From an uncultured Planctomycetaceae bacterium (GTDB lineage: Bacteria > Planctomycetota > Phycisphaerae > SM23-33), in NCBI GenBank assembly GCA_964531695.1, contig CAZHEH010000013.1, forward strand, positions 6,000 through 69,999: DNA of 64,000 nucleotides, given 5' to 3'. Positions 1 through 64,000 of this stretch are shown one piece after another. A model generated the notes under the pieces. That model had not been told where the DNA came from. It ran no database searches and saw only the letters and a program-made list of their open reading frames with translations. How positions within the stretch are numbered: position 1 is the first letter of the stretch; each line of letters starts with the position of its first letter. The position numbers were made by a program, and so were the translations under genes.

Positions 1-13
1 GCGCGGCGACAGA

Positions 14-343
14 GTGGCTATCACGACGCGAGGCGGACGGGGGGAGGTGGTCAACCTGGAGCCCAACGGGGAGTACCTCGCGTTTGACAGAGCCGCGAAG
101 GCCCGCGCCGAGCGATTCCTGAAGCTACTGGCCAGGCAGACCGGCTGGGCCTACCTGTCCGACCGATGGTCGTGGCACGGCTGGGTTCTACGGGAGTTCA
201 CCAAGCAAGACCTGAAGAGCCAAAAGGTGTCCGTGACCGGCAAGAGCTTCTCGGCTATGGTCGTCCGGAACCCGCTGTCATTCGCGATGACTTCCGGAGA
301 CAACTACGAATACACACTCGAGGAGCCGGCCAAGCTCACGTAG
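14..343 (+). CDS. Hypothetical protein, possibly the C-terminal part of a longer ORF running off the window start; convergent with the DNA methyltransferase
   Basis: ORF opens with GTG at 14 and has no in-frame stop upstream to position 2; no recognisable motifs; stops 3 nt before the stop of the convergent MTase. Confidence 0.3.
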   Translation: MAITTRGGRGEVVNLEPNGEYLAFDRAAKARAERFLKLLARQTGWAYLSDRWSWHGWVLREFTKQDLKSQKVSVTGKSFSAMVVRNPLSFAMTSGDNYEYTLEEPAKLT

Positions 344-346
344 CCC

Positions 347-1225
347 TTAGAAGAGCCGGGGCAGTTCGCGCTTCAGCCTCTTCTCCGCCAACTCGCAGTA
401 ATCCGGGCTAATCTCAAAGCCGAGGAAGTGCCTACCCAATCGCTTCGCGGCAACGGCGGTGGACCCGCACCCCAAGAATGGATCGAGGACGAGGCCCTCT
501 TCCGGGCAAAAGCACTGGATCAGGTCCTGAGGAATGGCGTCGGGAAATGGTGCCGGGTGCTTGCGCTTGACCGGATCCTTGTCGCCAGCCATCATGTAGT
601 CCCACACAGTGCCCCGACATTTCATCGCGTTGATGGGACGCCGCACTGTTTCTCCCGTTGTGCCATCGGTCTTCCGATTCCCGCTTCCGCTGAGTACCTT
701 GCCGCCATGCTTGGAGGGTATCTTGAGGGGCTCCTTATTGAAGTAGGCGGGTCGTTGACCCTTCAGGAACAGCGCGATGTACTCGTGATCCACGCGAAAG
801 CGATGCTGCCACCATGCCCCCTCCGTACCATTCTTTCGGTAGATCACGCACTCGAAGAGCTTGAAGCCGATGCTGTCGCACCAATCGACGATTGTCCGAA
901 AGGAAGTGAGGGTCTTTCCGAAGTTCTGTGTCTGGTCCTGTATGACCATCGCAGCAATGCCGCCGTTCTTCAGGACTCGATGCAACTCCTCGCCTGTGGC
1001 ATGCAGATCATAGGCAAAACCGTTGTAGTCCCTGATGCCATCGTACGGCGGGGAAGTGACCGCCATGTCAATGCACTCTGACGGAAGCTCCGACATCCCC
1101 TCAACGCAATCCATGCATTGGACCGTATCCAGCCAGTCGGCTCTGAGCCACTTCGCCGTCTGCATCTGTCCCATAGTCACCGTCTCCAGCCAGAGCGGGC
1201 GCTCCGCCCACCGCGGCTTGTCCAT
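347..1225 (-). CDS. Beta-class amino-DNA methyltransferase (N4-cytosine or N6-adenine), ParB-less
   Basis: Motif IV TSPPY precedes the AdoMet motif I DPFLGCGSTAVAA near the C-terminus, which is the beta-class order; the SPPY form is typical of m4C/m6A MTases. Confidence 0.85.
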   Translation of the reverse strand: MDKPRWAERPLWLETVTMGQMQTAKWLRADWLDTVQCMDCVEGMSELPSECIDMAVTSPPYDGIRDYNGFAYDLHATGEELHRVLKNGGIAAMVIQDQTQNFGKTLTSFRTIVDWCDSIGFKLFECVIYRKNGTEGAWWQHRFRVDHEYIALFLKGQRPAYFNKEPLKIPSKHGGKVLSGSGNRKTDGTTGETVRRPINAMKCRGTVWDYMMAGDKDPVKRKHPAPFPDAIPQDLIQCFCPEEGLVLDPFLGCGSTAVAAKRLGRHFLGFEISPDYCELAEKRLKRELPRLF

Positions 1226-1312
1226 CAGCGGTTATACCGAACCCGGCGGTGCCAGCCAAGTCGGCCCTGCCCCACCCCCGCCCACCGGCTACCACCCGCT
1301 AAACCCCTGCCC

Positions 1313-3988
1313 CTATTCCCGATACGGCCCCATGGGCCGGAAGGCGAGTCGGCTGTTGGCGGGGATGCGGCCGGATTCCTCGAAGATCAGCAGCTCGTTC
1401 TGCTCCTGGAGCCAGCACTCGGGCAGGTAGTAGTACTGCTGCGGGCCGACCGTCCAGAACCGCCCGCAGTCGTGCCCGTTGAGGTAGATCTGGCCCTTGC
1501 GCGCCCCGACGATGTGCAGGAACAGCGGCTCGCCCTTCGGCTCGTATTTGAAGCCGGTGACGTACCACGCGGGCTGGTCCTTGCCGACGACCTTGCCGCC
1601 TTCCTCAGGCACGGTCCACTCACGCCAGGACCAGTCCGCCTCGCCGGTCAGCGACTCGGCGAGCGTGTGCAGGGCGACCTGCTTGAGGGCGCCGGGCGAT
1701 TCCTCGCCCCACAGCATCAGCGTGATCTTGTTCTTGCCCTTCTTCAGGGCCGAGCCGAAGGTCACGTCGCCGAAGTTCGGCCCTCCTCCGGGCCAGAAGC
1801 CGCGCAGCTTGTCGTTGCACAGCACCGCGACGTGGTACGGCAGGTCCGTGAAGGAAAGGTGGATCGGGGCGACCTTCGTCAGCGGCACGGATGCCTCTGC
1901 CGCCCAGCAGGTGCATTCCGCCAGCGCCCCGGCCCGGTAGGCGTACTGCCGCGGGATGAGCCGCTTGGGGAAGCTCTCCTGCTCGTTGACGCGGAACTTG
2001 AGCGACTTCAGCGGCTTGGCGTCGTACACGTGGCCGAAGATGCCCTTCCTCTCGCCGAGTCGGCAGCCGGCGTTGAAGCGACCGAGGTTGTCGACCAGGG
2101 CGACCAGCACGTTGCGGCCCTTCTTGAAGCTCGCCGAGATCGGCTTGCGAACCGCACCCTCGCCCCGGCCCCAGGTGCCGATCAGCCGCCCGTTCAAGTA
2201 GAGCGTCGCGCGGTCTTCGCACTCGGGCAGGAAGAGCTTGCGCTGCCCGGCCCGCTTCGTGGTGATCTCCATGCGGTACCACGCGTAGCCGTAATGCACG
2301 CCGAGGCGGTCCACGTCCCTCGGGCCGGAGATCCGGGCCCACTCCAGCTCCTCGCCGTCGGCCGGCTCCGTGCAGACGCTGATGCGCTTCCACGCCTTCA
2401 GCCGCGGCGCCGTCGGCTTGCGCGCCGAACCGGCCTCCTTGACCTTGCGGTGCGAGAGCTTGCCCTCGTACGACAGCAGGGCGTACTGCTTCGCGCCCCG
2501 GGCGTGGACGATCTCCTCCTCCGGGTCCTCCCCGACGTACGCCGGGCCGAACAGGATGTGCTCCTCGAGCGGCCACGTCCGCATCGCCAGGTCGCTGTTG
2601 ACCAGCACGACCCGGAGGCCTTGCCATTCGACGATCTCCGGCTCGTCCTTGGCCGGCACTTCCGCGACGGTCTCGCGCCCGTTGACGCTGAACCGCGCCT
2701 CCCAGCCGGCCGGGCCGTGGAGAATCAGGGTGTTCTCGCCGAACAGCCCCAGCGGCGTCAGGTTGGCGTAATCGAGCGTGATCTCCTCGCTGAGGGCCAG
2801 GTCGACCGGCACGGCCGCGGCGCCGACGGGCGCCAGCGGCACGTCGAGTTCCCGGCCGCGAGGCAGAGAGACCCGGACCCGGTCGATGTCGTCTCGCCCG
2901 CTGTTGGTCACGACGGCCCAACTGCCCTCGGTGCCGGTGAGGTTCAGCACGTCCGAGGCGTCGTGGATGTTGACGCCCGGCTCCTCGACGAAGCACGAGG
3001 CGAAGAACCGCCCCATGTGGTGGGCCAGCAGGTTGACCAGCCGCGTGAGATAGTACTTTTCCGTCAGTCCGCCGCCCTCGGCCAGGGGGGCGTCGTAGTC
3101 GTAGCTGGTGGTCTGGTACGCCTCGGCCCCGTGCGGCAAGCGGCTGCCCCAGAAGCCGAAGTTCGTGCCGCCGTGCCACATGTACGCGTTGTACTGGCCG
3201 CCGGCACCGAGGATCTCCATCTGTCGGCGGGCCACGTCGCGCGGGTCGCGCTCGGCATGCTCACCGCCCCAACGGTCGAACCAGCCGACGTGATGCTCGG
3301 TGAACAGCAGCGGCGCGCTGGGCTGTCGAAGCGAGAGATGCTTGAGCTGCCGCACCTCGCGTTCGTAGCCGTTGAGGCACTCGATCGCCTCCGGCACGGG
3401 CGGGTCCGTGCAGTGGTTGCACGTGAGGATCGGGATCTCGAACCCGGCCCGCTGGAAGAGCTGGCTGATGAACTCCAGATACCGCAGCCGGTCCGGCATC
3501 GTGGTGTCGGTGTACTCGTTCTCGTTCTGGATCAGCAGGATGTTGCCCCCGCGCGGCACCTGAAGCTCCGCCAGCGGCGTGAGCACCTGGCGGAAGTACT
3601 TGTCGAAGTAGTGCGTGTAGGCGGCGTTGTTCGTACGGAAGCTCACGCCGCTGCGCGCCGTCAGCCAGCCCGGCAGGCCGCCGAAGTCCCACTCGGCGCA
3701 GATGTACGGGCCCGGACGCAGTATCACGTACAGCCCCAGCTCCCCGGCCGTGCGCACGAACTCGACGACGTCCTCCTGCCCCTCCATGCGCCACTCGCCC
3801 TCTGACGGCTCGTGAACATTCCACGCGACGTAGGTGCTGATGCAGTTGAGCCCCGCGCGGCGCGCCTTGACCAGCCGGTCCCGCCACAGCTCGTGCGGCA
3901 CGCGGAAGTAGTGGATCGAGCCGCTGGCCAGCCACACGCGGCTGCCGTCCACGAGGAAGCTCCGGTCATCGTAGGTTACGGTTGCCAT
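1313..3988 (-). CDS. Beta-galactosidase, glycoside hydrolase family 35
   Basis: N-terminal MATVTYDDRSFLVDGSRV...HYFRVPHELWRDRL...ISTYVAWNVHEP...ICAEWDFGGLPGWL...IQNENEY matches the GH35 TIM-barrel; start moved to an internal Met, since the upstream extension is an Arg/Pro-rich artefact. Confidence 0.85.
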   Translation of the reverse strand: MATVTYDDRSFLVDGSRVWLASGSIHYFRVPHELWRDRLVKARRAGLNCISTYVAWNVHEPSEGEWRMEGQEDVVEFVRTAGELGLYVILRPGPYICAEWDFGGLPGWLTARSGVSFRTNNAAYTHYFDKYFRQVLTPLAELQVPRGGNILLIQNENEYTDTTMPDRLRYLEFISQLFQRAGFEIPILTCNHCTDPPVPEAIECLNGYEREVRQLKHLSLRQPSAPLLFTEHHVGWFDRWGGEHAERDPRDVARRQMEILGAGGQYNAYMWHGGTNFGFWGSRLPHGAEAYQTTSYDYDAPLAEGGGLTEKYYLTRLVNLLAHHMGRFFASCFVEEPGVNIHDASDVLNLTGTEGSWAVVTNSGRDDIDRVRVSLPRGRELDVPLAPVGAAAVPVDLALSEEITLDYANLTPLGLFGENTLILHGPAGWEARFSVNGRETVAEVPAKDEPEIVEWQGLRVVLVNSDLAMRTWPLEEHILFGPAYVGEDPEEEIVHARGAKQYALLSYEGKLSHRKVKEAGSARKPTAPRLKAWKRISVCTEPADGEELEWARISGPRDVDRLGVHYGYAWYRMEITTKRAGQRKLFLPECEDRATLYLNGRLIGTWGRGEGAVRKPISASFKKGRNVLVALVDNLGRFNAGCRLGERKGIFGHVYDAKPLKSLKFRVNEQESFPKRLIPRQYAYRAGALAECTCWAAEASVPLTKVAPIHLSFTDLPYHVAVLCNDKLRGFWPGGGPNFGDVTFGSALKKGKNKITLMLWGEESPGALKQVALHTLAESLTGEADWSWREWTVPEEGGKVVGKDQPAWYVTGFKYEPKGEPLFLHIVGARKGQIYLNGHDCGRFWTVGPQQYYYLPECWLQEQNELLIFEESGRIPANSRLAFRPMGPYRE

Positions 3989-4390
3989 GGCGATGCCCTT
4001 CGTGCGAGCCCGCGCCCGGCCCACCTCGGCAGGCCGCCTGCACGGCCGCGGCGGGCCTGTTCCGCAAGCCGGATGCATTACGGCGCGAGCGATACGGCAT
4101 GGACTGCGATGGCCGGCATGGGCGAATGCCGGCCAAGGCCCTTGGTAACAAGTGTCTTCCGACATCTCCGAGTGTACGAACGGCCAATCGGCATGCAACA
4201 AAAAACGCCGACACGGCAACCTCTGTCGCTTATGTCAATACAAAACACAGCCACCAAACACGCAATGCTGGCCGCACGTTGTGATGCCGATGGCGCCAAC
4301 ACATAAAAACAGGCGATTCGGACGTATTTCGCTCACGGCCGGGCGCGGCGGAAATTCCAGTTAAGAACCCGTAAACTGTCAATCATTCGC

Positions 4391-4419
4391 TTGACGCGGG
4401 GCCGATGTACTGCTATAGT
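4391..4419 (+). promoter_or_regulatory. Putative sigma70-like promoter (TTGACG-17 nt-TATAGT) upstream of the PEP-CTERM gene
   Basis: Hexamers with 17-nt spacing lie in a locally AT-richer intergenic stretch about 130 nt upstream of the ATG at 4548. Confidence 0.3.
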
Positions 4420-4547
4420 ACTCGTGGTTCAAATGTCCGGTCCGCTCGGTGCTCAACCGGACTCGAATGAAGGATCAGGTGTGCGTTGCTCGCGCATGCG
4501 ATCGTCTTGCTCGGCTCGCCCACCACAGTATCAAGAGAGGTGTACTC

Positions 4548-5351
4548 ATGCTCACGCTCAAGCGAAGGGGAGTCCTTCCAGTATTGGTCGCGGCTGTTCT
4601 ACTCGTCGGCGGTGCCGCGCAAGGCGCGGTCATCTGGGACTTCGAGAATCCGGACAACAACCCGGACAACGGCTACAGTATCTCCGAAGTCATTGATGCC
4701 GATGGCATTCAGGTCGGCGACAAGCTGATCCGTTTCATCGAGGTCACTACGTCCAAGACGCAAGGCACCGTTGCGCCGGGCGCGGACGCCATTCAGGTCA
4801 AGGGCGTGCGTTTCGCCGGGATGGGGCCCGACGGCTACGAGCTGGGCCTGAAGTTCAACGGCGGCTGGTCTGCCGGAGGGCAGGAGATCTCGGATACCAC
4901 CCTCACGTTCAGCGTCGAGGTCGTCGACCCGGAGCTCACCGAGGGCTGGCTGATCAAGGACAACAAGCTCTCGCTGGCCGCCTTCGGCGTGTCCGACCCG
5001 CTGCCCGGCACCAGCACCGAGCAGGGCGGTATCGTCAGCGTATCCGAGAACGTCTACGGCAAGGACACCGAGTTGTTCCTGCCCAACAGCCCGGACAACC
5101 CCTCGATCGCTGACAAGTTCGCCTACTACCGGACGGACAACGACAAGCAGCTCTACGACGAGGCGGAGTTCGACCCCCTCGCCAAGATCTGGATCAAGAA
5201 GGATATCGTCGCCAACGGCGGCGACCTCCAAACCGGCTCGGCTCACATCAGCGAGTTCTACCAGCTCTTCAGCCAGGTGCCCGAGCCGACCACGATGGTA
5301 TTGCTCGGCCTGGGCGGGCTGGCGCTGATTCGTCGGCGACGGCGCGACTGA
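4548..5351 (+). CDS. PEP-CTERM sorting-domain secreted protein
   Basis: N-terminal signal peptide MLTLKRRGVLPVLVAAVLLVGGAAQG; C-terminal VPEPTTMVLLGLGGLALIRRRRRD is the PEP motif plus TM helix plus Arg cluster; AGAGAGG RBS before the ATG. Confidence 0.8.
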   Translation: MLTLKRRGVLPVLVAAVLLVGGAAQGAVIWDFENPDNNPDNGYSISEVIDADGIQVGDKLIRFIEVTTSKTQGTVAPGADAIQVKGVRFAGMGPDGYELGLKFNGGWSAGGQEISDTTLTFSVEVVDPELTEGWLIKDNKLSLAAFGVSDPLPGTSTEQGGIVSVSENVYGKDTELFLPNSPDNPSIADKFAYYRTDNDKQLYDEAEFDPLAKIWIKKDIVANGGDLQTGSAHISEFYQLFSQVPEPTTMVLLGLGGLALIRRRRRD

Positions 5352-5439
5352 AGCTAAGTCGCATCCCCCGAGTCACCATCAGGGCCCCGTCCATGCGGCG
5401 GGGCCTTGTTCTGCGCGGGCGGCGCGGCGGCCGCGGCAT

Positions 5440-6099
5440 TCAGACCGACGGGCGGGTCGTCGCCTGCTCGCCCGGCGCCTCTCCCGAGGTCCGCTCCATC
5501 CACTCGTCCCGGTTCGCCTGAATCCGCCGGAGGATGTCCTCCATCTTCCGGCGCTTCTCCGGCGTGAGGTCCGCCTCGTACTCGACCATCTCCTCCTCGA
5601 TGGCCCGGTCGATCGACCACTCGTGCATCAGCACGCGGTGCGCCGCGAAGGTCATGCCCGTGCGGTCCCGCCCGTGCTGGCAGTGCAGCAGCACCGGGCC
5701 GGGGCTCGTGCGGATCGACCGCAGGATCTCCACGAACTTCTCCTCGCTGGGCACCAGCTCGCTGATCGGGATGTGCACGAACTCGGCCCCCGCCTCGGCA
5801 CACTCGGCCCGCTCCCGCTCCAGCATCTCCGGCTCGGTCGCGTAGGTCCGCAAGGAGATGACCCGCTCGATGCCGTACCGTCCCAGCGCCCCCCACTGGA
5901 GCCCCCGCGGCTGCCGGCACCGGTAGACCCGCCCCGGCTCGATCTCGCCGAAGTACCGCAGCCGGTAGGCCCGGAAGTAGAACACCACGGCGAAGACGAT
6001 CAGAACGACCGCCGCAAGAACCGCCAGCGGGCCGGGGCGAAACAGCTTGCGAATCCGCATCATGTGAGTGCTATGAGCCAATGGAGGCATCCTTTGCAT
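5440..6099 (-). CDS. Membrane-anchored CX5R phosphatase (protein tyrosine/dual-specificity phosphatase fold), paralog 1
   Basis: Short basic N-terminus plus a single TM (LAVLAAVVLIVFAVVFYF), then P-loop LLHCQHGRDRTG; alternative start at Met13-14 (end 6063). Confidence 0.75.
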   Translation of the reverse strand: MQRMPPLAHSTHMMRIRKLFRPGPLAVLAAVVLIVFAVVFYFRAYRLRYFGEIEPGRVYRCRQPRGLQWGALGRYGIERVISLRTYATEPEMLERERAECAEAGAEFVHIPISELVPSEEKFVEILRSIRTSPGPVLLHCQHGRDRTGMTFAAHRVLMHEWSIDRAIEEEMVEYEADLTPEKRRKMEDILRRIQANRDEWMERTSGEAPGEQATTRPSV

Positions 6100-6943
6100 G
6101 CGTGGAGGCCGCGCCGGCCTCGCCTTGAGCCGGCAGCGCCAACTCGGCCCGGACCAACGGGTGGTCCGAGCAGTCCGTGTCGATCATCTCACCGGCGGTC
6201 GCCCGCAAGCCGCGGACCACCATCCAGTCTACGCGCTGGCGCCCGGCCTGGCCGACGTCCGGCACGGCCGTCACGCCCGGCTCGGCCAGCAGGGCCTGAA
6301 TCCGCGGATCGTCGTCCGGCGTGTTCATGTCGCCCATCAACACGACGGGCTCGGCCAGGCAGCGGAACAGGGCCAGCAGCGTGCGGAGCTGCTCGACGCG
6401 GTCGCGCCGGCGGTCCACGTGCGTGACGAGCACATTCAGCCCGGTTCGGCCCCAATCCAACCGCGCCAGCAGGAAGCTGCGCTGCTTCTTCGTCCCGAGG
6501 ACGGGAATCCGCTGCCACGCCACGGCCGGCAGGCGGCTCAGCAGCCCGTTGCCGAAGCTCATCCGCCCGAAACGCCGCTCCGTCGGAGCGAAGAGCCACG
6601 GCAGCCCAAGCTTGCGACCGAGCCGGGCGGCCTGGTCCGGCCGGCCGGCCTTCGGGCCGTGGACCTCGTTCAGGCCGATCACGTCCAGCCCCCCGAGCGC
6701 GGCGGCCGTGCGGTCGAGGTCGGCACGGTTGCCGGCGCCCTTGCCGCCGTGCATGTTCAGCAGTCCGATGCGGATCGGCCGGTCGGTCGGGAACGGCTCG
6801 GGCGGCGAGTGCCCTTCCGGCGAAAACAGGCCGACACCGTGCGCCGGCCCGGCCGGGCAGCGCAGCGGCCATTGGGCCGCGCCACGCGCCATGCGCCAGA
6901 AGCCCATCGAAACGTCTTCCAGAATGTGGCTGAATCGTTTCAC
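6071..6943 (-). CDS. Endonuclease/exonuclease/phosphatase (EEP) family protein
   Basis: Motifs LNMHGG, GLNEV, VLMGDMNTP and SDHPLV are typical of the EEP metal-dependent phosphoesterase fold; immediately upstream of, and co-oriented with, phosphatase paralog 1. Confidence 0.7.
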   Translation of the reverse strand: MKRFSHILEDVSMGFWRMARGAAQWPLRCPAGPAHGVGLFSPEGHSPPEPFPTDRPIRIGLLNMHGGKGAGNRADLDRTAAALGGLDVIGLNEVHGPKAGRPDQAARLGRKLGLPWLFAPTERRFGRMSFGNGLLSRLPAVAWQRIPVLGTKKQRSFLLARLDWGRTGLNVLVTHVDRRRDRVEQLRTLLALFRCLAEPVVLMGDMNTPDDDPRIQALLAEPGVTAVPDVGQAGRQRVDWMVVRGLRATAGEMIDTDCSDHPLVRAELALPAQGEAGAASTHAKDASIGS

Positions 6944-7169
6944 GGGAGCGGTTCGGTTCCGGCAGGTCCCGTGAGCATATCAGGTCCGGGGCCCGCGAGG
7001 GAACGGTCTGCGCATGGGCTCGCCGGGCGCCCCGTTGAACAGGCCGTTCCTGCCCCGATCGGCGGAAGCCATGCTTCAACGAACCGTCGTCGTTTGGCTC
7101 GCGGCGGCCGAGACACTATACTCCTCGATCAGGGTCGCGCCGCGCGGGCGCGGCGCTCGGCCCCGCACC

Positions 7170-7847
7170 ATGCCGGAATCGGAAGCCAAAACCCGCCGCC
7201 GCCGCAAGTGGCTCGTGCCTGTGCTCCTCGTGGGCGGGCTCGTGGCCGTCGCCGGCGGCTATGTGCTGCACCTGCGGTACGTCCGCAAGAACTTCGACAC
7301 GGTCGTCGACGGCCAGGTCTACCGCTCCGCCCAGCCCGGCGCCGCCGACCTCCGCGAGTGGCGCGACGAGCACGGCATCCGCACCGTGCTGAACCTCCGG
7401 GGCAACGAGGAACGCGAACCCGTGCGGGAGGAGATCGCCGCGGCCGGGGAGCTGGGGCTGAACTACGTCTGCATCCGCCTGCCCAACCGCGAGCACCCGG
7501 ACCCGGAGGACATCGCCGGGGTGATCGAGGTACTCCGCACGGCCGAGCGGCCCATCCTGTTTCATTGCCGCTCGGGCGCGGATCGCTCCGGCGTCATCGG
7601 CGTGGTCGCGGCGATGCTCGTCGGCGGGGAGAGCTACGAGCAGGCGTCCGAGGAGCTTTCCTGGCGGCACATGCACATCGATCGCGACCCCGAGCACGTG
7701 GCGGGCTTCATGATGCTGTACGAGGACTACTGCCGCGAGAAAGGCCTGGACACCGCCGGCTGGGAGCAGTTCGAGCACTGGTTCGAGACCATCTACAGCC
7801 CGCCGCGGCGGGCGAAGCCGACGACCCGCCCCACCACGCGACCATGA
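7170..7847 (+). CDS. Membrane-anchored CX5R phosphatase (PTP/DUSP fold), paralog 2
   Basis: Basic N-terminus KTRRRRKW plus TM LVPVLLVGGLVAVAGG; P-loop LFHCRSGADRSG; its stop overlaps the start of the downstream ArnT-like gene (ATGA). Confidence 0.75.
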   Translation: MPESEAKTRRRRKWLVPVLLVGGLVAVAGGYVLHLRYVRKNFDTVVDGQVYRSAQPGAADLREWRDEHGIRTVLNLRGNEEREPVREEIAAAGELGLNYVCIRLPNREHPDPEDIAGVIEVLRTAERPILFHCRSGADRSGVIGVVAAMLVGGESYEQASEELSWRHMHIDRDPEHVAGFMMLYEDYCREKGLDTAGWEQFEHWFETIYSPPRRAKPTTRPTTRP

Positions 7848-9688
7848 CCTCGCCCGACGCGAGCGATTCGGCGACTTCGCTCGGCCCGGCCGGGCGCGAC
7901 GACGGGCCCGGCTGGCGAGCCGCCGGGCTGCTGGCCGCCGCCGTGCTGGCGGTCTACCTGTTCACCGCATCCCGGACCACGCTCTGGGACCGCGACGAGC
8001 CGCGATTCTGCCGGGCGACCGTCGAGATGCTCGAATCGGGCAACTACCTCTACCCCACCTTCAACGGCGAGCTGCGCCCCGACAAGCCCGTCGGCGTCTA
8101 CTGGCTGCTGGCCGCCTCGATCTCCCTGCTGGGGCAGACTTCTCTGGCCTGCCGGCTGCCCTCGGCCGTCGGCATCGCCGCCACCTGCCTGCTGACCTAC
8201 TACGTCGGGCGGCGGATGTTCGGGCGCCGCGCCGGGCTGGCGGCCATGGCCATTATGGCGACCGGCCCACTGGCGATGTTCATGGCGAACTTCGCCACCG
8301 CCGACGGTGTGGCGATGCCGCTGATCTGGGCGGCCGTGGCGTGCTACGTGGCGGCCGTGACGGCGCGCGCGCGGTGGTTCCACTGGGTCGGCTTCGCCGC
8401 CGCGGCGAGCGGGGCGATGCTCGTCAAGGGCCCGCTGGGCCTGATTCCGCTCGCCGTCGTCGGCGCGGCGTGGGTCTTCGCCCGCGGCCGGGCGCCGCTC
8501 GGCCGGCGGACCGTCCTCGCCGCGGGCGCCGCGACCGTCCTGGCGGCGGTGCCGTTCGTCGTGTGGCTGCTCTGGGCCGATCGCGCCAGCGGCGGCGAGC
8601 TGATCGCACAGGGCATCGGGCGGCACGTCATCGGGCGGGCCACGAGCCCGATGGAGTCGCACGGCGGCGGCGGGGCCGAGTACCTGCTGTACCTGCCGTA
8701 CTATCTGCCGGTGGTCGCGGGCGGGTTCTTCCCGTGGGTCGCCTTCTCCTTCGCGGGCGTGTCGGCGCTGGCCGGCGGGCGGCTCGGCGGACGCGCCGGC
8801 GGCGCCCTGCTGGCGGGCATGGCGCTGCCGGTGTTCGTGGGCTTCTCGCTGGTGGCGACGAAGCTGCCGCACTACGTCCTGCCCATGTGGCCGGGGCTGG
8901 CGGTGGCGACCGGCGCGATGCTCGCGCGGGCCGCGGCCGGGCGGCTGGCCGAGCGCGACGTCAAATGGCTGGCCCGCAGCGCGTGGACGCTCCGGCTGGC
9001 GGGCGCCGGCGCGGCCGTGGCGCTGGCGGTGGCGCCCTGGCTGCTGCCGATGCCGGGCTTCCGGTGGCCGTGCGCTGCCGTCGCGGCGGTCCTCGCGGCA
9101 ACGTGCCTGCTCGGCGCCCAGGATGTGGCGGCCAAGCGCTATCCCCGCGCCACGGCCACGCTCGCGGCGGGCATGCTGGCGGCGTACCTGCTGCTGGCGG
9201 GCCTCGCCGGCCCCGAGATCGAGCGGGCCAAACCGATTCCCGAACTGGCACGGCGGATTCGCGAGAATCACCCCGAGGCCCCGCTGGCAACGCTGGGCTT
9301 CGACGAGCCGTCGCTGTATTTCTACTCGCGCCGGCACGTGCGGGACTTCGTGAACGAGCCGGACGGGGCCGAGCGGGCCGTCGCGTGGCTGAACTCCGCC
9401 AAGCCGGGCATGCTGGTGACCACGGCGGACATCTGGCGCGCCCTCGAGGAGCGGATGGGCCCGCTGCCGGGTCGGGTGGTTCACCGCGCCGAGTTGGTCA
9501 ACTACGCCAAGCGGGGACGCCGGCGCGAGCTGCTGCTGATCGAGCGGGCGCCCCTCCGAGAGACAAGCGCCGCGGGCACGGCCGCAGGCCCGTATCGGCG
9601 CCGCGGCACCGGCGCCGGAGACGCCGGTGGCGCACCGTGGATGAGGATTACGTCGCCGACGGCGTCGGGCGCCGGTTGCGATGGATGA
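7844..9688 (+). CDS. ArnT/PMT-like GT-C glycosyltransferase (GT83/GT39 family), copy 1
   Basis: N-terminal WDRDEPRFCRATVEMLESGNYLYPTFNGELRPDKPVGVYWL is the canonical ArnT/PMT first periplasmic loop motif; 12-13 predicted TM helices; start overlaps the phosphatase stop. Confidence 0.8.
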   Translation: MTSPDASDSATSLGPAGRDDGPGWRAAGLLAAAVLAVYLFTASRTTLWDRDEPRFCRATVEMLESGNYLYPTFNGELRPDKPVGVYWLLAASISLLGQTSLACRLPSAVGIAATCLLTYYVGRRMFGRRAGLAAMAIMATGPLAMFMANFATADGVAMPLIWAAVACYVAAVTARARWFHWVGFAAAASGAMLVKGPLGLIPLAVVGAAWVFARGRAPLGRRTVLAAGAATVLAAVPFVVWLLWADRASGGELIAQGIGRHVIGRATSPMESHGGGGAEYLLYLPYYLPVVAGGFFPWVAFSFAGVSALAGGRLGGRAGGALLAGMALPVFVGFSLVATKLPHYVLPMWPGLAVATGAMLARAAAGRLAERDVKWLARSAWTLRLAGAGAAVALAVAPWLLPMPGFRWPCAAVAAVLAATCLLGAQDVAAKRYPRATATLAAGMLAAYLLLAGLAGPEIERAKPIPELARRIRENHPEAPLATLGFDEPSLYFYSRRHVRDFVNEPDGAERAVAWLNSAKPGMLVTTADIWRALEERMGPLPGRVVHRAELVNYAKRGRRRELLLIERAPLRETSAAGTAAGPYRRRGTGAGDAGGAPWMRITSPTASGAGCDG

Positions 9689-9965
9689 GCATCAGGTTTC
9701 GGATGTAGATGAAGCTGTTGAGCGAATAGGCCAGGATGAACAGGGGGTCCGCCCGCTTGACGGCGTACACGAGCAGGCCGGCACTGCCCACGATGCTGAG
9801 GTACCAGAACACCTCGGGCACCACGCTCTTGCCGGCCTTTTCGCTGGCGATCCACTGAATGAGGAACCGCATTCCGAACGCACACTGGGCGATGAAACCC
9901 ATCACGAACCACGCGTCCAGCTTGCTGACCAGCTCATTCCACATCTCGGCGAGCTTCTCCGTCAT
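9648..9965 (-). CDS. LAB_N (lipid-A-disaccharide synthase N-terminal domain) small membrane protein
   Basis: 105-aa protein with WFVMGFIAQCAFGMRFLIQWIASEKAGKSVVPEVFWYLSIVGSAGLLVYA typical of the LAB_N/DUF family partnered with DPM1-like GT2 and ArnT-like GT-C; overlaps the upstream GT2 gene. Confidence 0.65.
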   Translation of the reverse strand: MTEKLAEMWNELVSKLDAWFVMGFIAQCAFGMRFLIQWIASEKAGKSVVPEVFWYLSIVGSAGLLVYAVKRADPLFILAYSLNSFIYIRNLMLIHRNRRPTPSAT

Positions 9966-10701
9966 CCTGCGGCTCTCCCATCTCCGTGGTGGTGTAGCGG
10001 ATGGCGCGGGACTGCATCCATCGCAGCGCCATGATGTCTCGGATCGCCTTGATCCGATTGCGAACCCCGTACTTGGCCACGCCGGCGACGCGCGGCCGGT
10101 GGTTGACCGGAATTTCCTTCACGGTGAACCCGCCCATGCGGGCGAGCGTCGGCAGGAACCGGTGCAGCCCGTTGAAGAGCTTGAACGACTCGGCCACCTC
10201 GCGGCGGAAGACCTTCAAGCTGCATCCGGCGTCGTGGATCGACTCGCCGGTCATCCAGTTGCGGAAGCGGTTGGCGTTGCGGCTGATCCAGCGGCGCAGG
10301 CCCGTGTCCCGGCGGTTCTTCCGCCAGCCCGTGAGCATGTCGCACTCGCCGCTCTCGACGTGCTCCAGCATCCGCGGCAGCTCGGACGGATCGTTCTGGA
10401 GGTCGGCGTCCATCGTGGCGAGGACCGCACCCCGCGCGGCCCGCAAGCCCGCCTCCAGCGCGGCGGTCTGCCCGCTGTTGGCGTCCATCAGGATCACTCG
10501 GAGCTGCGGCGTGTCCCCCCGCATCTTCGCCAGAAGCTCTCGCGAACCGTCCGTGCTGCCGTCGTCGACGACGACGAATTCCCAACTCCGCCCGATCTCA
10601 TCCGCCGCCGCCTTCACCTCGTCTCGCAACGTCTCGAGGTTCTCGACCTCGTTGTACGCCGGCGCGACGAACGAGATATACACGCCCTGGTCTGCTGTCA
10701 T
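9934..10701 (-). CDS. GT2 polyprenyl-phosphate sugar synthase (ArnC/DPM1/GtrB-like)
   Basis: VYISFVAPAYNEVENL, VVVDDGSTDGS, DADLQNDP and the C-terminal FTVKEIPVNHRPRVAGVAKYG are hallmarks of this family. Confidence 0.85.
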   Translation of the reverse strand: MTADQGVYISFVAPAYNEVENLETLRDEVKAAADEIGRSWEFVVVDDGSTDGSRELLAKMRGDTPQLRVILMDANSGQTAALEAGLRAARGAVLATMDADLQNDPSELPRMLEHVESGECDMLTGWRKNRRDTGLRRWISRNANRFRNWMTGESIHDAGCSLKVFRREVAESFKLFNGLHRFLPTLARMGGFTVKEIPVNHRPRVAGVAKYGVRNRIKAIRDIMALRWMQSRAIRYTTTEMGEPQDDGEARRDVE

Positions 10702-11005
10702 GGTCGTGACTCTACCGCGCTGTACGTGCCCCCGCACGCGACGGTTTGCGGCCTACGCGCGATGACCCGGCCCCGCCGGGTCGCTTGGGAGCGGCCGGGG
10801 GCGCCGCTGCAAGTACGCCGAGGGACTGCCATCCCTCGGCGCCGTGCCGCCATGCCGCCATGCCGCAAAGCCGCCCGGGACCGGGCCGCCCAGCGCCGAG
10901 AGCCCCGGCGGTGCGTGCGTTGGAGGAATTCACCCGCGGGGAAGCGCCCGCGAGCGACCGAGCCCGCGCTTGCCTGCGACGCGGCGGCGTGGTAAAGCCC
11001 TTGCC

Positions 11006-12358
11006 ATGGTCGACGCCGCCACAAAACGCAAGAAGGTCTACACGATCCTGCTGATCGTAGTCCTGGCCACGATACTGGTCAAGGGCGGGCTGGTGGTCCG
11101 CTCCAACGTCAAGACCCCGCCGACGCACAAGGACTACCCCCGCTGGCATCGCATCGCGCGGCGGGCGCTGGAGGGCAAGACGCTCGCCGACCCGCGCGGC
11201 GCGGAGGCCGTCGCCATCGAGGACCACGAGGGAGAGGTCGGCTTCTACAAGCTGCCGCCCGCTTGGGCGATCTACACCGCCCCGCTGGGGCTGTTCCAGG
11301 TCTTCGGGGCGTACGTGTACACCTACTACTACCTCAGCGTCGGCTGCGGGGTGCTGTGCGTCTTCCTGGCCATGCGGACCATCCACGGGCGCTGGCTGCC
11401 CGAGGACCCGTGGAAGTGCGTGATCCCCGTGTTCTTCTTCCTGCCCCTGGCCGTCGACGACCTGCACAACGGCAACACGAGCTTGATCCTGCTGCTGCCG
11501 CTCATGGCCGGGGCGTACCTCGCCTCGCGCGGGCGGCGCGTGCTGGGTGCGCTCGGCTGGGGGCTCTGCGCGGCGCTGAAGGCCTACCCGGCCGCGGCCG
11601 TCGGGGCTCTGCTGTTCGTGCGGCGCTGGCGGCTGATGCTGCTGTCCGTCGCGGCCGCCCTGGCCTGGACGCTGCTGATTCCCGGGCTCATCCGCGGCTT
11701 CGAGCGGACGTGGAACGACAACCGGGCCTGGGCCGAGCGCATCGTCATGCCCTACCTCGAAGGCAAGGAGAAGACCCAGTGGGACAGCAAGGCCCATAGC
11801 GTGCGGAACCAGTCGCTGTGGGGCGCCGTCACGCGGTTCACGCGGCCTCTCAACGCGATGGGCGAGTACGCCGACGAAGATCCCATCTACGTCAACTTCC
11901 TGTCGCTCTCGTCCAAGGAGTCGACCATCATCTTCGCGGCGCTGGTGCTGATCGCGGCGGGCATCACGGCCGGGGTCTGCTGGCGGGCCGGCCCGCCCAC
12001 CGGCCCGCTGACGACCGCCTGCGACTACTCGCTGGCGATGACGTTCATCCTGCTGGCCTCGCCGCTGGTGTGGACGTACTACCTGACGGTCCTCCTGCTG
12101 CCGATGACGCTGGGGGCCGAGGTCGCCCTGCGCCACCGGAAGCACCCGCTGGGCAAGATGTGCCTGTGGGCCTTCGTCATCACGGTGCCGCTGTTCTTCG
12201 GCGGGCTGAGCATGTGGGCGCGGGCGTTCGGCACCCTCGGCTGGATCGGCGTGCTGTGGTACGTCGTGCTGCTCGTGCTGCGGGCGCGGATGAGCGAGCT
12301 GGAAGGGGCGGACGGACCGACAATGGCGAATGAGGAAGCCCGAACGACGAATCCATGA
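11006..12358 (+). CDS. GT87/DUF2029 family integral-membrane glycosyltransferase (mannosyltransferase-like)
   Basis: Polytopic membrane protein with the conserved DDLHNGNTSLILL loop and multiple TM helices characteristic of DUF2029/GT87; start moved to MVDAATKRKKVYTILLIVVL. Confidence 0.55.
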   Translation: MVDAATKRKKVYTILLIVVLATILVKGGLVVRSNVKTPPTHKDYPRWHRIARRALEGKTLADPRGAEAVAIEDHEGEVGFYKLPPAWAIYTAPLGLFQVFGAYVYTYYYLSVGCGVLCVFLAMRTIHGRWLPEDPWKCVIPVFFFLPLAVDDLHNGNTSLILLLPLMAGAYLASRGRRVLGALGWGLCAALKAYPAAAVGALLFVRRWRLMLLSVAAALAWTLLIPGLIRGFERTWNDNRAWAERIVMPYLEGKEKTQWDSKAHSVRNQSLWGAVTRFTRPLNAMGEYADEDPIYVNFLSLSSKESTIIFAALVLIAAGITAGVCWRAGPPTGPLTTACDYSLAMTFILLASPLVWTYYLTVLLLPMTLGAEVALRHRKHPLGKMCLWAFVITVPLFFGGLSMWARAFGTLGWIGVLWYVVLLVLRARMSELEGADGPTMANEEARTTNP

Positions 12359-12429
12359 CGAAGTCCGCATGACGATGCCGCATGGCCGCCTCATTCCGGA
12401 TTCGGGCTTGTCTCGTCACTCCGGCGTCG

Positions 12430-14061
12430 TCATTCGTCGTTTTCCGCGCTAGCGTACAGGCGGAACCGGTCGCCCGGCTCGTCGGACACGGGGAAGCTGT
12501 CCACGAATCGCAGGTTCGCTCGTTCGAGCCGGCCGCCGACGGCCGGCGCTTCGGCCGCCTTCCGCGACACGAGAACGTAGCGCGTCGATGCCCCGAGCTC
12601 GTCCGGTTCCAGTACGTACTCGACCGGCCGGTCGACGTAGAAGAGGAACGCCTCGTAGCCGGGGTCGTACACGTGGGCCGTCTCTCCGGGCGGCACATGC
12701 TCCGCCACGGCCGCGGCGGCTCGGCGGTTCGGCGCATCGTGTGCCCCCACGTGGGCAACGACAGTGCCGGTATACAGCAGTATGCTGACGGCCACGACGC
12801 CGGCCGTGGCGAGCGACAGCAGCGGGCCGCCCCGAAGCTCACGCCAGCGCCGGATCAGCCCCGCACAGAGCGCCACGGCCAGCACGGCCGCGGCGACCGT
12901 GGCGGCCGAGACCTCGAGCGCCACCCCGGCTACCGGCCGGCCCATCCCGGCCAGTAGCACGACACAAACGGCAACGCCCGCCACCCCGGCGGCCGGCACG
13001 GCCAGAAGCGCCCGCCAGACGCCGTCGCTCCACACCGTCCGCCTGTGCTCGCCGAGCACCCACCCGACGACGATCGCCCCGAGCGGCAGCACGGGCAGCG
13101 CGTAGCGCGACAGCATGCCGGGCATCAGGCACAGCACCACGAAGCCCGCGACCATCCCCGCGCGGACCGCCCGGAAGGTCGGCCGACGCCCGGCCGGAAT
13201 CTGCCGCACGAAGTACGGAACCCACGCCAGCGGCAGGAACAGCAGCCACGGCAGCAGATACAGCGGCGCCTTGACGATGTTCCACGCCCAAAAGCCCCAC
13301 AGCATCTCCTCCGGCAGGATGCGCCCCCAGGCCTGACCCGACATGGCGCTCATCCGCTCGGCCCCGGCCCGCTCCCGCGCGAGCAGCAGCCACCCCACGC
13401 CGATCGCGAGGATCAGCGCGACGCCCGCGAGGTGCTGGAGGTCGAAGATGCGCTTCAGCCGCCGCTCCGAGTGCAGCACGAGCAGAACCGTCGCGTAGAA
13501 CGGCGCCGCCAGGAACGGGCCTTTGATCAGCCCGCCGCAGGCCAGCAGCAGCGCCGGCGGCAGCCACAGCCACCAGCGATTGCGACCGGCCGACCAGCCG
13601 TCGAGCCACAGCACCGTCGCCAGGCCCGCCAGCGCCATGTAGACACCCTCGATCTCGATCTGGCGGCCCTTCGCGACCGCCCCGACGCACGTGAGCAGCG
13701 CGCACGCCGCCACGAGCCGCCCGCGGGCACTCATCCACGGCGCCCGCCCCACCGCCAGCAGCAACGCCAGCGCCAGCAGCGACAGCGCCGACGGCAGCCG
13801 GGCCGTGAACTCGTCCTGAACGCCCGTCAGGGCGAACGAGCCCGCGACGATCCAGTTAATCCCCGGCGGCTTGTTGAAGTACGCCCGCCCGCCGACGTAC
13901 GGGACGATCCACTCGCCGGTCCGCAGCATTCGCACGGCCGGGAGGACGCGGCGTCCCTCCTCGCCCCGGAACTCCTCCCGGCCAAGGTGCGGAAGGTACA
14001 CCACCGCCCACAGGACGAGCACGACGGCGAGCGCATGCTTGCGTTTCGGGAAGACTCTCAT
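12430..14061 (-). CDS. ArnT/PMT-like GT-C glycosyltransferase (GT83/GT39 family), copy 2
   Basis: GREEFRGEEGRRVLPAVRMLRTGEWIVPYVGGRAYFNKPPGINWIVA is the ArnT-type DE-rich periplasmic loop motif; about 13 TM helices; C-terminal soluble domain. Confidence 0.8.
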   Translation of the reverse strand: MRVFPKRKHALAVVLVLWAVVYLPHLGREEFRGEEGRRVLPAVRMLRTGEWIVPYVGGRAYFNKPPGINWIVAGSFALTGVQDEFTARLPSALSLLALALLLAVGRAPWMSARGRLVAACALLTCVGAVAKGRQIEIEGVYMALAGLATVLWLDGWSAGRNRWWLWLPPALLLACGGLIKGPFLAAPFYATVLLVLHSERRLKRIFDLQHLAGVALILAIGVGWLLLARERAGAERMSAMSGQAWGRILPEEMLWGFWAWNIVKAPLYLLPWLLFLPLAWVPYFVRQIPAGRRPTFRAVRAGMVAGFVVLCLMPGMLSRYALPVLPLGAIVVGWVLGEHRRTVWSDGVWRALLAVPAAGVAGVAVCVVLLAGMGRPVAGVALEVSAATVAAAVLAVALCAGLIRRWRELRGGPLLSLATAGVVAVSILLYTGTVVAHVGAHDAPNRRAAAAVAEHVPPGETAHVYDPGYEAFLFYVDRPVEYVLEPDELGASTRYVLVSRKAAEAPAVGGRLERANLRFVDSFPVSDEPGDRFRLYASAENDE

Positions 14062-14186
14062 AGGGCCGGTGCCGACGCCTCCGGCGGCCGGGCGAAATCG
14101 CCCTCGATCCGCGGGACGCGGGGATTATACTGGCGTGACCTGATTCTCGCACGGCCGTGCCGCCACGGCCTCTCCGAAAGCTCGCC

Positions 14187-14864
14187 ATGGCAGACCCCCC
14201 AAAAAACCGACCGCGCCTGTCCCGCCGGAGACGCCTTCTCATCTGGCTCGGCGCCATCGCCGCCCTGGCCGGGGGCATGTACGCCGTGTGGGACGGCTGG
14301 CTGGACGACCACGTCATCCCCAAGAGGTGGGGGCGGATCGCGCCCGGCGTGTACCGTAGCGGCATGCTGGAGGCCACGCTCGTGAAGCAAACCCTGGAGC
14401 GGCACGACATCGACGTGCTGATCCAGTTCAACGGACAGGAGCTCAGCGACGCCAAGCAGAAGGCCATGGAGGACGCGTGCGACGAGCTGGGCATCGAGTT
14501 GCTCCGCTTCCCCATGGCCGGTGACGGCCTGCCGCCGAACCACGACGTGTCCGTCTACGCCGACGCGGTCGCCGCGATGCACCGCGCGCGTCAGGACGGC
14601 AAGACGGTCGTGATCCAATGCAGCGCGGGCACGAACCGAACCGGCGCCGTCGCGGCGATTTACGAGGTCCTCGTCCTCGGCCGGTCCGGCGAGGAGGCCT
14701 ACGAGCACCTGCTCGACTATGACTGGGACCCCGAAGACAACGCCGAGATGATCGAGCTGGCCAACTCCCGCATGGGCGACATCGCCCGCATGCTCGTCCA
14801 GCGCGGGGCGATCGACCGCGTGCCCGAGCCCCTGCCGGTCATCCGCCCGCCCGCGGGGGATTGA
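14187..14864 (+). CDS. Membrane-anchored CX5R phosphatase (PTP/DUSP fold), paralog 3
   Basis: Basic N-terminus RLSRRRRLLIW plus TM LGAIAALAGGMYAV; P-loop VIQCSAGTNRTG; divergent from ArnT-like copy 2; ORF could start at 14157. Confidence 0.7.
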   Translation: MADPPKNRPRLSRRRRLLIWLGAIAALAGGMYAVWDGWLDDHVIPKRWGRIAPGVYRSGMLEATLVKQTLERHDIDVLIQFNGQELSDAKQKAMEDACDELGIELLRFPMAGDGLPPNHDVSVYADAVAAMHRARQDGKTVVIQCSAGTNRTGAVAAIYEVLVLGRSGEEAYEHLLDYDWDPEDNAEMIELANSRMGDIARMLVQRGAIDRVPEPLPVIRPPAGD

Positions 14865-14966
14865 TGACTCACGACGCCGCAGGCGAGGCCCTCGGAGCGT
14901 CGGGTTTCGGGCTTCGTCACGATCTCGTCATTCGGGCGTGGCGTCCCGCAGCCGCCGCGCGGCGGG

Positions 14967-17291
14967 CTACTCCGGCCGGGCCGTGCGCGTGTGGCTCAGC
15001 GCGAGGTTGCGCATCAGCGCGAAGGCCGTTTCCGGGGCGTAGCCGTCCACGACGTAGGACGAATAGCCCACGAGGCCGGCGGTGATGTCTTCCCGGCTGT
15101 AGTAGATGATGGGCCGCCCCGCGACGCGGACGACGCGCAACGGCAGCCGCTTTTCGAGCCGTCGCTCGCCCGTCCTGCGGCGGTAGCTCACGTCCTCGAT
15201 CCTGATGCTGTGTTTGTCGACGTTCAGCAGCGGGTCGGACGCCTCCACGCGTCGCAGTGCGCCGCGGCCGTACAGCGTCTCGATCATCTCCTCGGCCGCC
15301 TTGGCGAACTCCTCGTCGCCGCCGACCGCGTCCACCACGAGCACATGCGGCCCGCCCTCGACGAACTTGCGGAGGGCGGCTAGCTGCTCGTCGGTCAGCT
15401 CGAAGTCACCGGTGCCGCTCAGCGTGGCGATCGAGGCCTCGGTCTCGGGCAACTCGGCGATGTCGATCGGCCCCACGACCTCGACCCGGGTGCCGTGCTT
15501 GTGCGCCATGATGCGCGAGAACCGCTGCCAGGCGAGCGGCTCCGGGTCGTGATTGCCCTCGAACGCCAGACGCGCCACGGTGACGGTCGGCAGCTTGTCG
15601 TCGCCTTCGGGCTCCTCCGGCCAGACCTTCGACCCGCGCGCGAGCAAGGACTTGTCCGTCACGTAGGCGGCGATATTGGCGGCCGCCTGGAAGGCCCACT
15701 GCTCGGTATCTCGCCGCTGGAGTTGCCACGACCGGGACAGGTCCGCGTCGGTGTGAATCACCAGCGGCCGCACGCCGTTGGAGATGACCCGAAGATTCAC
15801 CCGGCGGGAGTAGCGTCGGAGGTCGAACTGCACGTCCCTCGCGTAGATCGGATGATCGCGGGGCAGCGTCTCCAGCTCGTAGCGGGGGAACATCTCCTTG
15901 TAGATCTGGCGCATGCCGTGCCGGAAGCCGCCGCCCCCGCACTCGGCCACGCTGAGAATCGTCCCGCCCTGGTGGACGAAGCGGCGTATGCGGGCGATCT
16001 GCTCGTCGGTGAAGTTCGGCCGCTTGGCGCCGGAGATGTACAGGATCGGGGCGTCGTGCCACAGTCGGGCGGGGACATCGAGGTTGATGATCTGCCAGTT
16101 GATCTCGCGCCGCTCGAAGACCTCGGACACCCACCGCGTCAGCGAGGCCAGGTCCCGCGGACGGTTGTTCCAGTCGCCGTCAAACTGCAGCTTGTTGAAC
16201 AGAACCGGGCGCCGGCCTCGCACGAGAAACAGCATCGCGTAGGCGGTGGCGGCTTCCTTGCCGTACTTGCCGCTCCAGGAGCCGTCGTCCTTCTGGTCGT
16301 CGATGAGCCACATCGCGCCGGATTGGTACCAGTCCACCGTTCCGAAGTACTTGTAGCCGCTGGCAACGCCGACCCGCTCGATGCCGTACAGGTAGTAGTA
16401 CATGTCCCCGTGGCCGCGGACCTTCTTCGACGTGTTGAGCGTGGGTTCGTCGCCCGACGCGTCGATGTAGTTGGCGTCCAACCAGTCCAGCCCGCGCTGC
16501 AGCGAGGCCTGGACCTTCTTGCCGACGCCGCCGGCATCGCAGCGGATGAACTGATTGAGGAAGATGTTGTCGACGCAGACGTACATGCTCGCCACGCCGG
16601 CCGTGACCATCGTGCCCGACGAGTCCTCCTTCATGTGAGAATCCGCGCCGTAGTACTGCCACCCGCCGTCGGCCTTCTGCGTCTCGTACCAGTAGGTGTA
16701 CACCTTCTCCCAGTAGCCGGCCGGAATCTCCCAGTTCGCCGTCGCCCCGGCCCAGACGCCCAGCAGCCCGTACTGGCTGTTGGAGTTGTCGCCGCGGCTC
16801 TTACCCTCCCCGCGCGAGTCATAGCCGTAGCTGCCGTCCGCCGTGGATCGGATCAGCCGGTCCACGTCGAAGCGCAGGGGCTTGTGGTACGGCTTGCTCC
16901 GCTTGATGGCCGAGTAGAACGCCTGGCACCGCAGCCCCAGCTCGTAGGTCTTCTCGCTCTTGCGGTCGGCCATCCACTCCAAGGCGCGATCGGCCGCCTC
17001 CTCGGCACGCGTACGCAGCGCGTCGTCCTCGATGTAGTCGAGACTCTCCAGGATCGCGTAGGTCACCAGCGGCGTGCAGCCCTGCTTGTAATCCCCCCTG
17101 GGGAAGGGCCATTCCGCCCCCTCTTGACTCTCACACAGATAGCGAATGCCGTCGGCAATCGCCTTGTCCACGGCCGCGTCGAACCGCTCCACCTCATCGG
17201 CGGTCTTGAGATCGGCCGCATCCGCCGTGCGGCCGCACGAGACGTACGGAATCAAACAGCACAGGAGAATAAGCGGTAGGGTACTTCGCAT
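14967..17291 (-). CDS. Secreted alpha/alpha-toroid (prenyltransferase/squalene-oxidase-repeat-like) N-terminal domain fused to a DUF4159-like C-terminal domain
   Basis: Signal peptide MRSTLPLILLCCLIPYVSC; N-terminal half has aromatic/Gly-rich repeats (QYGLLGVWAG, GGWQYYG, DGSWSG) of the terpenoid-cyclase/prenyltransferase toroid fold; C-terminal 350 aa matches the architecture I recall for DUF4159. Confidence 0.5.
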   Translation of the reverse strand: MRSTLPLILLCCLIPYVSCGRTADAADLKTADEVERFDAAVDKAIADGIRYLCESQEGAEWPFPRGDYKQGCTPLVTYAILESLDYIEDDALRTRAEEAADRALEWMADRKSEKTYELGLRCQAFYSAIKRSKPYHKPLRFDVDRLIRSTADGSYGYDSRGEGKSRGDNSNSQYGLLGVWAGATANWEIPAGYWEKVYTYWYETQKADGGWQYYGADSHMKEDSSGTMVTAGVASMYVCVDNIFLNQFIRCDAGGVGKKVQASLQRGLDWLDANYIDASGDEPTLNTSKKVRGHGDMYYYLYGIERVGVASGYKYFGTVDWYQSGAMWLIDDQKDDGSWSGKYGKEAATAYAMLFLVRGRRPVLFNKLQFDGDWNNRPRDLASLTRWVSEVFERREINWQIINLDVPARLWHDAPILYISGAKRPNFTDEQIARIRRFVHQGGTILSVAECGGGGFRHGMRQIYKEMFPRYELETLPRDHPIYARDVQFDLRRYSRRVNLRVISNGVRPLVIHTDADLSRSWQLQRRDTEQWAFQAAANIAAYVTDKSLLARGSKVWPEEPEGDDKLPTVTVARLAFEGNHDPEPLAWQRFSRIMAHKHGTRVEVVGPIDIAELPETEASIATLSGTGDFELTDEQLAALRKFVEGGPHVLVVDAVGGDEEFAKAAEEMIETLYGRGALRRVEASDPLLNVDKHSIRIEDVSYRRRTGERRLEKRLPLRVVRVAGRPIIYYSREDITAGLVGYSSYVVDGYAPETAFALMRNLALSHTRTARPE

Positions 17292-17774
17292 GGCGGGGGC
17301 TCCGTCAACGGCGTATCGGGGGGTGTCCTGCTGCATCTTCATTATCCCCTATCGGTTGCGCCCGTGCAACGACAAAGCGCGCGATGCCGCCTCCGAACGT
17401 ACGGCGCCGTATCGTGGCATGGGCAAAGCGGGGACAGGCACGTCTCCGCCCGGACGGGCCTCCGCTGCGCTGCGTCTGGGCGTCGCTTGAGCCCGTCCCC
17501 GTTTTGCCGCCCGCGGCGAGCGCAGTCGAACCCGCCTTGCCGGCGGGCAGGCCGAACAGCGACAGGCAGCCGGGTCGCCCATCGCCACTGACAGCCGCGC
17601 GTGGCAGAACGTCTTCCAGTAGTTCGTGTTGATCAGAACGTGCCGCACCTGCCGCTTGCCCTGAACGTTCGGCACGCGTCAGCAGCAGCCGACGCGCTCG
17701 CCCGGCCGAATTCGGCTGGCGCCAGCGCAAAGGCAAGCCCCTGCAAGCTGCTTGCCTACAGGGGCTTACGTTGA

Positions 17775-17845
17775 CTGGGGATCAAGGATTCGAACCTTGA
17801 CTAACTGATCCAGAGTCAGTCGTGCTACCGTTACACTAATCCCCA
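17775..17845 (-). tRNA. tRNA-Gln (anticodon CTG)
   Basis: Manual fold of the reverse complement: acceptor TGGGGAT/ATCCCCA with U1-A72 and G73 as in bacterial tRNA-Gln; anticodon stem ACTGA/TCAGT with loop CTCTGGA; T-arm GGTTCGAATCC. Confidence 0.75.
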
Positions 17846-17967
17846 ATCGGCGGATCGTCGGCGCCGGCACGGCCGGCCCACGACTGACTCATGGGATCCA
17901 TCGTCCATACGGACGCCGACCTTGTCAAGCCCGGCAGGCATGGTGTGCCCGCTTCGCCGCCGGTAGA

Positions 17968-18456
17968 ATGCCGCAGATGGCCCCGGACGCAGCCAGTGCA
18001 TATCCGGAATGGATGGATCGCGCGATCGAGCAGGCACGCGAGGCGGAGCGAGCCGGCGACGTGCCGATCGGCGCGGTGATGGTACGCGACGGGCGGATCG
18101 TCGCGGCCGCCCACAATCGGCGGATCATCGACGCCGACCCCACCGCCCATGCCGAGATGCTGGCGATCCGCGCCGCGGCCGCGGCGCTGGGAGACTGGCG
18201 GCTGACCGGCTGCACGCTGGTGGTCACGCTGGAGCCCTGCCCGATGTGCGCGGGCGCGGCCGTGCTGGCGCGGCTGGACCGGCTGGTCTATGGCGCGCCC
18301 GACCCCAAAGCCGGCGCCGCGGACACGCTGTACCGCATCCCGACCGACGAACGGCTGAACCACCGCGTCGAGGTCGTCGGCGGCGTACGGGCGGAGGAGT
18401 GCGGGGCGCTTCTCCGGGATTTCTTCCGCCGGCAGCGGGCGCTGGGCAAGAAATAG
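17968..18456 (+). CDS. tadA: tRNA-specific adenosine(34) deaminase
   Basis: CDA-fold motifs HAEMLAIR and LEPCPMCAGA; about 160 aa. Confidence 0.9.
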   Translation: MPQMAPDAASAYPEWMDRAIEQAREAERAGDVPIGAVMVRDGRIVAAAHNRRIIDADPTAHAEMLAIRAAAAALGDWRLTGCTLVVTLEPCPMCAGAAVLARLDRLVYGAPDPKAGAADTLYRIPTDERLNHRVEVVGGVRAEECGALLRDFFRRQRALGKK

Positions 18457-18576
18457 GTTTGGCCTTGAGCAAGGCCCTTCGGGGGGGGCAGAATGCGAGC
18501 TTCGCCCTGCCCCGGCCGGCGCGGCCGCCCGGCCTGTTCTGCAGTGATTTCGCGGTCGGAGCCCCAAGGAAAGACC

Positions 18577-19887
18577 ATGACGAAGCGCAGCGACGAGTTG
18601 TTCGAGCAGTTGGCCGAAATCCCCGTAGTTGACGTACACAGCCACATCTCGCGGGACCGGATGCACTCGCCGGGCCTGGACCACTCCCTCTTCTACCACA
18701 TGCTGACGTACGCAATGCGCAGCGCCGGCGCGGACATGGACAAGCTGTGGGCCGGGCCCAAGGACCGGCATACCGCCCCCCGCGACGATTTCGTCCGCAT
18801 CTGGCCGATGGTCTCTCAGACCGGCTTCGGCCGCATCCTGAAGGCCATCCTGCGCGATCTATATGATTTCGACGGCCCGTTCACCGAGAAGGGCATCGAG
18901 GAGCTGGACAAAATCTACTCGGAGCGCAACGCCCGCCCGGACTGGCCCAAGCAAGTCCTGCAGAAAGCGAACGTCGTCCGGATCTGCTCCAGCGAGCATA
19001 ACGTCGAGCCCCTCAAGGAGGGCCAGTGGGACGGCAATATCCGCTTCACCATCGAGAAGACGCCCTCCGGCGGCACGCACGAGTACAAGTCGTGGACGGA
19101 CCGCTTCACCGGATTGGGCGAGCGCCTCGGCCGGGAGGTCAAGAGCCGCGCCGACCTGGAGGAGGCGGTCCGGCTCTACTACGACGCCATGTCCTGGCAG
19201 GACAAGGAGCCCGTCCTTGTGGCGTGGGTCTCCTCGGCCGCCGACTTCACGCCCATCGATGACGGCGAACTGGCACGCCTGCTGACAGGGCTCACCGAGG
19301 GCCGTGAGCCGGGCCAGCTCGAGGCCCGGCTGCTGGAAGGCGCGTTCCTCCGGGCCATCTGCAAGGTCATACGCCGGCATGCCCGCGTGTTCCAGCTCTG
19401 CTACGGCGTTCAGTTCCTCAGCGGCAGCCCGAAGAACCCCATCCAGCGGGCGGCCCCGAGCTTCGCGCAGACCTTCGGGTACCTGTTGGGCGAGTTCCCG
19501 GATCTGCACTTCAACCTGCTCAACGGGTTCGAGAACGACGATCCGATCTGGTGCGGCCTGTGCCAGGGCTACGGGAACATCTCGCTGACGAGCCATTGGT
19601 GGACGGCCTTCTTCCCCACGGCCATGCACGGGGGGTGGTCTCGCCGGTTCGACATGGTTCCGCTGAACCGCCTGTGCGCCTTCCTGAGCGACGGCTGGAG
19701 CGTGGACTACGTCTACGGGCGGCTCTGGATGACCCGCCGGGTGCTGGCCAACGTGCTGGCCGAGCGGATCGAGCGCGGGCTCATGAACGGCGAGGAGGCC
19801 TTGGCGGCCGCCCGCCGCGTGCTGTTCGAGACGCCGGGCGAGATCTTCCTGCCGGATGAGCGGATCGACCCGTCCGCCGCGTTCTGA
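18577..19887 (+). CDS. Amidohydrolase-superfamily TIM-barrel protein, uronate-isomerase-like
   Basis: N-terminal IPVVDVHSHIS (metal-binding HxH) as in the UxaC/URI family; about 435 aa; start moved to MTKRSDELF. Confidence 0.45.
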   Translation: MTKRSDELFEQLAEIPVVDVHSHISRDRMHSPGLDHSLFYHMLTYAMRSAGADMDKLWAGPKDRHTAPRDDFVRIWPMVSQTGFGRILKAILRDLYDFDGPFTEKGIEELDKIYSERNARPDWPKQVLQKANVVRICSSEHNVEPLKEGQWDGNIRFTIEKTPSGGTHEYKSWTDRFTGLGERLGREVKSRADLEEAVRLYYDAMSWQDKEPVLVAWVSSAADFTPIDDGELARLLTGLTEGREPGQLEARLLEGAFLRAICKVIRRHARVFQLCYGVQFLSGSPKNPIQRAAPSFAQTFGYLLGEFPDLHFNLLNGFENDDPIWCGLCQGYGNISLTSHWWTAFFPTAMHGGWSRRFDMVPLNRLCAFLSDGWSVDYVYGRLWMTRRVLANVLAERIERGLMNGEEALAAARRVLFETPGEIFLPDERIDPSAAF

Positions 19888-20073
19888 TCGGCCCCCGCGC
19901 GAGGTTGGCCTTGTCATGGCCGAAGGGCCCGCTATGATAGTATCAGACGCCCTCCGGGCCTCGGGGCGGTTGTCCGACGCGGCGCGTTCGGCGGCCGGAC
20001 GCCCTGGCGGCGAAACGCGCTTCCCCGCCGCAAGGGACGGTGGCGGCCCGGCGGGGCGGCGGAAGCGCCCGCA

Positions 20074-21363
20074 TTGGAGTGCACAACAACCGTGTATCCC
20101 CTTCTCTGGGTCGTGACGGGTTTGACGGCCCTGTCGTGCTTCTTCGCGCTGAGCAGCTACTCGTTGCGCGCGTATCGGCGCGTGCACCTCGAGGAGTCGC
20201 TCAACGCCGCCAACGGCAAGCAGCGCCTCAAGGACTTCGAAGCCCATCTGCCGGAACTGCGGCTGACGGCCTCCTTCTGCCGCGCGACGGTCAACGTCGC
20301 CCTGGTCGCGGCGCTGCTGTACGCCTTCAAAGCGCCCGCCGCCGGCGTCGGGTCCCTGGCGGCCGCGGGCGGCGTCGCCCTGGCGCTGATCGGCGTGTTC
20401 GGAGTGGCGATCCCCCACGCCTGGGCCGCCCACCTCGGGCAGAAGATCCTCAACGCGACGATGGGCCTGCTGCTCGTGCTGCGCTACGCCCTGTTCCCCG
20501 CGGTCTGGCTGATGAGCGCGCTCGACGTGCCGATCCGCCGCCTGGCGGGCGTCCAGGAAGCCGACGAGGACGAGGCCGGCGAGACCGCCAAGCAGGAAAT
20601 CCTCCATGCCGCCACCGAGGGACAGGCCGAGGGTTCCGTCCATCGCGAGGAAGTCCGGATGATCGAGTCGGTCATGGAATTCGGCGAGACCCACGCCGAG
20701 GAGATCATGACGCCGCGGACGGACATCTTCGCCCTGCCGGTCGATACGCCGTGGCGGCAGGCCGCCGAGAGAATCGTCGAGGCCGGACACACCCGCGTGC
20801 CGCTCTACGAGGGCGACATCGACCATATCGTCGGGGTCCTCTACGCCAAGGACATGCTGGGCTACACCGTCCGCGAGAAGCACCCGCCCCTGCGCCGTCT
20901 CATGCGGAAATGCTACTTCGTGCCGGAGAGCAAGATGCTCGACGCCCTGTTGCGGGAGTTCAAGGCCCGCAAGGTGCATCAGGCGATCGTGCTGGACGAG
21001 TACGGGGGCACGGCCGGGCTGATCACCATGGAGGACATCCTCGAGGAGATCGTCGGGGACATCTCGGACGAGTACGACCGGGTCGCGCCGGCGCTGATGC
21101 GGAAAATCGACGACCGCACGGCCGAGATCGACGGACGGATGTACGTCGATGATCTGAACGACGCGTTGGGCCTGAGCATTCCCGAGGACGAGGACTACGA
21201 TACCGCCGCGGGGCTGGTGTTCTCCGAGTTGGGCTACGTCCCGACCGCCGACGAAAGCTGCGAGGCGCATGGGGCGCGGTTCACCGTGCTGGCGGCCGAC
21301 GAGCGGCGGATCACCCGGCTGAGGATCGAGGTCCTCGAGCCCCAGAGCACGTCCGAGGTGTAG
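20074..21363 (+). CDS. CNNM/CorC-HlyC family divalent cation transporter (DUF21 + CBS pair + CorC_HlyC)
   Basis: N-terminal 4-TM DUF21, CBS domains ([56 protein letters not shown]) and a C-terminal transporter-associated domain. Confidence 0.85.
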
Positions 21364-21389
21364 TTGCCGGCAACCCTGAGGAGTCACGG

Positions 21390-22529
21390 ATGAGCAACCT
21401 GCCGCCGCTCGAATTGAGCCCCCTGCCGGAAGTGGACCTGCGACACCTGTTCGTGCTGACGGACGACACGGGCATGCTTCAGCACGCCACGCACGCCACG
21501 CCGGACCTTCACCACGGCTACTGCACGGACGACAACGCCCGGGCCCTCATCGCCGCCGTGAAGGTCGCCGCCCTGCCGCCCGAAACCTGGGTCGGGAATC
21601 ACGGCTACGCCGAGGACGACCTGCTGATCGCCACGCAGCGCTATCTGGCCTTCCTGGCCTACGCCTACAACCCCGAGGCCGGGCGCTTCCGGAACTTCAT
21701 GCAGTACGACCGCACCTGGCTCGAGGAGGTCGGCTCCGAGGACAGCCACGCCCGCACCGTCTGGGCCCTCGGAAAGGTCGTGCGGCTCGCCCCCAACGAC
21801 GACACCCGCGACCTCGCCGAGCGGCTCATGCACCAGGCCATGCCGGCGGCCGAGGGCTTCGCCCACCTTCGACCGTGGGCCTACTCCCTGCTGGGCGTCG
21901 ACGAGTACCTCCGCGCGGGCGAGGGCCGCAACCTGGCCGAGCGCCTGCGGTACGCCCTCGGGCAGCAGCTCTTCGCCCGCTGGAACGAGCACGCCTCGCC
22001 GGACTGGCCCTGGTGGGAGGACTCGCTGACGTGGGGCAACGCCAAGCTGCCGCACGCGATGCTCACGGCCGCGCTGGCCGAGGAGCGCCCCAAGATGCGC
22101 GACGCCGCCCTCGACGCACTCCGATGGCTGCTCGACGTGCAAACGGGCGAGAGCGGCCAGCTCTCCATCGTCGGCAACCACGGCTGGTACCACCGCGGCG
22201 GCGAGAAGGCGAAGTTCGACCAGCAGCCGATCGAGGCCAAGAGCTTGATCCAGGCCTGTCTGACGGCCGCGGCCGGCACCGGCGACGCCTACTGGACCGA
22301 GCAGGCCGTGCGGTGCTTCGAGTGGTTCGGCGGGCGGAACGACGTCGGCGCGCCGCTGTACAACCCCGACACCGGCGGGGGCCAGGACGGGCTGACCGAG
22401 CACGGCCCGAACTCCAACCAGGGCGCCGAGTCCACCCTCGCCTACATCATGAGCGTCCTGGAGCTGCACCTCTACGACCGGGCCAGCAAGGGCGAACTCG
22501 ACCTCGCCCCCGCGCCCGTCGTCGGGTAG
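21390..22529 (+). CDS. Six-hairpin (alpha/alpha toroid) glycosidase-like protein
   Basis: HGYCTDDNARAL and repeated W/aromatic-rich helical hairpins resemble GH63/GH15-type toroid hydrolases; family not assigned. Confidence 0.4.
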   Translation: MSNLPPLELSPLPEVDLRHLFVLTDDTGMLQHATHATPDLHHGYCTDDNARALIAAVKVAALPPETWVGNHGYAEDDLLIATQRYLAFLAYAYNPEAGRFRNFMQYDRTWLEEVGSEDSHARTVWALGKVVRLAPNDDTRDLAERLMHQAMPAAEGFAHLRPWAYSLLGVDEYLRAGEGRNLAERLRYALGQQLFARWNEHASPDWPWWEDSLTWGNAKLPHAMLTAALAEERPKMRDAALDALRWLLDVQTGESGQLSIVGNHGWYHRGGEKAKFDQQPIEAKSLIQACLTAAAGTGDAYWTEQAVRCFEWFGGRNDVGAPLYNPDTGGGQDGLTEHGPNSNQGAESTLAYIMSVLELHLYDRASKGELDLAPAPVVG

Positions 22530-22628
22530 ACCGCCCTCCTCACCACGGAGACCCCGCAGCCGCACGCAATGCGGGCGACACCGGCACCCGGCGCCTTACA
22601 CGCCGGCGCCCGATCCAAGGGAGGGGAG

Positions 22629-22712
22629 GAAAAAGGGGACAGGCAACTTTTCCGTTCCTCCCGTCATGCCGTTTGGTGGGATGCGGTTACGGAAAAGCTG
22701 CCTGTCCCCTTT
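22629..22712. repeat. Palindromic repeat element, copy 1: AAAAGGGGACAGGCAACTT ... AAGCTGCCTGTCCCCTTTT flanking a variable 45-nt core that is itself hairpin-forming
   Basis: 15-bp inverted-repeat arms, near-identical to the copy at 43205-43286; lies between convergent genes; A-tract and T-tract flanks give a terminator-like shape in both orientations. Confidence 0.5.
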
Positions 22713-23847
22713 TAGTCAAGGCCTCATCGCGTTTCCCGAAGACGAAGCAATTGAGCCGATCGCTCCACTCGGGGCGAGCATCGCCCTTCTCGTCCAGATA
22801 CGCAAGCAGATCGTCCCGCGTCCGCCCTTGGAAGCAGTCGTGCTGCGCAGCTTCCTCACGGAATGCCCGCAAATGCGCGGCGACTTCCTTATTGCTTACA
22901 TTCTCCAGCATCCAAGTTACGAACATCGGGTCGGGACTCGGCCGGAACAATGTCATCGCGCTCCATAGTTCCCACTCGGAACACTCCCGGAGCACGAGAA
23001 CGGATGCGTCATAGTCTCGGTCGTTTTCAGCGACGGCCAGAGCTGCTTGGCAATCTCGCCGCTCGGCCAGCAGATCAACTACGTCCTTCCGGATAACTGG
23101 ATCTGGCAGCCGCATGCCCTGGATAACCATTAAGCTGATCTGGCCGGCGACTACGCCCTCGGGATCGGCCTGGGCAGCATCTATCGCATCCCTGGTGCCC
23201 CATTGCAGCAGACTCACTGTGGCATACTCGGTCACGAATTGGCGCATAACGCCTGTTGCGTCCAATCCCAACTCGCCTTCCCGGATGGCCCGAAGCATGT
23301 CTCGCGCCCAGGTACCGCGGGCGTGCCCGAGGGCCATTGCAAGACTTCGCGCATCGTCTTCTGACCTCTGCCCCAGGCGGACCAGAGCATCACGGCACGC
23401 GGGGCTGCCGCACAGGACGAGCGCAACCATCCGCTTATGGCGACGTACGGAATCGGGCAATCCGGCGACCAGCTCAGCGAATTCCTCACCACGGCCAAGC
23501 GATCGGAAGACCATGCCCGCGAGCAGAAGGTCCTCTCCCCGTTCGGCTCGCGACTCCAGCGCCGTCACCTCTTCACTGTCCAGAGCCACACGGCCATCCG
23601 AGAGATAGCGCCACGCATCCCGCGAGTCGATACTCTCAGAAGACAGACAGGAGTCTAGGTAGCGAAGCGGAAAACGCACGTTGCCGGGGTCAATGCCTGC
23701 ATCGCCTGGGGGTGTTCCGCCTTTGCTGTCTTCGTGATAATCCTTGCAGTTCAGCCTCGCCCCAACGGCCAATGCCAGAAGCAACGGGCATCCAATAAGC
23801 AACAAGGCAGTCACGCGCCGCATACGATGCATCGCCATCGCCGTCAC
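22687..23847 (-). CDS. Hypothetical secreted protein in a lower-GC segment
   Basis: Signal peptide MRRVTALLLIGCPLLLALAVGA; GC about 52-60% against a 68% background; codon usage richer in Lys/Asp/Glu; no recognised domain. Confidence 0.5.
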   Translation of the reverse strand: MTAMAMHRMRRVTALLLIGCPLLLALAVGARLNCKDYHEDSKGGTPPGDAGIDPGNVRFPLRYLDSCLSSESIDSRDAWRYLSDGRVALDSEEVTALESRAERGEDLLLAGMVFRSLGRGEEFAELVAGLPDSVRRHKRMVALVLCGSPACRDALVRLGQRSEDDARSLAMALGHARGTWARDMLRAIREGELGLDATGVMRQFVTEYATVSLLQWGTRDAIDAAQADPEGVVAGQISLMVIQGMRLPDPVIRKDVVDLLAERRDCQAALAVAENDRDYDASVLVLRECSEWELWSAMTLFRPSPDPMFVTWMLENVSNKEVAAHLRAFREEAAQHDCFQGRTRDDLLAYLDEKGDARPEWSDRLNCFVFGKRDEALTKRGQAAFP

Positions 23848-23891
23848 CTATGCCTTTTCTTAAGGGCGTTTCCGCTCACTCAGTCAGTAGG

Positions 23892-23913
23892 GCGTGCAAG
23901 CTGGCTTGCACGC
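23892..23913. promoter_or_regulatory. Perfect 22-bp palindrome GCGTGCAAGC-TG-GCTTGCACGC about 45 bp upstream of the start of the 22687-23847 gene; candidate operator or 5' hairpin
   Basis: Seen directly in the sequence; 10-bp arms. Confidence 0.3.
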
Positions 23914-24538
23914 GCAACGTACACGTCCCACGCTTCCCGAATGAATCATTCCAGAAGCATTCCGCGCGGCCCGGCGGGTCGATCCGTCCGGGCATCCCGG
24001 AGCCGCGATACTGGGGTTGGGGCTATCCGGGGACACATAACCTGTTTCTCCTTCTTCGGCTTCCGCTTGCGCTTCTTGGGCACAAGGTTCCGGCCCAGCG
24101 GCCGCCCCACGTGCTGCAGGAATGAGAGCTCGCCAGGAGGCCTGCCCGTACTCGTGGAGACGAAGCGATGCTGCACGGCCCGCTTCGTCCTCAGCCCGCA
24201 GATACTCGCGCCAGGTACACACCCACCCGGCCGGGACGCTTGTCCGGCCGTAGCCGCCAGGCGAGGCGGATACCGCTTCAGCGGGTCGGCGTCCTGTCCC
24301 TTGCGGACCTCGAGGGGCTGTGCCGGGGGCGCGCAGGTCGGTCGGCCTTGGGCGAAGCCCCGAGATGACGCGTTCCCCATCACGGCCGGGGATTATCCCG
24401 CGCACGGCCGGAATCGGCAAGTGGCAACCGCGGCCGCGCGGGCACGGGCGTGAGGATACGCCCGGGGCACCCGGCTGCTCACGGCCACGGCGCGCGCCGC
24501 TGATGCAGTCGGCCGGCCCAGCCGCTATCCTGTGTTGT

Positions 24539-25288
24539 ATGCGGCAGCGCGACGCGGCCATCTGCATTCGGACGACGGACTACAGCGAGACCTCGCAGGT
24601 CGTGCACTTCCTGACGCGCACGGCCGGGGCGGTCCGGCTGATCGCCAAGGGCTCCAAGCGCGCCAAGAGCAAGACGGGCGGCGCCATCGACCTCCTGGCC
24701 GAGGGCGACCTGGTGTACACGGCCAAGTCGAGCGACGCGCTCGGAACGCTCATCGAGTTCAGCGAGTCCGTCTCGCACCGGCCGCTCCGGGCCAACGCGG
24801 TCCGCCTGAACACGGCCCTGTACATGATCGAGCTGGCGGGCGAGCTGATCCCCCTCGGCGACCCGCACCCGGAATCGTTCGACCTGCTCCACAACGCCCT
24901 GGCCCGCCTCGCCCAGCCGGACGCCCCCCTCCCGGCCGTGCTGGCGTACTACCAGTGGCGGCTGCTCCGCCAAGCGGGCCTGCTGGGCGACCTGTCGGCG
25001 TGCGTGGCCTGCGGACAGCCCGCGGCCGCGGCGAGCGGGCGGCGAGAGGCGTGGTTCTCATCGCGGCTCGGCGGGCTGCTCTGCCGGGATTGCGAACCCG
25101 CGGCCGGCGACAAGCACCGGCTGGACGGCGCCGCACTGGCCGGGCTGGCGGCGCTGGCGGCGGCCGAGTCCGGCCGGAAGGTCGCGCTGCCCGACGCGCA
25201 GGCGACCGCCGTCAACCGGCTGCTCGGCTACCACGTGCGGGAGCAGCTCGGCAAGCCGCTGCGCATGGCGCGGCACGTGATCGGCTAG
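24539..25288 (+). CDS. recO: DNA repair protein RecO
   Basis: N-terminal OB-fold region plus C-terminal zinc-binding CVACG...CRDC; about 250 aa; the ORF extension upstream of Met74 is not supported. Confidence 0.8.
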   Translation: MRQRDAAICIRTTDYSETSQVVHFLTRTAGAVRLIAKGSKRAKSKTGGAIDLLAEGDLVYTAKSSDALGTLIEFSESVSHRPLRANAVRLNTALYMIELAGELIPLGDPHPESFDLLHNALARLAQPDAPLPAVLAYYQWRLLRQAGLLGDLSACVACGQPAAAASGRREAWFSSRLGGLLCRDCEPAAGDKHRLDGAALAGLAALAAAESGRKVALPDAQATAVNRLLGYHVREQLGKPLRMARHVIG

Positions 25289-25360
25289 GGACGCGCACTT
25301 TGCCATTGCCTCCGGGCGGGCACGGCCTAGCATTGTTCCCGGGGGAGACGAGGTGACACG

Positions 25361-26095
25361 ATGGGACTGCTGGAAGTACAAGACCTGCGGCTGTCGCTCA
25401 ACGGCAGCGACATCCTCAACGGGCTGGACCTGGACCTCTGGCCGGGCTACGTGCACGCGATCGTCGGCCCGAACGGCGCCGGCAAGAGCACGCTGGCCTT
25501 CACGATCATGGGCCTGGAGGGCTACCGGCACTACGAGGGCGACATCCGCTTCGAGGGCCGATCGCTCAAGGACCTGAGCATCGACGAGCGGGCCCGGCTC
25601 GGCATGACGCTCGGCTGGCAGGAGCCCGCGCGGTTCGAAGGGCTGAGCATGCGGCGGTTCATCGGCGCCGCGGCGCGGGAAGCCGGCGAGGACGCCGTGG
25701 CAGCCGCCCTGACGAAGGTCGGCCTCGCCCCGCTGCGCTACATGGGCCGCGCCGTGGACCGGACGCTCAGCGGCGGCGAGCGGAAGAAGGTCGAGCTCGC
25801 GTCGATCCTGGCCATGGGCCCCAAGCTCGTGCTGCTGGACGAGCCGGACAGCGGCATCGACGTCGAGAGCTTGCAGCGCATCCGCGAGGCGATCGACCTG
25901 CTCCGCGAGCAGGGCTCGACCGTCGTGCTGATTACCCACAGCATGGAGGTGCTTTCGTGGGCCCAGCACGCCTTCCTCGTCTGCTGCGGCAAGATCGTCG
26001 ACAAGGGCGTCACCGACGAGATCACCCCCTACTTCCGCGACAAGTGCATCCCCTGCGGCCACAAGAACGCCCCGACCATGGCCGAGCTGCAATGA
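25361..26095 (+). CDS. sufC: Fe-S cluster assembly ATPase SufC
   Basis: Walker A GPNGAGKST, ABC signature LSGGERKKVE, Walker B LVLLDEPDSG; SufC-size (244 aa) with no membrane domain. Confidence 0.9.
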   Translation: MGLLEVQDLRLSLNGSDILNGLDLDLWPGYVHAIVGPNGAGKSTLAFTIMGLEGYRHYEGDIRFEGRSLKDLSIDERARLGMTLGWQEPARFEGLSMRRFIGAAAREAGEDAVAAALTKVGLAPLRYMGRAVDRTLSGGERKKVELASILAMGPKLVLLDEPDSGIDVESLQRIREAIDLLREQGSTVVLITHSMEVLSWAQHAFLVCCGKIVDKGVTDEITPYFRDKCIPCGHKNAPTMAELQ

Positions 26096-26113
26096 GAACC
26101 AAGAGGCCGAACC

Positions 26114-27040
26114 ATGCCGACCGACGCGCTTGAGCTTACCGAATTCGCGAACCTGCACTCCGCGATGGACGACCCGGAAACGGCCCATTTGGTCATCGGG
26201 CTCAACCGCGTCACGTCGAGCCGGGCCATCGACGGGCTGAACGTCGACGTCGAGGAGCACGACGAGGGCGTGCGGCTGGTCATCCGCGTGGCGGAGAACG
26301 CCGTCATCGCCAAGCCGGTACACATGTGCTTCGGCCTGCTCCAGGACGAGGGCGTGCAGAAGATCGACCTGGACTTCGAGGTCGGCCCGCGGGCGAAGAT
26401 CGACGTGGTCGCCCACTGCGTCTTCCCCAACGCCACGGACGTCCGGCACCTGATGGACGGGGACATCCGCATCCGCGCGGGCGCGAAGTACTCGTACTTC
26501 GAGCGGCACATCCACTCGGACGCCGGCGGGCTGCTCGTCGTGCCGAACGCGAAGGTCACGCTCGACGAGGACGCCCGCTTCAAGACCGAGTTCGAGCTCG
26601 TCCAGGGCCGCGTCGGCAAGCTGGAGGTCGACTACGAGGCCACCTGCGGGCCGGGGTCCGTCATGGACATGCTCGCGAAAGTCTCCGCGCGGGCGGATGA
26701 CAGCGTGAGCATCCGCGAGACGGGGCACCTCGACGGCGAGAACAGCCGCGGCGTGCTGACCAGCCGCGTGGCCGTGCGGGACGATTCGCGGGCGGATGTG
26801 TACAACAAGCTCACCGCCACGGCCGCGGGGGCGCGCGGGCACGTCGACTGCCAGGAGATCATCACCGGCAACGGGACGGCCAATGCCGTGCCGATCGTCG
26901 AAGTCAGCCACCCCAAGGCCCACGTGACGCACGAGGCGGCCCTCGGCTCGGTCGACTCCAAGCAGCTCCAGACGCTCATGGCCCGCGGCCTGACGGAAGA
27001 CGAGGCCAGCGACCTGATCATCTCCGGGCTGCTGAGTTAG
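26114..27040 (+). CDS. sufD: Fe-S cluster assembly protein SufD (SufBD family)
   Basis: 308-aa beta-helix SufBD family protein immediately downstream of sufC. Confidence 0.75.
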   Translation: MPTDALELTEFANLHSAMDDPETAHLVIGLNRVTSSRAIDGLNVDVEEHDEGVRLVIRVAENAVIAKPVHMCFGLLQDEGVQKIDLDFEVGPRAKIDVVAHCVFPNATDVRHLMDGDIRIRAGAKYSYFERHIHSDAGGLLVVPNAKVTLDEDARFKTEFELVQGRVGKLEVDYEATCGPGSVMDMLAKVSARADDSVSIRETGHLDGENSRGVLTSRVAVRDDSRADVYNKLTATAAGARGHVDCQEIITGNGTANAVPIVEVSHPKAHVTHEAALGSVDSKQLQTLMARGLTEDEASDLIISGLLS

Positions 27041-27165
27041 TCTCGAGCGCCGGCCGCCGAGGCGGCGGAGATTCGACGTTCGACGAAACGGCCTATGGCG
27101 CTGCGCGACGCGCTTGTTGAGAACGGATACTACGGCAGCACGATTGCTTGAACATGCCCGGCCAT

Positions 27166-27199
27166 GCCCGTGCTCACGCACGGGGCTTCCTGAAGCCCC
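27166..27199 (+). terminator. Two overlapping GC-rich hairpins (CCCGTGC-TCA-GCACGGG and GGGGCTTC-CT-GAAGCCCC) downstream of sufD
   Basis: Stems seen in the sequence; no T-run follows, so intrinsic-terminator function is uncertain. Confidence 0.25.
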
Positions 27200-27273
27200 C
27201 GTCGTGAGGCGAGGCACAGTGATATGTCGAACCTTGCTCCCGTCAGTAACTGACGCCTGACAGCTCCCCCCGG

Positions 27274-27500
27274 CTACCGTCCCTCATGCTCCCGCAAGGC
27301 CTCCGCGAAGCGGCGGTTCACGGGCTTGTCCAGCTCGCGCTGGAGATCATCCTCTTCACACCATTGGACGTGGGCGTAGGCGTACAGGACGTTCCGCCCG
27401 TCCTCGTGATTGCCGCGGAGGTCGCAGGCGACGATGGTCGTAGCCGGCACGTCCGGGTAGCGCTCCATCGGCGGGAGGTAGAAGTAGTCGCACCGGTAGC
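27274..27500. repeat. Direct repeat unit 1 (about 225 bp, roughly 95% identical to 28210-28436) covering the 3' ends of the tandem DUF1559-like genes
   Basis: Visible near-identity of the two printed segments, including the 6 bp before the stop codon; indicates recent duplication or gene conversion. Confidence 0.7.
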
Positions 27501-28098
27501 GGCCGTCTACCAGTCCGTCCGCAAGCTGCTCGCGTAGTTCCGGGTCGGTCACCTCGACGTAATGGCCGTCACTCAGGTCCTCTTCATCGACCGACGGGCA
27601 CTCGAGGGTGTCCACGGAAATCAGACCGTGCCGAACCAGCACATGGAGCTGCTCGGGGTACAAGTCTTCATGTTCCGAGGAGTACATTACGAGGCCATTG
27701 CGGATTGAGGACAGGTTAGTAGCACACCGCGCTCGCAGCATCGGCTCCATCTGCCCATGCCTGACTTCTTGCCACAGCGCCGCGAGCGGAAAGGCCGCCG
27801 CAGCGCCCAACAGGATGGTCAAGGCCGCGAGCCACTTGCGGGGACGTGCACGCCGAAGGCCGAATACGCCTAGGACCACGGCCACCAGGGCGGCGATCAG
27901 GCCCATTTGAACGACGGCCGGATCACGGAGCAAGCCGCTGAAGCCCACCGCAAGTGCACATGCCGCAACGCACAGCAGAACCAGCGATGCAATGGCGGGT
28001 CCATTGTGCGGCAGCCGCGGAGGCGGCGCCGGTTCTGAGCCCGGCCGTGCGGGCTCATCCCGAAGCGGCTCCGGAGGTGTCGGCATTGACCCGCTCAT
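27274..28098 (-). CDS. DUF1559-like H-X9-DG protein with an atypical multi-TM N-terminus, tandem paralog A
   Basis: C-terminal ACDLRGNHEDGRNVLYAYAHVQW is the H-X9-D(G/A) motif of planctomycete DUF1559; RARCATNLSSIRNGLVMY resembles the post-pilin segment; the N-terminus has 3 TM helices instead of a prepilin leader. Confidence 0.7.
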   Translation of the reverse strand: MSGSMPTPPEPLRDEPARPGSEPAPPPRLPHNGPAIASLVLLCVAACALAVGFSGLLRDPAVVQMGLIAALVAVVLGVFGLRRARPRKWLAALTILLGAAAAFPLAALWQEVRHGQMEPMLRARCATNLSSIRNGLVMYSSEHEDLYPEQLHVLVRHGLISVDTLECPSVDEEDLSDGHYVEVTDPELREQLADGLVDGRYRCDYFYLPPMERYPDVPATTIVACDLRGNHEDGRNVLYAYAHVQWCEEDDLQRELDKPVNRRFAEALREHEGR

Positions 28099-28209
28099 CC
28101 CTTCCCCTGTTCAGTCCACGGCCAGACCCGATCGCTACCTGACGATACCGCGTGAGTCGAGACCACCGCAGAGCTTGCTGGGCACTGATTCCTGATGACG
28201 GATCGCTCC

Positions 28210-28436
28210 TTACCGTCCCTCGTGCTCCCGCAAGGCCTCCGCGAAGCGGCGGTTCGCGGGCTTGTCCAGCTCGCGCTGGAACTCGCCCTCTTCACACCAT
28301 TGGACGTGGGCGTCCGCATACAGGACGTTCCGTCCGTCCTCGTGATTGCCGCGGAGGTCACAGGCGACGATGGTCGTAGCCGGCACGTCCGGGTAGCGCT
28401 CCATCGGCGGGAGGTCAGTTCCGAATTCCGGCGTCT
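28210..28436. repeat. Direct repeat unit 2 (partner of 27274-27500)
   Basis: See unit 1; paralog B carries an extra 45-nt insertion just beyond the repeat. Confidence 0.7.
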
Positions 28437-29085
28437 CCGGCAGGGGCCGCTCCGGCTCCGGCTGCTCCGGCGGCAGGTAGAAGTAATCGCAACGGTAGCG
28501 GCCGTGGTCGTCGAGTTCGTAGTCGAGATGCTCGCGCAGCGCCGGGTCGGTCACTTCGATGTAGCGATGCGCGCCCTCTTCCTCGCGGGCCGAGGGGCAC
28601 CGGAACGTGTACATGCCGATGGTGCCCTCGCCGACGAGGTGGGCGAGATCGTCCGGGTAGGCGTCTCCGTACTCTACCTGGTACATGATAATGCCTTGAC
28701 CGATGGCATGCAGGTTCACCCCGCAGGACGACCGCATCGCCCCATCCCGCGCACGGCGGAGACCCCACATACCCACGACGGCCGTCTCGGCCGCGGCCAA
28801 GCCGATGCCGATGACCATCGCGCCGATGGCCAGCCCCTTGCCCCCGCGCTTGCCGAAGACGCACACGATGCCCAGGACCATCGCCACGCCCCCAAGCAGC
28901 ACGCCGACCAGAAGAAGCAGCGGCGAGAGGCCCAGGGCCAAGGCCAGCAACGGCACGGCCGCGGCGATCGCAAGCGCCAGGGCAACGACGGACAGGCGTT
29001 TGCTGCCGCGGGTCGACCCGCCGTATCGCTTGGCCGATGTCGAGCCACGCGCGGCCGGGGGCAGCGGAGGAGGTGTCATGCTCAT
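28210..29085 (-). CDS. DUF1559-like H-X9-DG protein with an atypical multi-TM N-terminus, tandem paralog B
   Basis: Same architecture as paralog A; last ~90 codons almost nucleotide-identical to A except for a Pro/Glu-rich 15-aa linker insertion; ORF may start at 29136. Confidence 0.7.
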   Translation of the reverse strand: MSMTPPPLPPAARGSTSAKRYGGSTRGSKRLSVVALALAIAAAVPLLALALGLSPLLLLVGVLLGGVAMVLGIVCVFGKRGGKGLAIGAMVIGIGLAAAETAVVGMWGLRRARDGAMRSSCGVNLHAIGQGIIMYQVEYGDAYPDDLAHLVGEGTIGMYTFRCPSAREEEGAHRYIEVTDPALREHLDYELDDHGRYRCDYFYLPPEQPEPERPLPETPEFGTDLPPMERYPDVPATTIVACDLRGNHEDGRNVLYADAHVQWCEEGEFQRELDKPANRRFAEALREHEGR

Positions 29086-29199
29086 GGGAGCCCCTTTCCT
29101 GTTTTTGGCAAGATGGACACGGTCTGCCCCGATCATAGTCGGACTCGGGCATGACGCAAGGCGCGAGCGCCGCCCGGGGGAACGGCTGCCGCAACGGGC

Positions 29200-30054
29200 C
29201 TACGCGCCTTGGCGCGGCTCGAACGCGTAGCCGAACTGAGACGTGTCCAGGTCGCTCGGCAGCGTTCGGTCCGTGGCGTAGCTGAACAGAATGCCCTTGA
29301 AAACCGTGTCCGCCGCGGAATTGACCGCGATGCCCAGCGCGAACAGGGCCACGGCCAGGAGGACCGCGACCAACGAGCCGGTGCTGATCAGCAGCCACCC
29401 CACGAGAATCACCGGCAACATGACCAGGAGGCCGAGCAGGCCCAGCGAGAAGTTACCCACCAGCGCCGTGCCCCACGTGTGCCGTAGCGTGCCGAGCGAG
29501 CGCTTGAACGCGGCGAACGGCCCGGCCCCCTCGAGCACGATCACCGGAACGACGAAGAACGTCATCGCGCTCCACGCAGTGCCCAGAATGGCCGAGATGA
29601 ACTCCCCCGCCCGCTTGTGGGAGTTCTCGATGAGCCGCAACAGGACGCCCACGATCGCCGAGACGAGCGCCCAGCCGATAATCGAGAACATCCGCGTCAC
29701 CGCCGCCCGCAGCCCGTAGCCCAACGAGGTCTCTCCGGTCTCCATGTATCGCAGGGCCGAGGCGATCAGCGCACAATTGAAGAAGACGATCACGAAGTAA
29801 TTGCAGAAGTAGAACACGAACAGCATCGCGTACATCGCGACGTCGCTCTCGCCCTCCTCGGCGCTCAGCCACGTGTCGATCGTCCCGCTCGTCCATAGCG
29901 GCAGGAGGAAGCTGGCGCTGACCACCAGCAGTGCAAGCCCCGAGATGATCGGGAAGATCACGAGCTTCTTGCAGTCCCACAGGATGCCATAGCTGGTCTT
30001 GGCGTATGCCCAACTTCGCGAAAGCGTTGCCCACATCGCGTTGCCCTCTTGCAA
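29200..30054 (-). CDS. Polytopic integral membrane protein of unknown function
   Basis: 6-7 hydrophobic helices and no catalytic motifs; co-oriented directly upstream of the DUF1559-like tandem pair. Confidence 0.5.
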   Translation of the reverse strand: MQEGNAMWATLSRSWAYAKTSYGILWDCKKLVIFPIISGLALLVVSASFLLPLWTSGTIDTWLSAEEGESDVAMYAMLFVFYFCNYFVIVFFNCALIASALRYMETGETSLGYGLRAAVTRMFSIIGWALVSAIVGVLLRLIENSHKRAGEFISAILGTAWSAMTFFVVPVIVLEGAGPFAAFKRSLGTLRHTWGTALVGNFSLGLLGLLVMLPVILVGWLLISTGSLVAVLLAVALFALGIAVNSAADTVFKGILFSYATDRTLPSDLDTSQFGYAFEPRQGA

Positions 30055-30268
30055 GTGCGCTTACACGGCCGGCCGCGGCCGTGCCCACGGCCCCAAGAAT
30101 ACGACTCGCCACTCGCGATGTCCAGCGCGAGCAGGCGCTGTCACATCGCCCCGGTCGACCTGCGGATGGCCAAGCCGAGACGCCCCCCGCAGCCGCCACG
30201 AGGCGGCGCCTTCGCTCTGACTGCGGATACCCTTTCCCCCGCATCTCCGCCAACCGCTCCGCCGGCCG

Positions 30269-32332
<2,064 letters not shown>

Positions 32333-32443
32333 CCCCGCATGGTACGAAATGCCCGCCCCGGCCCCAAGCCGAACGAAAGAGAGAGTGATTCACTTCCAGG
32401 CGCAGCACTTGACGCCACTTGGTTGCGCCATAGTATTGGGTGC

Positions 32444-32998
32444 ATGTGGAACACCCTCAAACCCCTTACTGGGCCGGTCATCTTGGCGTTTGTGCCGATA
32501 GCAATCAGCATGCCATCAGAACTGTGGCAAGGCATCGTCTGGGGCGTGGTCGTCTTCTGGGGCATGCTTGCTTTGCTGGGGAATAGGGCACTCGTCAAGA
32601 AATGTCCCGGGCTCATCAAGTGGCTGCCGTTCCTGGGCTCGGTGCAACGGTATGAACCACCTGAGTCGCTTGGGGGCACGTATTTGGTAAATCGGACAAT
32701 CCGGATTGCCGACTTGGCGGAGGATAATCGAATCGTGGGCCGCACGTTCGAGAAATGCGTGTTTGTTGGGCCCGCAGTTCTGTACGCAATCAAGGATAAT
32801 CACATCACTCAGTGCCGATGGGATGGCCCGGAGGCTTTCATATTCGTGCCGAAAACCCAGAAGAAGGTCAACGGTCCGATAGGTCTGGAGCATTGCAGTT
32901 TCCGGGAATGCGTCTTCAACGGCATTGGCCTCATTACGACTGAGGACCATCGGGACCGGCTAGAGTCTGTTGGGCCTGGTGAGCGATTTGACTTGTAG
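32444..32998 (+). CDS. Hypothetical protein with an N-terminal membrane segment, encoded in a lower-GC (about 57%) segment
   Basis: Clean 184-codon ORF starting ATGTGGAAC in an otherwise gene-free gap between uvrB and the GH-like gene; GC and codon usage differ from the flanks; no recognised domain. Confidence 0.5.
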   Translation: MWNTLKPLTGPVILAFVPIAISMPSELWQGIVWGVVVFWGMLALLGNRALVKKCPGLIKWLPFLGSVQRYEPPESLGGTYLVNRTIRIADLAEDNRIVGRTFEKCVFVGPAVLYAIKDNHITQCRWDGPEAFIFVPKTQKKVNGPIGLEHCSFRECVFNGIGLITTEDHRDRLESVGPGERFDL

Positions 32999-33061
32999 GA
33001 ACCTTACGTGCGTCGGGCTGCCAAGCGGCGCCCTATGGCCAGACCGGTTCCCTTGGCCACG

Positions 33062-34219
33062 CTATGGCGCCGGGCGAGTGCCAGCCTCACCGGCCTCGCG
33101 GCGTTCCTTCACCGCCCGGTAGTGCTGCCGGATGACCTCCTCGGCCGGCTTGCCCGCGGGCACGTAGGTCGTGTCCTCGGCGGGGTCCGTGCCGTGCCAG
33201 GGGGCGGTGCGCCACTCCCACGCGAGGTAGCCCGCCACGGCCGGCTCGTCCTTCCACGTCTCGAAGAACGCCTGGAAGCAGTCGGCCTGAACCTCCGGGG
33301 CCGGCTTGTCCACGGCCCGGTAGTAATCCCACGGGAACTCGGCACAGGTCTCCTGGTTGGGCCAGCCGACCTCGGTGAAGAGGATCTTGTGGTGCGGATG
33401 GTTCTCGTTGCGCCACTCCAGGATGTCCCGCTTGATCGGCCCCCAGGCGGCGCGAAGGCGGTCGAGCGTCGGCTCCTTGCCGCCGGTGAGGTCGTAGTAG
33501 GTTGTCATGCCGATGATGTCGAGCTTGTCCCACCAGGGGATGGCCTTGTAATGATCCCAGTTGGACGAGTACGCCAGCCGTCCGCCGTAGACCTCTCGAA
33601 CCTCGGCGATCAGCCGCTCCCACCGGTGCGCCTGGCTCTTCTCCGTGGAGACCAGCTCCGAGCCCACCATCAGCACGTCGACGCCCGTCTCCTGGGCGAT
33701 CTTCGCGTAGTGGAGAATGAAGGCCGTGTAGTCCTCCCACCAGTCGCCCCAATCCTCCGGCATGATCGTGCCCCGCCACTCGTCCCGCTCGGGGTTCTCC
33801 AGCAGGACGATGGGCATGAGCACGACCTTCATGGCCGGCTTGCCGCGCTCGGCGTCCTCCGAGCGGGCGTAGCGGATCATCTCGCGCAGGCGCTCGTCCG
33901 ACGGGTTCTTGCGGAGGTCCACCATGATGCTGGTGGCGGAGGCGTCCTCCTGGTGCCCGCGGACGACCAGCGCGACCGTGTCGGCCTCGACGCCGGCGAT
34001 CTCGCGGATCATCTCCTCGTACGGGTGCGTCGCCTCCGGGTGATGGAGCTGAAGCGCCACGCCTAGGAACTCCCGCGGCTGCGTGGCGATGACCGGCGGA
34101 CGACCGGCGGGCGGCTCCGCGTCGCCGCCGGCGAGCTGGAACACCACGACGGCCCCCACGGCCAGCAGGAAGACGGCCAGGATCAGCAGCTTGTCGCGTT
34201 GCGAGCCGGTCGAAGCCAT
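33062..34219 (-). CDS. Membrane-anchored TIM-barrel glycoside-hydrolase-like protein (GH113/GH26-like)
   Basis: N-terminal TM anchor LLILAVFLLAVGAVVVF; the ILFTEVGWP and WEW motifs are compatible with clan GH-A retaining hydrolases; family uncertain. Confidence 0.45.
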   Translation of the reverse strand: MASTGSQRDKLLILAVFLLAVGAVVVFQLAGGDAEPPAGRPPVIATQPREFLGVALQLHHPEATHPYEEMIREIAGVEADTVALVVRGHQEDASATSIMVDLRKNPSDERLREMIRYARSEDAERGKPAMKVVLMPIVLLENPERDEWRGTIMPEDWGDWWEDYTAFILHYAKIAQETGVDVLMVGSELVSTEKSQAHRWERLIAEVREVYGGRLAYSSNWDHYKAIPWWDKLDIIGMTTYYDLTGGKEPTLDRLRAAWGPIKRDILEWRNENHPHHKILFTEVGWPNQETCAEFPWDYYRAVDKPAPEVQADCFQAFFETWKDEPAVAGYLAWEWRTAPWHGTDPAEDTTYVPAGKPAEEVIRQHYRAVKERREAGEAGTRPAP

Positions 34220-34299
34220 GGCGGGGACTGCCGCGCCGGTCGAGGCGCGGCCCGTATCGCACGTTGGGTAAAGGGCTCACGGGCGGCGGGCAAGCCGCA

Positions 34300-34327
34300 T
34301 TGACTCGCCCGCCGAGACGACTATAAT
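34300..34327 (+). promoter_or_regulatory. Near-consensus sigma70 promoter TTGACT-16 nt-TATAAT
   Basis: Both hexamers perfect or near-perfect and about 55 nt upstream of the ATG at 34385; rare in a 68% GC genome. Confidence 0.45.
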
Positions 34328-34384
34328 AATCAAACGTCAGTTGCGTTCCCTGTCAAAACCCAAGTCCGATACGGGAGCAACGAA

Positions 34385-34846
34385 ATGTCCGACCAGAAGT
34401 CGAACCCCTTCAATGACGATCTGATTTCCGAGGCGTCCCCTCCGCGGCCGAACCACGGCGAACAGGAGCCCCTCGCGCTCGACACCGACGAGGAGGAGCC
34501 GCTGGTCCTGCAGGAGGAGCCGGAGGCCGAGGAGGACGAGCCGATCAGTCTCGTCGACGAGGAGGAGGCCGGCAGCGACAGCGTCCGGGCCTTCGGCTCG
34601 GCCGCCGTGGCCGGCAAACACGCCGAGAAGCAGTTCAAGCGCCCGCTGAACCTCACCGGCAAGGGCGCCACGCGCTGCCGGCTGTTCCACTCGAAGATCG
34701 CTCAGGCCCCGCTGGAGCACATGCAGGAGGCCATCAACGAGTGGCTCGACTCCGAGGAGTGCGAGGTCAAGCACGTCGGCCACATGATCGGCACGCTCGA
34801 AGGCAAGCGGCCGGAACCGAACATCTTCGTGATGGTCTGGTATTGA
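34385..34846 (+). CDS. Small acidic hypothetical protein (Asp/Glu-rich N-terminal half plus a conserved-looking C-terminal 55-aa domain)
   Basis: ORF with a good start context downstream of the consensus promoter; about 30% D/E in residues 20-70; C-terminal RCRLFHSKIAQAPLEHMQEAINEWLDSEECEVKHVGHMIGTLEG. Confidence 0.55.
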   Translation: MSDQKSNPFNDDLISEASPPRPNHGEQEPLALDTDEEEPLVLQEEPEAEEDEPISLVDEEEAGSDSVRAFGSAAVAGKHAEKQFKRPLNLTGKGATRCRLFHSKIAQAPLEHMQEAINEWLDSEECEVKHVGHMIGTLEGKRPEPNIFVMVWY

Positions 34847-34901
34847 CCGACTCGCGAGCCGCCTGCGCTTGCCCGGCACCGCGACGCCCGCAGAACGGGG
34901 G

Positions 34902-35426
34902 CTACCGCCCCGCTGACTCCAGGTCCGCGCGCGTGAGGATGGCGTCGAAGGCATGGCCGGCCGATTCCACGTTCTGGCGCGCGCCTTCCTGGCGGTCGAT
35001 CGCGAAGACGATGCGCGTGATCTCGGCCCCGGCCTCGGTAAGCGTGGCGGCCGCCTCCAGCGCGGCCCCGGCCGTGGTGCCGATGTCCTCCACGAGCATG
35101 ACCCTTCGCCCGGCCGCGTCCGGACCCTCGATGCGCTTGCTCGTGCCGTAATCCTTCGCGGCCTTGCGGACGATCACGAACGGGCGGCCCGATTCCAACG
35201 ACGTCGCCGCCGCCAGCGACACGGCCCCCAGCTCGGCCCCGGCCACGAGTTCGGCCTCACCCAGCCGTTGGGCGAAGCGGCGCCCCAGCTCGGCCAGAAT
35301 GTCCGGCTCCGCGGCGAACAGGTACTTGTCGAGGTAATAGCGGCTGCGCCGCCCCGAGCGGAGGACGAAGTCCCCCTCCAGGTACGCGGCGTCCCGGATG
35401 CGTCGTGCCAGTTCGGTGTTGTCCAT
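34902..35426 (-). CDS. pyrE: Orotate phosphoribosyltransferase
   Basis: PRPP-binding motif VMLVEDIGTTAGA and Type I PRTase fold; start moved to MDNTELARRIRD. Confidence 0.85.
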   Translation of the reverse strand: MDNTELARRIRDAAYLEGDFVLRSGRRSRYYLDKYLFAAEPDILAELGRRFAQRLGEAELVAGAELGAVSLAAATSLESGRPFVIVRKAAKDYGTSKRIEGPDAAGRRVMLVEDIGTTAGAALEAAATLTEAGAEITRIVFAIDRQEGARQNVESAGHAFDAILTRADLESAGR

Positions 35427-35548
35427 GATCTCTCCCTGTGCGGCCGTGCCAGACGTACCCGACGAACGCCGGCGGGTCAACGACCGTCCCGTGCCATTGA
35501 GGCGATGCCCTTGCTCGCGCCGCCGTCGGTTGGTGTAATGGCGAAAGC

Positions 35549-36112
35549 ATGCTCGGCAGACTCCGCCGCACAACCCGGCTGGACGTGGGGCTCGCCATCG
35601 CCTTCGTGGGCATCGCCTACCTGGTCTGGGCGCTCGTGGCGGGCGTGAGCCGCGGGCTCGTCGAGGACCTGTTCAAGGTCGTGGCGGTCGAGGGCATTGA
35701 CATGCCCGAGGGCACGCGATGGGTCCAGGCGGTTTTCGTCACGGCCGGGCCGCTGATCGACCTGGTCGGGCTGGCGTGGCTGGCCGGGTCGCTCTACCTC
35801 GTGGTCCGAAGCAGCCGCCAGCAGACGCGCATTTCGTGGGCCTGGGCCTCGGCCGTGTGCCAGCTCATCGTTGCCGCCCTCGGGGCCGTGTCGGTCGGAT
35901 GGGCCGTGTCGCGTCCGTTGGTGCTTTACGCCGTGCCGCCCGAGGCGCCGACGACGCTGGAGCAGATTCGCACGCTCTCGCTGCCGGTGGTGGTGGTCGT
36001 GGCGGTGCTTCTGTGGGTGACCTTCCTCGTGTGGCTGATCCTCGAACGGGCCCGGCTCAACCGCCGCGGTCCGTCGCTGGCCGACGGGGTTCGCACAAGC
36101 TTCTACCGGTAA
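35549..36112 (+). CDS. Hypothetical integral membrane protein (4 TM)
   Basis: Hydrophobic helices; no motif. Confidence 0.45.
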   Translation: MLGRLRRTTRLDVGLAIAFVGIAYLVWALVAGVSRGLVEDLFKVVAVEGIDMPEGTRWVQAVFVTAGPLIDLVGLAWLAGSLYLVVRSSRQQTRISWAWASAVCQLIVAALGAVSVGWAVSRPLVLYAVPPEAPTTLEQIRTLSLPVVVVVAVLLWVTFLVWLILERARLNRRGPSLADGVRTSFYR

Positions 36113-36177
36113 CGGGGCGCAGGGGGCGTGTCCGCGCGCCCGTGTGAACCCCGTCTGGACACCCGGCCCCCCGCGCC

Positions 36178-37312
<1,135 letters not shown>

Positions 37313-37326
<14 letters not shown>

Positions 37327-37960
37327 CGCGTTCACTCGACTCAGGAAGAGGCACTTCGCGAACGAAATCCGCATGCTCCCGCAAGGGATTCTTCACAGGA
37401 ACGCCCATGGGCACGAGCACAACCTGCGTGCCCTCGCGCCGCGCGAATTTCATGGCGGGGATGAAGTCGCTGTCCCCCGTTACCAGGATCAGCCGATCCA
37501 CGATCTGCTTGGAGGCCAACCAAGCAACGTCCAGACCGATCTTCATGTCTACGCGCTTCTGGGTGAAGTCGGGCTCGAGGTCACGAGCCGTCGGATGGCG
37601 CGGTTCTCTGGCCAAGGTCCGAAGCGCCTGCTCCCGTAGCCGCCAGCCCTTGAGAAGCAACTCGCCCCGTCGGAACGCGACGCTGCTCATAACCGAGAGA
37701 CGCTGCTGCAACTTGCGCTTGCGACGTGCTACGGGGCCAGCGCCGAAGTCTATCCGTCGCCCCGGATCGAGCGGATTGCAGCCGGACTCTTCGTATGGCG
37801 GACAGTCGTAGAAGTAGATCCGGAAGAGCTCCTCGCCTTCCAGGACACACGCATGGGCGAACTGGTACACGTGTTCGGCTTCCGCATGCCGCCGGCCCCG
37901 CACAGCGTAAAGCCGCTTGAGAACAAATCCGGCATCAAGCAGCACGGCTACGTTCTTCAT
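37313..37960 (-). CDS. NYN-domain (LabA/YacP-like) putative RNase
   Basis: LILVTGDSDFIPAMKFARREG and the N-terminal VAVLLDAGF are typical of the NYN/PIN-like fold; GC about 52-58%; overlaps the holB start by 14 nt. Confidence 0.7.
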
Positions 37961-38132
37961 CGACGTGCCCCCTTGCCCCGCGCAAAAAGGATGGCCCTGC
38001 CTTGCTCTAGATAGTTCGGCGCAAGACAGAGCCGGTTATATACGCATAGCAGGCCAACATGGCCCTCACATCTTCCTATGGGATTATCGGCCGCCCTGTT
38101 TGAGAAATCAAGAAGATAAGTCAGCATTCCCG

Positions 38133-38792
38133 TCATCCCGCCGGCGGTTCATCCGGCCCTAACCGGGAGGCCACCGCCTGCCGCAGGCGATCCTGGACCT
38201 GCCCCGGCTCGCCGGAGGCGTCGACCACGACGAACCGCTCCGGCTCGCGCTCCGCCTGCCGAAGAAACAGCTCCCGGACCTTGCGGTGGAACGCCAGGTC
38301 CTTGCTCTCCATCCGATCGCGGGCCTCATGGCGTCCGGTCCGGGCGAGGCCGTGCTCGGCGTGGATGTCCAGCACGACCGTCAGGTCCGGGCCCACGCCC
38401 GGCAGCGCCGTGTTGTAGATCGCCAGGATCGCCTCGGTGTCCACCCCGCCGGCGCCCTGATAGGCGACCGTCGCGGAGACCCACCGGTCGGAAATCACGC
38501 AGCCGCCGCTCTGGAGTGCCGGGCGGATCAGCTCGCACCAAAGCTGCGTGCGGCTGGCCATATACAGCAGCGTCTCGCAGTCGACGGCCATCTCGGCGTG
38601 CTCCGTATCGAGCAGGATCCGCCGGATGCTCTCGCCGATGGCCGTCCCGCCCGGATCCCGCGTCTCGATCGGCTCAACGCCCAGCGAACGGAACCACTCG
38701 GCCAGCCGCTTGAGCTGGGTGCTCTTGCCCGCGCCGTCGGGGCCGTCGATGACGATGAACTTCCCAGCGAGCTTGTCGGCGAGGTCGGTCAC
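38133..38792 (-). CDS. tmk: Thymidylate kinase
   Basis: P-loop IDGPDGAGKST, DRW motif and LID region. Confidence 0.9.
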   Translation of the reverse strand: MTDLADKLAGKFIVIDGPDGAGKSTQLKRLAEWFRSLGVEPIETRDPGGTAIGESIRRILLDTEHAEMAVDCETLLYMASRTQLWCELIRPALQSGGCVISDRWVSATVAYQGAGGVDTEAILAIYNTALPGVGPDLTVVLDIHAEHGLARTGRHEARDRMESKDLAFHRKVRELFLRQAEREPERFVVVDASGEPGQVQDRLRQAVASRLGPDEPPAG

Positions 38793-38808
38793 GTGCAGGC
38801 GGCTCCTC

Positions 38809-39306
38809 TTACACGGCCGAGAGCACTCGCCCCGCCAGCGGCTCGATGTGTTCCTGGATAGCGGTCAGAGAGTCCGGCAAAGGCCCACCGCGAAACCTCT
38901 TCCACCAGTTGGTCGATGTCAGCCCGATCGGGCGGTCCGTCCGGGCGTCACGCAGCAGGATGTCACCGTCGTCCGTCTCCTCCCCGACCGCTTCCCGCTC
39001 CCGATGGTCGGCCGGACGGACGTACAGCACATCCGCCCCCACGTCGTAGTGGAGCCAGACTGTGCTGCCCGCTGTGCCCGCTATGCCGTCTGTGATGACC
39101 ATTCCACCTCTCCGGAGCCCGGTCGGCGCGCCAGATAGGCCGTCTTGACAAGGCCGCGACCCGACATCAACCACTGCGGCTATCATAACGCCTCGATGGG
39201 GGAGCGAACCATAGTAAACACGGCAAGCGGGGGCGAGGCGACTGTGCCGTATCTCAACCGTTCGTGCGATGGCGCGCAGCGGGTCAATGACGGTCTCATC
39301 GGCCAT
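38809..39306 (-). CDS. Hypothetical protein with a C-terminal DUF2283-like domain
   Basis: LHYDVGADVLYVRPAD...DDGDILLRDARTDRPIGLT resembles the DUF2283 consensus (YD.EADALYI...dG.ivGIEI). Confidence 0.4.
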   Translation of the reverse strand: MADETVIDPLRAIARTVEIRHSRLAPACRVYYGSLPHRGVMIAAVVDVGSRPCQDGLSGAPTGLRRGGMVITDGIAGTAGSTVWLHYDVGADVLYVRPADHREREAVGEETDDGDILLRDARTDRPIGLTSTNWWKRFRGGPLPDSLTAIQEHIEPLAGRVLSAV

Positions 39307-39500
39307 GACTGCTCCCCGTGCGCCTTGCCGAGTACACCATATTCTGGACCGCTGAGTCGGAGGGGCAAGAGGGCCGCCCGCCGATCACAGGGGTCACTGG
39401 CCGGACAAGCCCCGACCCCCACGAGCGTCTCCACACGCCCGCGCGGGCGTCCGGCACGTCCGGACCGGTTCCGAGGGCCATCGGAACCGGCAGCGACCCG

Positions 39501-40457
39501 TCAGCCGTAGATCAGCAGGATGACCGGCAGGACAAGCGCCAGGTACATCAGCGTGTTGACGACGAACAGCAGCGAGGCGTCCCGCGGCTTGACGCCGAAC
39601 ATGTTGGCCACGCCGACCATCGTCACGGCCGTGGGGACGCACGCCTCGATCACGATGACGCTGCGGCCCGTCTCGTCCAGCGGCCAGGGCGTCAGTTGCG
39701 TGCCGCAAGCGAGAAGGCAGCCCACCCCGGCCGCGATGCCGAAGCGGGACGCCGCCACCGCCGCGATCAGCCGCCCGGCCCGTCGGAACCGCCCCACGTG
39801 CAGCCGCAGTCCGATGCAGAAATAGGCCGTGATCGTCACGACGTACACGATCGCGTCCACCAGGTGCAACTCGCCGACGGCTTGCGGCATGGGCACGCCC
39901 GCCAGCGACAGCCACGCGGCCGTCAGGAGCATCGGCAGCCCCACGGAGCGCCAATCGAAGACGCTTCGCAGGATCAGCGGCCCGAGGGCCCGCCTCGGCT
40001 GGCCCGGCGCGTAGTGGCGCGCGATCGGGTAGGTCAGCAGAACCGTCACGGGCGTCCACATGAGGCAGTAGATGCTCATCAGCCCGAGGCCCTCGGCCCC
40101 GTAGAGCTGGTACAGGATCAGCCCGCCCATCGTGAAGCCGGAGTTGCCCAGCGCCGAGCCGAGCGCGATGAGCCCGCGCGTCGCCTCGTCCCGCGTCACG
40201 AGCCGCCCGAGGCCGATGCCGACCGCGGCCATCGTCCCCACCTGGACCACGCCCAGCCCCGGCAGCCAGAAGTCCGACCACTCCAGCCCCATGCCCCAGA
40301 TCGCGAAGAAGCCGCCCGTCGGATAGCCCAGCGCGACGATCAGAGCCATCGCCTTCTCGGCGAAGCCCTCGCCGAGCCAACGACGCCGGCGCACCAAATA
40401 GCCCGCCGCCAGCGGCAGCGTCACGAGTAGAACGGGACGGAGTAGCGTCAGATCCAT
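39501..40457 (-). CDS. AEC-family (auxin efflux carrier/malate permease-like) transporter
   Basis: About 10 TM helices in two inverted halves; start moved to MDLTLLRPVLLV (the upstream extension is Ser/Arg-rich junk). Confidence 0.7.
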   Translation of the reverse strand: MDLTLLRPVLLVTLPLAAGYLVRRRRWLGEGFAEKAMALIVALGYPTGGFFAIWGMGLEWSDFWLPGLGVVQVGTMAAVGIGLGRLVTRDEATRGLIALGSALGNSGFTMGGLILYQLYGAEGLGLMSIYCLMWTPVTVLLTYPIARHYAPGQPRRALGPLILRSVFDWRSVGLPMLLTAAWLSLAGVPMPQAVGELHLVDAIVYVVTITAYFCIGLRLHVGRFRRAGRLIAAVAASRFGIAAGVGCLLACGTQLTPWPLDETGRSVIVIEACVPTAVTMVGVANMFGVKPRDASLLFVVNTLMYLALVLPVILLIYG

Positions 40458-40623
40458 GCAGAATCGTAGGAAGCGCGGGGCCGAGAGCGTACGGCCGACA
40501 AGCCGGGGACGCAAGCTCACCCGTCCCGCGCTGGACTCCGCCAGGCGAATCGCTATGGTCCAGGGAGGCGCGGACCGGCACGGAGCCGGTCCCCGGAGCG
40601 GACCCACCGCGGGAGAATCCGAC

Positions 40624-41997
40624 ATGCAGCACCCCAAAGTCGCCGTGCTCGGGGCCGGGAGCTTGTTCTTCGGCCGACAGGCCATCTGGCAGATGGTCCA
40701 CTCCGAGGTACTCCGCGAGGGTACGCTGGCACTGGTGGACACGAACCCCGAGCGGATGGACAAGATGGCCACGCTCGCCCGCAAGGCGATCGACCACGCG
40801 GGCGTGCCGCTGGCGCTCGAGGCCTCGACCGAACGCCGCGAGGTGCTCGAGGGCTGCGACTTCGTCGTGCTGAGCTTCGCCGATCAATCCGTCAAGTACC
40901 GCGGCATCGACTGCGACGTGTCGGAGAAGTACGGCATCCGCATGTGCAGCGGGGACACGATCGGCCCGGGCGGGGTCTTCCGGACCTTGCGCGAGTTCCC
41001 CCAGATCCTGGCGGCCTGCGAGGACGTCGAGCGGCAATGCCCGGACGCGTGGGTCATCAACTACATCAACCCCACTGCGGCCAACGGCATCGGCCTGCGG
41101 AAGTACGCTCCCCGGCTCAAGAGCTTCGCCCTGTGCGACGGGCTGCACATGCCGTGGATCAAGCGGGATTACGCCCGCCAGGCCGGGATCATCGGACCCG
41201 ATGACGACCTGACCGAGGACATCGACCGGCGCTTCGACTTCCGCATCGCCGGCCCGAATCACTTCACCTGGCTGCTCAAGGCCGAGTTCGACGGCGAGGA
41301 CGTGACGCACAGGATCGCCGAGGCCGTCCGCCAACGCGCGGCCGCCGAAACCGATGGCGACGACAAGGGCGCCAAGGCGAAGTTCAACGACACCATCGGC
41401 GACGCCCTCTACAACCTGTTCGGCCACGTACCCACCTGCGTCGCCCACACGAAGGAATACCTCCGCTTCTGGCAGGGGCTCGGGCGGACGGAAGAGCCGA
41501 TCCCGGCGTTGTCGATCTGGCAGACCGCTCCGCGTTACGAGGGGCACGCCGAGATGTGGCGGCAGGTCGACGCCTTCAACGCCGGCGAGAAGTCCATGGA
41601 AGAGTTCGTGGACGCATTCGGACCGGACCACGCCACGGACATCATCGAGAGCATGTGGGGCGGGCTCGGCAAGCCGTTCTTCCTCAATGTCGCCCAAGCC
41701 CGCGCCGTGCCGAACATGCCGGACGGGGCCTTCCTCGAATTGCTGTGCGACGTGGACATGGACGGCCCGCGCCCCCGCCCCGTCGGCGAGGCGCCCGTCG
41801 GCCTGCGCGGCCTCTGGCAGCAGGTATTGGACACCCACGAGTTGTCCGCCGACGCGGCCGTGAGCTGCGACCGGGCGATCCTCCGCCGGGCCATGCTTTG
41901 CGACCCGATCGTCAGCTCCATTGCCGATGCCGACGCGATCATCGAGGAGCTGCTCGACGCCGAGAAGGACGCACTCCCGGACGACTGGTGGAACTGA
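40624..41997 (+). CDS. Glycoside hydrolase family 4 (NAD+/Mn2+-dependent alpha-galactosidase/alpha-glucosidase, MelA/AglA-like)
   Basis: N-terminal Rossmann motif KVAVLGAGSLFFG, catalytic Cys region FALCDGLHMP, INYINPTA; convergent with galK. Confidence 0.8.
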   Translation: MQHPKVAVLGAGSLFFGRQAIWQMVHSEVLREGTLALVDTNPERMDKMATLARKAIDHAGVPLALEASTERREVLEGCDFVVLSFADQSVKYRGIDCDVSEKYGIRMCSGDTIGPGGVFRTLREFPQILAACEDVERQCPDAWVINYINPTAANGIGLRKYAPRLKSFALCDGLHMPWIKRDYARQAGIIGPDDDLTEDIDRRFDFRIAGPNHFTWLLKAEFDGEDVTHRIAEAVRQRAAAETDGDDKGAKAKFNDTIGDALYNLFGHVPTCVAHTKEYLRFWQGLGRTEEPIPALSIWQTAPRYEGHAEMWRQVDAFNAGEKSMEEFVDAFGPDHATDIIESMWGGLGKPFFLNVAQARAVPNMPDGAFLELLCDVDMDGPRPRPVGEAPVGLRGLWQQVLDTHELSADAAVSCDRAILRRAMLCDPIVSSIADADAIIEELLDAEKDALPDDWWN

Positions 41998-42004
41998 GAG
42001 CGCC

Positions 42005-43159
42005 CTACTCGGCCGGGCCGGCGCCGGCCGCGGCGCGCGTGGCGAAGATCGGACACCGGCGGCCGAAACGCTCGGCGAAGGCGGCGGCAATCGCGTCCTC
42101 GACGGCTTCCGCCCGGGCGGCGTCGGCGAGGAGGATCGCGCAGCCGCCGAAGCCGCCGCCGGTCATGCGGGCGCCGTGGACGCCCTCGCAGCCCTCGGCC
42201 GTGGCGACGATCGCGTCCAGCTCCGCGCAACTCACCTCGTAATCGTCCCGCAGCGACTCGTGCGAAGCGTACATCAGCTCGCCGAAGCTCAGCCAGTCGC
42301 CGCGCTCCATCGCCTCGACCGCCTGAAGCGTGCGGGCGATCTCCCCCACCACGTGGCGGGCCCGCATCAGCTCCGTGCCGCCCAGCACATCCGCCCGGTG
42401 CGCCTCGGCGAGTTGCCGCTCGGTGACATCGCGCAACGACGCCACGCCCAGCTTGCCCGCGGCCGCCTCGCACTGGGCCCGCCGCTGGGCGTACTCCCCG
42501 CCGCCAATCGAGTGGCTGACCTGTGTATTCGCCACGAGCAGCACCAGGGAGGGCTCGTCGAACCGCACGTGCCGCGTCTCGCCGCTGCGACAGTCGAGCA
42601 GCAGGGCCCGGCCCGCCCGGCCCATGACGGCGATGGACTGATCCATGATGCCGCAGGGGGAGTTGGCGAACTCGTGCTCGGCCCGCTGGCAGAGGAGCAC
42701 CAGGTCGCGGTCGGTGAGCTTCTTCCGCGCCCCCGCAACGGCCAGCAGTGCCTCGGCCGTGGCGACCTCGAGCGATGCCGAGGAGGACAGCCCGCCGCCG
42801 ATGGGCACGTCGCTGTCGAACAGGACGTCGCAACCGTGGAGCTTGATCTTGGCGTCCCGCAGCCCGGCCGCGACGCCCTTGGGGTAGTTCGCCCACGCGG
42901 GCCTGCCGGGGACGATCTCGCCGGTCAGATCGATCTCGGCCGGCTCGTCCGCCTGGCAGGAGCGGAAGGACGCGTGCGTATCTTCGCGCGGGGCATAGAG
43001 GGCGACGGTCCGCCGCTCGATGGCGATGGGCAGGACGAACCCGTCGTTGTAGTCCGTGTGCTCGCCGATCAGGTTGACACGTCCCGGGGCCTGCGCCGCG
43101 CCGGCCGGCTCGCGCCCGAAGGCGGCGGCGAACGCCGCCCTCCGTTCCGTGGGATTCAT
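42005..43159 (-). CDS. galK: Galactokinase
   Basis: GHMP kinase signature PGRVNLIGEHTDYNDGFVLPIAI, ATP-binding P-loop PIGGGLSSSASL and C-terminal GARMTGGGFGGC. Confidence 0.9.
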   Translation of the reverse strand: MNPTERRAAFAAAFGREPAGAAQAPGRVNLIGEHTDYNDGFVLPIAIERRTVALYAPREDTHASFRSCQADEPAEIDLTGEIVPGRPAWANYPKGVAAGLRDAKIKLHGCDVLFDSDVPIGGGLSSSASLEVATAEALLAVAGARKKLTDRDLVLLCQRAEHEFANSPCGIMDQSIAVMGRAGRALLLDCRSGETRHVRFDEPSLVLLVANTQVSHSIGGGEYAQRRAQCEAAAGKLGVASLRDVTERQLAEAHRADVLGGTELMRARHVVGEIARTLQAVEAMERGDWLSFGELMYASHESLRDDYEVSCAELDAIVATAEGCEGVHGARMTGGGFGGCAILLADAARAEAVEDAIAAAFAERFGRRCPIFATRAAAGAGPAE

Positions 43160-43204
43160 GGCCGGGACGGTAGCGTCGGCTCCGCGAGCCGTCAAGTCGC
43201 CCGG

Positions 43205-43286
43205 AAAAGGGGACAGGCAACTTCTTTCGCGCAGAGATCTGCGACTGTCACGAATCGCTCCAGCAGAAAGCTGCCTGTCCCCTTTT
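43205..43286. repeat. Palindromic repeat element, copy 2 (same 19-bp terminal inverted repeats as 22629-22712; different core)
   Basis: AAAAGGGGACAGGCAACTT ... AAGCTGCCTGTCCCCTTTT; intergenic between galK and the DUF3750 gene. Confidence 0.5.
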
Positions 43287-43310
43287 CCTACCTGTGGTGG
43301 ATCGCATCTG

Positions 43311-43826
43311 CTACGGCAGCGGGTAGCCGCTTCCGACGGCGGCGAGCGGCAAAGCGAAGTCGATATCCGCCTGGCGGAGGACCCACGTGATATACGTGTT
43401 GCTGTTCGGGCCGGGCCAGTAGGCGTACTCGTCGCGGTACGGGTAGTCGCCCGGGCGGCTCAGGACCACCAGGAGGCGGACCGCCTCGTCGCCGCGCCAT
43501 TCGGCCACGGCCCAGCTCGGCCCCGCACCGACGCCGGAGGTCGGGCCTGAGTTGTTGACGCGCAGATGGCCGTGCGCACCCCCGGCGTCCTGCCAGACCT
43601 CCCAGCGATGCCAGCGCTCGCCCGGCGCATAGTTGCCGACGAACCAGCAGTGCACGGCGATGTCCTCGATGTGCGGAATCCGGGCGGCGCGAAGCTGCAC
43701 GATGGGGCCCTCGACCTCGCCCGGCTTTGTGAATCCCGACTGGTCCGGCACGTGAACGCAGCCGGACGACCCGGACAGAGCCGCCAGAACCAGAGCCGCC
43801 GCCGCGCGTGGAACCGGATGCCGCAT
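43311..43826 (-). CDS. DUF3750-like lipoprotein
   Basis: Signal peptide plus lipobox LSGSSGC; the conserved YWPGPNSNTY block matches what I recall of DUF3750. Confidence 0.5.
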   Translation of the reverse strand: MRHPVPRAAAALVLAALSGSSGCVHVPDQSGFTKPGEVEGPIVQLRAARIPHIEDIAVHCWFVGNYAPGERWHRWEVWQDAGGAHGHLRVNNSGPTSGVGAGPSWAVAEWRGDEAVRLLVVLSRPGDYPYRDEYAYWPGPNSNTYITWVLRQADIDFALPLAAVGSGYPLP

Positions 43827-43896
43827 GTCAGAGAACACATACCCTCCCCGCCGACGCGCGCGCAAACTCGGACGGACCCGAGTCGTCGATCGTCGA

Positions 43897-44478
43897 TCAG
43901 ACCAGGTCGCACGCCTCCGGCGGCATCCAGTGTTCTTCCTTGCCCTGCCACTTGACGTTACAGCCGATGGGGTTCGTCACCGGCACCGGCGGCTCGTTGT
44001 CGTCCAGCAGGGCGTCGAGGGCATCGTGCAGCTCCCGGGTGGTCTCCTTGCCCGGCTCGCGAGGGTTGTCGTCCATCCGGCCGGTGTAGCGGAGCTTGCG
44101 GTCCGCGTCGAAGACGAAGTAGTGCGGCGTCCGCAATGCGCCGTATGCCATGGCCACCTTCTGCGTGTCGTCCCGCAGATACGGCCAGGGGAAGCCCTTC
44201 TCCTTGGCGCGGATGACCATGTGCTCGTAGTCGTCGGTCGGGTGGTTCTCCGTCTCGTTCGAGTTGATGCCGACCATTGCCACGCCCTTGTCGGCGTAAT
44301 CGTTGTACAACTCGAGCATGCGGTCTTCCGAGCCGACCACGAACGGGCAGTGGTTGCAGGTGAACACGACGAGGAGGATCTTCGCGTCCGCGAAGTCCGC
44401 CAGCGAGTAGCTCTTGCCGTCCGTCCCGCACAGCGAGAAGTCCGGCGCCTCTTCACCGATTTGCAGCGTGAATGCCAT
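43897..44478 (-). CDS. Thioredoxin-fold thiol-disulfide oxidoreductase (redoxin/AhpC-TSA family)
   Basis: FTCNHCP active-site motif (CxxC) in a redoxin scaffold. Confidence 0.75.
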
Positions 44479-44555
44479 GGACAAGCTCCTTCAGTCTTGG
44501 GTTCGCCCCATTATAGCGTGCCCCCCTTCGGGCAAGCCGTCGCCGCCGGCCGAAC

Positions 44556-45545
44556 TCAACCGGGACGCGACGCCAAGTACGACTCGTACCACGAGATCGT
44601 CCGGCCCAGCCCCCCGCGGAGGTCGTACTCCGCCCGCCATCCGAGCGTCCGGCGGGCCTTGGCCGCGTCGAGCGTCTGCTCGCGTATCTCGGCGGAGGCG
44701 GTATTGCGAATGTCCGGTTCCAGGTGAGATTTGCCCGTCAAATCGAGGATCAACTCGACGACCTCGAGCACCGTCACGCGAGACTCCGTGCTGAAGTTGA
44801 ACGCCTCGCCGGCGACGCGCGGGTCGGCGATCTGCTCGGCGAGCGCCAGATAGCCGGAAACCACGTCGTCAAGGTAGATGTAGTCGCGGATGAACTGCCC
44901 GTCGCTGCGGAGGATCGGGCGCTCGTCCCGCAGAGCCCAGCGAATGACACCGGGCACGATGCGGTCCCAGTTCAGATCGCCGGCACCGTAGATGTTGCCG
45001 CAACGGCTGACCGCCACCGGCAGGCCGTAGGTGTTCCAATAGGTCCGCGAGATCAGGTCCGTGCAGCTCTTCGACACGTCGTACGGGTGCTCGCCCGCCA
45101 GCGGATCCCCCTCCGTGTACTGGCTGCCCGAGAGGCGTCCATAGGCCTTGTCGCTGGAGGCGACGACCACGCCAATCAGCTCCTCCCGCTGCCGCCGGCA
45201 GGCCTCCAGCAGGCAATAGGTGCCGCGGACGTTACTCTCGAAGGTGTCGAGCGGCGCCCGCAGGGCAGCGAGCACCTGCGTCTGGGCGCCGAGATGGAAG
45301 ACGTACTCGATGCCGTTCTCGGCCAGGGCCCGCTCCAGGGCGCGGATGTCCTCCAATCGCCCGTGGACGACCTTGACAAGTCTTTCCGTGCCCGCACGGT
45401 AGAACTCGCTCCGCGGGTCGACATCGCGCACCAAGGCGGTAACCTCGGCGCCGGCGTTCGCCAGCGAGGCGGTCAGTGCCGAGCCGACCATGCCGGTCGC
45501 CCCGGTCACGAAAACCCGACGCCCGTTGAAGCGTTCCGGCCTCAT
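44556..45545 (-). CDS. rfbG: CDP-glucose 4,6-dehydratase (SDR extended family)
   Basis: Rossmann motif VFVTGATGMVGS, catalytic YDVSK, C-terminal NFS...LGW; the 4-nt ATGA overlap with upstream rfbF matches the canonical rfbF-rfbG pair. Confidence 0.8.
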   Translation of the reverse strand: MRPERFNGRRVFVTGATGMVGSALTASLANAGAEVTALVRDVDPRSEFYRAGTERLVKVVHGRLEDIRALERALAENGIEYVFHLGAQTQVLAALRAPLDTFESNVRGTYCLLEACRRQREELIGVVVASSDKAYGRLSGSQYTEGDPLAGEHPYDVSKSCTDLISRTYWNTYGLPVAVSRCGNIYGAGDLNWDRIVPGVIRWALRDERPILRSDGQFIRDYIYLDDVVSGYLALAEQIADPRVAGEAFNFSTESRVTVLEVVELILDLTGKSHLEPDIRNTASAEIREQTLDAAKARRTLGWRAEYDLRGGLGRTISWYESYLASRPG

Positions 45546-46318
45546 CCCCACACCTTCCAGGGCGGTTCGCCCTCGTCCCACAGCGCGTTGAGCATGCGGA
45601 CGTCCCGCAGCGTGTCCATGCACTGCCAGAAGCCGTAGTGCCGGTATGCGTACAGCTCACCGTCGGACGTCATCGCCTCCAGCGGGTCGCGCTCGAACGG
45701 TGTCTCGTCCCCGGCGATGTACTCCAGCACGCGCGGCTCGAGGACGAAGAAACCGCCGTTGATCCAGCCCTCCTTGGCCTGGAGCTTCTCGGCGAACTGC
45801 CGCACCGAGCCGTCGTCCTCGCTGATGTCGAGGTAGCCGTAGCGGGCCGGCGGCCGCACGGCCGTCATGGTGGCGGTCTTGCCGTGCGCCTTGTGGAACT
45901 CGACCAGGGCCTTGACGTCGACGTTGGACACGCCGTCGCCGTAGGTCAGCAGGAACGTCTCGTTGCCGATCCAGTCGGCGATGCGCTTGAGCCGCCCCCC
46001 GGTCAGCGTGTCCTCGCCGGTGTCGACGAGGTGGACCATCCAGTTCTCCTCGGCCGGCTTGCGGCGGATCGACTGGTTGGACGCCAGCGACACGCTGATG
46101 TCGCCCTGGAGCGAGTGATAATCCAGGAAGAAGTGCTTGATGATCTCACCCTTGTAGCCGAGGGCGACGATGAACTCCTCCACCCCATAGTGGGCGTAGG
46201 CCTTCATGATGTGCCAGAGGATGGGCCGCCCGCCGATCTCAACCATCGGCTTCGGGATGCGGTCGGTCTGCTCGGCCAGCCGGGTTCCGTAGCCGCCTGC
46301 GAGGATGACTGCCTTCAT
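45542..46318 (-). CDS. rfbF: Glucose-1-phosphate cytidylyltransferase
   Basis: MKAVILAGGYGTRL...IPKPMVEIGGRPILWHIM is essentially the RfbF signature; 258 aa. Confidence 0.85.
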   Translation of the reverse strand: MKAVILAGGYGTRLAEQTDRIPKPMVEIGGRPILWHIMKAYAHYGVEEFIVALGYKGEIIKHFFLDYHSLQGDISVSLASNQSIRRKPAEENWMVHLVDTGEDTLTGGRLKRIADWIGNETFLLTYGDGVSNVDVKALVEFHKAHGKTATMTAVRPPARYGYLDISEDDGSVRQFAEKLQAKEGWINGGFFVLEPRVLEYIAGDETPFERDPLEAMTSDGELYAYRHYGFWQCMDTLRDVRMLNALWDEGEPPWKVWG

Positions 46319-46456
46319 GTCCGATCCGTCCTCGTATCCGGGGCGCCAGGTGCCGTTCAGCGTCCGGGCGTCGGGCACCGGCGATTGCTCGATAGTCAAT
46401 CGGAAGCGGCGGCTCGACGCAACAGGCGATTTGCCACGGCCTTGCGGTCGACGGGG

Positions 46457-46717
46457 CTACTTCTTCCCCTTCTTCTTGCGCTTTTTGCCGTCCGTGCCCC
46501 AGCAACAGCGCTTGTACTTCCGTCCGGAGCCGCACGGGCAGGGATCGTTCCGGCCGGGCTCGTCGTCCGCCTGGATCGGCTCGACCTTCTCCGTCCGCTC
46601 GAGCAGTTCCTCCTCGGCCTCGATGTCCTCGGTGCTGCGAGCGCCCTTGGCCAGGTCGCCGAGCTTCTGCTTCTTCTGCCGCTTCGAAAAGCGGTCGCCG
46701 ATTCTGTCTCGCGCCAT
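46457..46717 (-). CDS. SEC-C motif small basic protein
   Basis: C-terminal [16 protein letters not shown] zinc-binding motif identical in spacing to the SecA tail; Lys-rich tail; immediately downstream of secA. Confidence 0.7.
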
Positions 46718-46849
46718 GGAACATCCTCCCGAAACGGTCTCACCAAAGAGCATGCAGAGGAACACGGAACGAACAGCACCGCCGCATCCGGACCCGTGCG
46801 ATCCGGCCGGATCTCCGGTCTTCTTCTCGTCCTCCGGGGTAAACCGCCG

Positions 46850-49800
46850 TTACAAGTTCTTGCCGCAGCACTTTTTGTACTTCTTGCCCGAGCCACACGG
46901 GCAGGGGTCGTTCCGGCCGACCTTGGGCTGCTCGCGGACGATCGTCGCGACCTTCTGCGGGCCGCCCGGCCGGCGGTCCATGTCCTGGGTAAGGTTGTCG
47001 TACGCGCTGAGCTGCTCGTGCACCATGTTCGACACCTGGTACACGCTGGACATCTCGTGCTCGCCGGTCAGGCGCACCTTGAAGATCATGTCCGTGACCT
47101 TCTCCCGAACGCCGGAGAGCATCTCCTGGAACAGCCGCGAGCCCTCCCGCTTGTACGCCACGCGAGGATCCTGCTCCGCGTAGCTGCGCAGCCCGATGCC
47201 GCTCTTGAGATGGTCCATCGCCAGCAGGTGGTCCTTCCAAGAGCTGTCGAAAATCTGCAGCAGGACGAACCGCTCCAGCTCCGTCATCTCGCGCCGGCAG
47301 AAGCGCCGCCCGGCGCGAAGCAGTGCCTCGTAGGGGTCGCGCTCCAGCTCGGCCGGGTCGAGCTTCGTGTCGAATCGCTGCTCGGCGAAGCGCCCGGCCG
47401 GCTCCGGGTCGGGCCGCGCCCCGACCGTATGCCGGATCAACTGCTCCAGCCGGTCGCCCCGCAGCCACCCCTCGCTCATGTCGACAAGGCGCCGGCGAAT
47501 CTCGGCCGGCTTCATGCCGGCGACCTGCTCGCCCGTCCAGCCCGCGTCGTACTTGCGGTTGGCCCACTCGGCCAGGGCGTTGCAGGCGTAAATGTTGTCC
47601 AGTCCGCCCCGCCCGATGGTGCGCTCCATCGCGTACTCGACCGGGTACTCCACCTCGCGCTGGCGGTAGGCCGCCTCGACCTTCTCGAACAGCCGCTTCT
47701 CGACGGCCGCGGGGCCGCCGGACAGGTCCTCCGCATCCATGTCGATGCCGAACTTCGAGCGGGCCCACTCCGCCAGGGCGCCCTCGGCGAACCCCTCCTC
47801 CAGGTACCGCCCGAGCGGGGCCAGCTCCATGGCGTCGATCCGCTCTCGAGCCGCCGCCGAGAGTTCCCGCTCCACCTCGGGCGGGTCCATCCTGCGCAGT
47901 TGGGACTGCGAGAGATTCACGCCGAATCGGCTCATCGCCCAGCCGCTGAGCCCCTTCAGGTCCCACTCCTTGCGGTCCAGGTCCTCGCTCATGTACTCGC
48001 CGAGCGTGATGCCGATGGTCGTGTCCGCCTCGTCCTTCGCACGCTCGCGAAGCTGCTGCTCGAGGTCGGGCAGGTCCTCGAGGGAATCGGCCTTGATCTG
48101 CTCCGGCTCGACGGGGCATTGAAGCGTCTTGCGGGCCCACTCGGCGATGCACCGGCTCGCGTAGTCGCCGCCGAGATAGTTGCCCACCGCCTCGCCGACC
48201 GACTCGCCGACCAGGTCCATCACCAGGTCTTCCAGCCCGCGGCCCTCGAGCACCTGCTGGCGCTGCGAGTAGTACTCCCGCCGCTGGTAGTCCATCACCT
48301 CGTCGTATTCGAGCAGGTTCTTGCGCGACTCGAAGTTCCGTTCCTCGACCTTCCGCTGGGCCCGCTCGATGCCCTTGGACACGCGCGGGTGCTCGATGGC
48401 CTGTTCGCCCTGCAACCCCAGCCAACTTAACACCTTGAGCGTCCACGGCCCGGCGAAGACCGCCATCAGGTCGTCGCGGATCGAGATGAAGAAGCGGCTC
48501 GAGCCCGGGTCCCCCTGGCGGCCCGACCGGCCCCGGAGCTGGTTGTCGATCCGCCGCGCTTCGTGCCGTTCCGTACCGACGATGTGAAGACCGCACGGCA
48601 CCTCGCGGGCGCACTCCGTCCGGCCACGGAGCGGGAAGGCCGAGTCCAGCTTCGGCTTCCAGCAGTGCGCGCAATTCGTCGACGGGTCGTACTGCTCGCA
48701 GTGGATGCAACACTTCGTCACGCCCGCGGGATACAGCGCCTCGGGCTCCAGTCCCAGCTCGCGCAGCTTCTCGTCCGATGGAACCTTGCACTTCGGGTAG
48801 ACCACGCCCTCGCCGAGCTTGATGTCGGTGCCGCGCCCAGCCATGTTCGTGGCGATGGTCACGTTGCCGACCATCTGGCTGGAGCCCTGCTTGATCGGAC
48901 GCTGCTGGCCCGCCTTGGCGACGACCGACCCCTCGCGGGCCGCGTTTTCGATGCGCCCGTTGAGCACCTCGTGCTCGACGCCGTAGCTCCGCGTGAGCAT
49001 CTCGGAGATCTTCTCGGACTTCTCGATGCTCGTGGTGCCGACCAGCACCGGCCGGCCGGACTTCGAGACCGAGTTCACCTCCTCGACGATCGCCTTGTAC
49101 TTGCCGTCGACGTCGCCGTAGATGCGGTCGTTGTGGTCGACGCGGTTGACCGGGCGATTCGTCGGCACCGCCGCGGTGTCCAGCTTGTAGATATTGGCGA
49201 ACTCCGCCGCCTCCGTCATGGCCGTGCCGGTCATGCCGGCGAGCTTCGTGTACAGCTTGAAGAAGTTCTGGTAGGTGATCGTCCCCTCGGTCTGCGTCTC
49301 CTGTTTGATCCGGACGCCTTCCTTGGCCTCGACGGCCTGGTGGAGCCCGTCGGACCACTCGCGCCCCTCCAGCAGCCGCCCGGTGAACTCGTCGACGATG
49401 ACGACCCGACCGTCCTGGACGACATAGTCCTTGTCCTTCTCGCGCACCAGACGGGCGCACAGGGCCTGCTCCATCAGGTGCGGCCATTCCATGTTCGCCC
49501 CGACGTAGAAGCTGCCGACCCCGGCGATGTCCTGGGCCTCGACGATGCCCTCGTCGGTCATGTGGACGCTCTTGCGGTCCAGCTCGACCTCGTAGAGCTT
49601 GGTCCGCTGTTCCAGCTCCTCCTCGGCCGCGGCGAGGTCGACGCGGGCCTTCTCCAGCCGCTTGCGGGCCTTCTCCTTGGCGTCGCCGGACTTTCCGGAC
49701 TTGTCCACCTCGCCCTCCAGCGCGGTCACCTCGCGCTTGAGGGCCTCGACCCGGTCGTTGGCCCGCTCCCACGGCCGGTTGCGGGAAACCAGCTCCCGCG

Positions 49801-50563
49801 CGACGGCGTCGGCCTTGCGGAAGCGGTCGGTGTCCCCGTGGCTCATGCCCGAGATGATCAGCGGCGTGCGGGCCTCGTCGATCAGGATGCTGTCGACCTC
49901 GTCGATGATGGCGAAGCCCAGCTCGCCCTGCACCTGGTCCGCGACGGAGAGCTTCATGTTGTCTCGGAGGTAGTCGAAGCCGAATTCGCTGTTCATGCCG
50001 TAGGTCACGTCACACGCGTACGCCTGCTTGCGGGCCTCGGCCCCCTCGCCGAAGGACGGCATGTCGGAGGTGATGTAGCCGACCGTCATGTCGAGCAGCT
50101 CGAACACGGGCCGGGCGAACTCGGCGTCCCGGGCGACCAGGGCGTCGTTCGTGGTCACCACATGCGCCTTCAGGCCGTCCAGCCAGGCCATGTAGACGGC
50201 CGGATAGCACGCGATGGTCTTGCCCTCGCCCGTGGCCTCCTCGGCGATCCACCCCTCGTCGAGGATCAGGCCGGCGACGAGCTGCACGTCGAAGTGACGA
50301 TGGCTCCGAGCACGGCGGGACGCCTCGCGGACCAGCGCGAAGGCCTCGGGCTTGATCGCCTCGCGGCTTTGGCCTTGCTCGCGGCGGCGCTTCAACTCCC
50401 GGCTGCGGGCGGGCAGGTCCTCGTCCTTCAGCGCGCGCATTTCCTCCTCGAGCGGGTTGACCCGCTCTCGCACATAGCTCAGACGCGCCCGGACGATCCG
50501 GTCGTTCCGCGTGCCGCCGATGAGCTTCAGAAACGCATTGCTGAGGAAGCTGAGCATCGTCAA
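46850..50563 (-). CDS. secA: Preprotein translocase ATPase SecA (long form, 1237 aa)
   Basis: DEAD-motor motifs, PPXD and the C-terminal [20 protein letters not shown]; about 300 aa of insertions relative to E. coli SecA. Confidence 0.95.
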   Translation of the reverse strand: MTMLSFLSNAFLKLIGGTRNDRIVRARLSYVRERVNPLEEEMRALKDEDLPARSRELKRRREQGQSREAIKPEAFALVREASRRARSHRHFDVQLVAGLILDEGWIAEEATGEGKTIACYPAVYMAWLDGLKAHVVTTNDALVARDAEFARPVFELLDMTVGYITSDMPSFGEGAEARKQAYACDVTYGMNSEFGFDYLRDNMKLSVADQVQGELGFAIIDEVDSILIDEARTPLIISGMSHGDTDRFRKADAVARELVSRNRPWERANDRVEALKREVTALEGEVDKSGKSGDAKEKARKRLEKARVDLAAAEEELEQRTKLYEVELDRKSVHMTDEGIVEAQDIAGVGSFYVGANMEWPHLMEQALCARLVREKDKDYVVQDGRVVIVDEFTGRLLEGREWSDGLHQAVEAKEGVRIKQETQTEGTITYQNFFKLYTKLAGMTGTAMTEAAEFANIYKLDTAAVPTNRPVNRVDHNDRIYGDVDGKYKAIVEEVNSVSKSGRPVLVGTTSIEKSEKISEMLTRSYGVEHEVLNGRIENAAREGSVVAKAGQQRPIKQGSSQMVGNVTIATNMAGRGTDIKLGEGVVYPKCKVPSDEKLRELGLEPEALYPAGVTKCCIHCEQYDPSTNCAHCWKPKLDSAFPLRGRTECAREVPCGLHIVGTERHEARRIDNQLRGRSGRQGDPGSSRFFISIRDDLMAVFAGPWTLKVLSWLGLQGEQAIEHPRVSKGIERAQRKVEERNFESRKNLLEYDEVMDYQRREYYSQRQQVLEGRGLEDLVMDLVGESVGEAVGNYLGGDYASRCIAEWARKTLQCPVEPEQIKADSLEDLPDLEQQLRERAKDEADTTIGITLGEYMSEDLDRKEWDLKGLSGWAMSRFGVNLSQSQLRRMDPPEVERELSAAARERIDAMELAPLGRYLEEGFAEGALAEWARSKFGIDMDAEDLSGGPAAVEKRLFEKVEAAYRQREVEYPVEYAMERTIGRGGLDNIYACNALAEWANRKYDAGWTGEQVAGMKPAEIRRRLVDMSEGWLRGDRLEQLIRHTVGARPDPEPAGRFAEQRFDTKLDPAELERDPYEALLRAGRRFCRREMTELERFVLLQIFDSSWKDHLLAMDHLKSGIGLRSYAEQDPRVAYKREGSRLFQEMLSGVREKVTDMIFKVRLTGEHEMSSVYQVSNMVHEQLSAYDNLTQDMDRRPGGPQKVATIVREQPKVGRNDPCPCGSGKKYKKCCGKNL

Positions 50564-50654
50564 AGGCCCCGGTGAAGTCGGGAATGCTCAAGTATCCCAT
50601 CTTGACGCGTGAGCGGTCAAGCGGGGCACGGCGGGCGCCCGCAGCGGGGTGCGA

Positions 50655-51797
50655 CTACGGGCGGATGTAAACCGTGGAATGCCCCTCGAACAGCACGTCG
50701 TAGACGAACCGGACGCCCTCGTCGTCCAGGCGGATGCAGCCCCGAGAGCCCTCCGTGCCGATCGTCTCCGGCTCCGTCGTGCCGTGCAGGCCGTACATGT
50801 CCGTCTTGTACTGGCGCGTGATCTTGTCGATGCCCTCGAGCCCGACAAACCGGCCCTTCGGCCCGAAGGGGTAGTTTGCCTTGTCCTCGAAGTACACCAC
50901 CGCGGGCAATTCCGGGTCGCCGCCGGGCGGGTACCACGGGGCCTTGAGCATCTTGCTGTGCACGACCCAGGAGCCGACGGGCGTCGAGCCGTCCTTGCCG
51001 AGCCCGACCGGCAGGCGGCGGATGAACACCCGCGGAAGGTCCTCATCCTCCCGCTGGAGGAACACGTCCATCACGAACTCGCCCTTGTAGACCTTGGCAT
51101 GGAAGGGTCCGCGGATGAGCTTGTAGCTCATGTCATATTTGAGATCCTCGGCTCGAACGCCGTTGGCCCGCAGAATCGCCGCGGCGGGGACACGCAGGTC
51201 CAGCTCCGTCACGAGGCCGGGGACGACCTTGCCGTCGGCCGTCCTCTTGTCCGCCAGACGGTCGCCCTTTTTGAATTCGTGAAGGAACGTGTAGGGGTCG
51301 CCGGGGTACGCGTGACGGGCGAAGATCGTCGCCTGCGCCAGTTCCCAGAGCTTCTCGCGTGCGGCGTCGGCCATGTCGGCCGGGAGGCGCTCCGAAAAGA
51401 CCGCCTCGGAGAGCTTGCCCCGGGCCTCCACGAGCTTGTCCTCTCCGGCCAGTTCCATGCCTCGCTCGAACGCGGCCAGGGCCTGGGCGGCCGGAAGCGG
51501 CTCCGGATCGTCCGGGATCTTCGGCGCCGGGTCGGGCGCGGGCTTGGTCGTGGCCTCCTCCTCTCCGTCGTCGCCTTCGTCCGTGTCGACTTCGTCGTCC
51601 CCGTGGGCGCGGTCTTCATCCATGCCGCCGGGCGCGCCCGGAGCGAGGGGAACCGGGCCGTCGTCGCCGGGCTCGTCGGCTTTGCCGGCGTCCGGCTCGG
51701 AACCGTAGGGCCAGGCGACGATCACCAAAACCGCCGCGATGCCGACGATGGCCAGCCCGGTCAGCCACAACGCTCGTCTTCGCTGCCTGCGCGTCAT
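50655..51797 (-). CDS. L,D-transpeptidase (YkuD domain) with a TM anchor and an acidic low-complexity linker
   Basis: Catalytic HGT...SRGCIRL motif (LHGTTEPETIGTEGSRGCIRL); N-terminal TM; D/E/P-rich linker. Confidence 0.8.
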   Translation of the reverse strand: MTRRQRRRALWLTGLAIVGIAAVLVIVAWPYGSEPDAGKADEPGDDGPVPLAPGAPGGMDEDRAHGDDEVDTDEGDDGEEEATTKPAPDPAPKIPDDPEPLPAAQALAAFERGMELAGEDKLVEARGKLSEAVFSERLPADMADAAREKLWELAQATIFARHAYPGDPYTFLHEFKKGDRLADKRTADGKVVPGLVTELDLRVPAAAILRANGVRAEDLKYDMSYKLIRGPFHAKVYKGEFVMDVFLQREDEDLPRVFIRRLPVGLGKDGSTPVGSWVVHSKMLKAPWYPPGGDPELPAVVYFEDKANYPFGPKGRFVGLEGIDKITRQYKTDMYGLHGTTEPETIGTEGSRGCIRLDDEGVRFVYDVLFEGHSTVYIRP

Positions 51798-52408
51798 ACC
51801 TCGTTCTCCGTGGGGTCGGCGGGGGACAAGGGGGCCGCCCGCGGGTGGAATTCCAGTACCTCTGTATCGGTCACGAGCATGCGGACGGGCCAGTCGTTTG
51901 CCCGCACGGGCACGCTGCCGACCACCTGCTCGGCGAAGGCCAGCCCGCACGTCACCGCGTGCACGCCCGGCCGGGAGAGAAACCGGTCGTAGAACCCCGC
52001 GCCCCGCCCGAGCCGGTTGCCGATTCGATCATACGCCAGCGCCGGCACCGCGATGAAATCGATCTCCGCCGGCGGACACCCGACGCCCCCCGCCGGGGTC
52101 CGAACGCCGTAGCGGTCCCGCGCGAGGTCCTCCTCCGCCAGCGAGTGCAGCTCCACGGCCGCCATCTCCCGCTGTGCCCAGCTCACGCTCGGCACGAGCA
52201 CCCGCTTGCCGGCGTCCCAGGCCGCGCGCACGATCCGCGTGGTGTCGACCTCATCCGGAATGTGCAAGTAGACCATGACGGACGCCGCCGAACGGAACGC
52301 GTCCAGGGCGGTGAGCTTGTCGCAGGCGGAGCGGCTCTTGGCGGCCGCGACCTCCGCCGGCATCTCCGCCAGCGTCCGCCTGATCTCCCTGCGAAGCCGG
52401 GCCTTCAT
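51794..52408 (-). CDS. 5-formyltetrahydrofolate cyclo-ligase
   Basis: About 200 aa with the MTHFS family motifs VMVYLHIPDEVDT and VPALAYDRIGNRLGRGAGFYDRFL; 4-nt overlap with the downstream Ldt gene. Confidence 0.8.
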   Translation of the reverse strand: MKARLRREIRRTLAEMPAEVAAAKSRSACDKLTALDAFRSAASVMVYLHIPDEVDTTRIVRAAWDAGKRVLVPSVSWAQREMAAVELHSLAEEDLARDRYGVRTPAGGVGCPPAEIDFIAVPALAYDRIGNRLGRGAGFYDRFLSRPGVHAVTCGLAFAEQVVGSVPVRANDWPVRMLVTDTEVLEFHPRAAPLSPADPTENEV

Positions 52409-52607
52409 GCTGACATTCAAGCACGGGCCGCACGGACGGTGCAACCGTGGGGTAGGCCATCGGTGCTCAGCGATCAGTCAGTACTCAGCAAGCGCGCCGT
52501 CACGTCGAACGTCGAACCGGCCGCCGTGCCTAAGCATCCTACCTCCGGCCTCGCATCCCGCCCGCTGTTCGATCTTCGACCTCCGATCTCCGACCTCCCC
52601 CACTCCC

Positions 52608-53954
52608 TCATCCCTCCCCCTCGGTCCTCAGCTTCTCCGCCCAGTCCAGGTACTTGCGTATGTACTTCTCATAGCCGCGGTCGGTCGGCCGGTAGTACGT
52701 CGCCTCCACGCCGAGGTAGTCCTGGTCGGGGCTGACGCCGCCCTCGTGGTCGTGGCTGTACTGGTAGCCCTTTCCGTAGCCGAACTGCTCGGCCATGCCG
52801 GGGTGCGGGGCGTTGCGCAGGTGTCGCGGCACGGGCACGGTGCGCTGCTCCCGAACGTCCGCCAGCGCCGCGTCGATCGCCAGGTAGGAGGCGTTGGACT
52901 TCGGGGCACACGCCATGTACACGGCCGCCTGGGCAAGCGTGATGCGGCACTCGGGCATGCCGACGCGCTCGACGATCTGGTACGCCGCGGACGCGACGGA
53001 GATCGCCCGCGGATCGGCGTTGCCCACGTCCTCGCTGGCGAGGATGGCGATCCGCCGGGCGATGAACCGGGGGTCCTCGCCGGCCGCCAGCATCCGGGCC
53101 AGCCAGTAGACCGTCGCGTCCGGATCGCTGCCGCGCATGGACTTGATCAGCGCGCTGGCCGCGTCGTAGTGCTCCTCGCCCGCGCGGTCGTACTGCACGG
53201 CCTTCTGCTGAATGGACTCCTGGGCGGCATCGAGGTCGAACTCGACGCGTCCCTCGCTTCGCTGCGCCTCGCTCCGGACGCCGACCTCGAGGGCGGTCAG
53301 GGCCCGGCGGGCGTCGCCGTCGCTGATGCGGGCCAGATGCTCCAGCGCCTCATCGGTCGCGCGCACGTTCTGGTTGCCGAGGCCGCGGCCCGCATCCGCC
53401 AGGGCCCGCCGCAACAGCGTGACGATGTCCGGCTCACCCAGCGGCTGAAGTTCGAAGAGCGTCGAGCGGCTCAGCAAAGGCGAGTTGATCGTGAAGAACG
53501 GATTCTCCGTCGTCGCGCCGATCAGGATGACCACGCCGTTCTCGACATCCGGCAGCAGCACGTCCTGCTGGGCGCGGTTGAACCGGTGCAGCTCGTCGAT
53601 GAACAGCACGGTCCGCCGCCCGTCGCCGGCCAGCACGGCTCGGGCCCGGTCGATGATCCCGCGCACGTCCTTGACGGAGGCCGAGGCCGCGTTGAGCGTG
53701 TGGAACGCCGCGTTGCAGGTGCGGGCGATGACGTGGGCCAGCGTCGTCTTGCCGCTGCCCGGCGGCCCGTAGAAGACCAAGCTCGACAGCGAATCCGCCT
53801 CCAGCATCCGGCGGAGCATCCGCCCGGGACCGAGGATGTGGTCCTGCCCGAGCACCTCGTCGATCGATCGCGGCCGCATGCGCACGGCCAGCGGCGCGTG
53901 GGCCGCGATGGCCCGGTTCTCGGCGTCCTGGAAAAGGTCCATGGCGATGGCCAT
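52608..53954 (-). CDS. rarA: Replication-associated recombination protein A (AAA+ ATPase MgsA/RarA)
   Basis: Walker A GPPGSGKTT, Walker B LFIDELHRFN, sensor motifs and the C-terminal MgsA tetramerisation domain. Confidence 0.9.
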   Translation of the reverse strand: MAIAMDLFQDAENRAIAAHAPLAVRMRPRSIDEVLGQDHILGPGRMLRRMLEADSLSSLVFYGPPGSGKTTLAHVIARTCNAAFHTLNAASASVKDVRGIIDRARAVLAGDGRRTVLFIDELHRFNRAQQDVLLPDVENGVVILIGATTENPFFTINSPLLSRSTLFELQPLGEPDIVTLLRRALADAGRGLGNQNVRATDEALEHLARISDGDARRALTALEVGVRSEAQRSEGRVEFDLDAAQESIQQKAVQYDRAGEEHYDAASALIKSMRGSDPDATVYWLARMLAAGEDPRFIARRIAILASEDVGNADPRAISVASAAYQIVERVGMPECRITLAQAAVYMACAPKSNASYLAIDAALADVREQRTVPVPRHLRNAPHPGMAEQFGYGKGYQYSHDHEGGVSPDQDYLGVEATYYRPTDRGYEKYIRKYLDWAEKLRTEGEG

Positions 53955-54206
53955 TCTACCGTTCTCTCCCCTCGGCGTGCGACGGTGGGCGAGCGGGAAC
54001 CACCGCTCGACGCTCCATGTTCGACGTTCGACGCAACAGACACCCGCCAAATATGCGCCGTCGAACACCGGACGCCGAACGTCGAGCACAGAACGCCTTC
54101 TCCCCCGTGCATCCCTCGTCGGCTTCCGCTATACTACCGCCCGCGGGGCTGCCGGAGTGGCGCAGGAAGCGAACGCCTGAACCCCTGCAAGCGGAAAGGA
54201 AACGGC

Positions 54207-54617
54207 ATGCGATACGTCTTGGCATTTTCTCTGGTCGTGGCGGCACTGGCCGGCTGCAACGAGCCGCAGGAACCGAATCAGTCCACCGAGGTGACGATTC
54301 CTCCCCGGTCCGAGGGCGAGATGGGTGCGGTAACGCCCTCAGAGGTCGGGCCGACCTCACCGGATGAGGAGCCGGTCGAGGTCGCCCCGGAGCCCTCCGG
54401 CTGGGACGAAGCCCCCACCGACCCCGAGCCGGACCCGGACCCGACGCTCCCGGCCGGAGCCCGCACGTACACGATCCAGAAGGGCGACACGCTCTGGTCC
54501 ATCGCCAAGCGGCTCTACGGGGACGGGCAGCGGTGGAAGGACATCGTCGCGATGAACCCCGGCCTCAAGCCGGAGGCGATGCGCGTCGGCCAGGTCATCA
54601 AGGTGCCGGCCAACTGA
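54207..54617 (+). CDS. LysM-domain lipoprotein
   Basis: Signal peptide plus lipobox LAGC; Pro/Glu-rich linker; C-terminal LysM YTIQKGDTLWSIAKRLYGDGQRWKDIVAMN. Confidence 0.75.
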   Translation: MRYVLAFSLVVAALAGCNEPQEPNQSTEVTIPPRSEGEMGAVTPSEVGPTSPDEEPVEVAPEPSGWDEAPTDPEPDPDPTLPAGARTYTIQKGDTLWSIAKRLYGDGQRWKDIVAMNPGLKPEAMRVGQVIKVPAN

Positions 54618-54645
54618 GCCGACCCGGCGGGCGCCCGAAGCGACC

Positions 54646-56721
54646 GTGGCACAGCTCCAGCTCGACACGCCGGCGCAGTACGTCAAGGGCGTCGGGCCGG
54701 TTCGCGCCGAGCAGCTCGCCCAGCTCGGCATTCACACGGCCGAGGATCTGCTGCTGCACTTCCCCCGGCGGTTTGACCTGCGCCGGCAGACCCAGCCGAT
54801 GGGCACGCTCCGCGGAGAGGAGCAATCCGCCACCGTAGCCGGCGAGGTCGTGGACGTCGAGGAGCGGACCGGCGGCAGGCGGCCGTGGTTCCAGTGCATG
54901 CTTCAGGACGGCAGCGGCTGGGTGCTCGTCAAGTGGTTCCACGGCGGGTACCTGCGGGGCAAGATCACGCCCGGCATGCACATCGCCGTCAGCGGCAAGG
55001 TCAGCGTGTATCGGGAGCATCTCCAGTTCATCAACCCTTCGTGGCAGAGCATCTTCGAGCCCGAGAACACGGACCTGAGCCGCGATGAGCTGATGCCGGT
55101 GTATCCCGCGGGGGCGAACCTGAGCAGCACGCAGATCGCCGGCGTCATCCGCGGCATCCTGCCGGAAGCCGAGCGGCTGATTCCGGAGATCCTGCCGGGG
55201 GAGGTGCTCAAACGCCGCGCGCTGCCGCCCCGGCCCGGGGCCGTCGCCGCCATGCATCGCCCCGAAGACACGGAGCACTGGGAACAGGCCCGCCGCCGGA
55301 TGGCCTACGAGGAATGCTTCCTGATGCAGCTCGGGATCGCCCTGAACCGGATGCGGCAGGTCAGCCGCCCCGCTCACGCGCTGCAGCGGACGGAGGAGAT
55401 GGACCGGCGAATCCGCCGGCGGTTCCCCTTCCCGCTGACCGATGCGCAGAACCGGGCCGTCGAGGACATCGCCGCGGACGTCGCCCGCGAGCGCCCCATG
55501 AACCGCCTGCTCCAGGGCGACGTGGGCTCGGGCAAGACGGTCGTGGCGCTCTACGGCGCCCTGCTGGCCGTGGCCAACCGCACCCAGGTCGCCATCATGG
55601 CGCCCACCGAGATCCTCGCGGCCCAGCACTACCGGAACATCCAGACCTACCTTGCGGGCAGCCGCGTGCGGACGGAGCTGCTCGTCGGCGGACAGAAGGA
55701 GGCCGAGCGAAGGCGCGTGCTCGACGGGCTGGCGAAGGGCGAGGTCGACATCGTCGTCGGCACGCACGCGCTGATCACCGAGGGCGTGCGGTTCGCCCGC
55801 CTGGCGATGGTCGTCGTGGACGAGCAGCACAAATTCGGCGTCCGCCAGCGGACCGGCATCCGCTCGAAGGGCTTCGCGCCGCACTACCTCGTGATGACCG
55901 CCACGCCCATCCCGCGGACGCTGGCGATGACGGTCTTCGGCGACTTGGACGTGTCCGTGATCGACGAGCTGCCGCCGGGGCGCGGGCGGACGGAGACGCG
56001 CTGCGTCGGCGAGAGCAAGCTGGCCGAGGTCTACGCCTTCGTACGGGACAAGCTCGCGGCCGGGCAGCAGGCGTACTTCATCTACCCGCTCGTGAACCCT
56101 TCGGAGAATCTCGAACTCAAGGCGGCGCAGGACGCCTACGAGGAGCTGGCCCGCGGGCCGCTGGCGGACTTTCGCGTCGGGCTGATCCACGGGCAGATGC
56201 CGGCGGCGAAGAAGGAGCGGGTCATCGGCGAGTTCCGCGACGGCCGCGTGCAAGCGCTGGTCGCCTCGGTCGTCGTCGAGGTCGGCATGGACATCCCCGC
56301 CGCGAACGTGATGGTGGTGCTGCATGCCGAGCGGTTCGGGCTGGCCCAGCTCCACCAGCTCCGCGGCCGGATCGGGCGGGCGAGCGAGGACGCCGCGTGC
56401 ATCCTCGTGGCCGAGCCGGGCAACCCGATGGCGAAGCAACGGCTCGAGGTGCTGACGCGGACGAGCGACGGGTTCCAGGTGGCCGAGGAGGACCTGCGAA
56501 TCCGCGGGCCGGGCGAGATCTTCGGCACGCGTCAGCACGGCCTGCCGGAGCTGAAGGTGGCGGACCTGGTACGGGACTTCGAGCTCCTGCGCGAGGCGAG
56601 GCGGGACGCGTTCGAGCTGATCGCGGGCGATCCGGCGCTCGCCGCCCCGCACCACCAGAAACTCCGCCAGGAGATGGAGAAGCTCTACGCGGGAAGGTTG
56701 GAACTCGTGGGCGGCGCCTGA
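54646..56721 (+). CDS. recG: ATP-dependent DNA helicase RecG
   Basis: Wedge domain, helicase motifs GDVGSGKT and VVDEQHKFG, TRG motif; 691 aa. Confidence 0.95.
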   Translation: MAQLQLDTPAQYVKGVGPVRAEQLAQLGIHTAEDLLLHFPRRFDLRRQTQPMGTLRGEEQSATVAGEVVDVEERTGGRRPWFQCMLQDGSGWVLVKWFHGGYLRGKITPGMHIAVSGKVSVYREHLQFINPSWQSIFEPENTDLSRDELMPVYPAGANLSSTQIAGVIRGILPEAERLIPEILPGEVLKRRALPPRPGAVAAMHRPEDTEHWEQARRRMAYEECFLMQLGIALNRMRQVSRPAHALQRTEEMDRRIRRRFPFPLTDAQNRAVEDIAADVARERPMNRLLQGDVGSGKTVVALYGALLAVANRTQVAIMAPTEILAAQHYRNIQTYLAGSRVRTELLVGGQKEAERRRVLDGLAKGEVDIVVGTHALITEGVRFARLAMVVVDEQHKFGVRQRTGIRSKGFAPHYLVMTATPIPRTLAMTVFGDLDVSVIDELPPGRGRTETRCVGESKLAEVYAFVRDKLAAGQQAYFIYPLVNPSENLELKAAQDAYEELARGPLADFRVGLIHGQMPAAKKERVIGEFRDGRVQALVASVVVEVGMDIPAANVMVVLHAERFGLAQLHQLRGRIGRASEDAACILVAEPGNPMAKQRLEVLTRTSDGFQVAEEDLRIRGPGEIFGTRQHGLPELKVADLVRDFELLREARRDAFELIAGDPALAAPHHQKLRQEMEKLYAGRLELVGGA

Positions 56722-56770
56722 GCAGAACGCGGATCGCGGGGATTCCGCAGAAGTGTTATGATGGGCGAAA

Positions 56771-57370
56771 ATGCGGCTCCATGTCGAACAGGCAGATCGG
56801 GACGCGCGGGAGGAGGCGGCGGGCCTCATCGAGGCATATCTTCGTGGAAGCATTCCGGGTGGGGACCTGGTCGAGAATTGGCCCGAATCGCCCACGGACC
56901 CCGCCTTGGCGGCGATCGCGGACAACCTCCTGATCCACATCCCCGGCGGCGATCTCCGCACGGAGTACGCCGAAGCGTGGCGAGCCGACGTGCGGGACGT
57001 ACTGGGGCGCTGCGTGCTCTTCCTGCGAACGGATCTGCCCTATAACGCGGGTCGCGTGACTCCCGTTACGTTCGTCAACTACGGGTGTGCGAGCATATGC
57101 CTGATGCTCGGCGCCGTGGTAATTCTGGCACTGCCCGCACCGGGCTGGGTCGCGGCAATCCTCGGCGGCTTGGGCCTCGTGGTCGCGGGCCGGTCGCTCC
57201 TCAGCGACAAGCTGACCTACCGGTCGGAACCGGCCATGGTTCACTGCATCGCCCGCGGGTGCTGGCCCTTCGAGATGGAAGAGGACCTTGACGCGATCCG
57301 GGACGAGCCGGATGCACCCGCGGTGGATCCCGGGCGTCCGCCCGTTGGTGAACGCCCCCGCGATGTTTGA
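56771..57370 (+). CDS. Hypothetical protein with a central TM segment
   Basis: ORF with a plausible start; no motif. Confidence 0.35.
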   Translation: MRLHVEQADRDAREEAAGLIEAYLRGSIPGGDLVENWPESPTDPALAAIADNLLIHIPGGDLRTEYAEAWRADVRDVLGRCVLFLRTDLPYNAGRVTPVTFVNYGCASICLMLGAVVILALPAPGWVAAILGGLGLVVAGRSLLSDKLTYRSEPAMVHCIARGCWPFEMEEDLDAIRDEPDAPAVDPGRPPVGERPRDV

Positions 57371-57461
57371 CCCTACCGCCGGCCCCCGCTAGCATTGGGC
57401 GCTGTTTCGCGCGGCGTCGTGCCGCGCGGAAACGGCCGCACCCGACACGCAGGAGCGTAAC

Positions 57462-57857
57462 GTGAGCAAGCTGGACGAGACCATTCAAGGGCTGAAGTAT
57501 GACGACGCCGGGCTGATTCCGGCCGTCTGCGTCGACGCCGAGACCAAGCAGGTCCTCATGGTCGCCTACATGAACGACAAGGCCCTTCGCGAGACGATCG
57601 AGACGGGCAAGACGCACTTCTGGTCCCGCAGCCGGCAGAAGTACTGGATGAAGGGCGAGTCCTCCGGCCACACCCAGGAAGTCCGGGCCGTCTACACGGA
57701 CTGCGACAGGGACACGCTCGTCATCGAGGTCGTCCAGCACGGTGCGGCCTGCCACGAGGGCTACTACTCGTGCTTCTACCGCAAGCTCAACGACGCCGGC
57801 GAGTGGGACATCGTGGCCGAGAAGGTCTTCGACCCGGACTCGGTCTATAAGAAGTAG
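57462..57857 (+). CDS. hisI: Phosphoribosyl-AMP cyclohydrolase
   Basis: Conserved WSRSRQKYWMKGESSGH and CDRD motifs; 131 aa. Confidence 0.9.
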   Translation: MSKLDETIQGLKYDDAGLIPAVCVDAETKQVLMVAYMNDKALRETIETGKTHFWSRSRQKYWMKGESSGHTQEVRAVYTDCDRDTLVIEVVQHGAACHEGYYSCFYRKLNDAGEWDIVAEKVFDPDSVYKK

Positions 57858-57880
57858 GCGCTGGGGGGACGCGGGGCCAC

Positions 57881-59803
57881 ATGGGCAGACGGCTGCGGAC
57901 AATCTCGCGGTCCGGCGACCGGCTCCGGCGAGCGCTGAACCTCGTCCTGGGGCTGGCGGCCGTGGGCGCCATCGCCGCGCTCGTGCTGGAATACGGCTTC
58001 CGCGAACCCCCCGTGCCCCGCCGGTACCTGCACGTGGCCGAGTCGTTCATCGTGGCCGTGTTCGTGCTGGACCGCGTGGCGCGGCTCATCCTGTCCGGGC
58101 GGCCCAGGGCGTTCGTCCGCGAGAACTGGATCGACTTCGCACTGATCGGCGTGGCGGCGGTCGGCCTGGCCGTCGGGGGGTACTTCCGCGGGGATGTTCT
58201 GTCCCTCGGGGCGCTCTACGTGCTCATCACGCAGGGCTACATCCTGCTGGCGCTGCTGGTGCGGGCGGTAGGCGTGAACCTCCAGTTGGCGGGCAGCGGC
58301 ATCCCGCCGATGTGGTCGCTGGTCGGCAGCTTCGCGTTCATGTGCCTGGCGGGCTCGCTGCTGTTGATGCTGCCCGTGGCGACGCACCCCGGCACGCAGC
58401 GATGGTACTACCCGGATGCGCTCTTCACGGCCGTCAGCGCCACGTGCGTGACCGGCCTGATCGTCAAGGACACCGGCACGTTCTTCACCACGTTCGGCCA
58501 GGGGGTGATCCTCGTGCTGATCCAGCTCGGCGGGCTGGGGATCATGATGTTCGGCACGATGCTGGCGGCGCTGGTCGGCAAGGGCTTTTCGATTCGTCAA
58601 GGCGACGCGCTCGGGCAGATGCTTGCGACGGAGCGGCGCGGCGACCTGGGCCGGACGCTCAAGTTCGTCGCGGTGATGACTTTCGCCCTGGAGGCCGTCG
58701 GCGCCGTGCTGCTCTACCCGATGTACGCCGGCGCCGCCGACGCCTTCGGGCAGGCCATGGGCCCGGCCCGGGCCGCCTGGCATGCCGTGTTCCACAGCGT
58801 GTCGAGCTTCTGCAACGCGGGCTTCGCCCTGTACGGCGGCAACATGATGCACGGCGTCCGCGAGGGCTGGGCCCACCCGCTGCGACAAAGCTGGCAGGTG
58901 CTGACGGTGATGGGCCCGCTGATCATCCTCGGCGGGTTGGGCTTCCCGGTGCTCCAGGACTGCTGGCGGTGGACCGTGGCGCGCCTCCGCCGCCTCGTCG
59001 GCCGGCTGTCCGGGCGGCGCCTCCGCTACACCCGCGGCCGGAGCCCGCGGCTGGCGCTGCACTCGAAGATCGTCCTCGTCGTGACCGTCGTGCTGCTGGT
59101 CGGCGGCGCGGCCGGGATGGTCGTATTCGAGAAGCTCACCGGCGACGGAGGCGACACCGTCGGGCGGAACCCCATCGGCGAGGCCGGCGGCGGAACGGAC
59201 GTGGGCGAGCCGGTCGCGCTGCGGGACCTGTCGGGCGCGAAGCTCGCGCGGGCCGCCGCGTTCCAGTCGCTGACCGCACGGACCGCCGGCTTCAACACCG
59301 TCGACATGAACGAGCTGTCCAACGCGAGCAAGCTGTGGGTATCCGGCCTGATGTTCATCGGCGGCAGCCCGGCCGGCACGGCCGGCGGCATGAAGACCGC
59401 GACCTTCGCGCTGATGATCGTCGCGACGTGGTGCCTCCTCCGGCGGCGGTCGGAGCTGGAGGTTTTCCACCGGAGCATTTCGTCGGATCTGCTGCGTCGC
59501 ACGGCCGCCATCGCGGCGCTTTACACGCTGCTGGTCGCGACGGTCACGCTGCTGCTGACCGCCTCGCTGGGCAGCCGCCCGTTCGTGAACGTGCTGTTCG
59601 AGGCGTGCAGCGCGTGCGGCACGGTCGGGCTGAGCACGGGCATCACGGGGCCGAACTCCACGCTGCCGGTGTTCCCCAAGCTGGTGATCATCGTCGGCAT
59701 GTTTGCCGGCCGCCTCGGGCCGCTGACGCTCCTCCTGGCCGTGACATGCCGCGTCAGGCCGGTACGATATAGCTACGCCGAAGAGAACGTGATTATCGGG
59801 TAG
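57881..59803 (+). CDS. trkH: TrkH/KtrB-family K+ transporter membrane subunit with an N-terminal extension of about 150 aa
   Basis: Repeated M1PM2 pore motifs with GFN/GLS selectivity-filter glycines (CVTGLIV, FCNAGFAL, GGSPAGTAGGMK, ACGTVGLSTG); followed by trkA. Confidence 0.85.
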   Translation: MGRRLRTISRSGDRLRRALNLVLGLAAVGAIAALVLEYGFREPPVPRRYLHVAESFIVAVFVLDRVARLILSGRPRAFVRENWIDFALIGVAAVGLAVGGYFRGDVLSLGALYVLITQGYILLALLVRAVGVNLQLAGSGIPPMWSLVGSFAFMCLAGSLLLMLPVATHPGTQRWYYPDALFTAVSATCVTGLIVKDTGTFFTTFGQGVILVLIQLGGLGIMMFGTMLAALVGKGFSIRQGDALGQMLATERRGDLGRTLKFVAVMTFALEAVGAVLLYPMYAGAADAFGQAMGPARAAWHAVFHSVSSFCNAGFALYGGNMMHGVREGWAHPLRQSWQVLTVMGPLIILGGLGFPVLQDCWRWTVARLRRLVGRLSGRRLRYTRGRSPRLALHSKIVLVVTVVLLVGGAAGMVVFEKLTGDGGDTVGRNPIGEAGGGTDVGEPVALRDLSGAKLARAAAFQSLTARTAGFNTVDMNELSNASKLWVSGLMFIGGSPAGTAGGMKTATFALMIVATWCLLRRRSELEVFHRSISSDLLRRTAAIAALYTLLVATVTLLLTASLGSRPFVNVLFEACSACGTVGLSTGITGPNSTLPVFPKLVIIVGMFAGRLGPLTLLLAVTCRVRPVRYSYAEENVIIG

Positions 59804-59808
59804 GAACC

Positions 59809-60492
59809 ATGGACCGATTCGCCGTTATCGGGTTGGGGCTGTTCGGCCGCCGGCTGGCGACGCTGCTGGCCGAGGCCGGGGCCGAGGTCATCGCGGTGGA
59901 CAACAACCGCGAGCTGGTGGAGTCCGTGCGCGACGAGGTCACCCTGGCGGTGTGCCTGGACTGCACGGACGAGGAGGCGCTGCGGGCCCAGGGCGTCGAC
60001 AAGGTCGACGTCGCGGTGGTCGGCATGGGCTCGAACCTGGAGATCAGCGCGCTGACCACCGTGATCCTGAAGCAGATCGGCGTCCCGCGGGTCATCACGC
60101 GCGCGACGACGGGCATCCGGGCGCAGATCCTATCGCGGATCGGCGCCGACGGCGTGGTGAACCCCGAGCAGGAGTCGGCCGAGCGCTGGCGGGACAAGCT
60201 GATGGCTCCGGCGATGCTCGAGCGGATCGTCCTCGGCGAGGAGCACAGCTTGGTTCAAGTGGAGGCGCCCAAGAGCTTCCACAACAAGACGCTGGCGGAG
60301 CTGGACGTTCACAACAAATACAGCGTGCTCGTGGTGGCGATCCGCCGGAGCGTGAAGCGGACCGACGCCCGCGGCAACGAGGTCGTCCGCGAGCAGGTGC
60401 TCTCCGGGCCCGGGCCCCACGACACGGTCATGCCCGGCGACGTGCTGACGATCATCGGCCGCGACGAGGCGATCGAGAAATTCCCCCGGTAG
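59809..60492 (+). CDS. trkA: TrkA/KtrA K+ transport regulatory subunit (RCK_N + RCK_C)
   Basis: Rossmann motif VIGLGLFGRRLA and the C-terminal TrkA_C domain. Confidence 0.85.
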   Translation: MDRFAVIGLGLFGRRLATLLAEAGAEVIAVDNNRELVESVRDEVTLAVCLDCTDEEALRAQGVDKVDVAVVGMGSNLEISALTTVILKQIGVPRVITRATTGIRAQILSRIGADGVVNPEQESAERWRDKLMAPAMLERIVLGEEHSLVQVEAPKSFHNKTLAELDVHNKYSVLVVAIRRSVKRTDARGNEVVREQVLSGPGPHDTVMPGDVLTIIGRDEAIEKFPR

Positions 60493-60570
60493 GTGGATTC
60501 GCCGCCGAGGCGAGCAGCCACGGGCGCCGCCCGGCGAAGTTGACCGCGGCGCAGTCCGCAGCGGGCTTGG

Positions 60571-61086
60571 CTAAGCGTTGGCCGACTGGGTCGCGCCTTG
60601 CTGGACGGGCCGCGTGGGCGGGTCGGCGTACTCGGCCGGGTCCTTGCCCTGCTCGATCCAGGCCATCTTGCGGACGCGCCGCTCGTGCCGCCCGCCGCCG
60701 TCGAAGGGCGTGTCCACCCAGCCGATCACGATCCGACGCATCAGCTCCTCGCCCGTGACGTCGCTGGCCAGGCACAGCACATTGGCGTCGTTGTGGCGGC
60801 GGGACATCTGGGCGGTCAGCTCGTCGTGGCACAGTGCGGCGCGAATGCCCGGCATCTTGTTGGCGCAGATCGTCATGCCGATGCCGCTGCCGCAGAACAG
60901 GACCGCCCGCTCGGCCTTGCCGTCTGACACCGCCTTGGCCGCGGCGTAGGCCATGTCCGGGTAGTCGCAACTCCTGGCGCTGTTCGTGCCCAGGTCCAGC
61001 ACCTCGTGCCCGCGCTCGGCGAGCAGGACACTGATCGTCCCCTTGGCGCTGTGGCCTCGATGGTCGGCTGCAAGTGCGATTCTCAT
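60571..61086 (-). CDS. rpiB: Ribose-5-phosphate isomerase B (RpiB/LacAB family)
   Basis: MRIALAADHRGH...LFCGSGIGM...NVLCL motifs. Confidence 0.85.
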   Translation of the reverse strand: MRIALAADHRGHSAKGTISVLLAERGHEVLDLGTNSARSCDYPDMAYAAAKAVSDGKAERAVLFCGSGIGMTICANKMPGIRAALCHDELTAQMSRRHNDANVLCLASDVTGEELMRRIVIGWVDTPFDGGGRHERRVRKMAWIEQGKDPAEYADPPTRPVQQGATQSANA

Positions 61087-61155
61087 GAGCGTCCCGTATC
61101 TCGCCGCATCCGGTCATTCGGCGGCGCGTGTTTCGCGTAAAGACCCCGCCGGGGC

Positions 61156-62265
61156 TCAGCATATCTCCTTCAGGGCCGACTCAAGAGCACGCCGAATGTG
61201 CCGCGCCGTCCGGCGGTAGACGTTCGGGCCGCCCCCGATCGGGTCGGGAACGTCCCCGACTCCGTCGAGGCGGCGGATCCGGTCGTCCGTAGCGGGGTCG
61301 ATCCGGGCCGCCTCGGCCACATGCACATCGGTCATGCAGAATACCAAATCCGCCCAGTGAATCAAGTCCCGGTCGGCCGGACGGCTGCTGTGTCGGCTGA
61401 TGTCCGCGCCCCACTCCTCCGCCGCCGCCACCGCCTCCGGCGTCGCATGGGCGCCCCGCCCGGCGAACAGCCCGGCCGAGCGGACCTCGATGCCCAACCC
61501 CCGCAGCTCTCCGACTCGGCAGCCGAGGCGATCGGCCAGCAGCTTCTTGGCCATGCCCGCGGCCATCGGGCTCCGGCACGTGTTGCCCGTGCACACGAAC
61601 AGCAGCCGCCAGCGGAGCAGCCGCCGCACGTGCCGCGCGTCGTAAACGCCCTTGCGAAGGACCGTCAACTCCCCGCCGGCCAGGCGGGCGATCGTGCTGT
61701 CCTGTCCGTACTGCGTCGGGCCGGAGTCGATCAGCAGCGGCACGTCGCCGTCGAGTGCCTGGAGAACGTCGGCGGCGCTACGCGGCGAGGGGCCGCCCTG
61801 CCGGTTCGCGCTCGTCGCGACGACCGGCCCCTCCACGGCCGCCAGCATCCGCGCCGCCGTCGGCTCGGACGGGCAGCGAAGCGCGATCCAATCCCCCGAG
61901 ACCAATTCGCCACGGAGATCTTCGTCGCCGAGCGCCGCGTCGGGCAGCGGATCCGGAGCCGGCAGGACGAGGGTCAGCGGGCCGGGCCACGCGCGGGACA
62001 TGAGCCGCCGCGCCCACACGTCCGGCTCGACGTACCGCTCCGCCGCCTCGGGCCCGCCGATGTGAACGCTGAAGGGGCGCTTCGGGCGGTCCTTCAGGTC
62101 GCGCAGCCGCCGCATGGCCGAACGGTCGCTCGCCAGCGCGCCCACGCCGTAGACCGTCTCGGTGGGAAACGCCACGAGCCGGCCCTCGCGCAGGGCCTTT
62201 GCGCCTTCCTTGGCGGCCGTCGCGGCCGTGCTTCGCGTCCGTGTGTTCAAGACCTGTGTGGACAT
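61156..62265 (-). CDS. Fusion protein: L-threonylcarbamoyladenylate synthase (TsaC/YrdC/Sua5 domain) plus low-molecular-weight protein (Tyr/Arg) phosphatase
   Basis: N-terminal VAFPTETVYGVGA...SANRQGG (YrdC fold); C-terminal LFVCTGNTCRSPMA (LMW-PTP CX5R P-loop) and DPIGGG; start moved to MSTQVLNT. Confidence 0.8.
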   Translation of the reverse strand: MSTQVLNTRTRSTAATAAKEGAKALREGRLVAFPTETVYGVGALASDRSAMRRLRDLKDRPKRPFSVHIGGPEAAERYVEPDVWARRLMSRAWPGPLTLVLPAPDPLPDAALGDEDLRGELVSGDWIALRCPSEPTAARMLAAVEGPVVATSANRQGGPSPRSAADVLQALDGDVPLLIDSGPTQYGQDSTIARLAGGELTVLRKGVYDARHVRRLLRWRLLFVCTGNTCRSPMAAGMAKKLLADRLGCRVGELRGLGIEVRSAGLFAGRGAHATPEAVAAAEEWGADISRHSSRPADRDLIHWADLVFCMTDVHVAEAARIDPATDDRIRRLDGVGDVPDPIGGGPNVYRRTARHIRRALESALKEIC

Positions 62266-62314
62266 CTGCTGCTCACTCGCGCCATTATCACCCTCGGCGG
62301 GCGCGGGGGCAAGC

Positions 62315-63928
62315 TCAGCGGTCGGCCAGCAGCTTGGCCGCCTTCCCCGCCAAGGGTGATTCGGGATACTCCCGCACGATCCGGCGGAGGATCTCATCGA
62401 CACGCTCGGACTCGCCCAGTTCGTGCCGCGCCTCGGCCGCGAGCTTGAGCAGCTCCGGCGCGTGGGTCGAGCCGGGGTTGGCGTTGACGAGCTTCACGGC
62501 ATGGTACGCCGCATCGGCCTGCCGCTTCCGCGCGGTCAGCAGGCGGACGCGCATCAGCGTCAGGTAGCCCCCCAGCCGGTCGGCGGGCAAGGTGTCGGCC
62601 CAATGCTCGAGCTTCTCCTCGGCCGCCGCGAACTCACCCTCCCGTATCCAGGCCTCGATCTGGCGTGCGAAGCTGCCGCGGGCGACCAGCGCCGACCTGC
62701 CGCCCAGCCGGCCCCGGCCCGCCTCCGCGTAGGCGGCGGCCGACTTGTCCCCTTCGCCGCGGGCCAAGTGCACGTCGCCCAGGCCGATCCGCGCCTGCCG
62801 GATCGGCGGCGCCGTCGTGACGTGGGCATACTCCTCCAGGACGCGCCGGAACCGCCGCTCCGCCCCGTCCGGCTCGCGGAGGTCGTCCAGCATCACGCGC
62901 CCGGCCCACACCAGCAACTCCGCCGCCACGGCCGGGTTGGTGAGTCGGCCGGCCGCCCGCTCCAGCACGGCCACGGCCTCTTCCGGGCGGCCCGCCTCGC
63001 GAAGGGCCTCGGCCAGTCGGTCCATCGCCGCGCGGGCCGACTCGCCGTCGATCCGCTCCCGTGCGACCAGCGCCGCACCCGCGCGGATCACCCCGGCGTC
63101 GTTCCCGACGCTGTCCAGCAGCAAGACCGCCTCAGCCAACGCCGCATCGGGCAGCGTGGCGAAGTCGTATTCCGCAACGAGTTCGGCATACCGCTTCGCC
63201 GGTTCGGTCTCGTCCCGCGCCTGGAGCCGCCACGGCCGCGAAACCCAGATCCGGTTCGTCCTCTCCAGCGTCTTCGCGCCGAGCTTGCCCCGTAGCGTCA
63301 CGGTGTACATGCCCTCGGTCAGGTACACGTGCCGGACCTCGGCCCCGGTGGCCGTCTGCCCGTCGCCGAAGTCCCACGTCCACTCGACCTCTCGCGGCAG
63401 CCGGCCGTACGGCCGCGCACGGAACGTGTACCGCTGGCAGTACCGTTCGTCCACCTGCGCCTCGCCCCCATGTTCGTACCGAAAGTCCGCGCCGTACGCC
63501 TCGCCGCGGTCGGACATCGGCCCGGGGCGGGCCCGCGTGACGCTCGTGAACGCGGCCGGGGGAATCACGGTGACGCGCTTCTGCCCCGGCGGCTTCCACG
63601 CCGCCACGATGACCGGGTGACCCTTGCCCGAGATGTGCAGCACCGTGAGCTTGTGCAGCCCGCGGCGGAGCGTCACCTTGCCCTTGACCCGGATGTCCCG
63701 TTGCGGTGGGTGCCATCCGCCGTTGTCCACCACCAGCTCTTCGTCGATCAGCAGAAACGACGCGTTCATGCTGGACAGCACGAAGACGTACTCCCCGTCG
63801 GCCGGGCACTTGAGGTAGCCCGTGTACCGCCTCGCCACGCGCCGGTCCGGCCCGAACAGCGTGTGCCCGTGAAATACGCGGTCGACGAAGTCCGCCCCGA
63901 CGTACCGCGTGACGCGCTCGTTGAGCAC
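62315..63928 (-). CDS. PA14-like domain plus PKD-like plus TPR-repeat protein (possibly N-terminally incomplete in this ORF call)
   Basis: N-terminal RRYTGYLKCPADGEYVF (PA14-like), WDFGDGQT (PKD-like) and C-terminal Ala-rich TPR-like helices; the gene may start further upstream. Confidence 0.55.
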   Translation of the reverse strand: MLNERVTRYVGADFVDRVFHGHTLFGPDRRVARRYTGYLKCPADGEYVFVLSSMNASFLLIDEELVVDNGGWHPPQRDIRVKGKVTLRRGLHKLTVLHISGKGHPVIVAAWKPPGQKRVTVIPPAAFTSVTRARPGPMSDRGEAYGADFRYEHGGEAQVDERYCQRYTFRARPYGRLPREVEWTWDFGDGQTATGAEVRHVYLTEGMYTVTLRGKLGAKTLERTNRIWVSRPWRLQARDETEPAKRYAELVAEYDFATLPDAALAEAVLLLDSVGNDAGVIRAGAALVARERIDGESARAAMDRLAEALREAGRPEEAVAVLERAAGRLTNPAVAAELLVWAGRVMLDDLREPDGAERRFRRVLEEYAHVTTAPPIRQARIGLGDVHLARGEGDKSAAAYAEAGRGRLGGRSALVARGSFARQIEAWIREGEFAAAEEKLEHWADTLPADRLGGYLTLMRVRLLTARKRQADAAYHAVKLVNANPGSTHAPELLKLAAEARHELGESERVDEILRRIVREYPESPLAGKAAKLLADR

Positions 63929-64000
63929 CTTCCGGGCCTCGGCGAGGTTGCCGATGCCTCCGCCGGGGTACAGCCACGTCTGGAGCAGCAGGCCGCGGCG

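Follow-up and report, generated by a model that had tools for sequence, protein, structure and literature searches.

A compact locus in the planctomycete DNA analyzed here (a stretch of 64 kb, hereafter the window) encodes phosphatases of the PTP fold next to glycosyltransferases resembling ArnT, raising the question of what reaction sequence would bring these two kinds of enzymes together.

Gene content and layout of the locus

Codon-position GC analysis combined with Pfam searches identified nine real genes between positions 5440 and 14864 of the window. They encode three CX5R phosphatases with membrane anchors, one EEP phosphoesterase, a pair of ArnT-like GT-C transferases, a GT2 that resembles ArnC and whose gene overlaps one for LAB_N, and a GT87 transferase. 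The preliminary description counted ten genes and placed the left edge at 5354, which is part of a shadow ORF (5354-5920) in the wrong frame; the locus starts at 5440. An ORF of 1196 aa (6098-9688) was also rejected, being g6 plus read-through of the upstream sequence; the true g6 start is the ATG at 7844. All the domain assignments of that description proved correct in Pfam and other profile searches, as did the alternating divergent and convergent layout and the flanking PEP-CTERM protein (g2, 4449-5351; 30 bits). The transcription units are g4-g3, g5-g6, g8-g7, and the single genes g9, g10 and g11. The GC content of the locus is 0.69-0.73, compared to about 0.68 for the window.

The CX5R P-loop is intact in all three phosphatases. 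The single-pass protein g3 (5440..6099, minus strand, 219 aa; transmembrane residues 24-42; P-loop HCQHGRDRT) exceeds the Pfam cut-off for Y_phosphatase3 with 45.5 bits, scores 149 bits against the PTP profile, and is encoded downstream of g4, with a 29-nt overlap. The g5 protein (7014..7847, plus strand, 277 aa; P-loop HCRSGADRS) matches Y_phosphatase3 with 42 bits and adopts a PTP/DSP fold in its AF2 model (pLDDT 87.5); the stop codon of its gene overlaps the start codon of g6 by 4 nt (ATGA). The third phosphatase, g11 (14157..14864, plus strand, 235 aa, or 225 aa from the probable start at 14187; P-loop QCSAGTNRT), transcribed divergently from g10, passes no Pfam gathering cut-off (best match DSPc, E 6e-7) and scores 122 bits against the PTP profile. 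The PTP alignment shows no conserved general-acid Asp.

The two GT-C transferases are g6 (7844..9688, plus strand, 614 aa; Pfam PMT_2 65 bits, PMT 31 bits) and g10 (12430..14061, minus strand, 543 aa; PMT_2 45 bits). The g6 family profile matches ArnT of C. metallidurans (5EZM) over its full length (E 5e-31), with the aligned Asp/Lys/Asp/Arg/Tyr positions conserved; the g10 family profile matches the same structure with E 1e-16, and the g10 clade is rare, with about 17 good homologues found. ArnT is the only PDB match of either protein, and the GT-C scores against the NCBIfam ArnT model are 93 or 47 bits, compared to the 567-bit cut-off.

The putative polyprenyl-phosphate sugar synthase g8 (9934..10737, minus strand, 267 aa; Pfam Glycos_transf_2 109 bits) matches ArnC in the PDB (E 4.5e-37) in an alignment that covers only ArnC residues 10-226, lacks the C-terminal transmembrane part of ArnC, and scores 138 bits in NCBIfam, under the 529-bit ArnC cut-off. 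Downstream of g8, overlapping it by 32 nt, lies g7 (9648..9965, minus strand, 105 aa), a three-helix LAB_N membrane protein (Pfam 102 bits), the top fold matches of which, to SemiSWEET, are not significant (E 0.3). A LAB_N gene on the same strand is present within 300 nt in 12 of the 14 close GT2 homologues.

The EEP enzyme g4 (6071..6943, minus strand, 290 aa; Pfam Exo_endo_phos 65.4 bits) has neither an evident signal peptide nor a transmembrane segment, and a PDB sequence search with it gave no match; its homologues (130-143 bits) are found less than 5 kb from g6-type cassettes in L018/L167, L019 and L028. The GT87/DUF2029 membrane transferase g9 (10844..12358, plus strand; Pfam GT87 86 bits) has a longest ORF of 504 aa and a probable start at 11006, giving 450 aa, the length called on an identical public contig. 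Among the related loci examined, g9 was found only in L083, which is an identical public contig of the same organism.

Phosphatase and GT-C genes in related genomes

Both of the closest g6 relatives (50-51% identity) lack PAP2 and carry a g5-type PTP immediately upstream. Orthologs of g5 (34-45% identity) directly precede a g6-type GT-C gene in L170, L171 and L079, the last of these with the order PTP, g6-type GT-C, an additional PMT-family GT-C, LAB_N, and GT2, and diverge from one in L071. A g11-type PTP (87-158 bits) adjoins the g10-type GT-C in 8 of the 10 distinct loci that were informative for the close g10 clade and in none of about 70 loci of a distant clade. Furthermore, metagenomic fusions within the g11 family join GT-C to PTP (P0385), PAP2 to PTP (P0289 and P0390), and PTP to the O-antigen-ligase domain Wzy_C (P0398). 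Given that the adjacency recurs in relatives, and that the only three PTP-profile matches in the 64-kb window all fall within the locus, the arrangement is not due to chance. The PTP family itself is not dedicated to lipid remodeling, since the closest g5 homologs outside the GT-C context adjoin unrelated genes (GDE, ALGX, an MFS transporter, and tandem PTPs in Tautonia).

In most relatives of g6, the place of the PTP is taken by a different phosphatase. A gene for PAP2, the standard lipid phosphatase, is adjacent or fused to the g6-type GT-C in 45 of 64 informative loci, and the sole clear PDB match of this partner is Aquifex LpxE, a lipid A 1-phosphatase (E 1.5e-13). No PAP2 is encoded anywhere in the 64-kb window, and L167 and L168 share the architecture with two GT-Cs but have PAP2 where the PTP would be. 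The loci with PTP only all belong to one clade of a neighbor-joining tree built without support values, which suggests a single displacement of PAP2 by PTP in g6-type loci.

Taken together, the gene overlap within the operon, the conserved pairing, the fusions of PTP to GT-C and to PAP2, and the replacement of a lipid phosphatase argue for a lipid substrate shared by the phosphatases and transferases. They thus speak against the PTPs being TpbA-like protein phosphatases that regulate envelope enzymes, or the GT-Cs being protein O-mannosyltransferases with unrelated phosphatase neighbors, a reading we find most improbable. It draws on periplasmic Pseudomonas TpbA, the top hit of g11 in a PDB sequence search and one of the top hits of g5, and on the labels PMT and PMT_2 that Pfam gives the GT-C domains. 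However, the TpbA matches are marginal (E ~5e-4 to 9e-4), the GT-Cs match ArnT rather than PMT in the PDB, and the folds nearest to the phosphatases, a check raised by the preliminary description, are those of atypical DSPs (Siw14, PFA-DSP, PTPMT1, glucan phosphatases), many of which act on substrates other than proteins. The claim of that description that these phosphatases are partners of GT-Cs dependent on polyprenyl-phosphate sugars is backed by the conserved adjacency, the fusions, and the replacement of LpxE-like PAP2 by PTP. The checks that it named as able to refute it favor it, with intact P-loops, nearest structures among atypical DSPs, and a pairing that recurs in relatives.

The resemblance to LpxE leaves the substrate unfixed because LpxE-type PAP2 enzymes also hydrolyze undecaprenyl pyrophosphate (Und-PP) and PGP (PMC6581854). 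The phosphatases could, accordingly, recycle the lipid carrier, hydrolyzing Und-PP or another polyprenyl phosphate beside glycan-consuming enzymes and leaving the acceptor untouched. This would fit the PTP+Wzy_C fusion, given that O-antigen ligases and polymerases release Und-PP, the JGI label "undecaprenyl-diphosphatase" on two g5 homologs, and the top NCBIfam matches of the PAP2 partners, the Und-PP phosphatases SepP and PRK11837, far under cut-off. We nevertheless consider recycling unlikely: ArnT-type transferases supplied by an ArnC-type donor synthase release Und-P rather than Und-PP, so that no phosphatase is needed; the PAP2+PTP fusion would be redundant; and it is hard to see why a small locus should need two or three phosphatases dedicated to the carrier.

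Comparison with known systems and the proposed pathway

With a probability of about 0.5, our best explanation is that the locus exchanges phosphates for sugars on a lipid of the outer membrane, probably lipid A, with PTP-fold enzymes replacing PAP2. We infer the lipid A substrate, the sugar, the order of the steps, the assignment of phosphatases to positions, and the membrane side of the phosphatases. In the first step, the ArnC-like g8 would transfer the sugar of a nucleotide sugar to polyprenyl phosphate, with g7, its obligate LAB_N partner, tethering it at the membrane and perhaps helping to flip the product. Next, g5 and g11, perhaps also g3 with the EEP enzyme g4, would take phosphate off the acceptor lipid; g6 and g10 would then move the sugar from the polyprenyl-phosphate donor to the freed positions, and g9 may attach another sugar. 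The side on which the PTP domains lie is predicted inconsistently: the K/R bias, weak in the g11 family (70:40), and the PAP2+PTP fusions point to the periplasm, whereas the GT-C+TM+PTP and PTP+Wzy_C fusions point to the cytoplasm, so that a periplasmic domain at this locus is an uncertain prediction.

A cytoplasmic PTP domain would suit donor synthesis. The PAP2 enzyme Rv3807c dephosphorylates decaprenyl-phosphoribose-5-phosphate, and GT-C arabinosyltransferases then use the product. Phosphatases of the locus that similarly took phosphate off a polyprenyl-phosphate-sugar-phosphate intermediate would account for the UbiA-family prenyltransferase gene that ends the g10-type cassette, or lies close to its end, in L087, L089, L090, L092 and L096. 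Such a role appears very unlikely here, where the UbiA gene is absent and the ArnC-type GT2 makes the polyprenyl-P-sugar directly; in L096, moreover, the UbiA gene lies beside miaA and may be an unrelated housekeeping neighbor.

Dephosphorylation of the acceptor followed by glycosylation agrees in logic and parts list with the RgtE/LpxE/RgtF system (with LpxF/RgtD) that galacturonosylates lipid A in Rhizobiales, Aquifex and Caulobacter. There, too, a GT2 makes the polyprenyl-P-sugar, membrane phosphatases clear positions 1 and 4' of phosphate, ArnT-like GT-Cs add the sugar at these positions, and the genes for GT2, phosphatase, and GT-C are clustered; rgtE-lpxE-rgtF are consecutive in Oligotropha (PMC7663294), and most g6 relatives have a similar layout of GT2, GT-C, and LpxE-like PAP2. 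The likeness is one of logic, parts list, and layout, and the window differs in having three PTP-fold enzymes instead of PAP2, a GT2 without its own transmembrane segment paired with LAB_N, and the additional EEP enzyme and GT87.

A genetic precedent for a PTP homolog is CtpA of Caulobacter crescentus, which carries the catalytic signature and was proposed by the authors to substitute for LpxF; upon its loss, lipid A keeps the 1/4' phosphates instead of GalA (PMC9393093). The ctpA gene adjoins msbA-lpxJ-kdtA-lpxK, and in L079 the g5-type PTP gene directly follows a DUF374/LpxJ-family gene. No pairing of ctpA with a GT-C gene has been reported, and the CtpA C-terminus is cytoplasmic, given that ssrA tagging works, in contrast to the tentative periplasmic placement at the locus. 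A literature search found no biochemical activity of CtpA on lipid A.

ArnC and ArnT, which (with ArnE/F) place L-Ara4N on lipid A, are the closest solved homologs of g8 and of g6 and g10, respectively, and use a polyprenyl-phosphate-linked donor and periplasmic transfer, as proposed here. ArnT, however, adds the sugar onto the lipid A phosphate itself, so the Arn system includes no phosphatase; the locus, in turn, lacks ArnA/B/D genes and has LAB_N where ArnE/F would stand. The GtrA/GtrB/Gtr(type) glucosylation system likewise pairs a GT2 synthase with a GT-C that uses an Und-P-sugar and includes a small membrane protein; this protein, however, is GtrA rather than LAB_N, the acceptor is O-antigen, and the system has no phosphatases.

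Relatives provide the pointers to lipid A. A gene for a YdjC-family (NaxD-type) deacetylase adjoins the GT2 gene in eight of their cassettes; NaxD is a YdjC-family Und-P-GalNAc deacetylase (PMC11279074). The resulting combination of GT2, YdjC, and GT-C in g10-type cassettes is that of Francisella FlmF2/NaxD/FlmK (with LpxF) and Bordetella Lgm, which modify lipid A with hexosamine, although these systems lack PTP and pseudo-PTP partners and the window lacks YdjC. The same chemistry might act on another acceptor, such as a core sugar bearing phosphate, a phosphoglycolipid, or some lipid or polysaccharide specific to planctomycetes, instead of the 1/4' positions of lipid A. The 64-kb window contains no lipid A biosynthesis (lpx) genes, conservation of the cassette does not extend to GT87, the EEP phosphodiesterase suggests phosphodiester-linked head groups, and members of the PTP family adjoin genes of polysaccharide metabolism, such as ALGX and GDE; a literature search turned up no structure of lipid A from this lineage. 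We regard such an acceptor as improbable in view of the LpxE-like PAP2 partner and the NaxD-type and LpxJ-family neighbors in relatives, and because the best 80 g6-type loci come, in every case, from phyla with outer membranes.

Thus, of the dephosphorylation and glycosylation of an envelope lipid envisaged in the preliminary description, the idea is supported by adjacency, fusions, and PAP2 replacement, with lipid A as the probable acceptor. The pathway can no longer be called undescribed: with LpxE/LpxF, RgtF/RgtD and RgtE known from Rhizobiales and Aquifex (PMC7663294), and a role of CtpA in dephosphorylating lipid A already indicated for Caulobacter (PMC9393093), the locus is most likely a variant of an existing pathway type. 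It differs in using PTP-fold enzymes where most relatives have PAP2.

Gene content of the locus and its surroundings

Genes were called from codon-position GC and translation, and domains were assigned with Pfam. Because the window is GC-rich (~0.68), most of the listed ORFs are shadows, and 5440-14864 holds nine real genes, rather than the ten of the preliminary description. The leftmost are g4 (6071-6943, minus strand, 290 aa), an EEP phosphoesterase (Exo_endo_phos, 65 bits) whose function could not be narrowed by any match in the PDB or NCBIfam, and g3 (5440-6099, minus strand, 219 aa), a membrane-anchored phosphatase with a transmembrane (TM) segment and a PTP domain (Y_phosphatase3, 45.5 bits). 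These are followed by another TM-anchored PTP, g5 (7014-7847, plus strand, 277 aa; Y_phosphatase3, 42.2 bits), and the ArnT-like GT-C transferase g6 (7844-9688, plus strand, 614 aa; PMT_2 and PMT); by the GT2 enzyme g8 (9934-10737, minus strand, 267 aa; Glycos_transf_2, 109 bits) and the LAB_N protein g7 (9648-9965, minus strand, 105 aa; PF07578, 102 bits, cut-off 26.7, with the entire 71-position model covered); and by the GT87 protein g9 (10844-12358, plus strand, 504 aa, probable start 11006; PF09594, 86 bits, cut-off 25, no PDB sequence match), the second GT-C, g10 (12430-14061, minus strand, 543 aa; PMT_2, 45 bits), and the third TM-anchored PTP, g11 (14157-14864, plus strand, 235 aa, probable start 14187; DSPc at E 6e-7, under the Pfam cut-offs). 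The transcription units are g4-g3 (29-nt overlap), g5-g6 (ATGA overlap), g8-g7 (32-nt overlap), g9, g10, and g11. The alternating gene orientation described previously is evident from these units, and the Pfam matches agree with the GT-C, GT2, LAB_N, GT87 and EEP assignments made from the sequence. The left edge formerly placed at 5354 belongs to a wrong-frame ORF, 5354-5920(-), which was discarded as a low-complexity sequence in the wrong GC3 frame; the PTP domain sits in 5440-6099, where the locus begins. By codon-position GC and translation, ORFs 12382-12957(+) and 6098-7843(+) are shadows as well.

The PEP-CTERM gene described as flanking the locus is real (4449-5351, plus strand; product weakly PepA-like, under the cut-off) but has no evident tie to it. 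On the other side lies a gene for a 791-aa DUF4159/DUF4350 protein (14967-17342, minus strand). Neither flank gene recurs in the related loci, with one exception: the DUF4159 gene is also on L083, an identical public contig from the same organism. The rest of the 64 kb is ordinary chromosome, including recO, uvrB, secA, recG, holB, tmk, sua5, trkAH, glycoside hydrolases and tRNA-Gln. GC analysis confirmed that the composition of the locus is native. A tRNA-Gln(CTG) gene (17773-17846, minus strand) and a TadA-like deaminase gene (17968-18456, plus strand) are located ~3 kb to the right; nothing beside the tRNA gene suggests the edge of an island, as integrase and GC shift are both absent. Horizontal acquisition was considered and set aside given the native GC and the housekeeping neighbours, despite the proximity of tRNA-Gln.

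About 30 kb from the locus, 42005-46399(-) encodes a galactokinase, an NAD-dependent sugar epimerase/dehydratase (355 aa) and a sugar nucleotidyltransferase (285 aa), which could supply nucleotide sugars for g8. Glycoside hydrolases (GH35 beta-galactosidase, GH113 and GH4) are scattered in the window, at 1313-4219(-), 33062-34219(-) and 40456-41997(+); the last of these gene calls overlaps that at 39501-40784(-) by ~330 nt, and one start codon is probably miscalled. A gene at 61156-62403(-) fuses a Sua5/YrdC domain to a low-molecular-weight phosphotyrosine phosphatase (LMWPc) domain; its fold is not that of the locus phosphatases but of another class of Cys-phosphatase, and the gene has no relation to the locus.

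Predicted pathway and its enzymes

The reading that we favour, with a probability of about 0.5, is that the locus dephosphorylates lipid A and then glycosylates it; like all functional statements made here, it rests on homology and gene context. Under this model, g8 and g7 would make, and perhaps flip, a polyprenyl-phosphate sugar; g5 and g11 would strip phosphates from the acceptor, possibly joined in this by g3 and the EEP protein g4; g6 and g10 would attach the sugar at the freed positions; and g9 may extend the product. Two GT-Cs with one phosphatase each would fit the two lipid A phosphate positions, although which pair serves which position is a guess.

All three proteins described as CX5R phosphatases carry a hydrophobic helix at the N-terminus, and their P-loops are intact (HCQHGRDRT in g3, HCRSGADRS in g5, QCSAGTNRT in g11). 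The P-loop Cys, Gly and Arg are invariant in an alignment of 44 sequences, and CX5R is kept in 120 of 120 g5 homologues. Upstream of the P-loop, where a general-acid Asp is expected, the alignment contains no invariant Asp, the consensus Asp position being Cys in g5 and His in g3. A Foldseek search with the AF2 model of g5 (pLDDT 87.5) produced 255 PDB matches at E<=1e-3, and the best 50 of these 255 are all PTP/DSP-fold enzymes. In fold, the solved structures closest to g5 belong to atypical DSPs: Siw14/PFA-DSP inositol-pyrophosphate phosphatases, DUF442, archaeal PTPs (SsoPTP), TpbA (to which sequence matches are marginal), PTPMT1, glucan phosphatases and RNA triphosphatases. By their P-loops, and for g5 also by the modelled fold, g3, g5 and g11 are assigned to the PTP superfamily of cysteine-based CX5R phosphatases. 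Many of the nearest-fold enzymes act on non-protein substrates; roles in protein dephosphorylation or protein O-glycosylation are the least probable of the alternatives that we considered.

An exhaustive search with g11 yielded 694 cluster representatives, and among the best 150 of these, five domain fusions in metagenomic proteins, all with intact P-loops, were identified: ArnT-like GT-C + TM + PTP (P0385), PAP2 + TM + PTP (P0289 and P0390), TM + PTP + Wzy_C, the O-antigen ligase family (P0398), and Rce1-like + PTP (P0413). These fusions independently connect the PTP domain with enzymes acting on lipid A or on lipid-linked glycans. Recycling of the lipid carrier (Und-PP) by the phosphatases is an unlikely alternative: as judged from these architectures, lipid A as the substrate would be a simpler account of the three informative fusions, with GT-C, PAP2 and O-antigen ligase, than a carrier lipid is.

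The side of the membrane on which the PTP domain resides is predicted inconsistently. The K/R bias places the N-terminus inside and the catalytic domain outside for g5, g11 and the g5 family (73:11), with a weak bias in the g11 family (70:40). The PAP2 + TM + PTP fusions agree with an outside PTP domain because of the established topology of PAP2, whereas the GT-C + TM + PTP and PTP + Wzy_C fusions would put it in the cytoplasm, so that the fusions conflict both with the K/R bias and among themselves. Depletion of Caulobacter CtpA, a PTP homologue, works through a C-terminal ssrA tag, which implies that its C-terminus is cytoplasmic.

Among solved structures, g8 matches ArnC (E 4.5e-37), DPMS (2e-15) and GtrB (1.5e-14), as expected of an ArnC/GtrB/DPMS-like GT-A domain. 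The alignment covers only the catalytic part of ArnC (residues 10-226 of ~322-327), and g8 stops at residue 267 with no hydrophobic segment and hence no C-terminal TM helices. The missing membrane part is probably supplied by the overlapping LAB_N gene. In the fetched loci, a same-strand LAB_N gene lies within 300 nt of the GT2 in 12 of 14 close GT2 homologues, the remaining two being at contig ends, and this neighbourhood marks LAB_N as the predicted obligate membrane partner of the truncated GT2. A literature search on LAB_N returned nothing relevant, and a SemiSWEET-like fold, the top fold match of a single-sequence model, was dismissed as not significant (E 0.3). That the phosphatases act on a donor intermediate, as with Rv3807c, appears very improbable compared with removal of phosphates from the acceptor.

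For g6 and g10, ArnT is the only match among solved structures. The g6 family profile matches CmArnT (5EZM) over its full length, residues 26-509, at E 5e-31, and the g10 family profile matches ArnT at E 1e-16. In the ArnT alignment of 31 g6-family sequences, conservation is complete or almost complete at Asp (RDEP), Lys (DKP), Asp, Arg and Tyr (KLPHY), positions that in ArnT are catalytic or Und-P-binding. None of g6, g8 and g10 reaches an NCBIfam equivalog cut-off: g6 and g10 score 93 and 47 bits against 567 for ArnT (PRK13279), and g8 scores 138 bits against 529 for ArnC. By these scores, the three proteins are classified as family members (ArnT/GT83 for g6 and g10) and not as Arn orthologues, and g6 and g10 not as orthologues of the L-Ara4N transferase.

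Pairing of phosphatase and transferase genes in related loci

Eighty genome loci were fetched around g6 homologues (34-45% identity), almost all from Planctomycetota, with some from Acidobacteriota, Verrucomicrobiota, Gemmatimonadota and Desulfobacterota, and one from an alphaproteobacterium. Going by the homologues nearest to it, the window itself comes from a Planctomycetota lineage that is probably Phycisphaerae-like. Neighbours were annotated from six-frame ORFs with phmmer and our own profiles; only three sequences went into the PAP2 profile, and some partners were possibly missed. Among the 64 loci that retain 1.5 kb or more to either side, PAP2 is adjacent or fused to the GT-C in 45 (fused in four), a PTP lies within 1.5 kb in six, four of which also have PAP2, and neither is present in 17. 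In Poriferisphaera sp. WC338 (L057), a relative with no PTP partner, the sole PAP2 match is ~5.6 kb away from the GT-C. Further GT-C-PAP2 fusions were found in the protein search (P0150, P0154 and P0204). P0122 and P0123, the two proteins most closely related to g6 (50-51% identity), each have a g5-type PTP immediately upstream, overlapping or 13 nt away (45% identity, intact P-loop), and no PAP2 there.

In an NJ tree of 83 GT-Cs, computed without support values, the PTP-only loci with a g5-type PTP (the window, L170, L171, L079, L071 and L059) form one clade, and PAP2 partners predominate in the remainder. L004 was scored as PTP-only too, but its PTP is of the catalytically dead type and the contig ends just past the GT-C. 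Judging by the tree, the single-clade pattern is what one non-homologous PAP2-to-PTP displacement would produce. Two loci, L167 and L168, display the window's architecture with PAP2 replacing PTP (LAB_N, GT2, GT-C, PAP2, second GT2, second GT-C); L167 additionally has an EEP gene, and L168 a second PAP2.

The g10-type GT-C clade is rare. In a metagenome scan combined with our own annotation, a g11-type PTP (87-158 bits) directly adjoins the g10-type GT-C in 8 of 10 distinct informative close-clade loci. The proposed phosphatase/GT-C pairing is therefore conserved among relatives for both g5/g6 and g10/g11. In the close clade, what usually comes after the g11-type PTP is another PTP-like gene, then GT2 and YdjC genes; in ~70 loci of the more distant g10 clade, neither a g11-type PTP nor any of these three genes was found alongside. 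In this second PTP-like protein, which is TM-anchored and encoded between the genes for the active PTP and the GT2, the catalytic Cys is gone (LPVLLHG/HD, then x5R); it is apparently a conserved pseudophosphatase, possibly a phosphate-binding adaptor. Its genes, all on the minus strand, are at L087:9280-9831, L090:10135-10758, L092:9398-9952, L095:6259-6897, L096:9277-9915, L004:6705-7259 and L015:7411-7971. A UbiA-family prenyltransferase gene directly follows YdjC in L096, and in L087, L089, L090 and L092 a UbiA homologue closes the cassette or lies close to its end; YdjC and UbiA genes are both absent from the window.

The PTP family has other roles too, as indicated by close g5 homologues that adjoin GDE, ALGX or an MFS transporter, or form tandem PTP genes in Tautonia plasticadhaerens. 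The closest homologues outside GT-C cassettes (L001:10001-11029, L002:5818-6993 and L172:7436-8702) have an extra C-terminal extension of ~100 aa. Several candidates were set aside: P0002 and P0004, the closest non-cassette proteins, have no adjoining GT-C gene; the Tautonia protein P0066 belongs to a tandem PTP pair, and the 601-aa protein upstream is not a GT-C; and the search for a CtpA orthologue through the gene context of alphaproteobacterial g5 homologues was uninformative, P0048 adjoining an MFS transporter.

Relation to known lipid A modification systems

In the known system that replaces lipid A phosphates with GalA, the GT2 RgtE, the PAP2 phosphatases LpxE/LpxF and the ArnT-like GT-Cs RgtF/RgtD participate, and in Oligotropha rgtE, lpxE and rgtF are consecutive (PMC7663294). 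Unlike that system, with the KX6RP, PSGH and SRX5HX3D motifs of LpxE/LpxF, the locus uses PTP-fold enzymes: neither the PAP2 profile nor a Pfam search of the called genes found a PAP2 match in the 64-kb window. Its function may resemble that of LpxE/LpxF, yet without a member of the PAP2 superfamily. GT2, YdjC (NaxD) and GT-C make up the lipid A galactosamine set of Francisella and Acinetobacter (PMC11279074). The relatives' cassettes share the GT2 and YdjC of this set, a YdjC-family (NaxD-like) deacetylase gene adjoining GT2 in eight of them (L096:10831-11715(-), with equivalents in L087, L089, L090, L092, L095, L015 and L004), whereas the window itself lacks YdjC.

In Caulobacter without CtpA, lipid A keeps phosphates where GalA belongs, and the authors suggested CtpA as a stand-in for the missing LpxF (PMC9393093). 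The comparison of CtpA with g3, g5 and g11, and of the Rgt proteins with their counterparts here, is by proposed role and gene context. Caulobacter ctpA adjoins msbA-lpxJ-kdtA-lpxK and is transcribed divergently from it, whereas the PTP genes of the window are not beside lipid A assembly genes. In L079:4443-8247(+), from Phycisphaerales UBA2266, a g5-type PTP and a g6-type GT-C come straight after genes for an ABC exporter, an NTP_transf_5 protein and a DUF374 protein. The DUF374 family is that of LpxJ, a late acyltransferase of lipid A (PMC6148475); apart from L079, such a gene lies near the cassette only in L042. The literature searched yielded no lipid A structure for this lineage and nothing relevant on planctomycete lipid A or on ArnT plus tyrosine phosphatase, and, on dual-specificity-phosphatase lipid A phosphatases, nothing beyond the CtpA paper. 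The same chemistry on another phosphorylated envelope acceptor is improbable, to the same degree as carrier recycling, and lipid A remains the substrate that we favour.

The preliminary description spoke of an undescribed variant pathway. The dephosphorylate-then-glycosylate chemistry and the cassette logic are already known, and one PTP homologue had been implicated genetically. From the comparisons made here, the new elements appear to be a conserved PTP+GT-C module, fused in some genomes and replacing the LpxE-like PAP2 across a clade; a locus predicted to rely on PTP-fold phosphatases only; a truncated GT2 apparently obligately paired with LAB_N; and putative pseudophosphatase partners in sister cassettes. 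Operon overlap, conserved pairing, the GT-C, PAP2 and O-antigen-ligase fusions, and the clade-wide replacement of LpxE-like PAP2 provide independent genomic evidence for PTP-fold enzymes in the lipid A phosphatase role. More tentatively, PTP-fold membrane enzymes might be a second, widespread lipid A phosphatase family, analogous but not homologous to LpxE/LpxF; the PAP2 partner of an ArnT-like transferase would then have been wholly displaced in one Phycisphaerae-like clade, phosphate-free, glycosylated lipid A would be made here by cysteine-based phosphatases only, and the dead copy (Cys to Gly/Asp) in sister cassettes would perhaps be the adaptor.

Replacement of phosphate by sugar on lipid A alters outer-membrane charge, resistance to antimicrobial peptides, innate immune recognition and phosphorus demand. 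In several lineages, the enzymes that remove these phosphates have yet to be assigned: searches of Caulobacter have turned up no LpxF (PMC9393093, PMC7663294), and LpxE and LpxF both went undetected in an earlier survey of Aquifex (PMC7663294). The locus offers candidates for this role. If the proposed function is correct, it would broaden what has so far been one genetic hint, that from Caulobacter CtpA, into a general case, supply concrete proteins, and provide a clear case of non-homologous enzyme displacement inside a conserved gene cassette.

Follow-up and report, generated by a model that had tools for sequence, protein, structure and literature searches.

The locus examined here raises the question of what kind of element combines nearly identical terminal arms with unrelated interiors at separate sites in one genome. 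The window, a 64,000-nt stretch of DNA from an uncultured Planctomycetaceae bacterium, had been predicted from its letters to hold two intergenic copies of a novel palindromic repeat family, resembling a REP/MITE-like element, a bidirectional attenuator or a recombination site. The explanation favoured below, with a probability of roughly 0.7, is that each element represents a non-autonomous REPIN-like doublet of inverted Y1-transposase recognition repeats with a short unconstrained core between them. The class to which these repeats belong, with the consensus GGGGWSAS and selfish or domesticated in character, has been known since 2013, and the GGGGACAGGCAC repeats are a new subfamily of this class rather than a new kind of element.

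Architecture and genomic setting of the doublets

The predicted palindromes with shared, near-perfect arms are present in the window, displaced by 1-2 nt from the coordinates first given (Table 1). The exact 19-nt arm sequences occur four times in the window and never in 100 dinucleotide shuffles. The two arms are complementary except for one A.C mismatch (G.U when read from the minus strand), which is the same in copies 1 and 2, and they differ at one position (A in the left arm, G in the right) in both window copies and in locus L102. Pairing between the arms extends over 25 nt in copy 1 (22631-22655 with 22689-22713) and 21 nt in copy 2. The A/T tracts, originally taken for flanks, lie inside the inverted repeat, reading GGAGGAAAAA...TTTTAGTCAA and CCCGGAAAA...TTTTCCTACC, and are inverted rather than direct; a target-site duplication, proposed as a feature to look for, is absent from the flanks of both copies. 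In addition to the two anticipated copies, a decayed third one was identified, with 51 nt between its arms.

Table 1. Positions of the repeats, the candidate transposase remnant and neighbouring genes in the window
Feature	Position	Strand	Remarks
Doublet copy 1	22631-22713	.	
Left arm, copy 1	22631-22649	+	AAAAGGGGACAGGCAACTT
Core, copy 1	22650-22694		45 nt
Right arm, copy 1	22695-22713	-	AAGCTGCCTGTCCCCTTTT; AAAAGGGGACAGGCAGCTT on the minus strand
Doublet copy 2	43203-43288	.	extra outer GG/CC pair
Left arm, copy 2	43205-43223	+	AAAAGGGGACAGGCAACTT
Core, copy 2	43224-43267		44 nt
Right arm, copy 2	43268-43286	-	AAAAGGGGACAGGCAGCTT on the minus strand
Decayed third copy	17422-17508	.	intergenic
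Left arm, third copy	17430-17441		exact 12-mer GGGGACAGGCAC
Right arm, third copy	17489-17500	-	GGGGACGGGCTC
Probable Y1 remnant	24036-24261	-	C-terminal part of a RAYT-like (TIRYT) gene
Repeat-like end of the remnant	24029-24051	+	GGGGACACATAACCTGTTTCTCC
379-aa gene	21390-22529	+	
386-aa ORF	22687-23847	-	signal/lipoprotein-like N-terminus; no Pfam match; in lower-GC segment; context, not part of the repeat
DUF3750 gene	43311-43865	-	
Galactokinase gene	42005-43195 or 43159	-	
Gene bordering the third copy	14967-17342	-	5' end borders the copy
tRNA-Gln	17773-17846	-	other neighbour of the third copy

The unit conserved in the window is a 13-nt block, GGGGACAGGCA(A/G)C, bordered by a short run of A on one side and of T on the other. 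GGGGWCAGR, the first 8-9 nt of the block, is a motif in common with the inverted repeats around RAYT-like IS200-family tyrosine (HUH) transposase genes. All four arms, together with the left arm of the third copy, begin with GGGGACAG, which fits GGGGWSAS, and the GGGG end points outward. As predicted, the cores of copies 1 and 2 are unrelated and yield no alignment with each other, whereas the proposal that each is palindromic clearly holds for the ends of the copy 1 core, which are self-complementary (TTTTCCGT/ACGGAAAA); the copy 2 core forms small internal hairpins only. RNA structure prediction, one of the checks originally suggested, folds each of the two copies as a single long hairpin with high predicted stability for either strand (-52.7 to -54.2 kcal/mol, z -5.6 to -9.0), with DNA folds of -32.2 and -27.2 kcal/mol for the two doublets, and the third copy reaches -58.1 kcal/mol as RNA (z -4.5). 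Hairpins formed locally by one arm are weak, the copy 1 flanks GGAAAA/TTTTCC pairing at -2.6 kcal/mol and copy 2 having no stable one.

With regard to genomic placement, the view that both copies are intergenic does not extend to copy 1, whose right arm encodes the final nine codons (TKRGQAAFP) and the stop of the 386-aa ORF, an overlap of 27 nt. In a crude test, 63% of doublets fall inside some ORF of at least 150 aa compared with 85% of random sites, and since this test is uninformative in GC-rich DNA, no general claim of intergenic placement is made. The first copy does border a low-GC segment, with a GC content of 0.617 at 23001-24000 against about 0.68 for the window. A segment of about 2 kb (22530-24538) is missing between the orthologous genes in the closest relatives, and relatives at 74% protein identity contain no GGGGACAGGCA-type unit in about 55 kb, indicating a patchy distribution.

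The location of both copies just past stop codons bears on the reading that they are primarily bidirectional intrinsic terminators or attenuators and that the similarity between them is incidental. Copy 1 follows the stop codon of the 379-aa gene by 102 nt and overlaps the stop of the convergent ORF, and copy 2 lies 23 nt past the DUF3750 stop, between two minus-strand genes, on which strand the mismatch becomes G.U. Intrinsic terminators likewise place a GC-rich stem-loop, with A and T tracts on its two sides, shortly downstream of genes, and the terminators that Neisseria and Haemophilus form from paired uptake sequences have, as here, a stem made of one conserved word in inverted orientation. 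The predicted RNA hairpins are highly stable in both orientations, an A-run ahead of the block and a T-run behind it are common across genomes in the matches listed, and REP elements have been reported to terminate transcription and to stabilise mRNA (PMC6006769). Nevertheless, the loop or core of 44-45 nt is far above the classical size, the T-run comprises four T only, and a consensus terminator scan calls neither copy. An efficient terminator at copy 2 would also deny the galK promoter room, since the element ends 8-44 nt before that gene. Moreover, a terminator needs no fixed stem sequence, which leaves unexplained a 12-13-nt block identical across about ten phyla, the match of this block to repeats around Y1 genes, and the hairpin-less single or direct-tandem units of L089; unlike the uptake-sequence terminators, the conserved word here is tied to transposase genes and not to DNA uptake. 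Termination as the primary role is thus judged unlikely, and the bidirectional attenuator of the original prediction is retained as a possible side effect. Rfam 15 at the gathering threshold, applied to the window and 18 related loci, returned only tRNA (window) and tRNA-Sec (loci), and its E-value mode on copy 1, with E up to 10, returned generic miRNA-precursor models only, far below their cut-offs.

The repeat block and Y1 transposase genes

TIRs with the GGGGWSAS motif flank TIRYT genes, and the same TIRs are dispersed as singles, dimers and clusters (Di Nocera 2013, BMC Genomics 14:522, PMC3733652). The TIRYTs were later placed in TnpA_Y1 subclass 2.1, whose proteins have an HTH-like C-terminal domain, in a survey that reported no REP-like sequences near subclass 2.1 genes (Quentin 2018, BMC Genomics 19:475, PMC6006769). 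The supposed novelty of the family is accordingly narrowed: the class dates from a 2013 description (PMC3733652) and was taken up again in 2018 (PMC6006769), while the GGGGACAGGCAC subfamily, with its 3' half GCAC/GCAAC, and its spread over many phyla were not found in the searched literature, where the exact strings, looked for in full text, matched only primers or targets from eukaryotes. Similar to the TIRs of these TIRtrons, the window units start with GGGGACAG, have a block of 13 nt between A-run and T-run flanks, direct GGGG outward and form dimers in the genome, and both systems include dispersed copies away from the gene, here two dimers and one decayed dimer. In contrast to TIRtrons, the window doublets hold 44-45 nt of unrelated DNA and no gene, and the most tightly linked Y1 clade (the L074 type) is accompanied by units in mostly direct orientation.

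An intact Y1 gene was sought across the 64-kb window and none was found. At 1.3 kb from copy 1, within the segment that the nearest relatives lack, lies a probable remnant that matches roughly the last 70-85 residues encoded by a RAYT-like (TIRYT) Y1 gene (...GRPPGELSFLQHVGRPLGRNLVPKKRKRKPKK), with at least one frameshift and with the catalytic N-terminal part gone. In blastp against 57 TIRYT sequences, the remnant always matches the extreme C-terminus, as in ccr1445 (residues 189-220 of 221, 37.7 bits) and in aba2776, L164, L167, L199 and others, compared with 28.1 bits for the best of 300 shuffles, and the pieces recovered by tblastn are collinear. Confidence in this assignment is moderate because the TIRYT profile HMM, run on the window, did not detect it; the pairwise matches and the shuffle control carry it. 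Its repeat-like end conforms to GGGGWSAS and is directed into the remnant's 3' end. Downstream repeats of intact TIRYT genes have the same orientation and typically lie -7 to +110 nt from the stop. The GGGGACAC repeat of the remnant is of another subtype (GGGGACACATAAC) than the doublet arms.

Broader evidence comes from Y1 genes located elsewhere by an HUH regular expression and by the TIRYT sequences of the 2013 supplement. Of 80 metagenomic Y1 loci, 45 have an inward-pointing GGGGWSAS within 450 nt upstream of the gene and 37 have one downstream, with 29 having both; the outward-pointing control in the same loci gives 7 and 5. Of 126 repeats near Y1 genes, 43 have flanks able to form at least 5 bp with each other (11.8 expected), and 27 of these 43 enclose a 13-nt loop; the doublet arm resembles them in that its block is also 13 nt long and lies between A4 and T4. 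Consistent left-right differences between repeats (ATCAAC vs AACAAC) are found in the intact units L137 and L171.

For the GGGGACAGGCAC subfamily itself, the clearest partner is L074, where exact units and doublets lie to either side of a gene that scores 28.5 bits against Y1_Tnp (Pfam cutoff 23). Three homologues of this gene from other samples (P0243, P0247 and P0249; 60-67% identity) are each accompanied, at a distance of 140-760 nt, by units that are exact or differ by one mismatch, for which the chance expectation is about 0.04 per locus. Every one of the four closest members of the L074-type clade adjoins exact or near-exact GGGGACAGGCAC units. Outside the window, exact GGGGACAGGCAC units adjoin Y1 genes in L074, L207, L208, L209, L089 and L101, and GGGACAGGCAA occurs three times upstream in L131. 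The L074-type protein is about 400 aa long, its HUH and Y motifs being separated by a long insert, and the units around such genes are mostly direct rather than inverted, so that the canonical TIRtron geometry is not strictly kept. In L101 a Y1 gene fragment ends at a unit, and in L089 a Y1 gene stands beside a unit cluster and encodes a protein with a C-terminal extension of the HTH-like type seen in subclass 2.1. Planctomycete Y1 genes of the rba2408 type, at first the obvious candidates for partners, were set aside, three loci of this type (L204-L206) lacking GGGGWSAS flanks. A single phmmer query with E. coli RayT gave no match in the window or the loci, and all-against-all ORF clustering over the 118 loci among the matches listed found no protein family recurring beside doublets, the Y1 link having emerged from targeted searches only.

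The HTH-like extension also bears on a different reading, in which the block is a double-stranded-DNA site for a protein (the C-terminal HTH domain of subclass 2.1 or a host factor) and paired sites form an operator or nucleoid-organising site rather than a transposition substrate. Such a site would suit a block that is conserved as sequence, that occurs in singles, direct tandems and inverted pairs alike, and that in many copies has no local hairpin; moreover, subclass 2.1 proteins possess the domain (PMC6006769) and the L089 protein has such an extension. However, Y1 transposase genes are the only ones to recur nearby in the 118 loci among the matches listed, the patchiness among close relatives is more readily expected of a selfish or horizontally mobile system than of a regulator of the host, and the 13-nt loop architecture around Y1 genes points to single-strand recognition, as in IS200/IS605. 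This reading is considered quite improbable.

Spread among genomes and comparison with known systems

The search for further copies, suggested with the original prediction, gave results far above chance in many genomes. Among the matches listed, at least 118 stretches, belonging to about 67 assemblies and often several to one assembly, contain inverted GGGGACAGGCA pairs spaced 35-65 nt apart, against a chance expectation of about 1-2 for 22 fixed bases in 596 Gb by our own arithmetic. The phylum labels among these matches, about ten in number, are Planctomycetota, Acidobacteriota, Verrucomicrobiota, Pseudomonadota, Bacillota, Actinomycetota, Armatimonadota, Nitrospirota, Desulfobacterota and WOR-3; viral contigs scanned for the doublet gave no match. 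In most other genomes the block reads GGGGACAGGCACC, and positions not forced by the search are also kept in the arms among the matches listed (C at position 12 in 86% and at position 13 in 62%). Local arm stems of at least 6 bp are present in 36 of 310 arms, with 6 expected. Dimers, direct tandems and clusters all occur in L001-L118, and the units of L089 are single or in direct tandem without a hairpin. A rare arm variant (left AAC, right AGC) is common to the Phycisphaerae-like source and a Bryobacteraceae MAG, and the combination of invariant arms with unrelated cores recurs in a Caulobacter MAG family. Furthermore, whole doublets are near-identical and numerous in other genomes, including a 63-nt planctomycete family with 24 distinct copies and Pseudoduganella. 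Cultured strains among the carriers include Pseudoduganella lurida CGMCC 1.10822 and Desulfoscipio geothermicus DSM 3669.

Such numbers are relevant to the possibility that the doublets are immobile footprints, namely internally deleted remains of repeat-Y1 gene-repeat units whose leftover internal DNA forms the cores. The outward GGGG polarity is the same as in the repeats around intact genes, the A/G difference between left and right arms in the window copies and L102 resembles the consistent left-right differences of L137 and L171, and decayed Y1 genes are at hand, both in the window and in L101, where the gene is truncated at the unit. Yet the two cores resemble neither one another nor Y1 genes, a genome would need to have hosted many full units, and the many near-identical whole doublets elsewhere require copying rather than independent decay. 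An origin as footprints therefore appears highly improbable.

Besides the TIRtrons, the closest known systems include the REP, BIME and REPIN sequences of E. coli and Pseudomonas with their RAYT (TnpA-REP) proteins, which are likewise short extragenic repeats whose inverted pairs form a long hairpin. These systems reach many copies in some hosts, alongside a single-copy Y1 relative that has those repeats on its own flanks (Nunvar 2010; Bertels and Rainey 2011; Ton-Hoang 2012). The window arms differ from them in having no GTAG or CGTC tag and in not being strong palindromes themselves; the conserved part lies in the loop or stem interior rather than in a GC-rich stem as in REP, the block is common to many phyla whereas REP sequences are lineage-specific, and the window cores are unrelated, while the spacer usually stays conserved among members of a REPIN family. 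With IS200/IS605 elements (IS608, ISDra2 and palindrome-associated elements), the doublets share the Y1_Tnp superfamily, the absence of target-site duplication and an expected recognition of small hairpins on single-stranded DNA. Those elements, however, have no terminal inverted repeats, carry both end hairpins on one strand, are multicopy and contain the gene, whereas the window doublets consist of inverted repeats with no gene. Accordingly, the REP-like half of the predicted REP/MITE-like family stands, with arms matching the Y1-associated class, and a usual, DDE-derived MITE is rejected: the flanks are inverted without a target-site duplication, and the associated enzyme is a Y1 HUH transposase rather than a DDE one.

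Several other candidates were also set aside. A recombination site of the integron attC type does not fit, as the arm ends AGGCAAC and GCTGCCT depart from the R''/R' consensus RYYYAAC and GTTRRRY, and the copies lie 20 kb apart among housekeeping genes with no cassette array. A sigma-54 promoter (GGCAC...TTGC) has the wrong spacing here and is absent from the window variant, and both a CsrA-type GGA loop and an uptake sequence were dropped on sequence grounds.

Proposed mechanism and implications for the repeat family

For the doublets understood as paired Y1 recognition repeats, a mechanism can be proposed by analogy with IS608 TnpA and E. coli TnpA-REP. A cognate Y1 enzyme, encoded elsewhere in the genome now or formerly, would bind the unit on single-stranded DNA at replication forks and would cut and rejoin DNA beside it, thereby spreading or maintaining units and doublets. 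The arms would be preserved by this interaction or by gene conversion among copies, and the core would drift or be replaced, which could account for identical arms around unrelated cores. The unrelated cores argue against transposition of the doublet as a single unit, and if the enzyme requires the unit in a hairpin loop, the window copies, with their weak local hairpins, may be poor substrates. Also against the favoured reading stand the lack of an intact Y1 gene in the window, the different subtype of the remnant's repeat, the mostly direct units around L074-type genes and the three rba2408-type genes whose flanks show no such repeat. As a putative secondary role, the doublet may also act as a weak bidirectional terminator or 3'-end stabiliser, given its strong GC-rich hairpin bracketed by A4/T4 at gene ends.

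A more tentative proposal, possible rather than probable, is that GGGGACAGGCAC doublets and the L074-type Y1 clade constitute a distinct partnership that has moved horizontally across at least ten phyla with the 12-13-nt recognition block unchanged, the arms being differentiated left and right ends that bracket arbitrary short DNA. If so, the family would be a minimal carrier of variable hairpins rather than a fixed REPIN.

Taken alone, the window provides a modest result, namely a repeat of a known kind in two or three copies. At the level of the family, subclass 2.1 RAYT-like Y1 transposases are present in about 15% of sampled strains (PMC6006769), and their DNA partners are little characterised. 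The present analysis describes the GGGGWSAS repeats as small units of hairpin type built on a 13-nt block, and adds that REP-like doublets of one subfamily, whose core is unusually invariant, are scattered over many phyla and that a specific Y1 clade of the L074 type adjoins the GGGGACAGGCAC subfamily. For genome annotation, the repeats account for recurrent spurious ORFs (peptides such as KRGQAPF or RCLSPF) and for strong gene-end hairpins in Planctomycetota, Acidobacteriota and other phyla, and for biochemistry they offer concrete substrates and enzymes for tests of DNA recognition.

Doublets in the window and the stretch around copy 1

The two palindromes of the original prediction were recovered almost exactly as claimed, with four exact 19-mer matches in the window as against none in 100 dinucleotide-preserving shuffles. 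Left and right arms are complementary save at one position, identical in both copies, where the plus strand has A.C and the minus strand G.U; copy 1 pairs over 25 nt and copy 2 over 21 nt. The cores, described as different, are indeed so, measuring 45 and 44 nt and showing no mutual alignment. One long hairpin is predicted for each element (RNA, -52.7 to -54.2 kcal/mol, z -5.6 to -9.0; DNA, -32.2 kcal/mol for copy 1 and -27.2 kcal/mol for copy 2). Local hairpins at the level of the single arm are weak on folding, so the window copies may be old or poor enzyme substrates. There is also a decayed third copy, with the 5' end of a DUF4159 gene on one side and, some 265 nt away on the other, a tRNA-Gln gene that is the sole Rfam or ARAGORN match in the window.

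Features in the window and at comparison loci (window coordinates unless a locus is named)
Feature	Position	Strand	Description
Copy 1, left arm	22631-22649	plus	19-mer AAAAGGGGACAGGCAACTT
Copy 1, right arm	22695-22713	minus	19-mer AAAAGGGGACAGGCAGCTT
Copy 2, left arm	43205-43223	plus	19-mer AAAAGGGGACAGGCAACTT
Copy 2, right arm	43268-43286	minus	19-mer AAAAGGGGACAGGCAGCTT
Copy 3, decayed	17422-17508		left arm exact 12-mer GGGGACAGGCAC; right arm with 2 changes; similar spacing
tRNA-Gln(CTG)	17773-17846	minus	
Stretch missing from nearest relatives	22530-24538		copy 1, lower-GC ORF, ~690 nt of non-coding DNA
Probable TIRYT C-terminal remnant	24036-24261	minus	encodes ...GRPPGELSFLQHVGRPLGRNLVPKKRKRKPKK; frameshifted, catalytic part missing
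Downstream repeat of the remnant	24029-24051		GTGTCCCC directly after the remnant; inward-pointing GGGGACAC (GGGGACACATAAC) repeat
Word TTGACCATTT(C/T)GTTGACA	L074 ~4290-4310; L207 ~3735-3752; L208 ~3733-3750; L209 ~3833-3850		upstream of L074-type Y1 genes
Tandem doublets	L110 543-988		four 72-nt doublets; periods 134, 134, 106 nt
Tandem units	L089 400-5660		GTGCCTGTCCCCACTTTGA, 2-3 in direct tandem per gap
RAYT-like gene	L116 300-1560		rba2408 type, apparently frameshifted

Copy 1 lies between convergent genes. A conserved 379-aa gene stops 102 nt before it begins, and the final nine codons and stop of a 386-aa minus-strand ORF, secreted/lipoprotein-like and without a Pfam match, are encoded by the right arm of copy 1. 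Copy 2 has minus-strand genes on both sides: a DUF3750 gene ends 23 nt ahead of it, and a galactokinase gene follows at a distance of 8-44 nt. The low-GC neighbour claimed for copy 1 was borne out, with a G+C of 0.617 for 23001-24000 in a window of ~68%. Flanking proteins assign the window to a Phycisphaerae-like member of the Planctomycetota, with best relatives 74% identical, and in the closest of them recO directly follows the 380-aa gene, with a 184-nt spacer in one locus (L119), or one pilin-like gene comes next (L121); since the intervening stretch is missing there, 22530-24538 is, on this sequence comparison, lineage-specific. The ~55 kb of closest relatives contain no GGGGACAGGCA-like unit.

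The ~690 nt of non-coding DNA in this inserted stretch, just upstream of recO, also contain what is probably the remnant of a TIRYT, a RAYT-like Y1 (HUH) tyrosine transposase. Its sequence aligns with the very end of the C-terminus in many TIRYTs, at the correct position (37.7 bits at best; the top score among 300 shuffles was 28.1), as well as in collinear frameshifted pieces, and the adjoining repeat takes the place that the downstream repeat has in intact genes, with a subtype unlike the doublet arms. The assignment is kept at probable because the remnant escaped a TIRYT profile HMM; it probably indicates that the window's lineage once hosted such elements.

Kinship with the GGGGWSAS repeats

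No Rfam family matched the doublets, and the exact arm strings were not found in the bacterial literature searched. The arms begin with GGGGACAG, which matches GGGGWSAS, the motif shared by the inverted repeats that bracket TIRYT genes; some genomes also carry these repeats scattered about, singly, as dimers or in clusters (Di Nocera et al. 2013, PMC3733652). Most TIRYTs were later assigned to TnpA_Y1 subclass 2.1, with the motif given as GGGG[AT][CG]A[CG]; the authors found no REP-like sequences near subclass 2.1 genes (Quentin et al. 2018, PMC6006769). In an independent association test, a TIRYT alignment was used to retrieve 80 metagenomic loci, and GGGGWSAS was counted within 450 nt of the Y1 gene, the outward-pointing motif serving as control. 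The inward motif occurred upstream in 45 loci, downstream in 37 and on both sides in 29, compared with 7 upstream and 5 downstream for the control.

Beyond base 9 the TIRYT-flanking repeats diverge (GGGGTCAGATCCC, GGGGACAGATTTATTT, GGGGTCAGGTTCAC, GGGGACAGACCACG), and their adjacent flanks can pair across 5 bp or more in 43/126 cases (11.8 expected), enclosing a loop of 13 nt in 27 of the 43. Taken across the matches listed, the doublet arms share this layout of a 13-nt block with short complementary flanks; 36 of the 310 arms form stems of 6 bp or longer (6 expected), and stems of 9-12 bp occur in some lineages (Collinsella, Microthrix, Lachnospiraceae). In kind, the arms match the repeats accompanying RAYT-like Y1 transposases.

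The closest known counterparts are the GGGGWSAS repeats of TIRtrons (TIRYT genes with flanking inverted repeats), and functionally the REP/REPIN-RAYT systems. Unlike classical REPINs, the doublets have no GTAG tag, and their spacers are not conserved in the window. The proposal of a REP/MITE-like element stands as regards motif, broad layout and dispersed dimers, which agree with the GGGGWSAS repeats, but not as regards MITEs, because the doublets lack target-site duplications. An integron attC site was rejected, as the consensus does not fit. On these comparisons, the evidence supports filing the doublets as a subfamily of the known GGGGWSAS class.

Spread of the units and their likely enzyme partner

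A scan for GGGGACAGGCA-N35-65-TGCCTGTCCCC across 596 Gb, one genome per species, found inverted pairs of the arm motif in at least 118 stretches, where ~1-2 matches would be expected by chance (our own arithmetic, from 22 fixed bases and 31 spacings); no doublet occurred in 2.9 million viral contigs. The matches listed come from ~67 assemblies, often with several stretches each, and are labelled by record title as Planctomycetota, Acidobacteriota, Verrucomicrobiota, Alpha-, Beta- and Gammaproteobacteria, Bacillota, Actinomycetota, Armatimonadota, Nitrospirota, Desulfobacterota and WOR-3, including isolates such as Pseudoduganella lurida, Massilia sp. and Desulfoscipio geothermicus. In the arms of these matches, positions not forced by the pattern are also conserved (C at 12 in 86%, C at 13 in 62%), and the block is bracketed by an A-run before and a T-run after, giving the general unit A4-GGGGACAGGCACC-T4. 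The AAC/AGC arm variant of the window is rare, being common among the matches listed only to a Bryobacteraceae MAG (L102). Units also occur singly, in direct tandem and as tandem arrays of doublets. The array in a Bryobacterales MAG (L110) has near-identical doublets and spacers, and in a low-GC Clostridia MAG (L089) tandem units occur in every gap in a run of minus-strand genes. Spurious long ORFs cross doublets in L009, L026, L038, L055, L094, L118 and others, with recurring peptide words (KRGQAPF, RCLSPF, KGTGTF, VPVPF) that might give rise to false protein families when the carrier phyla are annotated.

The pattern of identical arms around unrelated cores, which the window shares with a Caulobacter MAG, fits selection or conversion acting on the arms alone and does not fit copying of the entire doublet. 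Whole doublets seem to be copied elsewhere, as in a 63-nt planctomycete family with at least 24 distinct near-identical copies (L005-L118) and compensatory changes in the outer stem. Many Planctomycetaceae, Thermoguttaceae and Pirellulales MAGs share this family, and three mini-hairpins of 3-4 bp each can be drawn for its core, with a hypervariable central loop (GAA, TTC, TCC, GGA, TGC and others) and paired changes in the side hairpins of L081 and L045.

Y1 genes or fragments were found in 4/118 doublet loci (each up to 8 kb), which is above chance for a single-copy gene. One, in a Pirellula MAG (L074), encodes a 402-aa Y1_Tnp protein (28.5 bits, cutoff 23), with an exact unit ~170 nt upstream, two doublets farther upstream and another ~250 nt downstream. 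Each of three homologues recovered in other samples (P0243, P0247, P0249; 60-67% identical) is accompanied, 140-760 nt away from the gene, by GGGGACAGGCAC units that are exact or have one mismatch, where ~0.04 per locus would be expected by chance, and a distant member of this L074-type clade (L131) carries GGGACAGGCAA three times upstream. Elsewhere, a Y1 gene fragment terminates at a unit (L101) and a canonical Y1 gene adjoins a unit cluster (L089), whereas none of three rba2408-type planctomycete Y1 genes has such flanking repeats. Exact units cluster at one Y1 clade, mostly in direct rather than inverted orientation, and the L074-type clade is, judging by gene neighbourhood, the likely partner of the doublet subfamily.

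The L089 protein has a C-terminal extension with an HTH-like sequence at its end. All four L074-type genes (L074, L207-L209) are preceded at ~100-270 nt (~100-125 nt in L074, ~150-270 nt in the others) by TTGACCATTT(C/T)GTTGACA, which may be a promoter or operator. The planctomycete RAYT-like gene of L116 lies between ~250-bp inverted copies of the 5' end of an IS110-like transposase gene and has no adjoining GGGGACAGGCAC unit.

Proposed mechanism and significance

On the model of IS608 TnpA and E. coli TnpA-REP, whose established activities are summarised in PMC6006769, a cognate Y1 enzyme would recognise the unit on single-stranded DNA and would cut and rejoin beside it, so spreading or maintaining units and doublets. 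Among relatives the repeat family has a patchy distribution, and some genomes carry it in multiple copies. Position and predicted stability make it plausible that the elements act secondarily as weak bidirectional terminators or 3'-end stabilisers; a terminator consensus scan called neither copy 1 nor copy 2, with just four T after the stem.

Three points seem new, all resting on related loci and not on the window itself: a 12-13-nt block near-invariant over ~10 phyla, the hairpin layout around the 13-nt block, and the L074-type clade as likely partner. The finding is unsurprising in kind but of use to those who work on HUH transposases and for genome annotation.

Follow-up and report, generated by a model that had tools for sequence, protein, structure and literature searches.

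A tandem pair of leaderless, membrane-anchored DUF1559-type genes with 3′ ends homogenised by gene conversion in an uncultured planctomycete

Introduction

DUF1559 proteins constitute one of the largest paralogous families of Planctomycetota; in Planctopirus limnophila, 68 paralogs are found, two of which are essential (PMC10632474). Nothing on leaderless forms, on H-X9-DG or on DUF4190 in that context was found in the papers retrieved on DUF1559. Canonical members combine an N_methyl segment with a PF07596 domain of ~268 positions. The closest relatives of the proteins described here are H-X9-DG proteins with a DUF4190 domain (PF13828), with or without a zinc ribbon (PF13717), that are encoded by Phycisphaerae, Tepidisphaeraceae and other Planctomycetota; their database entries are named either "DUF4190 domain-containing protein" or "prepilin-type processing-associated H-X9-DG protein". 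A further point of comparison is offered by the pseudopilins GspG/PulG. At the level of the genes, concerted evolution by gene conversion is known from tufA/tufB in enterobacteria and from pilE/pilS in Neisseria.

Two neighbouring genes, A and B, are analysed here in a 64,000-nucleotide stretch of DNA from an uncultured Planctomycetaceae bacterium of the class Phycisphaerae (hereafter, the window). They are probably anciently duplicated tandem genes that encode leaderless, membrane-anchored DUF1559-type proteins and whose 3′ ends are kept alike by conversion.

The locus and its genes

Genes A and B are co-oriented (Table 1), and their products are 53% identical across 228 aa. The same pair is carried by a syntenic relative, L001 (95.6% nucleotide identity). 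The likely true starts lie inside the maximal open reading frames, at M5 of A (28086), giving 270 aa, and at M18 of B (29085), giving 291 aa, because gene calls in the L001 and P0001 orthologs begin there and a purine-rich stretch (GGAAGGG / GGAAAGGGG) lies 5′ of the likely A/B starts. In particular, the A ortholog (P0004 / L001:10001-10795) begins with MPTPPEPL, and the B ortholog calls (P0001 and L001:9017-9877) begin with MSMTPPPL. The NCBI call for A (P0003, 210 aa) uses an internal Met and would delete the first transmembrane (TM) helix. A and B both remain intact in two lineages or more, at an omega of ~0.3-0.5, and are therefore not pseudogenes.

The co-oriented gene for a polytopic membrane protein that was predicted to precede the pair proved to encode a DUF6159 protein, and it is possibly co-transcribed with B and A. 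Its adjacency is kept in L001-L003; no DUF6159 gene was found beside distant family members (neighbourhoods of P0030, P0010 and P0007). A promoter-like site at 30124-30096 is weak evidence, the promoter/terminator scan being at chance level.

Table 1. Features of the A/B locus (positions in the window)
Feature	Position	Strand	Remarks
Paralog A	27274..28098	-	274-aa maximal ORF (ORF list)
Homogenised 3′ tract in A (recipient)	27275..27479	-	encodes last β-hairpin with H-X9-D motif and two C-terminal helices
TM1-TM3 of A	27772..27996	-	block anomalously divergent from L001 ortholog
Paralog B	28210..29136	-	308-aa maximal ORF (ORF list)
Homogenised 3′ tract in B (donor)	28211..28415	-	same segment in B orthologs L001 and L005
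Pro/Glu-rich loop, in B and not in A	28416..28478	-	5′ junction of conversion tract
TM1-TM3 of B	28765..29001	-	DUF4190-like hairpin and third TM continuing as α1-C
DUF6159 polytopic membrane protein	29200..30054	-	PF19656, 125 bits; upstream of B/A, co-oriented

Membrane architecture

The original prediction of a multi-TM N-terminus in place of a prepilin leader is borne out by hydropathy, motif scan and AlphaFold alike, and its count of two to three TM helices can be narrowed to exactly three in each protein (hydropathy; AlphaFold model). The model of B (pLDDT 83 for the full length, 89.4 for the domain only) places helices at residues 29-50, 56-77 and 83-138, the last of which runs unbroken; after it come a five-stranded sheet and then two C-terminal helices. 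The N-terminal, presumably cytoplasmic tail of A and B is Pro-rich and ~30 aa long, and the loops just ahead of TM3 are basic (GKRGGKG / RRARPRK). Two Cys residues of the domain beyond TM3 are near-invariant in the subfamily alignment (39/40 each), and both are missing together in one sequence, a pattern that fits a periplasmic disulfide. As basic loops precede TM3 and the Cys pattern fits such a bond, this domain would face the periplasm.

The motif scan detected no prepilin motif in A, in B or elsewhere in the window. An N_methyl segment (PF07963) or G↓F-T-L-[IV]-E signal was found in neither protein, as a motif or as a Pfam match, and a class III signal peptide, marked by Gly-1 and Glu+5, is missing from both. 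Moreover, canonical prepilins and further H-X9-DG genes are absent from the window, where the regex matches sit in non-coding frames. Of the genes scanned over ~15-37 kb on either side of the locus, none encodes an assembly ATPase, a platform protein or a prepilin peptidase, and no pilus or T2SS genes surround the distant relatives P0030, P0010 and P0007, which have no shared neighbours.

Relationship to DUF1559 proteins and pseudopilins

Taken singly, the two proteins stay below the thresholds of the family profiles, so that the profile search proposed as a refuting check gave, in formal terms, a sub-threshold result. Against PF07596, B scored 18.3 bits at full length and 21.1 bits as the domain only (Pfam gathering threshold 23.3), and against TIGR04294 it scored 16.5-17.2 bits (cut-off 19); A matched neither profile in the Pfam/NCBIfam search. 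At the family level, the predicted DUF1559-like character is confirmed: the family profile aligned to that of eight canonical N_methyl+PF07596 proteins with a probability of 99.95% (hhalign; E 1e-38, 127 columns). Among 40 subfamily members, PF07596 was matched by 31 (E<=0.01) and TIGR04294 by 22, and the periplasmic-domain profile retrieves proteins that are already annotated as PF07596 or "H-X9-DG protein". As judged from these profiles, the DUF1559 relationship of A and B is real despite the sub-threshold single scores.

Both proteins had been expected to carry an H-X9-D(G/A) motif, which holds for B (H-X9-DA) and not for A (H-X9-YA), in which the Asp is replaced. The L001 orthologs of both have an intact H-X9-DG, and across the subfamily the His is present in 39/40 and the Asp in 33/40 sequences. 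A pseudogene status of A on account of its H-X9-Y motif was considered and rejected, since Y, V, S or G occupies the Asp position in other family members and omega is <1.

With canonical DUF1559 proteins of the same phylum, the A/B family shares the α1-C signature "R.RE.A.R..C..N...IG.A...Y" and the motifs "YP", "CPS", "DY.Y" and "NH..DG.NVLY.DGHV.W". The PF07596 match of the A/B domain is limited to profile positions 2-32 and the C-terminal motif, and two large insertions (~40 and ~50 aa) of the canonical domain are missing; by this comparison, the A/B domain is a minimal DUF1559 core. Unlike canonical proteins, A and B have three TM helices, without prepilin leader or N_methyl, and an extra two-helix C-terminal tail, "FQ.EL.KP.N..FA.ALRE.EG".

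A possible sequence relationship to pseudopilins shows in the first part of the domain. Aligned with genuine GspG, the family profile gave a probability of 80% (hhalign; E 1.4e-5) over only 45 columns, from α1-C to the YP motif, which cover α1-C and the following "Y..DN..YP" segment. When PDB sequences were searched with hmmsearch, GspG/PulG proteins were four of the five best matches to a 40-sequence profile, weakly (E 0.016-0.85), and a 6-sequence profile retrieved nothing. The predicted models suggest a common plan, in which an antiparallel sheet packs against a long N-terminal helix. For the head, Foldseek detected no significant similarity in the PDB with either the full-length or the domain-only model. 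In contrast to GspG, A and B lack a class III signal, Glu5 and adjacent Gsp machinery, and they are predicted to be permanently membrane-anchored, hence unable to polymerise.

The leaderless subfamily

Approximately 290 relatives were retrieved by the profile, most of which have a DUF4190 anchor with or without a zinc ribbon and no prepilin leader; a G-F-T-L-V-E leader occurs in about a dozen of the best 120 of the ~290 matches, and these are the weakest ones. An exhaustive search gave 23,017 clusters at E<=1e-3. By these searches, anchoring through TM helices without a leader is the rule in the short-domain subfamily and nothing peculiar to A and B.

The closest relatives have the same architecture as A and B, and several (P0008, P0010, P0016, P0017, P0020 and P0030) are 35-41% identical to them. 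They share the Pro-rich N-terminal tail, TM hairpin, basic loop, TM3, short domain and C-terminal tail; A and B differ in having no zinc ribbon. Neither A nor B matches PF13828 even at E<=10, their TM block being too divergent. The A/B anchor aligned to the DUF4190 N-termini of the relatives with a probability of 97.3% (hhalign; E 2.3e-11, 52 columns), values that hydrophobic low-complexity profiles may inflate. The short domain also occurs in other settings: fused to an ECF sigma factor (P0130; Sigma70_r2/r4, TM and H-X9-DG), in multi-copy proteins and as the last part of secreted DUF3352 proteins. Across the subfamily, conservation is highest in the C-terminal ~50 aa, which L047/L048 match at 67% identity, as against ~30% over the remaining domain; the L012 protein ends in this tail as well.

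The DUF4190-type relatives examined are single-copy and lie in housekeeping contexts; a tandem pair whose 3′ ends are homogenised was seen only in the A/B lineage, where L001-L003 keep it in synteny. In relatives at 85% UvrB identity, the A/B block is absent from the syntenic position. The best match in a genome-collection scan had 32% identity, the source species not being among the genomes, and a metagenome scan revealed no further lineage with the pair.

Gene conversion at the 3′ ends

As predicted, the 3′ ends of A and B are ~95% identical and the 5′ regions have diverged. Nucleotide identity is ~50% across the 5′ two-thirds, 68-80% right before an indel and 95% after it, and it drops to background exactly at the stop codon (TAG in A, TAA in B). 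The tract found by the repeat search is 205 nt long, instead of the 225 bp first proposed, and its copies differ at 10 positions. The indel corresponds to the Pro/Glu-rich loop of B, which by alignment comprises 63 nt or 21 aa and not 15 aa; it is flanked by a short direct repeat or microhomology, ACCT(G/C)CCGCCG (YLPPE / DLPPME). B orthologs carry a 16-aa version of the loop, and its pLDDT in the AlphaFold models is low (59-65). No RNA-level cause of the repeat emerged (no Rfam family; fold z-score -0.68).

Synonymous divergence (dS) between A and B is 0.141 in the last 67 codons and 1.2-1.4 upstream. In L001, the two paralogs are 100% identical over ~155 nt (a figure that may be a little too high if near-identical copies of the repeat were merged during assembly), with a tract dS of about 0; the orthologous tracts A/A′ and B/B′ are 92-96% identical, and the flanks of the L001 tract ~50%. 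Moreover, A of the window carries the B-lineage segment PMERYPDVPATTIV, where its L001 ortholog has ASPQEEEGKGVLI; as the B orthologs (L001 and L005) carry the same segment, the B-type version is ancestral to the B lineage. The repeat is not due to chance, because the 95% tract sits between ~50% flanks and the pattern recurs in an independent genome, and the differing tract boundaries of the two genomes (205 versus ~155 nt) indicate separate conversion events. The duplication is thus old and the tract young: gene conversion has been recurrent, with B as the donor and A as the recipient in the window. Of the recent gene conversion or duplication originally proposed, only conversion stands.

Other origins of the tract fit these data poorly. 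High identity confined to one segment could also arise from a recent, possibly partial, duplication; this is extremely improbable, given that both genes have the same order and synteny in L001-L003, so that the duplication predates the split of the lineages, that dS beyond the tract is saturated, that paralogous tracts are identical in L001 while orthologous ones differ by 4-8%, and that the tract bounds differ. It is nearly as hard to attribute the repeat or the tandem to a collapsed or mis-joined assembly, a highly improbable origin. The short Logan contigs L005/L006 do run from a B-type gene body straight into the A-type downstream spacer and SufD, the expected product of an assembler walking through a shared repeat, and merged copies could inflate the identity in L001; however, four ENA assemblies (L001-L004) and the NCBI genome each yielded the pair independently, a further ENA contig (P0001) gave B alone, and the window copies, with their ten differences and unrelated flanks, are not collapsed. 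Purifying selection that acted only on the C-terminal module, with no recombination, would agree with the strong conservation of the last ~50 aa in the subfamily, yet it is hardly credible as the sole cause: synonymous sites are homogenised too, and A holds a poorly conserved, B-specific loop segment that is missing from its ortholog. Selection probably preserves the homology that enables conversion and alone cannot give the pattern.

Recurrent conversion at this locus has the features of textbook concerted evolution, namely paralogs closer to each other than to their orthologs, sharp bounds, homogenised synonymous sites and a donor segment that has moved. It differs in that only the last ~155-205 nt are affected and that the tract stops at the stop codon, where homology stops. 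Nothing points to programmed or high-frequency variation, and a search for silent cassettes found none.

The TM block of A is anomalous in its divergence. Against the L001 ortholog, its dS is 1.13 and its dN 0.49, as compared with a genome background dS of 0.05-0.10, and the block is not alignable by blastn. No donor for it was found in ~400 kb of sequence searched.

Proposed role

Each protein is probably an inner membrane protein composed of the Pro-rich cytoplasmic tail, a DUF4190-type TM pair, a third TM helix and a compact periplasmic domain. TM3 probably replaces the pilin α1-N helix and runs unbroken into α1-C, and the periplasmic domain, presumably disulfide-stabilised, probably represents a minimal, pseudopilin-derived core of the planctomycetal DUF1559 / H-X9-DG family. 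Because a class III signal is lacking and three TM helices hold the protein, prepilin peptidase would not cleave A and B, nor would they be extracted from the membrane for fibre assembly. Instead, they would serve as static, membrane-tethered periplasmic modules, and a non-polymerising module of this kind is the most likely role suggested by the architecture. As the most conserved part, the H-X9-D hairpin and the two C-terminal helices may form the working or interaction surface. Intra-locus conversion repeatedly homogenises this 3′ part between the genes (from B to A in the window genome). The rest of both genes is diverged to saturation and is evolving fast.

Alternative roles have less in their favour. 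A and B could be true prepilins with a long two-TM leader, cut at the junction of the basic loop and TM3 (GKRGGKG↓LAIGA in B) and assembled into fibres; in formal terms, a basic loop that leads into Gly and a hydrophobic helix looks like a class III signal, and TM3 has the length of α1-N (~23 residues versus 21 in canonical relatives). This is very unlikely: A has K-W in place of G at the junction, Glu is missing at +5, position -1 is not an invariant Gly across the DUF4190-type relatives, which conserve A+2, G+5 and G+9 (a small-xxx-small packing motif), and the surroundings of the locus contain neither peptidase nor pilus genes. To our knowledge, no prepilin leader containing TM helices has been described. 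It is also quite unlikely that A and B are non-extractable subunits that prime, anchor or terminate fibres of canonical DUF1559 prepilins. If so, they would dock to prepilins via TM3/α1-C and the conserved C-terminal module, the homogenised 3′ end would keep both paralogs compatible with one shared partner, and the TM block of A (dS 1.1 versus <0.1) would reflect a segmental exchange loosely like pilin cassette recombination. An unlikely role, finally, is that of a sensor or anti-sigma-type signalling module instead of a structural or binding one. The fusion to an ECF sigma factor and the position of the short domain behind cytoplasmic zinc ribbons in most relatives point that way; however, the short Pro-rich cytoplasmic tail of A and B has no recognisable output or sigma-binding domain, no regulator is adjacent, and the occurrence of the domain at DUF3352 protein ends and in multi-copy proteins argues for a generic module.

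Current concepts remain unchanged by these findings: A and B are ordinary members of a catalogued, little-studied subfamily, and the pair is a tidy example of known phenomena and not a new type of system. Within an uncultured lineage, the locus offers a clean natural case of segmental concerted evolution. For the DUF1559 family, the sequence comparisons reveal a minimal core that is widely used without a prepilin leader, behind DUF4190 or zinc-ribbon anchors, at the ends of DUF3352 proteins and in an ECF sigma factor fusion, and whose most constrained part is the H-X9-D hairpin with the C-terminal helical tail. This leaderless use argues against a role as fibre subunits for at least some of the family, and the minimal, leaderless and constrained core would be well suited to structural and binding work on DUF1559 proteins as a whole.

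Gene models and the homogenised 3' ends

The neighbouring paralogs A and B (53% identity over 228 aa of protein) follow a co-oriented gene that had been predicted to encode a polytopic membrane protein and proves to belong to DUF6159. Translation of A probably starts at M5 and that of B at M18, because the ortholog gene calls (P0001, the B protein in another ENA contig; P0004, the A ortholog; and L001, the syntenic contig of a relative that carries P0004) begin there and because a purine-rich, Shine-Dalgarno-like stretch lies 5' of both. The NCBI call for A (P0003, 210 aa) begins at an internal methionine, which would drop TM1; the longer form is favoured because the upstream codons are 93-100% conserved at the nucleotide level between the window and L001.

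Coordinates of the features discussed (window positions unless prefixed by a contig)
Feature	Position	Strand	Remark
ORF A	27274-28098	minus	274 aa
Likely start of A (M5)	28086	minus	
ORF B	28210-29136	minus	308 aa; co-oriented with A
Likely start of B (M18)	29085	minus	
DUF6159 protein ORF	29200-30054	minus	upstream of B; PF19656, 125 bits
Direct repeat	27275-27479 and 28211-28415		205 nt
TM1-TM3 block of A	27772-27996	minus	compared with L001:10091-10345
B-type gene joined to A-type spacer	L005/L006:109-1174		SRR31660264/5
tRNA-Gln (CTG)	17773-17846	minus	
RecO-side island	22595-24327		compared with L001:13829-16371
NYN-domain gene	37313-37960	minus	PF01936
Stretch missing from L001	37330-38171		~840 nt
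DUF3352 protein gene	L012:2195-4348		717 aa
STAS - HATPase_c_2 - STAS triplet	L009:6678-7820		
STAS - HATPase_c_2 - STAS triplet	L010:11612-12645		

The original observation is borne out and its reading upheld, with minor adjustments to the figures. A repeat search delimited the shared 3' end at 205 nt rather than the 225 bp of the original prediction, with 95% identity and diverged 5' regions as proposed. In the MAFFT alignment, A and B are ~50% identical across the 5' two-thirds, 68-80% immediately 5' of a 63-nt indel, and 95% 3' of it; the drop to background level is sharp and coincides precisely with the stop codon (TAG in A, TAA in B). The Pro/Glu insertion expected in B is present but comprises 21 aa, not 15, and the H-X9-D(G/A) motif expected in both paralogs does not hold for A, which has H-X9-YA. 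No RNA-level signal was seen in the tract. The sole Rfam or ARAGORN match in the 64-kb window is a tRNA-Gln.

Origin of the shared 3' end

Comparison with the relative shows that the shared end arose by recurrent gene conversion. Over 18.4 kb, the organism behind L001 shares 95.6% identity with the window, and L001 preserves the gene order (UvrB, DUF6159, B', A', SufD, SufC, RecO). Its copies A' and B' are 100% identical over the last ~155 nt, columns across which the orthologs A/A' and B/B' share only 92-96%; directly upstream, A'/B' identity is ~50%. The window tract is longer than that of L001, and the unequal lengths in the two lineages imply that conversion recurred. The window tract takes in the codons for PMERYPDVPATTIV, a segment of the B lineage carried by B, B' and the B-type gene of the short Logan contig L005; where window A has PMERYPDVPATTIV, A' has ASPQEEEGKGVLI, so B acted as donor and A as recipient. 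An ACCT(G/C)CCGCCG microhomology marks the 5' junction of the tract.

By the Nei-Gojobori method, dS between A and B is 1.2-1.4 outside the tract and 0.14 inside it, and thus the duplication is old and the tract young; for neighbouring genes, dS between the window genome and L001 is 0.05-0.10. Of the two sources originally offered, conversion or duplication, the value outside the tract rejects a recent duplication, while the low value inside it rejects selection alone. A collapsed assembly, raised at the outset as the possible artefact, is rejected as well, as at least five independent assemblies contain the pair and the window copies differ at 10 positions. In L005 and L006, a second such contig, a B-type body continues, from a junction inside the tract, into the A-type downstream spacer and SufD, with neither paralog A nor the B-A spacer present; this arrangement reflects either a real unequal-crossover deletion inside the shared tract or an assembler that jumped across the repeat.

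Relationship to DUF1559 proteins and pilins

The assignment to DUF1559 fails for the single sequences and succeeds at the profile level. B falls short of both cut-offs, with 18.3 bits for PF07596 (23.3 required), over only positions 2-32 of 268, and 16.5 bits for TIGR04294 (19 required); A matches neither model. However, 31 of 40 subfamily members match PF07596 and 22 match TIGR04294, and comparison of the profile with eight canonical N_methyl+DUF1559 proteins gave 99.95% probability (E 1e-38, 127 columns), aligning alpha1-C, the YP, CPS and (D/S)Y.Y motifs, and NH..DG.NVLY.DGHV.W. Two large insertions are present only in the canonical proteins; A and B therefore represent a minimal DUF1559 core. 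They also carry a subfamily-specific C-terminal tail, FQ.EL.KP.N..FA.ALRE.EG, modelled as two helices.

Full-length B retrieved only six proteins, while a profile of the periplasmic domain retrieved 290; an exhaustive HMMER search yielded 23,017 cluster representatives with E<=1e-3, of which 2,698 reached E<=1e-10, and many of the matches were already annotated as PF07596 or 'prepilin-type processing-associated H-X9-DG protein'. A and B are divergent members, below model thresholds, of an unstudied subfamily that databases already list. The function of DUF1559 is unknown in the literature (PMC10632474), and our literature search found no account of leaderless forms. The short H-X9-DG domain has been widely reused as an extracytoplasmic module: it also terminates ~720-aa DUF3352 proteins and occurs in multi-copy proteins. 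One of the former, encoded on L012, bears a signal peptide and ends in the same C-terminal helical tail.

Sequence similarity to pilins is confined to one segment. Against PDB sequences, the 40-sequence profile gave only weak matches, four of five being GspG/PulG (E 0.016-0.85) and restricted to alpha1-C and the YP segment; against genuine GspG proteins taken from annotated plasmid T2SS clusters, hhalign gave 80% probability (E 1.4e-5) over only 45 columns, from alpha1-C to YP. No pilus genes were seen near A and B.

N-terminus and topology

The multi-TM, leaderless N-terminus of the original prediction stands, with three TM helices by hydropathy and an AlphaFold model of B (pLDDT 83, pTM 0.70), but it is the norm in a large subfamily rather than non-canonical. 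In the model, helix 83-138 of B runs unbroken from TM3 into the periplasmic domain, resembling the pilin 'lollipop'. The G|F-T-L-x-E motif was not found in A or B. Basic loops precede TM3 (GKRGGKG in B, RRARPRK in A), and two cysteines are near-invariant (39 of 40 sequences each), the one sequence without them having lost both together. These features fit a probable N-in/C-out topology with a disulfide-bonded periplasmic head.

Canonical prepilin leaders are confined to about a dozen of the 120 best matches, the weakest among them; the others begin with a zinc ribbon and DUF4190, a Pro-rich tail and DUF4190, or a single uncleaved TM helix. The Pro-rich group is nearest to A and B (35-41% identity). 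By hhalign, the TM block of the two proteins resembles the DUF4190-type N-termini of relatives, with a score (97.3%, E 2e-11) that hydrophobic profiles may inflate; neither protein matches PF13828 directly.

Evolution of the locus

Between the window and L001, dN is 0.07 for B and 0.22 for A, 5- to 70-fold above that of their neighbours (0.003-0.013). With omega ~0.5 overall and ~0.3 in the periplasmic domain between paralogs, A and B are functional genes under weak constraint. Their GC3 (0.76 and 0.84) is below that of flanking genes (0.90-0.96), and they behave like fast-evolving accessory genes amid the housekeeping genes SufCD, UvrB and RecO. The TM1-TM3 block of A has dS 1.13 and ~61% amino acid identity to its L001 counterpart and is unalignable by blastn, while the flanking codons are 93-100% identical; the block is either replaced or hyper-divergent, and no donor was found in the ~400 kb searched. 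Relatives at 85% UvrB identity lack the DUF6159-B-A block at the syntenic position, and scans of genome collections and metagenomes found no further lineages with the pair.

Other differences from L001 lie elsewhere in the window. A NYN-domain gene between the genes for DNA polymerase III delta' and thymidylate kinase sits in a stretch missing from the otherwise collinear L001, which looks like a small lineage-specific insertion. The variable island beside RecO holds a 386-aa ORF without a Pfam match in the window, and a 483-aa protein of unknown kind with a D12-class N6-adenine DNA methyltransferase in L001; a restriction-modification or defence cassette may have been swapped here. Around distant family members, a STAS - HATPase_c_2 - STAS triplet of the anti-sigma/anti-anti-sigma type lies 0-5 kb from P0010 and P0007, and MnmE/TrmE adjoins P0030 and is near P0007, probably reflecting shared Phycisphaerae housekeeping synteny, not a functional link.

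Proposed role of A and B

One alternative, a sensor role for the periplasmic domain, is suggested by the 581-aa family member P0130, in which the same short domain is fused with an ECF sigma factor (Sigma70_r2/r4). Also possible, but unsupported, is that A and B anchor or terminate canonical DUF1559 fibres as non-extractable components. The role that we propose starts from polytopic anchoring, the minimal DUF1559 core, the absence of a class III signal and of nearby pilus genes, and a C-terminal module that is highly conserved and homogenised, all of which we regard as established. A and B would remain inner-membrane proteins whose heads project into the periplasm; prepilin peptidase would leave them uncleaved, and they could not enter a fibre. 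They would serve as static modules for binding or interaction, with the H-X9-D hairpin and the C-terminal helices as the key surface.
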